Translations under genes and position numbers: made by a program
DNA from: Pecten maximus
Lineage: Eukaryota
Length of the DNA stretch: 64,000 nucleotides
Assembly: GCF_902652985.1 (NCBI RefSeq)
Contig: NC_047029.1
Coordinates: 3,410,001 to 3,474,000 of the forward strand
Reading direction: 5' to 3'
Shown: positions 1 to 64,000 of the stretch, in pieces
Position numbering within the stretch: the first letter of the stretch is position 1
How the letters are laid out: the number at the start of each line of letters is the position of its first letter
Notes under the pieces: model-generated
What the model saw: the letters and a program-made list of their open reading frames with translations, nothing else
What the model was told of the DNA's origin: nothing
The model's database searches: none

Positions 1-917
1 GATGATTAGGATCAGGCAATGATGATCAGGATCAGGCAATGATGATCAGGATCAGGCAATGATGATCAGGGAATGATGATTAGGATCAGGGAATGATGAT
101 TAGGATCAGGCAATGATGATTAGGATCAGGCAATGATGATCAGGATTAGGGAATGATGATCAGGATCAGGGAATGATGATTAGGATCAGGCAATGATGAT
201 TAGGATCAGGCAATGATGATCAGGATCAGGCAATGATGATCAGGATCAGGCAATGATGATCAGGGAATGATGATTAGGATCAGGCAATGATGATCAGGAT
301 CAGGCAATGATGATCAGGGAATGATGATTAGGATCAGGCAATGATGATCAGGATCAGGCAATGATGATTAGGATCAGGCAATGATGATCAGGATCAGGCA
401 ATGATGATTAGGATCAGGGAATGATGATTAGGATCAGGCAATGATGATCAGGGAATGATGATCAGGATCAGGGATGATGATTAGGATCAGGCAATGATGA
501 TCAGGCAATGATGATCAGGATCAGGCAATGATGATCAGGGAATGATGATTAGGATCAGGCAATGATGATCAGGATCAGGCAATGATGATTAGGATCAGGC
601 AATGATGATCAGGATCAGGCAATGATGATTAGGATCAGGGAATGATGATTAGGATCAGGCAATGATGATCAGGGAATGATGATCAGGATCAGGGATGATG
701 ATTAGGATCAGGCAATGATGATCAGGCAATGATGATCAGGCAATGATGATCAGGATCAGGGAATGATGATCAGGATCAGGGATGATGATCAGGATCAGGG
801 AATGATGATCAGGATCGGGGAATGATGATCAGGATCAGGGAATGATGATCAGGATCAGGGAATGATGATCAGGATCAGAATATGATGATCTGGGAATGAT
901 GATCAGGATCAGGGAAT
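1..917. repeat. Minisatellite, 20-bp unit GATGATYAGGATCAGGSAAT with 14-bp variants; runs off the window start
   Basis: Directly visible tandem array; a diagnostic variant (GGGATGATGATTAGG) recurs at about 471 and 692. Confidence 0.97.
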
Positions 918-2539
918 GGTGCTTATATTATTGCTTTATTGCAGAAGTCTGAGTCTGAATTAGTAATCATGAGATTTATGGACACTCAAAATGTTAGAAA
1001 GTGTATTTATTATTTAAAGAGGCTAAATGGTCTATATTGCTGTTATATTATACTGATAAATTAATCTTGATCGGGTCAAGCTACAATGTGTATGATCAAA
1101 ATCATTAGAAATCACCATATTCATTCTCAAATATGCCATCTTTCCAAGTGTAAAAATCAGTGTGTAAATCAGTATAGACTTTCATTTAACTTTTTACAGA
1201 AAAAATAAATAAATAAAAAACTTGACATTTAGTCCTTCACAACAACAATTTCTTTTCTTCTGACCAAATATATAACCAAGTTTTGTTCAAAATGTCTGTA
1301 AAGGCCAATCAAGGGAGCAAAGAAAATAAGATTTAAAGACAGGTGGCCTCTATAGATGTTCATGGTTATTCTGACAGAAGTTCGTTATTATGGCCGACAC
1401 CAGTCTCAGTCAGGTGCTTAATTTGTGCTAGGTTATTTATAGCTGAGAAAATGCATCATATTAAAACTTAAGGACAAACTAATTAATTAAGCTTTTGTGG
1501 CTAATTTAGGATAATTGACAACTCTATCTAGATCTACAGAAAAATTTCTGTCATATTTTTCTTACAGGTCTGGTCATGTTCTCCTTTAGTACTGTACACA
1601 ACACTTGCATGTACACATTGTGTATCTACATTGTATATAACATACTTTCTATTTTTTCGATGTACTTTATGAGCAGAGGCAGTTCCCAGCGTTTGTGTTT
1701 CCATCGTTTGTACCAGATCTGAAAGATTTATAAGATTGTCAGAATAAAGCACCAAATTCATAACAATTTTTTCAGTACACAAAGTTTAAAGTTTCACTCA
1801 AATTTCACAATAAGTCTCAATAAATCAAATTATAAGCATTATCAATCTATCAATATAAAAGAAATATAAATAATGTATTTTACCAGTCAATCATTTTGAT
1901 GACTTTCAGCTACATGCATAAAAGTTCAAGAATAATTCATGATGATATTATTATTGCACAATCATTCATAATATTTCATGAAGTTTTCAGCAAAGCACTT
2001 GATGAATGAATAATAATTAATTAATTCCAAAGTTCATAAATATTCATGACTTGAAATTCTGCACAATTTCATGAACTCATTTGTCATTTTACAGGTGATA
2101 GAAAATTTAATTATCATTATAGAGTAAAAAAAACTAACCTTGAAATCATGAATGAGGAGAGTTAGGCAGTTCATACTGGCACGTATATTCTTTTTCTGTT
2201 GTTTTTGTGTTCTGTCGATCCTGTCACACATTTTAATAATCATTGGAGCTGCAGTATGGGGACTACATCAAACAGCTACTGAACAAATAGGTTTTCTTTC
2301 TATCTACACTAGCTGACTTTATATTCCCATATCACATTGTATTCAGAGTGTCTGTTTCTTAATTGTTAAAATATTTCTAAAAGTAGAAAAGATATTAAAC
2401 AAATCTGATGATAATACTAATTCTCATTTCACATCTTTTGTTTTCATGTTGCTTTATGGTAATGATTTTTGCTTTCTATCAAACACTGGTTTTTAGTCTG
2501 ATTTTGCAACAAAATTCATCCATTCCTATCTACAAATGT

Positions 2540-2990
2540 AAAGAGGCCCAATGGGCTGTATCGCTCACCCGCTTCTAGAGCAACTTTGAAGTTGATCTAG
2601 GTCATTAATTATGCAGATACTCTAAGTTGATTACCATTTTATTTAGATATCAGAGTAGACTTGGTTTATTCATGGAAATAGATTTTGTAGTCCTTAATTC
2701 ATTGCAGCATACTATGGCCCAACCAATATCAGGTCTCAGAATCTCTCAGCTATCGTGAACTCATTGCGATCTTCAATGTAGGTCATGGTCATACATTTGA
2801 ACAAACTTAATTGGCAGCCATTTACCTCAGTATGATACAGACCCAACATCATGTCTCTAGGCCTCATGGTTATTGAGAAGAAATTGCTTATATATTTCAG
2901 CCTATTTGACCCCTGTGACCTTGAATGTAGGTCAAGGTTATCAGAAACATTTCTAAACCACATTTGAACAAACTTCGGGCAGATGATTTA
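2540..2990. mobile_element. Degenerate Helentron/HINE-like non-autonomous element fragment
   Basis: Starts AAGAGGCCCAATGGGC..TCGCTCACC, the same terminal hairpin style as the intact element at 38692; internal TGACC(C/T)TG core motifs. Confidence 0.45.
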
Positions 2991-3405
2991 AAAATTAAAA
3001 TAATGTATGTTGACATCCCACAAACCCAAAATTTTAAGAAAAAAAAAGAAAAAAATAGTAAATGGAAACTTTACAATGTCAAAACTTAATTATTGTCTAA
3101 AACTGAAGTGTTTCAGTTTAATTTTAAATGTGGTTATGATTTTTGTAAGAACTGCAAATTGTTAATTGCATCATTATTTTCAAAAAACATGGATGACTCA
3201 GTCAAAATACTATATTCTATAGCTACTGTATAGTTCCTGCTAATATTCTGTACTTTACATTAGAGCAGTATTAAATCTTATATTAGTATTTAAAAGCAGA
3301 GAACTCTGTACACAGTATTTGACTGAACTTGGTAAACTAACAAGGTGCATTGTGTACACGTGTATCATTAATATCACAATACTGTTGATATGACCTAGTA
3401 CTTAC

Positions 3406-6400
3406 ATAAGGGAATCTGTCCCCATAAAGTCCTTCAGCTTTGAAGGTTCTGTTATATTCCTCTGGTATTGATCTTCATTGAACTGTGTCCTTGAATGACG
3501 AGCTTGTAAACTCCCAGGTAACGATAGATTTTGACAATGTCTGGGCCAGAGACACCCTCCTCATAAATGGCTTTGAAGCAATTTAGAAAATATATTAAAG
3601 TAACATACATGTACATAATAATGTATGCACAGTTATGAGTTTCACAAATTAAACTAAATTTAAAGCAATATACCGTTGGGAAAGTGAATTGTTACATCAA
3701 ATTTTGAGATTGGCATGCCAAAATATATTTGTCTATATCATTGTAAGCAATTCAATTACGCATTCAGATATTTCAGTCAATCTAGCTAGCTAGCTCATGC
3801 ATGTATATTGTCCATTTTACTGTGTGATCTTCTGAAATTAACCTGACATTGTTTTTTAATTAAGAGTTAGATGATTCACAATTCTTTTCTTAAACAATCC
3901 TTGAAACGATAAAGCCAGACAGATTATTAAAATGAAAACTACCTTAATTATTTTGTAAATTTCATATGGAAAACCAATGGAAATTAATCGTGGCTTTAAT
4001 TTTCCACTCATGCATTATCTGATCATAGAACAAGAACAAAGGCTGCTTAATTTCCAAAGGAAATTCCTTAAAGATCCATTTTATTTAACGCTGATTGGCT
4101 GTACAGGTAATACATTTAATTGTGGTATGATGGGACTTCTTGAAAAAAGTAGGATCCATTTCAATTGTGTGTTTAAAGACTTAATCAGAACAGCTGCAGC
4201 ACAAGTCTTGTATAGGATACATATGCTTTTAACTATTTCACTTACCTTGCCATTAAATTCAAAGTCATGTGCCGACATATCATTAGGATATTTCTGTCGT
4301 GAAGATGATGCCTGTTCCTAATATCATATAACATAAATGTACATAATTGTTTGCAGATTTGGATGATTTGAAGCATAGAATTTTCACAACCCCCATTAAA
4401 AATTGTCTACTATATATGTCAATTGTGATGTGTATCAGTCTATTTTCATGATGTATTTATTAAAGAATTACGCAGTGCGTTTGATATATCGTCGAAATGT
4501 TATTTATACAAACATATTGTGGATACCTTCAATACTCAATTTTATCTTATTAAGCCAATTAATTATAAATTTAAAAAGTTATTGAGTCAATTCCGTATGC
4601 AAGGACACAGTCTAAATATTGAATCTGGGCGCTACAATAAAATACCTAGAAGTCAAAGAGTTTGCACAGTTTGTGACAAAAATGACGTCGAGGACGAAGT
4701 ACATTTTGTGCTTCTTTGTCCTGCATATTCTGAACTAAGAAAAACATACATCAAAAAATAATTTAATTTTGCTTGTAACAAGCATTTTCATTGGCTCAAA
4801 AAATTATGTTATCATCTCATAACATAAAAAAATAAAAGGAACTACTTTCAGTTATACCGGAAGTTGACTGTGACGTCAGCGGAGTAATCGTTGTTCACGG
4901 GATTTTGTATTTATCGATGTGTTTTTAAATATCTGGAGTAAAATAAACATGTTATACTTAATGAAAATGTTTCTTATCGTTGTTAATTAAATTATAAGGG
5001 TTAACTGTAATATTCTTTTTACATTATTGAGCAATAACACAAAAAACTGGGGTGTACTCTTTTCATAAACCGCTTCGCGATTTATTCAGAGTACACCCCA
5101 GTTTTTTTGTGTTATTGCTCAATAACGTAAAAAAATATTACAGTTATAACCCTTAAGTATTATTATTCTCGTCCAAGTGTTTATAAATTGATAGAATTAT
5201 TTTCCAGTAAAAGTGTTAAAACCTTGAATAGATTGGGTAAATTTTTGTTACATGCCACTGCAGAAAGAAAAACTCTCCTTGTAAGTAACTAAATTAAATG
5301 CGTTTTGGAAATTATGATCACAGTTTTTATATGTAGTGTTCTTGTATATACATTATATATGTATGTAGAAAGTATGTTATTTATATTGAATAGTACATGT
5401 TTAAATTATGTCGTCATACTGTCATGACGTCATAGGCATGCAATACGTAGACGCTGTAATTGTTATGCATCAGTTACAAGTTTTCAAAAGCAATATGTTA
5501 TTCATTATTATGTGTCTAAATGGAGAAATGAAAATGTAAATATTATTAGAAATAATCTTAGTGTTAATGTAAATAATCTTATAGATATTGGGAATAGAAT
5601 TGTTAGTTCACAAAATGATGTTAATGGTGTTATTGATGATTTTTGTAAACTTGTTAATACATGTGTTTTACCTTATTGTGACGTGCGTAAAGTGAGTGCG
5701 AAAAATGACAATATGAATGTTCAACATAGCTCTAAAAGGTCAGATGATAAGCCATGGTTTACATATGAATGTAAGAGAAAATATTTTGACTATAAACATG
5801 CATTGGGAAACTTCAACTGCTCTAAGTCAGATGAAAATTATCGTATCCTTATAGAAAAAAAGACATTGTACAAAAGACTTGAAAACAGGTTGAAAAGACA
5901 ATATAACAGACATGAAGGTAATATGTTAGATCTGATTCGTAAGAATAACCCAAAACAGTTTTATAAATATTTCTCGAAAACTAAAAGTAGGACAATGCAG
6001 TCTAATTTAAACAATGATGATTTTGGCAATGGTGACATGTCAATTACGGCTGGTGAGACAATTTTCGACGAATTAGATTTACAAATCAGTGAGGATGAAG
6101 TGGTTGCTGCAATAAGAAATCTGAAAAGGAGCAAAAGTTGTAGTGAGGATAATATTTTAAATGAATTTTTTATTGATTGTGAGAAATTTGAGTTGCTACC
6201 ATGTATTACAAATGTCTTCAATAATATTTTTCAGTCTGGCTTTTTCCCAGAATCTTGGTCAAAAGGTTGTATAGTTCCAATTTTCAAAAAAGGTGATATT
6301 GATAATCCGAATAATTACAGAGGTTTGACAATAATAAGCTGTATGGGCAAATTATTTACATCCATTCTTAATAAGAGGCTGATGAAATGGGATAAACAGT

Positions 6401-9119
6401 ATAATGTAATAACGGATGCTCAGTTTGGATTTAAACCTGGTTTTTCTACAGTTGATGCTATTTTTGTTCTGCAAACTTTAGTTAACAAAACATTGAAAAA
6501 TAAAAAAAGATTATACTGCTGCTTTATAGATTATAAAAAAGCTTTTGATTTAATTGATAGAAGCCGTTTATGGTCAAAACTTATAAAACAGGGAATTGAT
6601 GGAAAGATGTTAAAAATAATACAATCTTTATATGATAATGTAAAGTCTTGCATCAAACATAATGGAGTATTGTCAGAATACTATAGAAACACGATCGGTT
6701 TATTCAAAGGAGAAATTTTGTCGCCTATTTTGTACAGTTTATATGTAAATGATTGTGAAATGTGTTTTATTAGAGAGAACTGCCAATCAGTGGAAATTGG
6801 TTTGATCAATCTATTTTTAATTATGTATGCGGATGATACCGTTCTGATAGCAGAGTCACCTCAGTCACTCCAAGAAATGTTAAATGCATTGTATCTATAT
6901 AATAATGAATGGAAATTAACTCTTAATGTTGATAAAACTAAAATCATGATATTTAGGAACGGAGGTAGACTGCGTGACAATGAAAAATGGTTTTATAATA
7001 ATGTAGATATAGAAGTAGTTAATGAATTTAATTATCTTGGAATGTTGTTCAATTATAATGGAAAGTTCAAAAAAACTCAAATTCATGTTGCTAACCAAGG
7101 TAGGAAAGCTTACTTTTCCATAAATAGTAAGTTGAAAAGTCACTCATTTAATATTAAGACACAATATTCTGTGTTTGATACATATATAAATAGTATATTA
7201 GGATATGCAAGTGAAATATGGGGGCATCATAAAGCACCAGACGTAGAAAAAGTACATACCATCTTTTGTAAAAGTTTACTTGGAGTTAATAAATCTACAT
7301 GTAATGATTTTCTTTATTTGGAGTTGGGCAGATTCCCATTATATATTATCAGGAAACTAAAAAATTTTAAGTATTGGCTTAAACTGAAAAGTACTTCAAA
7401 TTGTATATTAAAAGCATGTTTGGAACAGAGAATTGAGTCGAATGATGAATGGAAAATGAACTTGATAAAGTAGGCCTTTCTTATCTCTGGCATGATACTG
7501 CAACTGATTGTTATACGTATAGTGTTATAGAAAATAGAATTAAGGATGTGTATCAGCAAGAAATCATTAATAGAATTAATGCTACATCACGAGGTGTAGT
7601 ATATAAACATTTAGTCGATAATTTTTGTTTACAATTTTATCTAAGTAAGCCCATTGATAGTATTTATAAAAAGTGTCTAGCTAAATTAAGACTTTCGTCA
7701 CATAATTTAAATATAGAGTATGGCAGAAAACATAATGTTCCTAGGGCTAACAGATTATGCGATTGTTGTAATTTAGAGGAAATTGAAGACGAGTATCATT
7801 TTTTACTACAATGTCCATTTTACTCTGATCTTCGTCAACAATATATTAAACATTATTATTACAGAAAGCCAAGTGTTTTCAAATTAGTCAAATTATTAAG
7901 TGTGAATAATGTTAAAGAACTAAATAAAACTGGTAAATTTATCCATTTAGCTTTTAGAAAAAGGGCAGAAAAGGTTAATAGTTAAATATTATTTTGTTAA
8001 ACTAATGAGATGGATAAGCTTACAATATTATGTTGAACACTCTCCGACCATGTAACTGTTTTATTGTATACCTATGCATTTCCATGTTGTTATTTTCACT
8101 TATGGGCCGATAGGTCCTTGGAATAAATTGAACTTGAAATATGCTTTTAACTATTTCACTTACCTTGCCATTAAATTCAAAGTCATGTGCCGACATATCA
8201 TTAGGATATTTCTGTCGTGCAGATGATGCCGTTTCCTAATATCATATAACAAAAATGTACATAATTGTTTACAGATTTGGATGATTTGAAGCATAGAATT
8301 TTCACAAACCCATTAAAAATTATCTACTATACAGATTGAGTCAATTGTAATGTGCATCAGTCTATACATAACTTTATAATCAAAGCTATATCAACTGCAC
8401 TGTACCCAAGCAGCAAAGTCAACCTGCTTAAAATACAGATCAAAAATAAACAAATAAAAAAAAATCAAATTGATACAAAGTATACTTGGTTCTTAAATTG
8501 TGAAAAAATTAGGAATTAGAAGTGGGACTGTTAAGCATAGGAACTTAATTGTTTAATTTCAAATGTGCAATATGAAACAAAAACCTATATAAGACTAATT
8601 AATCTAAGGCCTGTGTTATATTAAACAGGTTATCAATTTATCAAATATGAACCAAGATTCTAAGTTTGTCTAGATAAGAAAGGCATAATTTTTAGTTTTT
8701 GTTGGTTTCATACCTGTAGAATATTATCATTCTTCTCTCTTATGGCTTCTGTATGTAAACTTTCTCTGTGCTGCATACCATTCTTCTCAACATTTACACC
8801 GGTGTACTCTATATCTCTTGGGGTAAAGTTTCTTTCAGTCTGTGTTAAACTGCTTAACCCTGTGTTCTGTGTGGAATGTGTATCCATTTGTGGTACATAT
8901 CCACCAGTCTGCGTAGATAACTCCTCATTCTTCATACCAACTGTCTGTGTAGGGTTCCTATTGCTCTGTGTTTCTCTAGAATTCTGTGAAATTATGTTCC
9001 TGTTTGTCAATATTCTCTCATCTTCCATAGTATCCCGACGGGAACTGGCTGGTGCTTCAACTGCAGCCTTCAGCAACTGGCGTTTGTAGGCCTGCTTTGC
9101 ATACCCACCAAAACTCTCC
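3406..9119 (-). CDS. Unidentified spliced gene, partial model, divergent from MINDY4
   Basis: Exon 9119-8714 (ttttcag acceptor, gtatga donor, open frame ESFGGYAKQAYKRQLLKAAVE...NILQ) joins in phase 0 to a 72-nt exon at 8235-8164 and/or its copy at 4317-4246 (AG/GTAAGT). A further probable exon ends at a GTAAGT donor near 3406, and an upstream donor AAG|GTAAGG lies near 9795. Start, end and product are unresolved. Confidence 0.5.
4221..4443. repeat. Left copy of a ~220-bp direct repeat flanking the LINE block (right copy 8139-8365)
   Basis: ATATGCTTTTAACTATTTCACTTACC...ATCAGTCTAT occurs at both places with scattered substitutions. Confidence 0.92.
4444..5290 (+). mobile_element. 3' fragment of a non-LTR retrotransposon ORF2, interrupted by an insertion at ~4760-5156
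   Basis: HSLNIESGRY..RVCTVC..VEDEVHFVLLC zinc-knuckle C-terminus; the frame resumes after 5157 as YYYSRPSVYKLIEL; paralogous to the 7449-7985 ORF. Confidence 0.8.
4760..5156. mobile_element. Non-autonomous element ending in a long palindrome (~4996-5155), possibly Crypton-like
   Basis: Splits the LINE frame at IKK|YYY. Arms of about 65 bp (AAGGGTTA..GGGGTGTACTCT / AGAGTACACCCC..TAACCCTT). The family label is inference. Confidence 0.65.
5512..8138 (+). mobile_element. 5'-truncated non-LTR retrotransposon (RTE/RTEX-like ORF2 reverse transcriptase), frameshifted near 7450
   Basis: RT motifs PIFKKG..NYRG, QFGF, FIDYKKAFD, ILSPILY, YADD, YLG; C-terminal CxxC..HFLLQC in the 7449-7985 frame; 3' end AATAAATTGAACTTGAA abuts the right direct repeat. 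Confidence 0.93.
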
Positions 9120-9795
9120 CTGAAAGAGAATAAAATATTCTTTAAGTACTATAAAAAGTATAATCCATGTATTATTACTTAGCGTTCTGACAGTCTCCAT
9201 ATTTAGCAAGTTTGACATATTAGTGGAAAAGGAGAATCGCGGTACAGGGGCATGTCCAAGTCTGCATACCCCTGTTGCCAGGGCCTGCTGAAGCTTTTAA
9301 CTATTTGGGGGTCAAAAACCTAAGAAGACGCAAGGGTATTATCATAATGGTGAGACAACAATTGGCAATTTTGTAATGTTAGCTGGTTATTATCTACGCA
9401 AAATCCGAAGAAATTTAGTTAGACATCGTTAACAAAATCAAGACGCACATGAACCTTTCGCCACTCAAACCTTCCCGCTGTAAGAAACTTAAGTAGGAAA
9501 ACACCGGTTAAAGGTAGGATCATTTTCTGAACCAAATATACCGGTAGTGTTTTATTGGAAGTTGTGTTCGTGATATAACGCTGTTGATTATAATACTTAT
9601 ATATCAATATTTTTATATATTAAATACGTGCTTTTGGGTGTAGAAATTATGCATATTGATGTAAAATATCAATTTTGTCAATAACGGTCGAATAAAAGAA
9701 AATGTACTTGCTTGTGTAAAGTAAAATCTTAGTTAATCACTTTCTGTTATTATTTGTTAAAATAGCGTTGAAAACGATATAAACAGGTGCCTTAC

Positions 9796-9980
9796 CTTAT
9801 TTTTACTAAAATACGTGATAAACTTATATTTTATGTCATGTTTTGAAATAAAATTTGATTGCGTTTGTGCGAGACTGAGATCTCAGCGGAATGTTTCAAT
9901 ATGGCGGACGATGAGTGTGATCATTAGACTTTCAGCAGCCGGGTCTAGATTTAATGGACTGTTAGTGATATAGCCTCACA
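9796..9980. promoter_or_regulatory. Probable bidirectional promoter / MINDY4 5' leader
   Basis: Under 200 bp between a - strand donor (~9795) and the MINDY4 ATG; locally CpG-richer; YY1-like AATATGGCGG at 9898-9907. Confidence 0.45.
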
Positions 9981-12900
9981 ATGAATAACTTACGCGTCGA
10001 GGCTATAGCTTCCTCGATTGTTCGAGAATATCTCAGTCGAAAGGTACACGGAATTATATATATTTCCGACCTATTTTTCCGAAGCTTAACCTAGGCTAGT
10101 CGTAGTCCGAATCGAATTTTCTTACGATCTTGGTCTACACACAGGCCTACTGTAGGGTTCGTTAAGGTGACGTGCTATATGATATGGGCCGCACATATGT
10201 CTGTCTACTCCGATTAAGTTAGAGGATGACACGACGAGAAACTCAATCTTATAAATGGTGGTATCGGAGCCAAAATATAGCCAGAGACTTTAGCTACATG
10301 TAGCAAAGTATATAGTGGTCTATATATAAATTAAGCAGATACATAACGTGCAAAGCAGTTGTAAAAATGCGATATCATCACAGAGACATATATATCTGTA
10401 TATATGTCTCTGATCATCAGCAGATCTAGATTTTCTATATTTAATCATTTACGAGCAGAGAATGATCATACACCTATCAATTTGGCCTAGCGTTTATTCA
10501 CTATATTGTTTATTTTATTGAGATTTTTTTTATTTAAACAAAATCAATGGATACCAGTTTTTGGTAAAATTGGTGTACTATTAGGTGGGTAGATTGGGTT
10601 TAAGTTTGGTGTCATAATGAAACCACTCCAGCTGATTTAGATTTTGCATCGATTCGACTATAGTCTAATTAAGTGCTATATAGCTACCACACAGTATTTG
10701 GGAATGTAAGCTGGAGCATCGACTTCACATCATGACATTTCGACCCCACTAGAAGAAACAGCAATTTGCATTGTGAAACAGCTCATAAAGGAAGACACCT
10801 ACATTTGAATTAGTGCACATGTTAATCTGAATTTGTATCTTAATATTACATGGAAATACATTTTAGTATACTGTTGTTAAAACACCTCAAATCTGATGCT
10901 GGAAACTTGAATTTGTGTAAACTAAAATTTAACTTCGTTTAATTCTTCATCTTTGAAATAATATTGTTACTTAAATTTGATCTCTATAGGGTTTGAAAGG
11001 AACCCTTCAGTCTATGGACGAGGAAATGCCAAGGTCTGATGCATGTATCAGTAACCGCCAGGCTTTGATGAAGGAGTTACGAATTGAAAAACTAATGAAG
11101 AAGAATAAGGTAATGTATAATTATAGTTTATGTCATTTAGGAATTTTAAAGGTGCTTGTTTGCTACTTTGTGGAGAGGATATAAACTTCCCATCACAAAA
11201 ATGCATAACAAGTGACATCCATAGTAAGAAAATATATAATTAATAGTAAACAATTTATACAGCCCCCTAAAATGACCACTTTTCAAGACCGAAAGTTACA
11301 TTTAGAGTATATATAGAGACATGACATGGTAGAATGTCTTTGGTATGCAATTAATTAAGGGTTCACCTTCAAATTTTCAGTTGAAAGATCAGAATCTCGA
11401 AATTGTATAGGGCGGTGATAGCATAAAGTATGTAACTTTTACTATTGTATCAAAATATATACACAACATCCTATTCTTGTTTTCTAATGAATTGATCATA
11501 TTTACACTTAGTCAAAGATGTTGCACCATTAAAGAAGGTTCCTGTTTGAATTATTTTCGACCTCCACCCATGATCTATATATACCATGTATAATGCATAC
11601 AAGTAGATTTTTTTCGTCATGCTAGCATATATTGTGTAAGTATTTTAGGTACTGACTACTGTCGCCAATTTACATTTCATGACATGATTGAGTCATGCAG
11701 CAAAATTATTTCTAATAAAATTGTTTTGTTGTGCAGGAGATGTTGGACCCTCTGCGATCTATGATAGAAGTGGTAACTAAATTCTTACTGGAGAGATCTG
11801 AGGGAAACCTTGACCGACCAATTAGCTCTAAGGCTCATGGTCATCAGGACCATAGTCCGGAAGCACAAAACTCCCCAGGAACAGACAAACTGAACTTCAA
11901 GTTTTCCAGTGAGGCAATGGCTGCTGCTTCATCGAAGAGAAAGACAATAGGATCTGCTGCCAGTAGTGCAGGTACGTAGGTGTCTTAAAATGTTGTCATC
12001 TCCGCAGCAATCAGTTCAGGTAAACATTGGGAAATTATCTATTATAAATGATTTTATTTGAAGGTAAAAACTACTTCCTGCTGTGTATTTAAGTCTGGCA
12101 TGGTCTTCTGAAGACATCCACTTGTAGCAGTACCGATTATTATTGTAACAATTTTATCAGGTGTTGGAGAATCACTGCTGACTTTGTAATGTAATCACTG
12201 AATTTTATATATCTTAACATTTCCAAAATAATGAAGTGCTGTTATACTTAAATGTAGTCTAAAAGAACTATTAATAGGGAATACATGGCCTGTCAGACAA
12301 AGAGAGAGAGAGAGAGAAAAAAATATGTTTGAGGGAGATTATGTAATCATCTTGTTTGCATTTCAACCCATACAATTTTCTTCGTAGAGCATCCTCCAGA
12401 ATTTTTATATACAGACCTAAAATTTGGCTTCCAGAATGTTAAGATAGACAACATTTCCAAAATAATTAAGTGCTGTTATACTTGCATTAAATAATGCATT
12501 CTCTGGAATTTTTTTTGGACAGACCAAAAATTTGTCTCCAGAATTTTTTACACATACCAAAAAATTGGCTGTAGATCTAGACTTCAGAATGTTAAAATGG
12601 ATAATCGGTTTTGTTACAGCCCCGACTAAGACAGAGACTGGTGACCTTGTGATAGATGACAACCTGGAGAGTGAGACCGTTTTAGGAGAAGGAAAGTCTG
12701 GTGTCCTAGCCCAGGGTAGTTCTGAAGTCACTCCCTCCACACAAAAAACTCGTCCTCGCTCTTCTAATAAACATCGAGGTCTGTCCGGGCCTGTTACTAG
12801 TAATCTGGATGTAAGTAAGCACTGGAAATTTTACTTTATTTGTATTGTTTAACATCCTATCAACAGCTATGGTCAATTAAAGACGGGTCCTCCTGTTTCC

Positions 12901-15900
12901 AAGATGCATGTTTGTGTTGTGTGTGTGTTTTGGGAGCTGGCTGCGGTGTGTTCCTGAACTACCAACTTATCTCGTGCTACCTCGCTGAAGCATTACAGTA
13001 CTGCCAAAGACAACCAGCAGAACAACTCACCTATCGTATTATACTGCCTACAGGCAAATCGGTTGTCCTACTCCCAAAAATGATGAGAGCTGTAAGCAGG
13101 AGTAAGCCCTGGGAGAGAAATTCAACAAAATATCCAGTCAAATTAAAGTTTCCATTTCAACTGGTGTGCTACAAGTGGCTATACATAGCAGACAGTAAAA
13201 TGGCTGAAAAATCAAAAATGAAAAAAAAAAAATTCAATAAAGAATTTTTCAACATAGCAGTGAATTCTTACTCATCTGCTACAGTATATTAAAGGAGATA
13301 GTCAGAATAATTGGACTAGGGTAACATATTTGAAGTTCACCTAACTGACCATGAAAATGTATAGAGGTCACTACCCATCCACATTGGTTTTTTTCCAGGA
13401 AGTAATTTAAGACCCTGTGTGTCCTTTCGTCCATGCCATTTAGAGTGATTGATTATATTCCATGTTGATTTTGTAACTTATTTCGCAATTGTAAAATAGA
13501 TAAAATTTATAACTTTGGTTTAACTTTTGTCTCCATGCAGGACAGACGGAGGACCCAGCGTTCGCGTCCTATGTCAGGTGTATCCAGGAAAGGAAGTATT
13601 CCATCCTCATCTTCCACTGACAAGGAATCGTCTTCAGTGATATCAAATAACAAGGAACCTTTGTTAGTGACACCAAAAACTGACCTGGAAAGTATAGATA
13701 CACTGATCTCTAAGCCGATAGAGCACCGTAAATCTATACAAAATGTCTTAAATGTTGATACTCCTGTGAAATCTGGGAAGATGAGCCGTCGTCAGAACTC
13801 TTTTGAGAAGGAGGAGACTCACTATAGTGTTGATAAATCAAGTATCAGTAAAAATTCGTCCTCACGGGATTCACAGCCACAGAGGTAGGTAGAATCACAG
13901 CCACAGAGGTAGGTAGTTCAGTGTATACCATAGGTCATAATTAAACAATTGTTTGACTTTACAAGTTTTCCTCTTCCTTAAAATTTTTTCAACAAAATGA
14001 TTTTATTTTTTTTAGTAGGCCTTCCTCTTTTAAATCTACCTCAACCAAAGTTGGTGATGTGGAGATTGGAGATGTGGATGACCTTGACAATGAAGTTTCA
14101 AACCTTGACCTTGGGCCGAGACTTCCTGTAGGACGACCAATTCAAAACCTTGTGGCTGCTCGGCCTATAACTCTACAGACAGCTGTTGTAAGTCTTGTCA
14201 GCTGTTTTGTAATCTTTTTCAGCAGTTTAAAGATATCAAGACATCCAGACATGGTGTCAGGGCCAGAGGAAACTCAGGCTAGCCCTACACCAGACATGGT
14301 GTTGGGTCCAGAGGAAATTTGGGATACTACAGGGTATCATTTGGCTTTATGCTAAGCATTTCATTCTATGCAGCTGTACAAAATAATTGGCATATATGCA
14401 GGGAAGTAATTTTGCAAAAGACTGGTGCAACTACTACAGAAAAAACAATAACTCTCATATGATTCACAATTTGTTTAAGTCAAAAACAATGATATTTTTA
14501 AATCATATATACATGTATGTGCTTAATGGCCCTAATTAGTGGCTTACCTGGTGTCAATGTCATAATTAACAAAGATAAACAATAAACATGTTTCTGTTTT
14601 ATCTTTGTGTCTTATTTACAGAATCTGAAGACGATCATATTTGGCCATGCCAACCAGAACTTTAATGATGAGTGGCGGTACCAGAGCTTTACTTTCTGTG
14701 ATCTTCCTAGTCTCAAATTCGGCATTGTACAGAAAAAGGTCAGATTTAGATATCTAATGCTTGGTTTCTGGCAATAAGATTGAGATTATATATAATCTTA
14801 CGATATTCTCAATAACCAAATTATATAACATTAACTAATTATAAGATCATTAAGATTCATGACTGTAGTATACATGTATGTAATTTATTATGAACTTCTG
14901 TACAATATATGAATCCTACTGTCACAAAGCTAACATGTGACGGGCCATGGTACTTATAGGGTGGACCATGTGGTGTATTGGCAGCTGTTCAGGCCTGTGT
15001 CCTACGGGAGATGCTGTTTGGTGACACTCCGGTACCATTCAGTAGATTGTAAGTAAATTTAGAATAAGTCAACTGTTTTGTAGATTCTATCACTACTGTA
15101 GTGGATTTGTATCTTTATTGTGTTTCAGTCATGAACAGTTGATGTATTTGTATTGTTTATAGCAGTGACCCCAGTATAGACGAGCGTAGTGGCTGCCTGG
15201 CGACAGCTCTGGCACGAATCTTCTGGAGGGCCGGTGAGAATAAGACAGCAGTTGTAGTCCTGTAAGTGGCGCACACGATACACATATAAATATTGACATA
15301 ATTTTTATTATGTTTATAAGGTTTAAATGTCCACATATGATATTGTTGGATACAGAGTTTTGAAGAAAAATATCATCAGTTCCCTAAGTACTGTCTAAAT
15401 GTGTACTGAAAAATCTAGAAGGTCTATATATGTACAGAAAAATCTTAAATGCCTAAGGCAGTATAGAAAAAACTTAAATGCCTAAAGCCGTACTGTTGAT
15501 TTAATATTTTGCTGTAGAAAATAATTTTTTAATGTTCATTCGGAGTGCCTGTTTCAAGTTTATTTTCTTATATGCTGTTACAGTAGCAAAAAGCTACATT
15601 TTGTTTTTAACAGTACCAGATGATCTTTTGTTACTTTATATCATTTCCTATCAGTGAAAAGCTTATTATAAGTGATAGTGACATGGATTGATTGTCTGAA
15701 TTTAAACTGTATTTTCAGTCCATCATGATGTTTTTGTCTTGCTGTTGATCAGTATTCGACTTCAGTTGTTAAATCTAACTTTCAGTCCTTCAGGAAAACC
15801 TCAGTTCCAGACAGGGAAAGGGAAATTTAAACAAGACGATTTAACAGAAACGGTAAATAAAGTCTCTTGTGTTCATTCCTTCATTAAGTCACTGCATCTT

Positions 15901-18900
15901 AATTCGCTGCCAAGGGAAGACATCAATATCAACCCTGCAAACTCTGCCAAAGTCTGAAATACTTTACACCATTTTACAAGGGTCACCAATTAGGGCTTTT
16001 CCAGTAAAACATCTACCCCACCCCAGGACTCCAGTTTTGTTAGGGATATCCCAGTAAAACATCTACCCCACCCCAGGACTCCAGGTTTGTTAGGGTTATC
16101 CCAGTAAAACATCTACCCCACCCCAGGACTCCAGGTTTGTTAGGGTTATCACAGTAAAACATCTACCTCACCCCAGGACTCCAGGTTTGGTTAAGGGCTT
16201 TCCCAGTAAAACATCTACCCCACCCCAGGACTCCAGGTTTGTTAGGGTTATCCCAGTAAAACATCTACCCCACCCCAGGACTCCAGGTTTGTTAGGGTTA
16301 TCACAGTAAAACATCTACCTCACCCCAGGACTCCAGGTTTGTTAGGGCTATCCCAGTAAAACATCTACCTCACCCCAGGACTCCAGGTTTGGTTAAGGGT
16401 TATCCCAGTAAAACATCTACCCCACCCCAGGACTCCAGGTTTGTTAGGGCTATCCCAGTAAAACATCTACCTCACCCCAGGACTCCAGGTTTGGTTAAGG
16501 GTTATCCCAGTAAAACATCTACCCCACCCCAGGACTCCAGGTTTGTTAGGGTTATCCCAGTAAAACATCTACCCCACCCCAGGACTCCAGGTTTGGTTAA
16601 GGGTTATCCCAGTAAAACATCTACCCCACCCCAGGACTCCAGGTTTGTTTAAGGGTTATCCCAGTAAAACATCTACCCCACCCCAGGACTCCAGGTTTGG
16701 TTAAGGGCTATCCCAGTAAAACATCTACCCCACCCCAGGACTCCAGGTTTGGTTAAGGGCTATCCCAGTAAAACATCTACCCCACCCCAGGACTCCAGGT
16801 TTGTTAAGGGCTATCCCAGTAAAACATCTACCCCACCCCAGGACTCCAGGTTTGTTTAAGGGTTATCCCAGTAAAACATCTACCCCACCCCAGGACTCCA
16901 GGTTTGGTTAAGGGCTATCCCAGTAAAACATCTACCCCACCCCAGACTCCAGGTTTGGTTAAGGGCTATCCCAGTAAAACATCTACCCCACCCCAGGACT
17001 CCAGGTTTGTTAGGGCTATCCCAGTAAACATCTACCCCACCCCAGGACTCCAGGTTTGTTAGGGTTATCCCAGTAAAACATCTACCCCACCCCAGGACTC
17101 CAGGTTTGTTAAGGGCTATCCCAGTAAAACATCTACCCCACCCCAGGACTCCAGGTTTGTTAGGGTTATCCCAGTAAAACATCTACCCCACCCCAGGACT
17201 CCAGGTTTGTTAAGGGCTTTCCCAGTAAAACATCTACCCCACCCCAGGACTCCAGGTTTGTTAAGGGCTATCCCAGTAAAACATCTACCCCACCCCAGGA
17301 CTCCAGGTTTGTTTAAGGGCTATCCCAGTAAAACATCTACCCCACCCCAGGACTCCAGGTTTGGTTAAGGGCTATCCCAGTAAAACATCTACCCCACCCC
17401 AGGACTCCAGGTTTGTTAGGGTTATCCCAGTAAAACATCTACCCCACCCCAGGACTCCAGGTTTGTTAAGGGCTATCCCAGTAAAACATCTACCCCACCC
17501 CAGGACTCCAGGTTTGTTAAGGGCTATCCCAGTAAAACATCTACCCCACCCCAGGACTCCAGGTTTGTTAAGGGCTATCCCAGTAAAACATCTACCCCAC
17601 CCCAGGACTCCAGGTTTGGTTAAGGGTTATCCCAGTAAAACATCTACCCCACCCCAGGACTCCAGGTTTGTTAGGGTTATCCCAGTAAAACATCTACCCC
17701 ACCCCAGGACTCCGGGTTTGGTTAAGGGGTACCCCCTATAGAATTTATTGATTCAGAATAAATTACATAGAAGTAGTAGGAAGGTAATCCAACCATGTAT
17801 AGAGGTGATTTATTGTGTAGTCTTGGGGTCAGGTAGTTATTTCAATAGCCATAAGAAGTTTAGAATGAACCAACAAATTAGACAAAGCTACATGCCTTTA
17901 ATTCATTTCCTTCATTGTTAACTTACAGTTGATGATCAACCACTTTAAAACTCATGCAGAACTGAAGAGTTTTGTCACCCAGAATTTGAGTCAGGCGAGT
18001 ATCAGAATTGATGTGTGTTGTATTTTTGTCAAACTGTGACGAAGGAATGGAAGCAGGACTATTAAAGGTGTTACTTTTTCACTTGAATCCACACCAATGC
18101 TACGACTGTACAATTCAAAACAGTCTGAAAAAGAGATTTGGAATACTTATTTATCAAATCTATTACAAAATTTTGTAAAGTTTAAAAATTGTCTAACATT
18201 TCAAGCATATAAATATAACAATCATGCATTGAAAACTAGAAATAACTCTGCCTGTGTTTTGTGTTGACAGTTTGAGCTGGATGGTACAAGTGGAGTGATT
18301 CTGGCTCTGTACTCATGTATCATGTCCAGATTTATGGATTTGTAAGTATCATCGAATATAGTTCGGTGCTATAAAATGTCAAATACCATCAGAGAATACT
18401 GACAAAATAACGAACTTCTTGAAAGTTATTTAAAGGAAATTTCAAATCTCTATATATCTTTCAGTGTATATCGATAAAGGTTATATAATTATATGGTTTA
18501 ATTTATTGGTTTTAAATCCCAATCCTTTTTCTTGTAATTAACAATTCATCAACTTGAAGTTAGTGTTTACTTATGTAAAGATTATATTTCTTACAGAGTA
18601 AGAAGTGATATGGATGAACCATCAGGTAAACTGATGGGAGCCCATGGATACTGTACCCAGGTAAGTCATATGCACCCAGGCATGTACATGTATTATAAGT
18701 AATGTGTTCCCAGGTACAGGTACAGTAATATGTTCCCATGTACATGTAAGTAATGTGTTCCCAGGTACATTTAAGTAATGTGTTCCCATGTACATGTAAG
18801 TAATGTGTTCCCAGGTACATGTAAGTCATGTGTACCCAGGTACAGTAATATGTTCCCAGGTACATGTAAGTAATGTGTACCCAGGTACATGTAAGTAATG

Positions 18901-21900
18901 TGTTCCCAGGTACATGTAAGTAATGTGTACCCAGGTAAGTAATATGTTCCCAGGTACATGTAAGTAATGTGTTCCCAGGTACATGTAAGTAATGTGTTCC
19001 CAGGTACATGTAAGTAATGTGTACCCAGGTAAGTAATATGTTCCCAGGTACATGTAAGTAATGTGTTCCCAGGTACATGTAAGTAATGTGTTCCCAGGTA
19101 CATGTAAGTAATGTGTTCCCAGGTACATTTAAGTAATATGTTCCCAGGTACATGTAAGTGATATGTTCCCAGGTACATGTAAGTGATGTGTTCCCAGGTA
19201 CATGTAAGTAATGTGTTCCCAGGTACATGTAAGTAATGTGTTCCCAGGTACATGTAAGTGATGTGTTCCCAGGTACATGTAAGTAATGTGTTCCCAGGTA
19301 CCGTACATGTAAGTGATATGTTCCCAGGTACATGTAAGTGATGTGTTCCCAGGTACATGTAAGTAATGTGTTCCCAGGTACATATAAGTAATGTGTTCCC
19401 AGGTACATGTAAGTGATGTGTTCCCAGGTACATATAAGTAATGTGTTCCCAGGTAAGTGATATGTTCCCAGGTACATGTAAGTAATATGTTCCCAGGTAC
19501 ATGTAAGTGATGTGTTCCCAGGTGCATGTAAGTGATGTGTTCCCAGGTACATATAAGTAATGTGTTCCCAGGTAAGTGATATGTTCCCAGGTACATGTAA
19601 GTAATATGTTCCCAGGTACATGTAAGTGATGTGTTCCCAGGTACATGTAAGTAATATGTTCCCAGGTACATGTAAGTAATATGTTCCCAGGTACATGTAA
19701 GTGATGTGTTCCCAGGTACATGTAAGTAATGTGTTCCCAGGTACATGTAAGTAATATGTTCCCAGGTACATGTAAGTAATGTGTTCCCAGGTACATGTAA
19801 GTGATGTGTTCCCAGGTACATGTAAGTAATGTGTTCCCAGGTACATTTAAGTAATGTGTTCCCATGTACATGTAAGTAATGTGTTCCCAGGTACATGTAA
19901 GTCATGTGTACCCAGGTACAGTAATATGTTCCCAGGTACATGTAAGTAATGTGTACCCAGGTACATGTAAGTAATGTGTTCCCAGGTACATGTAAGTAAT
20001 GTGTTCCCAGGTACATGTAAGTAATGTGTTCCCAGGTACATGTAAGTAATGTGTTCCCAGGTACATGTAAGTAATGTGTTCCCAGGTACATGTAAGTAAT
20101 GTGTACCCAGGTAAGTAATATGTTCCCAGGTACATGTAAGTAATGTGTTCCCAGGTACATGTAAGTAATGTGTTCCCAGGTACATGTAAGTAATGTGTAC
20201 CCAGGTTAGTAATATGTTCCCAGGTACATGTAAGTAATGTGTTCCCAGGTACATGTAAGTAATGTGTTCCCAGGTACATTTAAGTAATATGTTCCCAGGT
20301 ACATGTAAGTGATGTGTTCCCAGGTACATGTAAGTAATGTGTTCCCAGGTACATGTAAGTAATGTGTTCCCAGGTACATGTAAGTGATGTGTTCCCAGGT
20401 ACATGTAAGTAATGTGTTCCCAGGTACCGTACATGTAAGTGATATGTTCCCAGGTACATGTAAGTAATGTGTTCCCAGGTACATATAAGTAATGTGTTCC
20501 CAGGTACATGTAAGTGATGTGTTCCCAGGTACATATAAGTAATGTGTTCCCAGGTAAGTGATATGTTCCCAGGTACATGTAAGTAATATGTTCCCAGGTA
20601 CATGTAAGTGATGTGTTCCCAGGTGCATGTAAGTGATGTGTTCCCAGGTACATATAAGTAATGTGTTCCCAGGTAAGTGATATGTTCCCAGGTACATGTA
20701 AGTAATATGTTCCCAGGTACATGTAAGTGATGTGTTCCCAGGTACATGTAAGTAATATGTTCCCAGGTACATGTAAGTAATATGTTCCCAGGTACATGTA
20801 AGTGATGTGTTCCCAGGTACATGTAAGTAATGTGTTCCCAGGTACATGTAAGTAATATGTTCCCAGGTACATGTAAGTAATGTGTTCCCAGGTACATGTA
20901 AGTGATGTGTTCCCAGGTACATGTAAGTAATATGTTCCCAGGTACAAGTAAGTTATATGTTTGGTAGGTTTTGTTTTTATGAAGCAAGTATACATACATG
21001 TATGTTTTGCTTTAGAGTAATGATGTTTTTGATGTACAGGACATGGTGAATCTGATAATGACTGGCAGGGCAGTGTCTAATGTGTTCAATGATGTTGTTG
21101 AGCTGGAATCTGGTGACGGCTCCCCTGGCACCATCCTGAAGGGCCCCAACACCCGCTCCGACACAGGCCTGTTATCTCTCTTTGAGCATTATGGATCCTG
21201 CCAGGTACATTTTATTTAATTATTTTCTTAAACATAACTTTTAAATAGGATTACTGTGAAAAACATGTGAAAAACATGTTAAATAGTCCATGCTTCCCTA
21301 TCTTAAGGTTGTCTTGTACAGATTTTATCTGATTATATGTTGACAGGTGGGGACGTACCTGAAGACACCACGTTTCCCTATCTGGGTGATTTGCAGTGAG
21401 AGCCATTTCAGTGTCCTATTCTCTTTGAATAAAGAGTTGGTCAGTAACTGGAAGGCAGAGCGAAGGTTTGACCTATTCTACTACGACGGCCTGGCCAGAC
21501 AGCAGGAACTTATCAAGCTGACCATTGGTCAGTATATATCAGTACTATGATTATCTGGTCATTAGTTCCCAACCAGTGAAAGCAAGGGGACTATTGGTTT
21601 CCTCTCTGTCCGTCTTGTACGTATGTACAGACATATGAACGTAACGCCAAAGTTTGTCACCACTCTCGTGGCTTCATTCTCTGAGGAATTTTGATGAAAA
21701 TTGTACACAATGATTTATATTAAAGGACCATAATATCTCCGACATGTTCGAGTTTCATGGTTTTGGGGTCCAGTTCACTGTCTATTTATAAGGTGGGAGG
21801 GGCGTTCTGGGACATGTATTGCTTTACCCAATATGCTTGTATTTGTTGGTCGATATCATAGCTGGAATGATCTGTCATCAGTTGATGGTACTTGTACCTC

Positions 21901-23039
21901 CACAATGGAATTTAATCAATGTAGGTACAGTGATAGAAATCAGGGCATCTATCCCTGTTGGTGGACAGGTTTAACCATCGCTACTTAACAATAATGTACT
22001 GACCTCATTACCAAACTTTGTTTTTTTACTGTAAATTTATTTTTTCTACCACTACTTAACTTATTGGCAAATAGTTCATTAAACTTGTTAGTATTATGAG
22101 TATATCATGTATTCAGTATCTTAAGTGAATAGTGGTTGTGTGATGTGATTTGTTTGATCTGACATTTTTCATGGGAAATATATGTCTCTATTTTGACATG
22201 AAAGGTGTGTATTTAGTTACCTGGTCTATTGCATTTCTGGATTTCTGTGTTGCAGACACGACAATGAAATACGAAAAAGGAGAAGAGGACTTAGTGCCCC
22301 CAATGGAACACTGCATTAGAACCAAGTAAGTTTTCTTCTTCCAGCTACAACCTATAATACCTTATCACTACATACTCCTTATTAATCCTCTACCAGAAGG
22401 ACTTTTGAACAATTATGTTTCCTCTTCATCTGTCTTGTACGTATGTACTTAACGCCGAAGTTTGTTGGTTCTCTAGTGGTTTCATTCCTTGAGGGATTTT
22501 GATCAAACTTCTCATAACAAAAAAGACTATAGTATACTATATCGGGAAGTTCAACTTTCAGGGTTTTTGGGTCAAGGTTAAGATCACTGTTACTATTTTA
22601 GCAGGGGCTGGCTAGGCACATATATTGCTTTAGTAACAAAAACCCAGTATGTTTCTGCAGTATAAACCTCCACCAAAGTTTTTCTTGAGTAACATTGAGA
22701 TGCTTGTGAGATCAAGACTAATTATTTTTTGTCAGAATTTCATAAATCTCCAAGTGGCTACTTATACTAAGATAACTGTACATGTAGCAGGCTACTTGTA
22801 ATTTCTTGATAGCTTCACTAGAGGCTTGGGATCAACCCAGGTCCTCTGTTTCACTAGTCTGATGTAGAGATGCAGACAAATTGTCCCTAGGTAATCATGG
22901 GTTGGAAGGGAGGGGCAAGTAGTCTACCAGGGTGACGTCAATAGTTTTACTGATTCTGTGGTTTATGTATGATAATTATAATATTTACAGGTGGAAAGGT
23001 TGTGTTGTTGACTGGAATGGAACAGAACCATTGTTATGA
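9981..23039 (+). CDS. MINDY4: Ubiquitin carboxyl-terminal hydrolase MINDY-4 (FAM188B), about 718-720 aa, 17 coding exons
   Basis: Exons: 9981-10043, 10990-11109, 11737-11971, 12620-12810, 13541-13884, 14019(or 14016)-14187, 14622-14738, 14960-15048, 15166(or 15163)-15261, 15786-15852, 17929-17994, 18271-18341, 18597-18660, 21040-21204, 21347-21527, 22256-22325, 22991-23039; all phases join. N-terminus [26 protein letters not shown], catalytic Cys motif [14 protein letters not shown], His motif [16 protein letters not shown]-terminus [20 protein letters not shown]. Confidence 0.95.
15990..17730. repeat. Minisatellite, 49-51-bp unit (TTAGGGYTATCCCAGTAAAACATCTACCCCACCCCAGGACTCCAGGTTTG), about 35 copies, MINDY4 intron 10
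   Basis: Directly visible; the ORFs called here are repeat translations. Confidence 0.97.
18652..20950. repeat. Minisatellite, 25-bp unit (TGTTCCCAGGTACATGTAAGTAATG) with 19-bp variants, about 90 copies, MINDY4 intron 13
   Basis: Directly visible; begins at the exon 13 donor TGTACCCAG|GTAAGT. Confidence 0.97.
21560..21845 (+). mobile_element. Degenerate short HINE-like element (a related copy lies at ~22380-22650)
   Basis: TTAGTTCCC..GGGGACTA start, GTCCGTC microsatellite, GTATTGCTT end; shares TCTTGTACGTATGTAC..AACGCC.AAGTTTGT with the second copy and resembles 42621-42922. Confidence 0.55.
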
Positions 23040-23369
23040 CAAGGGAAAACTCATCATATACAACTGGAATACCAAAGAATATTTCTCATATTTGTTGATC
23101 TTACAGTGGAATTGTTAAACACAGTCATGATCAGAGTACCAATGTATGATGTTAAGATAAACCAGGATAGAAGTACCTGTACAGTGATGGCATTTACAAA
23201 TGGCTGCTGACAAGGATACTGTAACAGGTTTTTTATAATATGGAGGATAAAGCTTACAGTTATATAGAACACCGGTGACTCATCAGGGTCTAGGATCATC
23301 AGAACAAATAGCTTTAATATTAACTATAAAGCCATGGATATGAAATGCTGTTTGTAAAATGAAGCAGAA

Positions 23370-24290
23370 ATTAGCAATACAGAACCCTGTGATACATAAC
23401 AAACAATACAAAACCCTGTGTTACAAAACAAGCAATACAGGGTCCTGTGTCATACAAAACCAAGTCTGTGATACAGAATCCTGTGTGTCATTCAAAATAT
23501 AATCAAACCTCCACAATAAAGAACCCTGTGTGTTATACAAAATCGACCCTCAACGATGCAGAACCCGGTGTCATTCAAAATCAACCATGTGTAACCAAAC
23601 AGACTTAACAGGACTCCTTGTATCATATTCAATTATGGAATACATGTACCCTGCTGAGTTTAATACTGGAAACCAAGTCAGTAATACTGGAACCTGTTTG
23701 TCATACAAAACAAAGTCAGTGATACTGGAATCTGAATGTCATACAAAACCAGGTCAATTAATAGGACCCTGTGTATCATACCAAACCAAGTTAAAAATGC
23801 AGAACCCTGTGTGTCATACAAAACAAACAATACAGGACCCTCTGTTATTTAAAACCAAGTCAGTGATTCTGGATCCTGTGTCAAATAAAACTAACAGTCG
23901 GTGGTACAAAAATTGTAGAAGACCCTGTGTATCATACCAAACCAAGTCAACAATACAGGCCCCTGTGTTATATATATTAGTCAACAATACAGGACCCTGT
24001 GTTATATATATTAGTAAAACAATACAGGACCCTGTGTTATATATATACATCAGTCAACAATAAAGGCCCCTGTGTTAGATATACACATTAGTCAACAATA
24101 CAGGCCCCTGTGTTTCATACATATACATCAGTCAACCATACAGGACCCTGTGTCATACAAGCCAACAGTTAATGATATAGGACCCTGTGTATCATGCATA
24201 TATATCAGTTAACAATACAGGGCCCTGTGTGGCAAATAACACTACCGGGATAAGTCTATGATCAAAACCCTGTGTGATATACAAAACCAA
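23370..24290. repeat. Degenerate tandem array with core AATACAGGACCCTGTGT, just downstream of the MINDY4 stop
   Basis: The core recurs roughly every 30-40 bp. Confidence 0.8.
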
Positions 24291-26599
24291 TAGTCAATGA
24301 AAAAGAATTATAATCATACAAAACATAACAATACTTAAGTAATGCCATACACCAGTCATATAACATGATGTATGTGTATGATTTATAACAATGAAGTATG
24401 TACATACAATTCAACAGAAAATAGTGTCTTTGTGTATGTATTGGTACAAAATTTAACTTGTAAGATCTAGATCTATACCCGGTATATAATTATGAGAAGC
24501 AATACTAAGTGTGATTATTCAATAGAAGGTTAAAAATATAGAATGTAATAAATGTACATTTATTATTATACAGCAATACAACAACCTGCTGAACTAGATA
24601 TAAAGCAATTAATCGTTGGTGCTTCAGTTGAGTACTGAAGAATTATAAGACTCTATGAGCAATAACTTGTTAACACAGGGGTTTGAAGCGTTCCTTTTAC
24701 CCAGAATGAAATTTTTATCCCAGGGTCTGACCCCAACACAGATCTGTGGTTTAGCTGCTGTGGTTAATATTTCACTCTGGGTCATAGGAATGTGTCAAGT
24801 CCCTATGGTTATCAAAAGTTTGATTTTCTTACTGTGAAATCAAGTACATTGTACATTTGATCAATGATACTGACCCTTGTGCCAATATACCAGTATCATC
24901 TTGCTGCAGAGGGTTGACCGATACTTGGGGTAAAATGTTATCATCATTTGATATTGGATTGATTAATTATACCTGTCCATAATGATATTCAGGGGGAAAC
25001 TTTACTTGGATTTACTGTCAAATATTTTTACAATAAATGAGAGTGCATTGGTTACAAATAGAATTTAACCCTGTTGTTTTAGGAGTTTTATAATCTTTAT
25101 TGATATTGGATTTGATTCAGTTGTTATTTTCCCTTACTCTTTATTGAAATGTAGTACAGTCATATTCTAATTATATAAGATTTCACCATAACTTGCTAAC
25201 ACTAGTAAATGAAATATGATATGCATCCAGAGCATGCAAAAGAACATGATATTTAGAAATGTTTATTTCAAAAGTTGGCTGGACATATATAAAAGTTAAC
25301 CCCAGGGATAGGAGATCAAAGTTTACTATGGTAATGGGTCCTCTAGTAGTCCATGTAGATTGTCCAGGTGAAATATTATTATTGTATGCTTTTTCACTGA
25401 TACTGATCGATGTGTTCATCCATGTAAATAGTAATAAGTAATGTAATTTGTGATGTGAGAATCTGAAAGAATTATAATGAAAATATAATGATTTCCATCT
25501 TTTACATTAACTTTTAAATTAGAGAGCTGTATTTATTTTATTTAAAATTTATTAATTATTGCTTATAAGATCTAAGTGTTGCCAATTAATGTTTGCTCTA
25601 TATGCTACATCTATATATGCTACATGTTTTGTAGGGCCGAAGTGTTGCCAATGTATTTACATGCTGTATTTTGACTCCCTGTTTTTTCAGTTGACCTTGA
25701 AGGTCATGTGATGTATGCAAAAAAGTATGGGTGCCAAATATGTAAACACACTATTATAATGCTCTTCAAACCAGAGTGCCGTCCAATCTCACTCAGAGTA
25801 GAATATATCATTCTCCTCAGACAGAGCTGATGTAGTTATTACAGACTCTTTGTGGTGTGTGTGTTAGAACTCGTTTGTGTTCTTGTTGATGAATTTTTAG
25901 AAGTTGTTGTTGTATAGTTATCATCAATTATGTGAATGATGTGTGATGTCACCAAATGTTGTGTAGTAGAAATGTGCATGTATTGAATGTATTATGTCAC
26001 GAAAAGTGTGAAGTTTAAGATGTAATTAAAGTTATCTTGGATATATGTGTTTGTGATCAAATAAGTTACTATTTGAATGTGAAATAAAAATGATGTTGTT
26101 TGAAATATGTGACTGACTTGACTGTGAAGCTACACTTGGTCAAAACATGTACTTGACTTATCCCCTTTTCGTACAGCTAGGCTATATATATGTACATGTA
26201 TGTAGTGTACTGTTGACTTTGCATGTGTTTATATCAAAATCAGAATATCTTCCTTTTGTCTTTGCTTTGTACAAGATGTAATTAATATTTAATTAGATAT
26301 TGCTAAATTATGTCACAAAATGTTGCTGAAAAGGTGATATTGTTTAGATAGTTATATTATTTCAAATCTTCAAATAAAATATTATACCCAAAGAAAAACT
26401 TTATTCAAAACCTGTACAGTAATATCTGTGGAGATTTGTATGTGATAAAATAATATGGAACATATGCTGGTTTCATAGGTTGGGGTTGTGATGATGACTT
26501 CTACAAGCTTTATGATGTAGAGTCATCTTCAAGTGCCCAGTCAATGTAAATGTGAAATTTATTTATTTCACAACAATTGCGAAACAAGCTATACTAACC

Positions 26600-39809: not shown

Positions 39810-42800
39810 CATATAATTCACAATTTTGGTTGACCTTCAGCCATAGAAACTTTCTGCCAAATTTCATTGAATTTTGTTTTGTGGTTTTGGAGAAGAAGTC
39901 GAAAATGTAAAAAGTTTACGGACGCACGACGCACGGACAAAAGGCGATTAGAATAGGTCGCTTGAGACTTCGTCTCAGGTGACCTAAAAATCATTATCGG
40001 TTCCTTAACTTAGAATTCTCCATAGAAGAGCATTATCGTTTCCTTAACTTAGAATTCTCCATAGAAAAGCATTATCGTTTCCTTAACTTCGAATTCTGAA
40101 TAGAAGAGCATTATTGTTTCCTTAACTTCGAATTCTCAATAGAAAAGCATTATCGGTTCCTTAACTTAGAATTCTCCATAGAAAATCATTATCGTTTCCT
40201 TAACTTAGAATTCTCCATAGAAGAGCGTTATCGGTTTCTTAACTTAGAATTCTCCATAGAAAAGCATTATCGGTTTCTTAACTTAGAATTCTTCATTGAA
40301 AAGCATTGTCGGTTCCTTAATTTAGAATTCTCCATAGAAAAGCGTTATAGGTGCATTGTCTAAAAGTTTTCCATAAATCAATAATGTTTTCGTTTAGAAA
40401 ATTTTCAGATCAGAGATTTCCTTCAATTAAGGAACGTTGATGAAATCCGGGACCTAAGATGATTGTATTCAATCCAGATACAATTGAAGATTATAGAGCT
40501 TAGTATTTTAACACAAGAACAGCTAGTGCAGATCTAAAGTCATTTAAGCTGTTGACCTTTCACACTTTTAACCTTTTCACACTTTAAACCATTCATATAC
40601 TGACCTTTGAAAAGGACCGCGGTGGCCGAGTGGTTAAGGTGTCCCGACACATTATCACTAGCCCTCAACCTCTGGGTTGCGAGTTCGAAACCTTCGTGTG
40701 CCAGTTGCCGGGTACTGACCGTAGGCCGGTGGTTTCACCTCCAAACCTGGCACGTCCTAAAATGACCCTGGCAGTTAATAGGACGTTAAACAAAATAAAC
40801 CAAACTGACCTTTGATCTCTTTCAGAGTTTCAGCTGAGTCCGGCCAGTGCGACAACCTTGTTGAAGCGGTACTCCTATGTTGAAGATGGTGGGAAATGTG
40901 TGTTGTCGTTTGACGACTTCGTAACTCTGTGTGTCAAACTTCGCGCCCTTACAGGTCAGTCAGTAAGAACATGCTTCAGGGCTATTTGTATTTTCTGCCC
41001 TATAATCCGAAGGCCCGATAGTTCGAAAATAGGTAATATATTGTAACGTGGATAAATGGTTATATACATTTATGAATGGTTTCCCATTACATATAACATA
41101 TGTTTATCTCGAGTATGACAGAATATATATACGAAAAAATGAAATTAAAAAGTTTTTTTGTGCCAAAAAGTGCGTGGGATCAGTAGTATAATCTTAGACT
41201 TCGTGTCCCCGTAACGTTACGCTTAATAGGACAGAGACGGAGATGGACTGGTCAACGCAATTCCAGGGCCTGATGATATACTGTAAACGTGGAAATTGAC
41301 GCGAGGGGGAAATTTACGCTAATTAGAGCCGTTTTGATCGCGAAAATTTCCCTACGCTACGCGTATTATTTTAATATCAATTTGTGCAATCTCGAACAAC
41401 AAACGAATGTGGATCGATCGCGGAAATTACCCCAACGCGTATAGTTTACATATCGAAATCGCGAAATTAACCCCCGCGAAAATAACCACGTTTACAGTAT
41501 TACCTGGTTTTAGCTTTTTTCTTGAGTGCAGAGGTTTTAAAACGGACCTATAAATGAGACGCCTCTGGTTTTACTTTTATATGATAAAATGTATATATAT
41601 AAATATATGTTTGTTATATGGTGTAATTAGTTTCAACAATACATAGGGTTTTAATCAGTCTACTTACTTCAGCTGCTATCAATGGTATTGGCGTTATGCT
41701 ATTTAAACATATATGCCTGCTCCATCTAAAACTATTTTGGTCGGGCAGCAAACAATGCTTGTTCTGTTGAATATATATATTGTTGTAAAATTCTTTTGAG
41801 AATTGGCATTTTGTTCTAATACTGATGTGGAATTTGCCATCTTATGATGATGATTTTCGAAATATTTCTGATATGAATTATTGTTTCTATAAAAAATTGT
41901 CATCTTGTAAAAGATGGCCTTCATATATGGAGATAGTATATAAATAACAGATGCTTTATATATATACTTACCTGAATATACAGGTGTTACTGTATCCTAT
42001 TGTTACCACAGATGCTTTCCGACGCCGTGACCAACAACAACATGGCCACGAGACTGGTACAGCTACCTTCGCCTATGATGACGTAAGTAAAAATTTGTCA
42101 CTCAAAAAACTTTGTCATTATTAGATATCGGTAACAAAAACCTGGCCATGCTGATAGGATCTTTACTTACAACGTAAGCAACAAGCACAGCTTACAACTA
42201 AGCTGTATGATAGGGCATATTTATTTCGATTTCCCAAAGTTAATTTTCAGATTATAGATAGCAACATCCCTGCATCCCCTACCTACGGTGCCTACTTATC
42301 TCAGATGAATTGATATTCAAGAGCTTCCTCCAACCATCAAGATTTCTGTGACAGATGTCGACGACAGTCCAAGAAAGTATCAATTTAACACGTGATTTGA
42401 AGGGAACGTTATGGTCCACATCATTATCTCATTCAGAAATCATCTATTTCTTGTGAAATGACGTCAGATATGTTTGATGCTTATTGATATATATACCTAG
42501 TGGTTCCGTTGTCACCACATCAACACCCATTTAAGATTGTGACTTAACCGTGAGTTGACCCATGTGTATGGCGGTTGTAGATGAACCAGAAGACACCTAC
42601 TTGGACAACGAACACCTGGTCTTATTAGTCCCCTGCCGTTTGAAAAACGGGGGGACTTTAGGTTTACCCTCCGTCCGTCTGTCTCCGTCCGTCCCTCCGT
42701 CTGTCTGTCTGTCTGTCACGCAACAGTTGTCCGGACAACTCCTTATAAAGTACTACTCCGATCTTAACGAAACTTGGTATACATGATCAGTATAACATGT

Positions 42801-43446
42801 AGTTGTGCATCCCACATTTTTTTTCTCGAAAAAACATTTTTTTTTAAATGGGAAATAAATAGGTACACTCCTAGCTCAGGCAGGGGACTTTGTATTGCTG
42901 TTGCAATACTATCCATCCTTATTCTCTTTGTGTTTTGTCAAGAGCCTGGATGCAAATTGATATCTAAATTTATATTTTGCCCTCCTCTAATCCATTTTGA
43001 GTTGGGGCTATTGGTTTCGTTATTATGATGGTATTCTTTTGTTTTTCTTTTATTTCGATAATTGCTTGAAACATATCATATTACTATGATCCACTATACT
43101 ATGTATATGTATGTCTGTACATGTACCTTCTCATTTTCAAATATTTATCTGTACTTAATCCATTTATCTGTTTCATTGTACTCTTCATTATTTTGGCGGA
43201 AATAAAGAATTAATTGAAAAACATATTATTTTTTATTGTCAGATTTTTAAATACAAGTTCTCAACTGTTTCAAACACTTAAAGCATTTTTCCACTATTCA
43301 TCTTCTGTCAATTTGAAATTCACCAATAAACTGATTTGTTTTTAAAATGCATTTTTGTATTTTTAAAAATGTTGGGAGAGAAGGGATAAAAAAATAAAGT
43401 TTTTCTTGTTTATTTACAGTTCCTGCAGTGCACCATGTGTCTTTGA
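28672..43446 (+). CDS. Penta-EF-hand calcium-binding protein, sorcin/grancalcin-like, about 227 aa, 9 coding exons
   Basis: Exons: 28672-28779, 29880-29954, 34921(or 34924)-34996, 35350-35374, 35866-35887, 38057-38207, 40826-40954, 42012-42082, 43420-43446; phases join. Motifs [50 protein letters not shown] and FAYDDFLQCTMCL* match sorcin-type PEF proteins. 3'UTR intron 43453-43835; AATAAA near 44470. Confidence 0.9.
29595..29770. repeat. Degenerate 10-bp microrepeat (CCTTGACCTC / ACCTCAC)
   Basis: Directly visible. Confidence 0.7.
30825..34080 (-). mobile_element. 5'-truncated non-LTR retrotransposon (RTE/RTEX-like) with uninterrupted ORF2 and a 167-bp target-site duplication
   Basis: ORF 34135-31082 carries the C-terminal part of the APE endonuclease (IIGDFN, AIDHV, SEHCPI), RT (NSYRGITLL, FLDSSKAFD, QGGALS, QADD) and a CxxC..H..C tail; 3' end AATAAAGATGATAATA; identical flanks 30658-30824 and 34081-34247. 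Confidence 0.95.
36453..37535. repeat. Minisatellite, ~56-bp unit (GGTTAGTATTTATAGAATAAAATATTAGCCCGTACTACTACTTAATTACGAGTAGG), about 19 copies, inside the U12 intron
   Basis: Directly visible. Confidence 0.95.
37768..37951 (+). mobile_element. 5'-truncated tRNA-derived SINE with V-like domain and (AAACC)n tail
   Basis: B box, GGTTTTTCTCCGGGTACTCCGGCTTTCCTCCAC, end GGACGTTAAACAAAA; same family as 40611-40803. Confidence 0.85.
38545..40345. repeat. 39-bp minisatellite (TTCCTTAACTTAGAATTCTCCATAGAAAAGCATTATCGK), about 13 copies, split by a HINE insertion
   Basis: CCTTAAC core at 38591, 38630, 38669, then 40003, 40042, 40081, 40120, 40159, 40198 and onward. Confidence 0.92.
38692..39990 (-). mobile_element. 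Helentron-associated non-autonomous element (HINE-type), structurally complete
   Basis: Subterminal inverted repeats GGTCACCTGAG (38716) / CTCAGGTGACC (39974), terminal GGCCC..GGGCC hairpin, ACGG/ACGC microsatellite, internal ~325-bp tandem units, A-run end. Confidence 0.85.
40611..40803 (+). mobile_element. tRNA-derived SINE with 12-bp target-site duplication
   Basis: A box GGTGGCCGAGTGGTTAAGG, B box GAGTTCGAAACC; TSD ACTGACCTTTGA at 40599-40610 and 40804-40815. Confidence 0.9.
41281..41497. mobile_element. MITE with TA target duplication (Tc1/mariner-type)
   Basis: TA|CTGTAAACGTGG ... CCACGTTTACAG|TA; internal CGCGAAA repeats. Confidence 0.85.
42130..42620 (+). mobile_element. Degenerate Penelope-like retroelement fragment
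   Basis: Translates to FDFPKVNFQIIDSNIPASPTYGAYLSQMN*YSRA, resembling the Penelope-like RT C-terminal motif FPIVNFP..SNIP..PAYGVY.SQL.RY.RA; contains stops. Confidence 0.65.
42621..42922 (+). mobile_element. Short HINE-type element
   Basis: Subterminal inverted repeats AGTCCCCTGCC (42627) / GGCAGGGGACT (42879), (GTCC/GTCT)n microsatellite, 3' hairpin GTATTGC-TGTT-GCAATAC. Confidence 0.8.
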
Positions 43447-43609
43447 CCAAAGGTATGTAGGTATCAGTATCAATGAGTTATAGATAACAAAAAGTGTTCA
43501 TTTCACAGAGTCTCTGGTCAGGTCAAATTTTGACTGTTAGCTGCGGGAATTTTATCTGAAATAATATGAAGTAGAATTCATGAATTTTTCAATAGGTATT
43601 TGTTATGTG

Positions 43610-43790
43610 ATGTTGTTATGACACTGAAAACTGGGTAGTTATGTAATGAGTGTTAGGAGACTGAGAATTGGATAGTTATGTAACAAGAGTTGTAACACTA
43701 AGAACTGGGTATTTATGTACATGTAATTAGTGTTATGACACAGAGAACTGGGTAGTTATTTAATGAGTGTTGTGACAATGAGAACTATCT
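43610..43790. repeat. ~37-bp degenerate tandem repeat in the PEF gene 3'UTR intron
   Basis: Recurrent ACACTGAGAACTGGGTAGTTATGTAATGAGTGTT. Confidence 0.75.
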
Positions 43791-44975
43791 TAAATTATTG
43801 GTAATTTTAAAAAAAAAATCTTTCTTATGTTGCAGATTACGAATGTATGACAACTGGTTCGTGGCCCACTGTCCTAGATCAAGATAATCTCCATTGTTTC
43901 ACGTTTGACAGGTCAAACTTACAAACAGCTTTACACCGCTCATTTCTTCTTATTTCTGTATGTTTTTCACAAGGACAATCTTTAATGCATTAGAGTCTTC
44001 ATGAAATATGACGTCATGTGATATAGAAAAAAAAAGTTGCACATTGATTAAGAGCCAGGCTGGAAACCTTAACATTCAAAAACATAGGCTGGGAATATCG
44101 ACAGTGGTCAAAGAATATAGGCTGGAATCTTAAACAAGGTTGGAAGGCCTAACCCAGAAACTTGAACACTGATCGAAGGAATAGGCTGGAAATATGGAGA
44201 ATGAACAATTGTGGACGGCTTAGACTGGAAGCTAAAACAATTGTGGACGGCTTAGGCTGGAAGCTTGAACAATAGTCAAAGGCAAATCTTGGGCAGTGGT
44301 CACAAGTCAATCGGGAAACTACATGAGCACCACCAGTGTTCTAAATTATGCCAAATATCTCTAAGGGACCAAGTGTATAGTCGACTTTCCTCGAGCATCA
44401 GACAGTGTTTCATGTAATACTCAGCTATTGTGTTTCTTCTTCTTGGTTATGATGTATGTGAAATTAACAAATAAAATTATCATCATCATCTGTATAAGTC
44501 GTTTATTAACTCATCTAGCCAAAAGGGCTGGTACATGTATATACAGTACTAAAAATTTAAATCCTTACTCTATAGGAAAATGAAAGGATTTGGTCCATAT
44601 TTGGTCTGAAGCATCCTCGTGTGAAGGGTAACCAATTTGTATAAATAATGGATTTCAACCACCAGGGGATGAAGGGGCAAGACCCAAAGGAATATTAGTG
44701 AAAAATAGCCTGCATAATTTATATCATTTAATTCCATAGAGAGATTGTCATATTGTTTAATTCCTTGGAATTAATTTCGAACTAACCCCCCACCCCTCAC
44801 AAACATACACTTACAAATAATGTATTTGTATATTTCTGCTGGACAACACTGGATAATGATGATAGGTCATTACACAAGATGCCTGGAGCATTTATAGATC
44901 CATATACAACGTTTTTTCTGATGAAAAATAAAAGATATCAATTCTCTTTTTTATATTAATTTAATACACAATTTA

Positions 44976-47900
44976 TCATGTACGACTTTTCTTTCTCTCC
45001 AGCATCTGATCTAGGAACTGAGTGTAAGCCTTCTTCTGTGGTCCAGAGGCTGGGATAAAATGGCCTCCAGGATGCTGTAATATCACTTTGTCAGTGTAAC
45101 AGGGCAGAAGTTCTTCACTCATCTCTGTAATACACAATACCATCATTTAATTATAATACTATGGATACAATATGAATATCCCATACTTAGTACAAGATTC
45201 TCCAGATTGTTAAATTTCCAATAAATGTTGTCATGCATAATTTAAAAGATACATTAACTGTACCTTTATATATTATTTTACTAACAAGTTTACATATACA
45301 TCGAAAATCCTGTTCATGTTGACTTCTTGACACATTTTCTGTGACCTTGACTTACCTTTCTGTATGACCTTGTCTGTGTCCCCAAACACATGTAAAGAAG
45401 GCAGAGACACTTTCGTCGAGTAGAGATCCTGATGTGGGGACTGACGACTCTTGAACCCTGCAACCAGGATCACAAAATCGAACTGGAATGGTGAATCTGT
45501 AAGAAAGAATTGTAAAGTAAATAAACCATATCACAATATTCAATACCATCCTTAATGACGTATTGATTGGACTTTTAACAGAAATAGAAACAACCATCAC
45601 ACTAAGGGACTATCCCCAAAAAAATATATATCCAATATGACTTACTAAAAACAAGTATGTATGGTGGGTGAATGAGAAAATTTGGCTTACTATATGGTAC
45701 TGTTTGAATTTAATGACTTCTATTGGTGGTCACTTTTTGATGAACTTGGGAGTCATACAGCTGGGTAGATATTTTACTGGAATAGCCCTAACCTATACAG
45801 TACTACAAAATTCTAACTTCTGCTCCAGGGGTTTTGTATCAACTTTCTTACAGTAGATAAAAAGTTACTTACCTGAAGGGTTTTGCTCCCTCAGAGCACA
45901 GATCAGGGACAGAAAAGCTGCTCCCTGACTAAAGGCCAGCACACCATCAAATGGACCCTGTAAAAAACAGAGTGGACTTCAAAGTACATGTATAAATCCT
46001 GTCCTAATTATCTGTAATATGAAGAATCTTGACCTTCAGTCTAAAAGGTGTTCTAACACTACTCCATAGTACGGTGAATTTATAGTCATTAGAATATCAT
46101 GTTCATAACCTTTGTGCAACTTTTACATTTTCCAGTGACTCCTAGTTAAGTTTACCTGTTATTTAATGGCATGGGCTACCTGGTCCAATGACTCCTAATT
46201 AAGTTTACCTGTTCTTTAATGGCCTGGGGTACCTGGTCCAATGACTCCTAATTAAATACCCATTCCTTAGTCGCCTGTGTTACCACGTCCAGTGACTCCA
46301 AATTAAATTTACCTGTTCTTTATAAGCCTGTGCATGTTACCACATCCATGACTCCTAATTAAATTGACCTCTTTAATGGCCTGGGCTACCTCATCAAGTG
46401 ATTCCTAGTTAAGTTTACCTGTTCTTAAATGGCCTAAATTACCTGGTCCAGTGATTCCTAGTTAATATTACCTGTTCTTTAATGGCCTGTGCTACCTGGT
46501 CCAGTGACTCCTAGTTAAGTTTACCTGTTCTTTAATGGCCTGGGCTACCTGGTCCAGTGACTCCTAGTTAAGTTTACCTGTTCTTTAATGGCCTAAATTA
46601 CCTGGTCCAGTGACTCCTAGTTAAGTTTACCTGTTCTTTAATGGCCTAAATTACCTCGTCCAGTGACTCCTAGTTAAGTTTACCTGTTCTTTTATAGCCT
46701 GTGCCACCACATCCAGTGACTCCTTGTAACCTTTACAACAGTCTGTATAGTCCTGAGCCATGTAATAATCATCCTTGCGTGAAAACCACCATCCCATCTG
46801 GTCAGCTAAACGAGAAACAAATATCAAGACTACAGCTCATAAACATCTGAGTTGCTTTAATACTGTCCTCATCTACCGAGTCTATCGATTTTGTATTGGT
46901 TATTTAAACATGCAACCATAAAAGTTCATGTTTCATAGCCTAGATTTCAAACCAAGTGGCCCAGAGGGATATTTCAGTAACTCAGAATCATTTCTATCAT
47001 TTTTGCTGCATTTTCCAACAATGATTTAATCCATATAGGGACCAAATCCTTTCACTCTTTAAGAAGAAGGAATTTAGAAGTTATTTTTGTTTTTGTTTGC
47101 AACATTTCCCCATAGGTCCCCTCTCTCGGGTCCCTAGGGACCCATAACCTCCATTTATACAACATTAAATCTCCTTTGCCTAATAATGCACCAACTACCA
47201 AATTTCATCACAATCCATTTAATCGTTCAGCACAATTAGTGGAGATTTAAAGGATTTATCTCAATTTCCCCAATTTGGGCCCCCAGGTCCCAAGAGAGCT
47301 ACATCCTCTGTATATACATGTACAAATGTACAACATTAGCTCTCCCCTCTCCCATAATGCTCAAGACCAAATTTTTTAAAAATCTAATCAGTCATTCAGG
47401 AATACCCAGGTAGTAGGGATTTAAAAGATTTACCTCAATTAACCAATAAGGCCCCCTCTCTCTGGCCTCAAAGGACCCACACCTCTGTTCATACAACATT
47501 ACATCTCCTTTGCCCAATAATGCTCCAGAACAATTTATATCAAAATCCATTCTTGTAAGATATTCTGTACACCTGTGTATTCTGTACACCTGTTTATTCT
47601 GTGCACCTGTGTATATATTCTGTACACCTGTGTATTCTGTACACCTGTGTATTCTGTACACCTGTTTATTCTGTACACCTGTGTATTCTGTACACCTGTT
47701 TATTCTGTACACCTGTGTATTATGTACACCTGATTCTGCACACCTGTGTATTCTTTACACCTGTTTATTCTGTACACTTGTTTATTCTGTATACCTGTGT
47801 ATTCTGTACACAATACACACGCTTATTCTATACACCTGTGCATTCTGTACACAATACACACTTATTCTATACACTTGTGCATTCTGTACACTTGTTTATT

Positions 47901-50900
47901 CTGTATACCTGTGTATTCTGTACACAATACACACTTATTCTATACACTTGTGCATTCTGTACACAATACACACACTTATTCTGTACACCTGTTTATCTGC
48001 ACACGTATGTATTCCCTACACCTGTATTTGACACACAATTTGTTTCAGAATACTTACCTTGTTTTTCAGGTGTGTCAGTGGCCGTGTCAGCAGACTTATC
48101 TCCCTCCTCTCCTGGCAATGGAGGGACACGATTGGGGGCTGTCACAAACACTGGATAAAACATGACTCTGAGTGTTAACACATGATAAAACATGACTCGG
48201 TGTTAACACACGATATAACACAGTTTTAGTCCTAAACACAACATACTGAAACAGTAGGGATCTGGTGCTTATTTACCAGAATATTAAATTTACCAACTTG
48301 AAAGTATTTATAGGATAAGCTGCATTTTACTCAATATTTTTCCTATGCATTTTGGTTTTTATTTTGGGGGGGGGGGGGGGGGGGATAAGGCTAAAATACA
48401 TTGGGAATCAGGTTGTTTTGCACCTCCCGTTATAAACTAAAACACTACAATGGTCAAATCTTATATCCAATGTATATAACAGAAGCATATTATGTAATCA
48501 TTGTCAAAGTGTAAGTCACACCTGATGCTACCAAGTTAATTAAGGACAAAATTTCAAAACAAATGAAAGTTTGTTTACAGACCTTTGGATAATTAAACTA
48601 TAAATTGTACCTTAAAACGATATAATGGTACATTGTAAGTTGTTCTTAAAATTGATTAAGAATATTTCTGAACTTACATGCATGAATTATGAAGAAGATT
48701 ACTCAAATTTTAATAGACATTCTCCTTCCTACTAGAAATGTTTGACAAGAGTGCCGGTGACAGATAAAACATCTTCACATACCAAGCTGACAGCAAAGGA
48801 GTATTTCTTTTTAATCCTAGTCAGAATACAACCTTACCTAACTCTGCTCGACTTTTAATGATTTTCCGGAATGCGCCTGTTCTCTCCCGAAATGTCTGTG
48901 CATTTTGTCTGGAAAAAAAAGACACATGTTTGATACAAGTATGAGAGTATAATTCACTGCTATAATAGGCAGGACAACTTGACTTTGAAAAGAAAAATAG
49001 CTGACAATCCAACATCAGAGTTATAAGAGTTGTTTCCCTTGAAGTATGAAGGCAATGTCATACATCTAAAGCTATGAATGTGTAAATGTTGAAAAGGAAT
49101 AAAATATTAAATTTCATTATCAGCATTTTACAGGATTATAATTTATTAATGCTCATTTTATTTATATTTTAAATAAAATATTCAACAGAGCCCGTAATGC
49201 ACAGCTCTCCAAAACTGTTACACTATACACAGTGTGTGAACTCTAATTAAAAATATCACTTAAAGGAACCATGAAATAAAACAGTCATACCAGTTTGAAT
49301 TAATGACACCTTCAAGGAGCTTTTTTCATATCATTAATAAAAAGTCATTCAAGGGAAATAACTCAAACACAGATTAGAATGATAGCATGTACCCTTGACT
49401 TCACGAATCATAATAACATAATATATGTTAGGGGGTAACTCTACAGTTGCTACAAACCGTGGCACTTCAGGTGGTCAGTTAATACGACAAGGGAAACAAC
49501 TCTAACACAGATCATAGGTCCTTCTTACTGTACATAACTTAGCATGTATCCTTAACTAAAATATTTGACAAATCACCGTTATAATGTGTAAGGGAGGTTA
49601 TACTCTAATACAGATCATAACTTTTAATCAATACTGTACATTTTGCTTATTTTACAAACAGTTGTATTTAAAATAATAAGTATGTTTTACCTGTATCCAT
49701 GGAGACAGAGAATCTGTAAACAAGAAAACACAGAATAGTAATTTCATCAAATACATGTGCATGGATAAACAGAGAATTAAACAAATTGATGGATACATTT
49801 GTATAAACGAACTGTTAGGTAATGCTATAGATATAACACATTATCATCTTTACACAACAAGTTAATAAAAGTGGTTATAATTTGCAGTCATAAAGATCAG
49901 AAATGACATTTGAACAACCAACTTAATAAACTGAGCAATTGATCACTTAAGTTACGAGGAGATCCCAGATCGTGGGATCTTATATCCCCGGGTCGAGTGA
50001 GTGGTACATTTTCAATGGAATTCAATGGTAAAAGCACATAGGTACATTTTCAATGGAATTCCATGGTAAAAGCATGCATTTTTGCAGTACCTGCAAAATA
50101 TTAATGTATGATATTTAAAAGTTTTATGTAACTTTTCTTCAATGTTTTTTCTCTTTCTTCTGAATTATCTGGTTTGTTGATGTGATGATATTATAGACAA
50201 AATATTACAAAAGTTTTGTTCTTCTATTGTGAACCCCGTAACTCAACACACACACCTTGACAGAGTGAATGAAAGAAGATATAAACAAAATATGACAGGG
50301 AAAAAGACACTAACTTGCTGTCCGTGCTAACAGACTGAGTGACAGAAGAACCAAGAAACGAAATTCAGAAAGTACTGACAATGACTTCCCATGTAAAGTT
50401 TTATATACAGCTATATCATAGCAACAAAGACATCTCAATGCGGTTCATGAATTATAAGGCGTGCACGTAGATATTGGGCCTTTAGCAACCAGCCAATGTC
50501 TTTCTCAACTCCCTTAAGGAGCTTACAGATGGAGCTGCCATTTTTGGTGTTAACAGCTAGCTTACACCAACATTTCTTGCACTGCCCTACCATGAAGTTA
50601 CATATCATGCATACTAAAGTATCTTCTTCAAGGATACAACTCGGTGCACGTGCTGGGACATAAACTATAGAGACCCTTCGGTGACGTACCCTGCGTCCAA
50701 CCACTGGACTATACCTTGCATTGCCTCCATGAAGGCCCCATGTCAGTCATTTTACTTTTCTGATAAGTCCAAAAATAAATCCTAGACTTTTAAAGTGAAA
50801 CCTATACATACTTATGGGATATGACCTTGGCCTTAAGGTAAAAGTACTTCTCCAAAAAAAAGCAATAACAGACTCGTCATGCCAGCAAACTCAGCAAAAT

Positions 50901-53900
50901 AACTGTCAGCCAAAATTTCATCCATTTTCACATTTAAATGACACTGGTAAATATTCTTGCCGATTCATTATTGCCATAAAATGTTTTCCAGTAAAGTTTC
51001 TTTGTCAATAGATTTTTTTTTTTTATATAAAATTGCCATTCAAATAGTGTTTGGAATAGGTTAATGTATTCTGTAGTAAAGAGTACGTGGAAACATCAGA
51101 TGTGTTCTAATGGGTAGTTAATTAATACATGTACCAATATGTTCAAGATCAACCAAATTTATTTGGATTCTGTAAAAATCCACATTTTATTATTTCCTCT
51201 TCTGGAGCATCCACTACATCACAATAATACCAAGAATAGCAGTAATTAAGTTTAAATAAAGGCAGAGATGTTGATCGAGCAGCATATAGCAAAGTCAGCA
51301 ATAAATTATTTATTATAAGGATTCTTGTGAAGTTTTGAAATCCAAATTTATTAACAAGTCAGTTCTGTAGCATTTAAATGTATTCAGTCAGATTGTGATA
51401 CTGAAGGAATTAGCTCATTGCTGTTATACAGTGGAACAAAGTGAAGTTAAATTTTCCTCACACGCAGCTAGCTTTAGATTTTTTGCAAGCGAGAAGAAAT
51501 GTAATCTAATGATTACAGACATTGCTTAAATCTGATTAATAGGTCATTAGCAAAGAGGCACAGAGACTTGCTATCAATACTGATGAAATAGCTTTTTATC
51601 GTCCTGTGATATTTGCTTCAATGTGTAATATTTAATTATCTTTAGCATTATCATTTTTATAATTTTACAGAAATATTATCAGTATGATAATAGATTTTCA
51701 TTAATAGTACAGTATATGTCAGTAACAGATAAATTGTTCCATGAAATATTTGTGAAACGTGTTTCAGTATAGAGATTACGCCAGTCAGCAGTCCAATCCT
51801 TGTTTATCTTCTATTCTACTTGAGCTCTCCAGAATCCTGATGAAGACAAATCTAAGTTAATAAACCTAAATGTCAACCAGGTTCATGTTCTTAAACACAG
51901 AAGGCAGCTAATTCAGCAAGAATGCATGAGTTTTTCAGTATTTAGTCACTTCCAAAATCAGATTAACTAGGAATTACATGGTATCGTGTAATTTTTTCTA
52001 GTTCAAATTCCTAATGATTACCTGCAGCAAGTTTCCCGATGTGGGATTTTAGGATTGCTGTCCAATATCGTAGACATATGATACCATTACTGTTTGTTTT
52101 TGGTTTTAATCAAAAAAATTTAATTTAGTTTTAAACAAAACCATCCACTTTGAATTTTTTCACATATCAATGTAATTATATAAAAACAGTATTATGTACG
52201 TATGTATTTAATTTTATTCCATGATACTCATCTCCTGGGTGTTGAAATATCAATACATGATTTTTTTATGAGTATCATGGAATAAATGGAAGAAACCATA
52301 CTCTGAAGCTGTTGTCGTTGTTTAAACTATTCAGATTATTACTACGACCCAGCTGTCTTGCATACCTCCGAGTATCCAGTTGAGAAGGACAGCAAACCAA
52401 CATACATGTACCTACACCGGAAGTACATTTGTATAAACCACAGTGTTAACTCTGTTCCCTGGTGTACCTCTGTATTTAAATTTGGTGCGACAGTCTACCA
52501 TTATACCTCAATGTTAATCTGATGGGCTGCATTTATGAGTGCATAAATGCAGTCTAGATCACATGTATATCCAACAAGAGGATAAATGGTACATATAAAA
52601 TGGCAGTATTATAACAGCCCTGTTAATTGTAGAATGAAAAAGAATTGAAATACATTTATTATGATGTGTTACATCAATTTATAAAGATGACAGACAGATG
52701 ATGTTTATATCGACCATACATGTACATCTTTTCGGGTCAAGTTTCCTATAATGATTAATATTGGCACAATAAATATAAATATAATAAATATAAGTCCTGA
52801 ATATATGCTACCCAAAACTTATAATCATGCAGTCTGCAATAGTTTTAATGATTTACGAGTCAAATACATTTCAGAAACTTTCTAAGTGACCTAAAAAACT
52901 AGAGTAAAATGATCTATAAATTCCCGGATTCCGTGTTCAATAGCAATTTAACTTGTACACCTACGAAATATCAAGTGGTAATTGAGTACCTGAAAATAAC
53001 CTAATGTCAAAATGGGGCCAGCTTCCTCCTAGCAACAACAGCTGTGAGTTATTATTAATGCATGTGAATTGGTTAGCAAATTGGTGGCCCTGCGTCCAAA
53101 AATGACATGTTCAGAGAACAATCAAATAAATCTATCGCTTTAATCTAACACTAGGAAACAAATGGATCATTTTGGAGGAAATTAATTTTCCAATTGTAAG
53201 TTGGAACATATTGGAAGTTTTGTGTAAGGTGTGGAACAAGGTGAATGAATATGGTGGCACTTTACACAGGGCCACAAGTCACGGACCTGATTCCCTGGGT
53301 CACCACACCGAACACTGCATCAGAGTGGCTAATTGCCACCCAGACCTCAGACAAGAATCGTTCAAATATTTAAAACCACAATGTTAAGAAGTAATTTGTT
53401 GGAACACCCAGTCCAGAGAAGGCACGCTGGGTCTCGTATAACATGATCAGTTCTCACTTTTCACTCACCAGGAGGTGAGATAACTGATGAGTGAGCTAGG
53501 TTACCCAAGAGTGGAGCACTGCCTTGTATATAAACTACATGCAACTAGCTACATTGTATGTTATAGCATTAAAAACCAGAGTTCTGCCTTGTGTACAACT
53601 AAATGTAGAGCTCTATAAGTCAAAAACGAATGAAAATACTGACTTGTATATATATAAAACTACATGTGTAAAAGTAGAGAGTATAAGGTCACCTTACCAG
53701 CTCAGACTAGGGGGAATTTCCCTTTAGCCTAGTGGTAGGATGTTTGACTTGAGAGCGAAAGGTCGCTATTTGAAGCCCGGCACGGGCAGGGACTATCTTC
53801 ATTACCCCTTTCTATTACACATGAATCATAAGCTTTAAAGAATGACATATTTCAGTGAAGCTCCTCCATATTCCTCTATCCTTCAACAAAGTCTTCAACC

Positions 53901-56900
53901 CAAAAGACTCTAAACCTCCTCTGTTAAAGTACCAAAGACCAGAATAGTATCTATAACAACATGGAAACGTATCATATTACCAATCAAAGACTTGAACACT
54001 TTTTATAACAACATGTAGATGTGTCATGTTACCAAAGACTCACGAACACCATAACAACATGTAGATGTGTCATGTTACCAAATACTGGAACACCATAACA
54101 ACATGTAGATGTGTCATGTTACCAAAGACTGGAACACCATAACAACATGTAGATGTGTCATGTTACCAAAGACTGGAACACTATAACAACATGTAGATGT
54201 GTCATGTTACCAAAGACCGGAACACCATAACAACATGTAGATGTGTCATGTTACCAAAGACTGGAACACTATAACAACATGTAGATGTGTCATGTTACCA
54301 AAGACTGGAACACCATAACAACATGTAGATGTGTTATGTTACCAAAGACTGGAACACCATAACAACATGTAGATGTGTCATGTTACCAAAGACTGGAACA
54401 CCATAACAACATGTAGATGTGTCATGTTACCAAAGACTGGAACACTATAACAACATGTAGATGTGTCATGTTACCAAAGACTGGAACACCATAACAACAT
54501 GTAGATGTGTCATGTTACCAAAGACTGGAACACTATAACAACATGTAGATGTGTCATGTTACCAAAGACTGGAACACTATAACAACATGTAGATGTGTCA
54601 TGTTACCAAAGACTGGAACACTATAACAACATGTAGATGTGTCATGTTACCAAAGACTGGAACACTATAACAACATGTAGATGTGTCATGTTACCAAAGA
54701 CTGGAACACTATAACAACATGTAGATGTGTCATGTTACCAAAGACTGGAACACCATAACAACATGTAGATGTGTCATGTTACCAAAGACTGGAACACTAT
54801 AACAACATGTAGATGTGTCATGTTACCAAAGACTGGAACACCATAACAACATGTAGATGTGTCATGTTACCAAAGACTGGAACACTATAACAACATGTAG
54901 ATGTGTCATGTTACCAAAGACTGGAACACCATAACAACATGTAGATGTGTCATGTTACCAAAGACTGGAACACTATAACAACATGTAGATGTGTCATGTT
55001 ACCAAAGACTGGAACACCTATAACAACATGTAGATGTGTCATGTTACCAAAGACTGGAACACCATAACAACATGTAGATGTGTCATGTTACCAAAGACTG
55101 GAACACTATAACAACATGTAGATGTGTCATGTTACCAAAGACTAGGAACACCAATAACAACATGTAGATGTGTCATGTTACCAAAGACTGGAACACTATA
55201 ACAACATGTAGATGTGTCATGTTACCAAAGACTGGAACACCATAACAACATGTAGATGTGTCATGTTACCAAAGACTGGAACACCATAACAACATGTAGA
55301 TGTGTCATGTTACCAAAGACTGGAACACTATAACAACATGTAGATGTGTCATGTTACCAAAGACTGGAACACTATAACAACATGTAGATGTGTCATGTTA
55401 CCAAAGACTGGAACACCATAACAACATGTAGATGTGTCATGTTACCAAAGACTGGAACACCATAACAACATGTAGATGTGTCATGTTACCAAAGACTGGA
55501 ACACCATAACAACATGTAGATGTGTCATGTTACCAAAGACTGGAACACTATAACAACATGTAGGATGTGTCATGTTACCAAAGACTGGAACACCATAACA
55601 ACATGTAGATGTGTCATGTTACCAAAGACTGGAACACCATAACAACATGTAGATGTGTCATGTTACCAAAGACTGGAACACCATAACAACATGTAGATGT
55701 GTCATGTTACCAAAGACTGGAACACCATAACAACATGTAGATGTGTCATGTTACCAAAGACTGGAACACCATAACAACATGTAGATGTGTCATGTTACCA
55801 AAGACTGGAACACTATAACAACATGTAGATGTGTCATGTTACCAAAGACTGGAACACCATAACAACATGTAGATGTGTCATGTTACCAAAGACTGGAACA
55901 CCATAACAACATGTAGATGTGTTATGTTACCAAAGACTGGAACACCATAACAACATGTAGATGTGTCATGTTACCAAAGACTGGAACACTATAACAACAT
56001 GTAGATGTGTCATGTTACCAAAGACTGGAACACTATAACAACATGTCGCTGTGTCATGTTACCAAAGACTGGAACACTATAACAACATGTAGATGTGTCA
56101 TGTTACCAAAGACTGGAACACCATAACAACATGTAAAGTTCTGTGAGTTACTTTAAGACATGGGGTCCTGCCGTGTAGTTGAACATCTTAACTAATTCAC
56201 CTGTATTTTTACTATCTAATGTTACTCAATAACGACAAGTTACTGACTCTCATACATCATCAATGTACAAAGTCTCCTCTGTGGAATCCAAGCAACCCTG
56301 ATTGCTGTGCAACAAAATATCACCACGGAGACAAAGGTTGAGATGATACCAATAACTTATCTGATATAATCACAGGGAGAACATTCCCAGCTGACAGTGA
56401 ATTATGAAATATTGATGAATTATCAATGAAATTAAATAAATTATACTTCCACTGCAGCAAAATCTCAGATATATATGTTTGTAAAATTAAAGAATGTTTT
56501 TTTATTTTTAAAATTGAGAATTTAAAAATAAATGATTAATGTTTGCGGATTGATGGAGTGTGAGAAACAGGTTCTATTATCAATCTTTTGTGTCACTATT
56601 TCATAATGAATGTACATCCAATCCAAAATTTTGGAAAAATGATATACATCATAATTACAAACTTATAAGAGGCTTAAAGGCCTGACTCACTCATCAGAGT
56701 TTATTGACTTGGAGATTTTAGGACACATGTACTGATGAACTGAAAGGGGAAATAGCTTTCAATAAAATAGACAAATCTAAATACTTCTAAGAAACACACT
56801 GCTTATATATCATCATATTAAATCTACCAAATCAAAGGTAACTCAGATTTGTTTAAAAATTCTGGGAGGAGATTTCCAGATAAGATTCAAACCCTAAATT

Positions 56901-59900
56901 AAAGGAAGGTAAAGAAATTTGCAAAAATAATAGAAGCAAAATGCTACTAAAAATACAACTATTCCAAGGTATTCTATTTATATAAAGAAATTGTTAACCA
57001 ACATACAACGGATATTAGTGATGCTTTAAACTCAGCAGTCAGTATTAATGATAAGATGAAGAAATTGTAAAATTTTGTCAAAAATTAAATGGAATGTATT
57101 TCCTGAATCTGGCTGTGTCGTTGATATTAACCCAATGGTAGCTGTATTTCTGATAATTACCCAAGAAGAGACCCACGTTATAAATGTATTGGAGTCATTA
57201 CCAGTATTTGTCAGTTTTACTGACAGATTCAGATTGCTTAAGAGTAAATACTTCACATCAGGCTGTCTCACGGAGAGAGAGACCAGACCGCCAAACTAGC
57301 CCAAGCTAGACGGAGGGTCATCAGGGTGGGAGACATTCTATGTAGGTCCTGGTCCAGTGTCTCCGTAAACACCAATACTGCCATAACTTCTCTACGGACT
57401 GTTAAGGAGGAGGTGACCGGGTCAGCACATTTATCGGCTTGGGATTCTGACAACAAACTGACCAGAGCCTTGTTCACAATTCCCTTTATAACTGACCATA
57501 ACCATCAACAAGTGACCGCCACACAGAATGACCAATCAAGACTCAAGACATTAATCAATAAAGGGATATTGCTTTTTCAGTTGACTTTTCATCAAAGTAG
57601 CTTATCATCATATTTCTTCCTTGCTTTCCTAAGCCGAGGTCAAGTGGTCCTGATGCTGTTGTTACTGTGTTTGTGGCAATATGACTATTGTATTTGAGAC
57701 TAGAAGCCAATCCCAGAGTTCCACTGTTTTCTTTTGTTTTATAATAAATTATGTTATCATCAGAACTGTATTTCACCTCAGTAATATAATTATATTAAGT
57801 GGTGTTATAGCATGCAGCTATTTAATACATAAAGTGTGTTAATTAACACGTGTAAATTATCAAGTGAAGCAATGAATTGGTTCTACTTCTGCAATTAACC
57901 AAGCTTTAATTAATTGTGATATTACACCTTTGGCCGTGTATAGATCTTCAGACCTACCTCTCTGGTCATATCAAATGGTGGTTTCAGTGACTCGCGAAAA
58001 AGTCTTGGGAAAATATGTCGGTCAACATTTTAGATTTTAGGCTGAACCTATGGCAGGAGAGGAAAATGTAACGACCAGATCTAGATCAGCTAGGACTGAA
58101 ACTTGGAACCACTGAACTCTATAGACAGATGCTTGACCATTTGAGCTGCCTGACCTAGCCAGTCCACTTCCACAACATTCTTCTCTCCTTCAACAAAGAC
58201 ACACACAAGACCCTATACCATTTCCTGTGGATATTTACATGTAGATGGGCCCAAAAGGTAAACTGAGAACAAAAAATGCAACCACCAGACCAAGAATTCA
58301 ACCCAACCAGCAGACCAAGAATTCCACCCAACCAGCAGACCAAGAATTCAACCCAACCACCAGACCAAGAATTCAACCCAACCACCAGACCAAGAATTCA
58401 ACCCAACCACCAGACCAAGAATTCAACCCAACCAGCAGACCAAGACTTCAACCCAGGACTTCCAAAGTTTTGATGGATGCTCTAACTACATCTAGCTACA
58501 TATAGCGCATGTAACCACTGGTGTTTAGCCCATAGTCATGCTACAAAACTCTGGTTTAAAATATAAGGTCATGAATTTACACTTGTAATAAGAAAGGAAA
58601 AATATAATGACTTAATTGACCAGGACATGAACTTGTTATCTCAGAATTCTGATAGGAATATGTCCAATTATTTGATATATATGGCCACTGGCTTCCAGCC
58701 CCAACTTCAGTTTTGCTACACAACAAATCTTGGTTATTTACATGTAGTAAACAGAATCTTACATGTATTTCCTTTGCTTACAAGATTGATGAAACTTATT
58801 CAATTTCTTTATTTTTCAGTTTAGCGTGTTGCCAAAGGGATGCAAAAAAAAAACTCAATAGACTTATTTCTTTTAATTCAAAGCATGAGGCAGTCTTACT
58901 GTAGAAGGAAACCATACCAGGGGATAATTGCTGTGGTTGGACAGGTGACCCCATGCCTTTTCAGTCCAATCGGGGAATCAAACCCCTGTCACCTTGATGA
59001 AAGGCAAGTGATCATGAGTTACATGTACCACTGTGCCATCTGACCATCCAATACAGGAGAGGGTAAATGCAACACACAGACTACATTTGTATGATGTACA
59101 ATGTAGTTCCATTAGTATAATTCCTTCCTTTTTTGACAATTATACAAAGACAAACATGACACCGTATCTCACCTTCCAAGTTCCATGTGAGTACAGTAAA
59201 TGCATGTACTTAAAATCTTTATCTATGCAATAGGTGATAAAATTTAATCTATATGATATCTTACACTTCCTTTATATTTGGCAGTACTGTATGCTGTGCT
59301 ATGCACATATAAATTGAATAAATGTAATGTTACAGCATGAGCATATCTTGTTATATTAATGTAAACCCTTGTTTTTATGTATAATGTCGATTGTAAAAGC
59401 TCACCAAAGAAGCTTGAGTTGTCATGTTTTGAATATATATCGTCGACATCGTTAAATAAAATTTACTTGAATTGAACTTGGTGAAGTCTACTCCAATAAT
59501 ATTAGAGGTTTACACGACAGGAAACTTTTGACAGGCTGGCAATATCCACCAATATAATCAGGTGGAATAAGACCTCTGACATATACGTACATGTATAGGA
59601 GTACATGTAGGTGAAGTCTGACATGTCTTACTAAAGTAAGGTCCATTTAATTCTCCTTGAAAGTTCAAGGTACATACATTGTATGCTTTACACAAAGATA
59701 TACATCTGCACATGACACACAATCTTTATTATAACTTTACATTAACATTTATCCAGCTCACAGGTGTGTACTACAACAAGTGGTAACCACTACCAAATTA
59801 CATTATGTATCCTGAGTGTCGGGCAGCGACACCATGTCTGATTTGGTTTGGTTTGGTTTTATTTGTTTTACGTCCCACCATGTCTGACCGGCCGGTTAGC

Positions 59901-60178
59901 TACGTGTACGTTAGCCCGAGTTTCCTCTGGCCCTGACACCATGCCTGGTAACACCAACCTGGTGCCTAACTGTTACAAAACCTGCAAACTGCCAACTTGA
60001 CTTGATCCTGTGTTACATATTCCTACAGACAATAAGACGACATATCACTCATTGTTCGTAGTTCTACATTTTTAAGTATAAGACATATAGTGTGAAAGTC
60101 TAATAGATCGCAACGTATTAAAACGTCACACTCACAGTACTGTACCTTTAGTTTCGTGGCATCGGCGACACCGGCCAT
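44976..60178 (-). CDS. OVCA2: Esterase OVCA2 (FSH1 serine hydrolase family), 238 aa, 8 coding exons
   Basis: Exons: 60178-60146, 49713-49691, 48908-48838, 48150-48058, 46805-46684, 45957-45873, 45496-45356, 45124-44976; phases join. Motifs LKILCLHGYRQNAQTFRERTG, GWWFS, GPFDGVLAFSQGAAF (Ser), LHVFGDTDKVI (Asp), HPGGHFIP (His). The first exon is the least certain because of the 10.4-kb intron. Confidence 0.93.
46130..46723 (-). repeat. 53-bp tandem array made of the OVCA2 exon 5 3' end plus donor, about 11 copies
   Basis: Unit on the - strand: GAGTCACTGGACCAGGTAGCCCAGGCCATTAAAGAACAG|gtaaacttaactag. Confidence 0.92.
46950..47556. mobile_element. Degenerate HINE-like element with ~170-bp internal units
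   Basis: Recurrent ACAACATTA.ATCTCCTTTGCC.AATAATGC at ~47160, 47330 and 47493; CAAGTGGCCCAGAGGG-type end. Confidence 0.5.
47561..48025. repeat. 17-bp minisatellite TATTCTGTACACCTGTK in OVCA2 intron 4
   Basis: Directly visible; the overlapping ORFs are repeat translations. Confidence 0.93.
53930..56138. repeat. 44-bp minisatellite ATAACAACATGTAGATGTGTCATGTTACCAAAGACTGGAACACY, about 48 copies, OVCA2 intron 1
   Basis: Directly visible; highly homogeneous with one polymorphic C/T site. Confidence 0.97.
58280..58456. repeat. 25-bp tandem repeat ACCASCAGACCAAGAATTCAACCCA, 7 copies
   Basis: Directly visible. Confidence 0.93.
58890..59048 (-). mobile_element. Degenerate tRNA-derived SINE
   Basis: Minus strand GATGGCACAGTGGTA (A box) and GGGTTTGATTCCCC (B box); shares CAGGTGACCC with the 26600 copy. 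Confidence 0.55.
59842..59875 (-). mobile_element. 34-bp SINE 3'-end insertion with 12-bp TSD
   Basis: GGACGTAAAACAAATAAAACCAAACCAAACCAAA between CACCATGTCTGA copies at 59830-59841 and 59876-59887. Confidence 0.85.
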
Positions 60179-60399
60179 ATTTCTTCTTTCGTTTTCAACA
60201 AGGGACGCAACTCGAGATCTAAACAGGAATGTTCTAAATCGAGGCCCGGCATCGGTCAGTAAAAATTTCCGGAAACATCATATATAACATTGTGAATAAC
60301 AAGGTATTGGTAAATAGGAGAAGTTGGCTGTCGTCACACATCTGGAATATATGTTGTTTGAATATTAATATCTGCTGTACTGTAGAAAACAAAAATATC

Positions 60400-60820
60400 T
60401 TCTCAGGATTCTGACAATATAGTGCGTATCCAAGACGTGCTTCGTTTTATGACAAGGGGCCAATTACAAATCTTAGGATCCAGAGTGTGTACTGAGTAGT
60501 TAGGATATTACAAGACATCGATCTCTCTCCCCTCAAAGAAAGGAGGCAAATGAACAGACATTTTCCTCTCTATAAAGTAGTAGAGGGCCTGGTATCAGCT
60601 ATGCATCCGCAAGTTCGAGAAGTACGACAATAAAAAAGAAGAAGAAGAAAACAACCTCATTTAATAATTCGAATTATTCATTTTACCCGAATGCGATACT
60701 TTACTGGAACAAAAGTCGCTGCCTTCAAGACAGATACCAGGCTGTATCAAAAAGCGCGCGCTCTCTCTCCCGTCGCGTCTATGGTGACCGTATTTATTCA
60801 GATCCAAGACACCGGCCATC
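60400..60820 (+). mobile_element. Decayed LINE (CR1-group-like) 3' fragment
   Basis: Translates in part to QDIDLSPLKERRQMNRHFPLYKVVEGLV, resembling the L..L..RR....L..LYKIV.GLV C-terminal motif; disrupted. Confidence 0.45.
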
Positions 60821-61249
60821 AGGCCATATGTAAATCTAGTTCAAAATTTGGTTAAGTCGTATCATCATCAATTGCAACTAATTCCTTAAATTTCAGTTCG
60901 TAGTATAATGTACAATTATAGTATGAATACACATAGGGTTTTAAATGTTTTCCTTTCGTAGGAGATTTTATTTTATAAACGAGTCTTAGCTTGATTAAAA
61001 CAAATCCAAGATATTTCTATTACATGATTCAGAAAACTTCCACTTTGACACAGATTTTATTGTCAAAATATGGAGGTCTTATTCACCATTCACAATTCAT
61101 GACGTCACACAATTGTCTCAATTATGACGTCACAAACGATTTCTTACTGGCACGCACAACCAATGAAAAACGCTCCAGAGTATATACTATACTGACATAT
61201 ACGCTTAATTTGGCGAGTTCACCTGATCACAGGCCGACTATGTAATAAA

Positions 61250-62645
61250 GTAGGATACATGGTTAAACTACTGTCCTAAAATATAAGCTGTATTTTGGCG
61301 AGTTAAAGAAAGACAAAAGTGGCTCGCCTTGGCGAGCCACAAGGCGAGCCACATTTTTGCCTCTGTGCAGCTGTTTTCCGTCACTGCCGAATATAGTAAA
61401 AAAAAAAAAAAAATTAATATGTGGTATGTGTATTCCGACAATGCAGATGCCAGTTGTAGGAAAAATAGAGAATGCATGGCTTGTATGTTGCAAATACAAG
61501 GTTTATGTTGGTGCGAGGCTTTGCCGAGTTGTCTCGGTTTTACGTGTCGAGCACCAAAATAAACCCTGTGTCTTAACATACTAGCCGTGTATTTTGTTTA
61601 TCTTGCAACATTTTTCTGGTAGTTGACAACATTCAAAACGAACACATTTCCGTTCTGTTTACTTTTCTTGGGTATGAGTGACAACGAGTGAGGTGTACTG
61701 CTACAGTTGAGTGTAGACTAAAGGTTACACCCAAGTGCACTCCGAGTGCACTCCATTTGGACTTGGAGTGCACTCCGTTTGGACTCCAGGTAAACTTGGA
61801 GTGCACTCCAAGTGGACTCCGAGTCTACCTGGAGTCCTATAAGACACCGTGTCTGCCCCGGGTCTATAATCAGACTATATCATATATAAATATTAATACT
61901 TTGATGCTTTTAATATAATTTATTATAAATAAATAGATATTTACAAATTACTTTTGTTCTGTTCGTATTACTATTTACATTTGTTTAGTCTACTAGGAAT
62001 ATTTATTTTATTGTTAATACATGGTAATAATGCCTACATGTTAAATCGATATTTATTAAGATCCATAAAATACAGTTATACAATTTATGCTATAATCAGG
62101 TTTTTATGAAAGTTAATTTCTTATTATTTCATATTTTATTAAAATGTAATTAAACTGTATTTCATCCTAAAGGTCGATCGGGTCTACTATACCATCTCGG
62201 ACACTAAGTACTAGTACGCTTCACATTGGTCATTAGTCTGATGAAGGTGACAGTACTAGTGTATTCATCCAAACGTCACACTCTTAAATATCATATTGGT
62301 TGGGTTATATAACTTCTACCACAGACGGAATGAGGTGTTAACTAGCGCAATAGCAATTTTTATCCTGCAACTGCCACCGCATTGTTTCAATACACCCACC
62401 ATATATATTTTTGCTGTATACGACAGTGACGGAAAACAGCTGTAATTTGGAATCTTAGCACGCGCGTCAATTCGACTAGCTAACTTCCAAGTCAAACGAC
62501 GTTTAAAAAGGCGAACATATTTGGATTATTGTTGATACCGTTTCATTTAAAAATATTAATTTTTTATGAAAAAGGCTCGCCACTTTTGTCTTTCTTTACC
62601 CTCGCAAAAATACAGCTTTTATTCTAAGACACTGACCATGTATTC
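61250..62645. mobile_element. Non-autonomous DNA element with long diverged terminal inverted repeats
   Basis: 61272-61330 (AAGCTGTATTTTGGCGAG..AAAGAAAGACAAAAGTGGC) is inverted at 62572-62632, and 61369-61402 (AGCTGTTTTCCGTCACTG) is inverted at 62408-62441. Confidence 0.7.
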
Positions 62646-64000
62646 TCTATATATACTCAGGTAGTCAATACACAATTCATCCGATTAAAATATGTGTTGC
62701 ATATGCATATCTTACATGTACCGACCACAAGCAAAAACGGCTAAGTCTCGTTCCAAGTTTAACCCATTCAGACAATGATGACAAACGCTGTGATTTACAT
62801 GGAAAATCTCCTGCATTTTATAACTTCGTGGAGCACTTAAACAGGCTAAACTGAGAAGTTGATGAAATTAGCTATCCGATGTTTAAAATAACGTTGCAAT
62901 TACGGAATAGTGACGTCATCAATTCTTGAAAAAAGGACCAATTTGATTCGTAATCCCCTGTACGTTGTAATTCACGTTTTATTTACACCATACATCAATT
63001 ATCGGTATCTACATCAATCTAAAACTATCCCCGAACTTAAACATCATTTTGTATCGGCAGTGCCAGTCTTATTTTTCTAGGAATTGCCGAACGTCACCGA
63101 AATGTTTGCTTCTAAATGCCTTTGCTATGCTTAGCGATAGAAGAGACTAAATGACGCTGATCCAATTGTTTTTGTAGATTTATTACGATTATGAAAATTG
63201 CTGTTTTGGGAGTTGCAATAAAAATGTAACAATTTTATATTTCACATTGAAATATGAAAAAGTGGCGTTCAGATAATACACGGTCATATTTAAATCTCGT
63301 CAGGAAACGCTTTTCAGACTTACCAACAGGAAAGGTCGTCTGTCCGCAGACGGTTTCGTGGAAAATAATCACTCGACATAAAGCTAACCAGGACATCTAG
63401 CCCGGTTGTGTCTCCGATAATCCCCCCACGGATCTCCGTCATCAGTGTGGAATCCAAAGTGACATCCGACTTCGAGGATAAGATCCATCTTGGCAGAATT
63501 TACCTTACATCCGGGGAATTACATAAAGTCGGCTGTCAGTAACAAGCTAAGTGGAATTAAACGCGGGGATGAAGCATAAAATTTGTGTCAACCCTCGCCA
63601 TAACATGTTGTCTATAAACCATATCATATTCATATTATGATAAAAAAAATATTAAAAAAAAATAAGAAATTTGGGAGCCTAGGAGTACGTACATGAAGAA
63701 TAACAATGCACATGTATCATACTCTACAGGTACACTATATGTGTACATTGTTTGTGTTTGAGCCTGTCCGTGTGCCTGGAGTATCTTTGCATGTTTTATG
63801 GCATCTAGATATCACGCGAACTCTCATATCATTACATACCTGTGGAGGTACATGTACATTTGGTTGTACCTGTCATACGTTTGCATGCTGTATCCACATG
63901 GCTCCATGACGATCGTCTTTTGTTTGTGAGTTATATTGATGCTTTGCCAGTTTGTTTGTTTGTTTGTTATCGAGCGTACAGTATAACATATTTAAAAAAA

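Follow-up and report, generated by a model that had tools for sequence, protein, structure and literature searches.

An intronic minisatellite in a gene for a MINDY-3/4 family deubiquitinase of Pecten maximus starts with a unit that straddles the end of a coding exon and its 5' splice donor, and assembled RNA is spliced at this first donor. The likely origin of the array is a short tandem duplication across the exon-intron junction, with later growth likely through slippage and unequal exchange; it is likely tolerated since splicing goes to the donor farthest upstream. We consider this explanation probable as a whole and the best available. The anatomy of the array, the intact gene, the splicing of the dominant RNA at the first donor and a 1.1-kb higher-order duplication were all seen directly. 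The following features lie in the window (i.e., the whole 64,000-nt stretch of DNA that was analyzed); slashes in sequence motifs mark the splice junction.

9981–23039, + strand: host gene, MINDY-3/4 family deubiquitinase; 17 coding exons, single open frame of 719 aa
13871–13916, + strand: second donor-spanning duplication of this gene; two copies of 24 bp across donor 13884/13885 (a donor deduced from the open frame rather than RNA)
18597–18660, + strand: 64-nt coding exon, the last 9 bases of which (TGTACCCAG) seed the repeat; PF13898 positions 173–192; RNA joint
18658–18666, + strand: true 5' splice site CAG/GTAAGT; RNA contigs and consensus score
18661–18713, + strand: diverged first two units, a 19-nt unit ending CAG/GC and then a 34-nt unit
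18696–20961, + strand: 25-bp minisatellite, consensus unit with CAG/GTACAT and CAT/GTAAGT; TRF
18765–20941, + strand: higher-order duplication; unit string and blastn
20962–21039, + strand: non-repeat, T-rich intron tail that holds the real acceptor; sequence
21040–21204, + strand: next exon; PF13898 positions 193–246; GT..AG joint to 21347 in runs X3 and X5
46131–46724, − strand: independent 53-bp, 11-copy array in another gene; first unit spans the end of predicted exon 46684–46805 (exon score 16.3)

When the 17 exons of the host gene were joined by coordinates, the translation had one terminal stop and the 719-aa frame was intact. Four exons match PF13898 (Pfam; E 1e-27 to 0.05), the two flanking the array intron cover consecutive profile positions (173–192, then 193–246), and the N-terminus is presumably MINDY4-like. 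RNA contigs show five exon joints and two further loose ends in the gene, and the GT..AG joint from 18341 to 18597 is present in contigs of all four runs; the contigs are presumed to represent RNA, for which such GT..AG joints argue. The donor at 18660/18661 is the only one of the gene's 16 with a 7/7 consensus.

TRF reported the array with a period of 25, 92.5 copies, 89% matches and a score of 3530, and cutting at CCCA[G/T] gave 93 units downstream of the true donor at 18661, with a unit length of 25 bp and variants of 19–34 bp. The array occupies 2.3 of the 2.38 kb of the intron (18661–21039), where a tail of ~80 nt remains, and its first unit overlaps the exon end at 18660/18661, which bears out the preliminary description of a minisatellite built from the exon's own donor. 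CAG/GT stands at 89 of the 93 unit junctions (CAG/GC at one, CAT/GT at three); by 9-mer, these junctions comprise 73 CAG/GTACAT, 7 CAG/GTAAGT and 13 other variants. The seven perfect decoys, recreated in 19-nt deletion units, have their GT at 18935, 19029, 19453, 19572, 20111, 20554 and 20673; five of them had been named correctly before (given at CCCAG), and the last two had been missed. In addition, most of the long units contain CAT/GTAAGT (n = 70), which is donor-like as well and brings the GT sites to ~160, well above the "about 90" U1 decoys first counted. In the copy nearest to the true donor, the GT is gone (CAG/GC at 18680), and the 34-nt second unit carries an in-frame TAA at 18700–18702. 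Unit variants recur in blocks, and one 1.1-kb block is doubled (18765–19840 vs. 19841–20941: 95.5% identity over 1106 columns, blastn). The unit is confined to this locus, with 24 matches here and 6 weak ones elsewhere at 75–78% identity in a DNA search that gives a lower bound. A mobile or dispersed satellite family was rejected, given that the weak look-alikes occupy two places only (L011 and L012). The first of these comes after an exon-like stretch, and the second is a long AGGTAC-rich array.

Contigs from three of the four runs, representing two studies (X3, X4 [study P2]; X5 [study P3]), pass directly from 18660 to 21040, and in the X3 contig (2823 nt) the record positions agree on both sides (1775). 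The X6 contig ends at 18649 and therefore says nothing on donor choice, and the X1 and X8 contigs do not cover the acceptor exon, the X1 matches being to a dispersed repeat. There was no cover of 18668–18695 in contigs of the four runs, which drop rare forms, and neither decoy use nor intron cover in these contigs, in which minor forms are invisible; missing intron cover was not taken as proof. The contigs come from other individuals, in which the array length may differ. Sequence and predicted U1 pairing support the array copies as credible donors, because CAG/GTACAT, the 9-mer of 73 units, is itself the donor used in RNA at 21204/21205, and because the perfect decoys are predicted to pair with the 5' end of U1 no less strongly than the true site does (−13.7 and −12.9 vs. 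−12.1 kcal/mol). Splicing at any of the downstream decoys would cut the enzyme short or shift its reading frame.

We propose that a short tandem duplication across the exon-intron junction would have founded the array, leaving the exon and the first donor intact and all copies within the intron, and that slippage and unequal exchange would have enlarged it. The first donor probably wins because no other donor terminates a short exon that is preceded by a good acceptor. This choice may operate through exon definition, a first-come rule or 5'-to-3' scanning, the last as demonstrated for human F7, and may be aided by the lost GT in the nearest copy and the 274 nt that separate the true donor from the first perfect decoy. 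Occasional slips to a decoy would reach the TAA at 18700 or change the frame, and nonsense-mediated decay would likely remove the products. Under this scheme, the array itself most likely serves no function.

Structural masking was rejected as the silencer of the perfect decoys. A 300-nt piece of the array folds at z = −4.67 relative to dinucleotide shuffles, which destroy the repeat, and of 200 arrays assembled from a shuffled unit, 137 matched or exceeded the piece in folding stability. The predicted unpaired probability is higher for the perfect decoys (0.70–0.78) than for the majority units (0.32–0.38), and this predicted accessibility of the seven full-consensus decoys speaks against their silence.

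The array belongs to a known kind of repeat, that of the lancelet mirages and the human F7, CBS and 6-16 VNTRs; what is added here is the genome-wide count of donor 8-mers in tandem triples, by which such arrays are notably frequent in this genome. In mirages, exon-intron boundaries have been duplicated in tandem in the manner of minisatellites, with cases described in Adh3, the globins BflGb6 and BflGb9, troponin C and PGBD5 (PMC3087553, PMC3902484), and with units of 10–160 bp, or 10–72 bp in Adh3 (PMC3087553), a range that includes the 25-bp unit. According to the published passages on lancelet, mirages share with the MINDY array a tandem repeat across a real exon-intron boundary of an invertebrate with several cases per genome, AG/GT signals in many but not all units, block-wise turnover, and normal splicing at the authentic site (for MINDY in the dominant contig, minor forms being invisible). 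They differ in copy number (3–6 in the lancelet globins vs. 93), whereas the MINDY array is molluscan, has two donor-like sites per unit, and comes with genome-wide counts that do not appear in those passages.

For human F7, the relevant passages report a 37-bp VNTR in intron 7 in which the most upstream site was shown experimentally to win, and first-site use with the same arrangement in the LMNB2 and PDGF minisatellites (PMC1557585). The earlier statement that the choice of donor is open was thus too strong. Shared with the F7 type are a first unit that holds the exon end and donor, pseudo-donors downstream and use of the most upstream site, whereas F7 has 4–8 identical non-consensus pseudo-sites, and the true MINDY donor is a perfect consensus equalled by only 7 copies, with the nearest copy lacking GT. 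The same source reports, as a point against wholly silent decoys, that perfect-consensus pseudo-sites drew some splicing in F7 and that the two nearest pseudo-sites were also used in 6-16 (IFI6) and CBS (PMC1557585); pseudo-site use was not seen in the MINDY contigs, where minor forms are undetectable. Human spl-TRs, as presented in PMC10078293, are likewise tandem repeats in introns beside a splice junction, where a change in repeat length could alter splicing, but they are defined by genotype-splicing association, whereas the MINDY array is known from one assembly and contigs. Intron gain by tandem duplication appears as the subject of PMC4974935. No genome-wide count of donor-seeded minisatellites was found in the literature searched, which takes in few subscription journals, and nothing relevant was found there on the TACATGTA motif.

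In the window, CAGGTAAGT occurs 8 times in the array intron and nowhere else on the + strand. A repeat's own seed recurring within it is no enrichment by itself, so the question of chance was put to genome-wide counts. Tandem triples per single occurrence reached 10.2% (6028/59377) for the donor 8-mer AGGTAAGT, compared to 1.4% (819/58024) for TGAATGGA, 2.5% (935/37177) for AGGAAAGT, in which the GT is broken, 1.1% (434/39704) for TGAAAGGA and 2.0% (728/35931) for GACGTTTT. The donor 8-mer is therefore 4–9 times commoner in triples than the four control 8-mers, and the acceptor 8-mer TTTTGCAG is rarer (175/40172 = 0.44%), the acceptor side being represented by this one 8-mer, with triples mostly from two dispersed repeats. 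Triples of AGGTGAGT numbered 4200 vs. 1464 for the reversed motif (singles uncounted), and with longer spacers there were 11641 donor-motif vs. 827 control triples. Distinct arrays numbered 9 for the donor motif in the first 8.65 Mb vs. 11 for the control in ~117 Mb (2 in the same 8.65 Mb). The enrichment test suggested in the preliminary description thus yields an excess at the motif level. Mere tolerance predicts parity with control motifs, and the 4–9-fold excess hence points to something beyond neutrality at the genome scale.

Such an excess would be expected if donors, or AG/GTRAGT itself, were hotspots of minisatellite birth or growth in this genome and acceptor-spanning arrays were purged, a reading that would add to the tolerated-duplication account without replacing it and that we rate as tentative, somewhat short of an even call. 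Array starts agree with it: among 34 donor-motif arrays with unrelated units, a model-scored exon (>12) ends at the array start in 19, compared to 1/34 opposite ends (p 2e-6) and 2/22 control ends (p 5e-4). Pfam-supported exon ends lie at 9 of the 34 starts and at none of the opposite (0/34) and control (0/22) ends (0/56), where candidates of ≥20 aa came from 21 of the 34 arrays, 12 of the 56 control ends and 32 of 64 lone sites, the rest being counted as misses, and one sample candidate across a tile edge was excluded. However, lone AGGTAAGT sites coincide with exon ends at much the same rate as array starts do (34/64 vs. 19/34, p 0.83; Pfam support 10/64 vs. 9/34, p 0.28), with a difference at the strictest cut alone (8/64 vs. 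11/34, p 0.03), so the donor position is not separated from the motif itself. Two arrays (L046 and L050) are antisense to nearby predicted exons, the acceptor comparison depends on a single 8-mer, and lancelet duplications can, on the published passages, involve both junction sides (PMC3087553). The exon ends that begin donor-motif arrays include EGF, trypsin, formin, CaMKII, PSME4, cupin, HYR and DMAP1-like ones. The predicted exon 46684–46805 has no Pfam match.

In an 864-kb sample, 23% of the sequence belongs to minisatellites (236 arrays), and some must therefore begin at donors. Of the 236 array units, 45 contain a donor-like site scoring at least 5 of 7, vs. 31 ± 5 in shuffles, a modest excess. 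In this sample, ab initio prediction gave 110 exons at score >16 (raw false rate ~20%, 26/133), after removal of exons within long transposon frames. Spanning duplications were found at 4 donors and 1 acceptor, or 2 and 1 of 87 outside the 64-kb window. Also weighing against hotspots, the 2/87 predicted donors are no excess over 77/6000 random positions (1.3%; p 0.31), by an 18-mer test insensitive enough to miss the target donor 18660/18661, its first units being diverged. One of the two is a coding repeat. We are doubtful of the more sweeping claim that splice donors seed minisatellites genome-wide, with about a thousand perfect-AG/GTAAGT arrays, about half of them at exon ends (a rough extrapolation), 4–9 times the controls and acceptor arrays scarce. 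If it were true, the excess beyond tolerance would imply a donor-tied mutational process (or selection for U1 sites), and hundreds of unrelated arrays would provide a natural panel for the first-come rule of donor choice.

It is unlikely that the MINDY array is regulatory, in the sense of U1 sites that form a field of variable length and divert part of the transcripts to unproductive splicing and decay, or load U1 against premature polyadenylation, and so tune MINDY output. The ~160 donor-like sites, of which 7 are perfect and predicted to be open, would suit such a role, as would alternatives that are all unproductive, as in splicing-coupled decay, and the passages of PMC10078293 link tandem-repeat length with splicing for many loci in humans. 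However, the contigs of the four runs show no decoy use or intron cover (a weak argument), the unit is locus-private and turns over in blocks, and lancelet mirages are reported, in the passages cited, without disturbance of splicing (PMC3087553, PMC3902484). U1 protection was rejected, since AATAAA and ATTAAA are absent from the intron and there is nothing to protect against. Tuning of expression by array length, still hypothetical, could act only via unproductive splicing.

A partial assembly artefact, in the array as a whole or in its 1.1-kb doubling, is very improbable: the assembly is single and the two halves are alike, but 15 mismatches and 35 gap positions separate them, the unit variation is ordered, and many unrelated arrays of like build exist in the genome. 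Recursive splice sites juxtapose AG/GT, with a polypyrimidine tract and branch point before the AG, and lie in very long introns. Stepwise removal of the intron at such ratchet sites is hardly credible here, even though the units have AG directly before a donor (CAG/GT in ~89, a perfect donor in 7), and the likeness drawn earlier is weak, since unit AGs score 1.7–4.8 as acceptors (median 4.2) vs. 4.0–9.8 for the gene's real acceptors, on which the matrix had been trained in part, the array lacks a YTRAY branch-type motif and, before the unit AGs, a polypyrimidine tract (the sole YTRAY-like motif of the intron is at 21029, in the T-rich tail), the next GT is just 10–15 nt upstream of each unit AG, the intron is only 2.4 kb long, and the units likely derive from a donor duplication.

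With tolerated duplication of the donor as the preferred reading, the MINDY locus is an extreme but ordinary case of a described repeat type, and a further sign that a first donor can prevail even with dozens of copies, seven perfect ones among them, lying downstream. In genomes of this kind, gene prediction and read mapping may put donors in the wrong place. If the bias of donors over acceptors survives proper annotation, the human and lancelet anecdotes would become a testable genome-wide rule on minisatellite birth and donor choice.

In the Pecten maximus window (G000:C15:3410001-3474000, in a genome of 918 Mb), TRF placed an array of 25-bp period and 92.5 copies at 18696-20961. Cutting the sequence at CCCA[G/T] gave 93 units past donor 18661, with the junctions CAG|GTACAT (73 units), CAG|GTAAGT (7), further CAG|GT (9), CAG|GC (1), and CAT|GT (3). 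A second site, CAT|GTAAGT, lies six bases further on in 70 units; the perfect copies are 19-nt units without the six bases that separate the two sites. The lone CAG|GC unit (18680) is the copy closest to the true donor.

18935, 19029, 19453, 19572, 20111, 20554, and 20673, forward strand: the seven perfect CAG|GTAAGT copies, from unit cutting

Unit order is doubled (18765-19840 vs. 19841-20941, 95.5% identity in alignment), and the array leaves uncovered only about 80 nt of the 2379-nt intron between 18660 and 21040. Both approaches bear out the preliminary description of units built from the donor, mostly CAG|GTACAT with perfect CAG|GTAAGT copies. The array is real, rightly described, and most likely functionless. 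Every feature of lancelet mirages tested, as given in the available portions of the reports (PMC3087553, PMC3902484), is present here. With F7-type VNTRs (available portion of PMC1557585) the array shares a first unit holding exon end and donor, pseudo-donors downstream, and use of the most upstream site in the dominant RNA. A limited literature search (supplements excluded) found no published genome-wide count of such arrays.

The host gene was recognized by PF13898 (MINDY-3/4), which matches the four exons flanking the array at consecutive profile positions (148-169, 173-192, 193-246, and 248-306; weakly for two short exons, E 0.04-0.05), and coordinate joining of 17 exons yields a single open frame of 719 aa. 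Other features of this gene are as follows.

17995-18270, forward strand: GC-AG intron (CAG|GCGAGT), its joint present in 4/4 RNA runs
13871-13916 and 14186-14228, forward strand: two-copy duplications spanning two other donors, an exact repeat of 24 bp and a decayed one of 21 bp
14014-14018, forward strand: TAGTAG tandem acceptor, frame kept either way (719 or 720 aa)
15712-15791, forward strand: acceptor 15786, preceded at a distance of 67 nt by a look-alike that differs at 2 of 14 positions, possibly an old acceptor-side duplication

RNA evidence came from assembled contigs aligned to the array flanks. Behind 18661, contigs of sets X3 and X4 (one study) and X5 (a second study) switch to the start of exon 21040, and in the X3 contig (2823 nt) record position 1775 is identical at both intron flanks. 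The X6 contig ends at 18649, short of the donor, and 18668-18695 is covered by assembled contigs of none of the four runs (0/4). Because the X3, X4, and X5 contigs pass from 18660 to exon 21040, the first donor is the one used in the dominant RNA; a small leak to decoys, the donor-like copies in the array, may occur, given that such contigs omit rare forms and derive from other individuals. The donor used by exon 21040 is CAG|GTACAT, a 9-mer identical to 73 array units, and its use makes these units credible donors in this animal. In-frame translation of the intron meets a stop at codon 14 (18700), which is contained in RNA from any decoy at or beyond 18714, and splicing at the GC copy (18680) would insert 19 nt and so cause a frameshift. 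Read from the sequence, no alternative donor in the array would give the full enzyme, and decoy-spliced RNA would presumably decay.

Position remains as the explanation of first-donor choice, because neither donor strength nor structure accounts for it. Perfect decoys pair better with the U1 end (-13.7 and -12.9 kcal/mol) than the true donor does (-12.1 kcal/mol), which argues against strength. Masking of decoys by structure fails since the low folding energy of the array was equalled by 137/200 shuffled-unit arrays, and the perfect decoys are themselves predicted to be open. The true donor bounds a 64-nt exon downstream of a strong acceptor, the closest copy offers no GT, and 274 nt separate the true donor from the first perfect decoy. 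In the corresponding arrangement of human F7 (50 constructs; available portion of PMC1557585), pseudo-sites were functional, yet the most upstream site was chosen, and solely perfect-consensus pseudo-sites drew some use; by analogy, this most-upstream-site mechanism may apply to the array's host intron. A role of the AG|GT units as recursive splice sites is unlikely, given the weak acceptor context, an array without a branch-like motif, and a short intron.

Genome-wide, motif repetition was counted as triples (three copies of an 8-mer separated by 8-30 nt) and set against the number of single occurrences. The donor 8-mer AGGTAAGT reached 10.2% (6028/59377), compared to 1.1-2.5% for four control 8-mers (819/58024, 935/37177, 434/39704, and 728/35931) and 0.44% for the acceptor 8-mer TTTTGCAG (175/40172). 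Matches to AGGTGAGT numbered 4200 vs. 1464 for its reverse, and triple counts in other spacer classes were 844 vs. 129, 1162 vs. 86, and 11641 vs. 827. Triple matches are not equal to arrays; counted separately, distinct arrays among the matches listed were 9 for the donor in the first 8.65 Mb vs. 11 for the control in ~117 Mb, and rough extrapolation from first-100 match lists gives ~1000 arrays with three perfect donor copies. Donor-anchored arrays are common in the genome, and arrays show an excess of the donor motif. The donor-over-acceptor asymmetry is thinly based on a single acceptor 8-mer, and acceptor-side mirages exist in lancelet (available portion of PMC3087553).

We examined all 34 distinct donor arrays among the matches listed (first-100 lists) and the 11 control arrays. 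A simple exon model (score >12) has exons ending at the array start in 19/34 donor arrays vs. 1/34 opposite ends and 2/22 control ends, with a bias toward array starts because the score counts the donor itself (a planted motif alone passes in 16.5%). Donor-independent Pfam support was found at 9/34 array starts (EGF_CA, PSME4_C, Trypsin [twice], Cupin_8, HYR, FH2, CaMKII_AD, and Nuc_deoxyri_tr2) vs. 0/56 comparison ends.

G000:C4:10033181-10036053 (L064-L065), forward strand: DMAP1-like exon (PF16282, E 4e-31) with a 17-bp unit repeated 157 times behind it, starting at its donor
Sushi exon with a 46-bp array: further donor-anchored case
Ephrin-receptor-like exon with a 26-bp pair: further donor-anchored case
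46131-46805 of the window, reverse strand: 53-bp, 11-copy donor-spanning array at the end of an exon from exon prediction, the exon having no Pfam match and its gene being presumably serine-hydrolase-like

Lone AGGTAAGT sites resembled array starts in exon ends by score (34/64 vs. 19/34) and by Pfam (10/64 vs. 9/34), differing at the strictest cut alone (8/64 vs. 11/34, p 0.03). No exon was detected at 15/34 donor arrays, of which some adjoin other arrays and two are antisense to predicted exons. The 236 minisatellite arrays (10-120 bp) in an 864-kb sample, taken from stretches L051-L130 and the window, account for 23% of its length, a very high density, and in this sample spanning duplications occur at 2/87 predicted donors outside the window vs. 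1.3% of random positions (p 0.31). Given the lone-site parity and this null result, the donor role and the sequence itself are not distinguishable as cause. The genome-wide enrichment for which the preliminary description suggested a test is seen for the donor motif in arrays; donor position is not separable from motif sequence.

Several other arrays and loci were observed.

47561-48025, reverse strand: 17-bp CAG|GTGTAC-type array starting ~25 nt past another donor-like site
15992-17735 (52 bp), 54005-56135 (44), 1-918 (20), and 36454-37535 (55): kilobase minisatellites without junction anchoring
5428-7985, forward strand, and 31082-34150, reverse strand: long AT-rich frames, classed by visual inspection as LINE-like reverse transcriptase
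L011 3450-4700 (G000:C13), forward strand: acidic exon-like stretch, then within ~60 nt a decayed array with many AG|GTAAGT and CAG|GTACAT sites
L149 (G000:C1:43138800-43139700), reverse strand: array after a CaMKII hub exon, with unit runs changed from AG|GTAAGT to AGGAAAGT
L164 (G000:C3:693400-694300), forward strand: control array beginning 13 nt past a strongly scored exon, on the strand opposite its motif

The 52-bp unit seems dispersed, because RNA contigs match the flank of its array. The change in L149 means that decayed donors appear among control-search matches, and the placement in L164 that arrays also occur just behind donors without spanning them.

That splice donors act as seeds of minisatellites on a genome-wide scale is a tentative and rather doubtful proposition. 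The interest of these results rests mainly on the genome-wide donor-motif bias in arrays, more than on the locus itself.

Follow-up and report, generated by a model that had tools for sequence, protein, structure and literature searches.

Does a tandem repeat that starts in the end of an exon and continues into the following intron give its gene further exons, further donors or neither, and does it mark a mutational process at work on exon-intron boundaries? OVCA2 intron 5 of the scallop Pecten maximus raises this question within the window (the whole 64,000-nucleotide stretch of contig NC_047029.1 that was analysed), where an earlier note, made from the sequence alone, had described a row of AG/GT-bounded, in-frame pseudo-exons. 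The gene and exon named in it were right: exon 5 translates as ADQMGWWF...VVAQAIKEQ, with 40 aa 100% identical to the Pecten maximus OVCA2-like protein P0001 (exact match to residues 74-114), and the product belongs to the OVCA2/FSH1 family (Pfam PF03959). Exact mapping of P0001 runs the coding exons from 60178 to 44979 and makes 46805-46684 (minus strand) the fifth of eight; exon 1 lies at 60178-60146, and an ATG at ~50541 was rejected as the start on this mapping. A search of the scallop's own genome found one OVCA2 locus, and the RefSeq isoforms X1 and X2 encode the same 238-aa protein. Alleles of the OVCA2 3' UTR, with a 10-nt deletion (44839) and a 1-nt deletion (44910), differ among the RNA runs.

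46684..46805, minus strand: OVCA2 coding exon 5, matched by P0001 and by RNA contigs in 4/4 runs; the final 39 nt form unit 0 of the array
46670..46683, minus strand: authentic donor CAG/GTAAAC with the 14-nt intron part of unit 0; 9.3 bits, 61st percentile, used in the observed joint
45873..45957, minus strand: OVCA2 exon 6, carrying the AFSQG motif; acceptor 12.7 bits, 95th percentile

TRF delimits the array at 46131-46724, with a period of 53 bp, 11.2 copies and 83% matches, and together with an alignment of the units it bears out the composition proposed earlier: unit 0 (minus strand) joins the last 39 nt (13 codons) of exon 5 to 14 nt of intron, the first letters of this spacer being GT and the last AG, and the junction unit is repeated as ten further units (U1-U10) inside the intron.

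46131..46724, minus strand: 53-bp minisatellite of 11.2 units (TRF), the first crossing the exon 5 donor
46564..46669, minus strand: U1 and U2, 98% identical, with in-frame TAG; extra donor-like sites at 46654 and 46601
46525..46563, minus strand: exon-like part of U3, open over 39 nt and bounded by AG and GT; acceptor -2.5 bits, 0.2nd percentile
46472..46510, minus strand: exon-like part of U4, open over 39 nt; acceptor -2.5 bits
46405..46457, minus strand: U5, with two in-frame stops; 94-96% identical to U1/U2
46248..46404, minus strand: U6-U8, the most diverged units, with indels; U6 open over 36 nt, U7 with a stop, U8 without the AG
46142..46247, minus strand: U9, open over 39 nt, acceptor +0.6 bits, and U10, with an in-frame TAA

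The OVCA2 units are 71-98% alike overall and fall into families (read from unit identities in one haplotype), U1, U2 and U5 being 94-98% alike and U3, U4, U9 and U10 89-94% alike. Unit 0, in the exon, is 77-87% identical to the others; the array units are not copies of the present-day end of exon 5, and U6-U8, two of which (U7 and U8) retain the exon's GTG codon, are older units. The exon and the array consensus differ at six codons, five of them synonymously, a bias best read as drift of the exon at silent sites. We infer that a short tandem duplication over the junction gave rise to the array, and the unit families suggest that it then grew by slippage or unequal exchange. Searching the genome with the array returned at least one match, namely the array itself, and blastn found no relative of it in 1.88 Mb of other scallop stretches.

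The description of the array as a row of pseudo-exons holds for part of it. Four of the ten intronic units are open, in phase 0 and bounded by AG and GT (U3 from 46563, U4 from 46510, U6 from 46404 and U9 from 46247), among them the stop-free 39-nt unit at 46563-46525 that had been singled out, but five contain an in-frame stop (U1, U2, U5, U7 and U10), including the TAG correctly reported in the two units nearest the real exon, and U8 has lost its AG. It is nonetheless highly improbable that the distal units function as cassette or poison exons, which would insert 13-residue helices ahead of the strand with the catalytic serine, or else a stop. The open units have intact donors, and every exon-like part is divisible by 3 in length, but the unit AGs have no pyrimidine tract and score from -2.7 to +0.6 bits (U8 -10.5), at or below the 0.3rd percentile of the 583 acceptors inferred for the scallop; real acceptors have a median of 8.6 bits and that of exon 6 reaches 12.7 bits. 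These scores come from matrices trained on 519 confident dynein introns and 23 window introns (four of the latter seed entries were one base off). The comparison set consists of 583 introns inferred from 1.4 Mb of scallop sequence that holds 14 dynein heavy-chain genes, with a profile built from 41 long relatives among the 150 listed; it was partly chosen by the same score, and the percentiles somewhat flatter real sites. With exon 4 ending in phase 1, no unit can stand in for exon 5 without a shift of frame, no isoform with such an exon appears among the RefSeq and bivalve proteins found, and the OVCA2 orthologue proteins of four other bivalves show no insert at the exon 5/6 position.

The AG in front of each unit may have a simpler source. 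In 378 of the 583 inferred exon ends, the last 47 nt contain an in-frame AG, so a copied exon end can be expected to give in-frame units bounded by AG and GT. The exon itself reads TTACAAG ahead of the unit start and the 14-nt spacer ends in TTAACTAG, which suggests that the 'acceptor' AG may be the exon's own lysine codon, or microhomology at the breakpoint. Selection for coding in the units was rejected, as the changes in aligned units that are absent from the exon comprise four synonymous, seven non-synonymous and three stop codon variants, against an expectation of 25:84:8 for single changes, with no sign of constraint. One stop variant is common to U1, U2 and U5, and its spread through the array argues against coding use.

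The donors present a different picture. The authentic donor scores 9.3 bits and the copied donors score equally well: eight of the ten end-of-unit donors lie at 8.6-10.9 bits, three inner sites at 8.6-9.9 bits, and seven copies are, by this simple matrix, as strong as or stronger than the authentic site. With weak acceptors and strong copied donors, the array is a row of donors and not of usable exons. The earlier suggestion that units act as alternative donors is therefore tenable at a low level of use, but all 17 alternative donors tested in silico give a premature stop 171-721 nt before the last junction, and under the usual 50-nt rule such transcripts are predicted targets of nonsense-mediated decay (NMD).

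We compared RNA over 44800-47500 in 4 of the 21 listed runs, all of them assembled contigs whose run types are guesses; two (X2 and X17) agree in size and in their longest record, which makes them probably a single data set and leaves at most three independent. Each of the four runs contains one contig that joins OVCA2 exons 5-6-7-8, and the sole joint across intron 5 is 46684->45957 (4/4 runs, in contigs from which minor forms could be missing). Contig depth is zero at 46074-46619 in all four, in assemblies that drop rare variants. At contig depth, use of the array junctions proposed earlier thus finds no counterpart, the contigs showing the normal joint alone. As contigs drop rare variants and NMD lowers the products, these data show the main form only.

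It follows that leaky donors would be hard to see, since products carrying premature stops would be missed by steady-state contigs. If 46654, 46630 and 46601 were used in a few percent of transcripts, which would then enter NMD, the copy number of the array could tune the level of OVCA2 mRNA or the skipping of neighbouring exons, as at ABCA7. The copied donors (8.6-10.9 bits against 9.3) would allow it and precedents exist in the accounts available to us, with two proximal pseudo-sites used in IFI6 and CBS (PMC1557585) and, in ABCA7, retention of one unit at about 2% and exon skipping that depends on array length (PMC5954066). We nevertheless think it unlikely, as no contig with an extension occurs in 4/4 runs and, in the F7 minigenes as described in PMC1557585, unit number did not alter donor choice. 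The array is a minisatellite whose first unit crosses the exon 5 donor, and its ten intronic copies are quite probably silent, neutrally decaying by-products. Such an array could survive because the exon-adjacent donor wins (shown in human F7, and presumed for the scallop), because the copied AGs, as scored here, are without a pyrimidine tract, and because a slip to a downstream donor would introduce a stop into the mRNA and, by prediction, expose it to removal by NMD, a putative buffer.

The OVCA2 array had been counted as the third junction-seeded repeat in the window. The recurrence stands, but the count was too low, as five splice sites are duplicated among the 23 coding introns of MINDY4 (P0008, 17 exons) and OVCA2: four donors (13885, 14188, 18661 and 46683) and one acceptor, that of OVCA2 exon 4 (48147-48220).

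13871..13916, plus strand: 24-bp duplication across MINDY4 donor 13885 (TRF, protein mapping)
14186..14228, plus strand: 21-bp duplication at MINDY4 donor 14188, with only 2 exon bases inside the TRF row
18652..20961, plus strand: MINDY4 array of 19/25-bp units x 92 from donor 18661 (TRF start 18696)
48147..48220, minus strand: 30-bp x 2.5 repeat at the OVCA2 exon 4 acceptor, ending 4 nt inside the exon

In the 2.3-kb MINDY4 array (18652-20961; the exon ends at 18660), a 19-bp junction unit grew to 25 bp through a 6-bp insert immediately after the copied end of the exon, and both unit types are interleaved. Another MINDY4 intron holds a 52-bp x 34 array (15992-17735, plus strand) with a lone relative in OVCA2 intron 6 (45763-45791, minus strand; 23 array matches within 3 mismatches), and since many unrelated RNA contigs pile up on 45710-45800, this 52-bp sequence is read as a dispersed element. 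MINDY4 also has a GC donor, CAG/GCGAGT, at 17995 (plus strand, exact protein mapping). Elsewhere in the window, a 1022-aa open frame at 31082-34150 (minus strand), in which PF00078 marks a reverse transcriptase domain, is flanked by a 167-bp direct repeat (30658-30824 and 34081-34247), the two copies of which are 100% identical, which leads us to read it as a young retroelement, and a 681-aa frame at 5428-7473 (plus strand), also with PF00078, is LINE-like.

To put a rate on the recurrence, we took a census of TRF arrays with a period of at least 10 that cover at least 4 exon and at least 6 intron bases, in two gene families (dynein and myosin) with boundaries taken from homology, not from RNA; the sample comprised 14 of 18 dynein loci and excluded one myosin locus, C9:3.74-3.79 Mb. 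Within the window, 13885, 46683 and the exon 4 acceptor alone fall under this rule, and as 14188 and 18661 fail it, the census undercounts. The dynein genes yielded 27/583 donors and 15/583 acceptors, each inspected by eye. Among the 151 introns of the myosin heads (19 loci; boundaries less firmly inferred, no model gap in 99 introns), there were six donors and one acceptor, one of the donors (mC2b, an array misread as 160 'exon' bases) being false and dropped by eye; it was removed from the observed counts of both nulls and kept in the denominator of 734. Combined, 32 donors (4.4%) and 16 acceptors (2.2%) are spanned in 734 introns, and with at least 8 exon bases the counts are 28 donors and 9 acceptors (P 0.003). 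Junction arrays occur in 48/734 introns (6.5%, 95% interval 5.0-8.6, which is too narrow for the whole genome given two families, homology boundaries and differences between genes), and 18 of the 33 genes sampled have at least one.

Strong copies of the splice site are retained in 22/27 donor and 13/15 acceptor arrays of the dynein genes. If the gene models are right, splicing at either end therefore uses the exon-adjacent site, a pattern more in line with exon definition than with a scan in one direction; a rule by which acceptor copies become inactivated was rejected on the same 13/15. Some of these arrays are large. In the C3 dynein (9.35-9.45 Mb, L074-L083), a donor-seeded array fills 6968 of the 6991 nt of an intron with ~155 strong donor copies, and on C14, two dynein introns of 1340 and 1538 nt also consist almost entirely of array. 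A C19 dynein (L094-L103) carries at a donor a 27-bp x 18 array whose unit length is a multiple of 3, whose read-through is open over 513 nt and in which one pseudo-acceptor reaches 13.0 bits; on these features, it is a better candidate than OVCA2 for a leaky or coding mirage. Dynein exon matches of equal score at C13 6.83 Mb and on the small contig C29 suggest an unpurged haplotype copy, and hence a possible second allele for the arrays there.

A recurring mutational process at exon-intron boundaries had been proposed from the window. The recurrence at exon ends is confirmed (48/734 introns), but a process that targets the junction is not supported. With every array collapsed into a single unit and under uniform placement of the seeds, the expectation was 18.0 per end, and the 32 donors represent a 1.8-fold excess (P 0.002), with no excess at acceptors; when each seed was kept in its own intron, 22.6 were expected and the excess at donors was 1.4-fold (P 0.04). 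The adjacent intron is a sharper control than the uniform null, and over this local control the excess disappears: first units cover the donor in 27/733 introns, +20 in 24/730, +40 in 28/728 and +60 in 24/726 (P 0.89), so boundary-aimed mutation is not supported, and the first-unit profile of 733 introns shows no peak on the junction between the donor and +250, where cover falls to 8/506 (P 0.02 against +40). Last units cover the acceptor in 9/733 introns, -20 in 22/730 and -40 in 21/728 (P 0.02 and 0.03, uncorrected), with 18 at -60. In introns of at least 340 collapsed bases, the junction count (5/316) is below the near-intron count (9-12/316). Relatives elsewhere in the sample were found for 69 of 286 arrays; with those 69 removed, the dynein donor excess stays (20 against 9.7) and the difference between donors and acceptors is non-significant (20 against 14, P 0.39; 16 against 8, P 0.15).

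These counts bear on a process aimed at junctions that would seed arrays there, for example through repair that uses splicing intermediates as templates, or through stalling at splice sites. In its favour are the donor excess over both nulls, the 18/33 genes with a junction array and the four duplicated donors in the window, but the parity between the donor and the following 60 bases and the dip at acceptors argue against it, and the excess is exon-proximal, which slower turnover of exon-adjacent sequence can yield. We hold it to be rather doubtful, with the reservation that a true excess could be hidden behind the parity at the junction if intronic arrays are drawn towards exons by deletions. 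Repeats concentrate near exons; across donors they are tolerated, across acceptors there are fewer of them, and selective filtering of exon-proximal repeats explains the profile best. The genome would thus make many minisatellites near exons, of which donor-spanning ones are tolerated and acceptor-spanning ones likely partly purged. We infer selection as the cause of the donor/acceptor asymmetry; purging at acceptors is partial at best, since 13/15 acceptor arrays keep strong upstream AGs.

The OVCA2 locus itself is ordinary, likely a harmless and common by-product of a known repeat type, and what is new here is the census count of minisatellites that span splice sites. Mirages, as such arrays are called, are probably genome-wide in the scallop, at ~1 in 15 introns (1,000/15,000), and donor-biased. 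There is a small chance that the fuller statement holds, in which genome-wide donor-biased mirages leak to an extent set by copy number, thousands of polymorphic arrays tune mRNA via NMD, and the donor bias exists because selection filters the two ends differently. If a copy-number-dependent leak were true, it would offer a natural test of how the spliceosome chooses among identical sites. If ~6% of introns carry arrays, many of them holding tens of identical donors or acceptors, the genome and deep RNA data would test whether the exon-nearest site always wins, and would allow tests at scale of NMD buffering and of the creation of introns and exons by mirages. The recurrence rate merits a proper annotated census, and is a warning for bivalve annotation and read mapping.

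In the accounts available to us, minisatellites across splice sites have so far been described in a few human and amphioxus genes; our literature searches, which did not extend to subscription papers, yielded neither an earlier census nor a mollusc report. The OVCA2 array has the exon-intron boundary inside a unit of minisatellite size, keeps the splice signal in its copies and, in the contigs, is spliced at the authentic site; it is a mirage, as in amphioxus and in human F7 and ABCA7. In amphioxus, mirages are described for Adh3, the globins BflGb6 and BflGb9, troponin C and PGBD5 (PMC3087553, PMC3902484; the original paper is Canestro 2002, cited via PMC3087553), and according to the same accounts they do not disturb splicing. 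As described there, a minisatellite duplicates the boundary, many units keep AG/GT and splicing is normal, as in the OVCA2 contigs, and unit subfamilies occur in both, in amphioxus from concerted evolution; units are of 10-160 bp there and both donor and acceptor ends occur. The scallop differs in being a mollusc and not a cephalochordate, in the count given here (48/734) and in a donor bias that is absent from the amphioxus accounts available. PMC10078293 and PMC12783039, in the portions available, hold nothing specific to add.

Among human genes, F7 intron 7 contains a 37-bp VNTR, with kindred cases in IFI6 (6-16), CBS, LMNB2 and PDGF. According to the account in PMC1557585, splicing in F7, LMNB2 and PDGF is confined to the first donor, and IFI6 and CBS use two more. 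The first unit crosses the boundary and identical pseudo-donors follow downstream in F7, as described, much as in OVCA2, but the F7 unit holds 4 exon bases and that of OVCA2 39, the OVCA2 units differ from the F7 group in being 71-98% alike with stops in half of them, and the use of two copies reported for IFI6 and CBS is absent from the OVCA2 RNA contigs. The 25-bp VNTR in ABCA7 intron 18 likewise repeats the donor in each unit, and use of the next donor leads to a premature stop (through a frameshift in ABCA7); in the available account (PMC5954066), one-unit retention of ~2% and length-dependent exon skipping are documented for that gene, and neither is for OVCA2 in contig RNA. Human segmental duplications, finally, contain internal tandem repeats at exon-intron boundaries (27 intron changes), with minisatellites of ~30 bp that lengthen introns (PMC2812944, as far as available); those are recent paralogues, whereas OVCA2 is single-copy and conserved, and the scallop rate is counted over ordinary introns.
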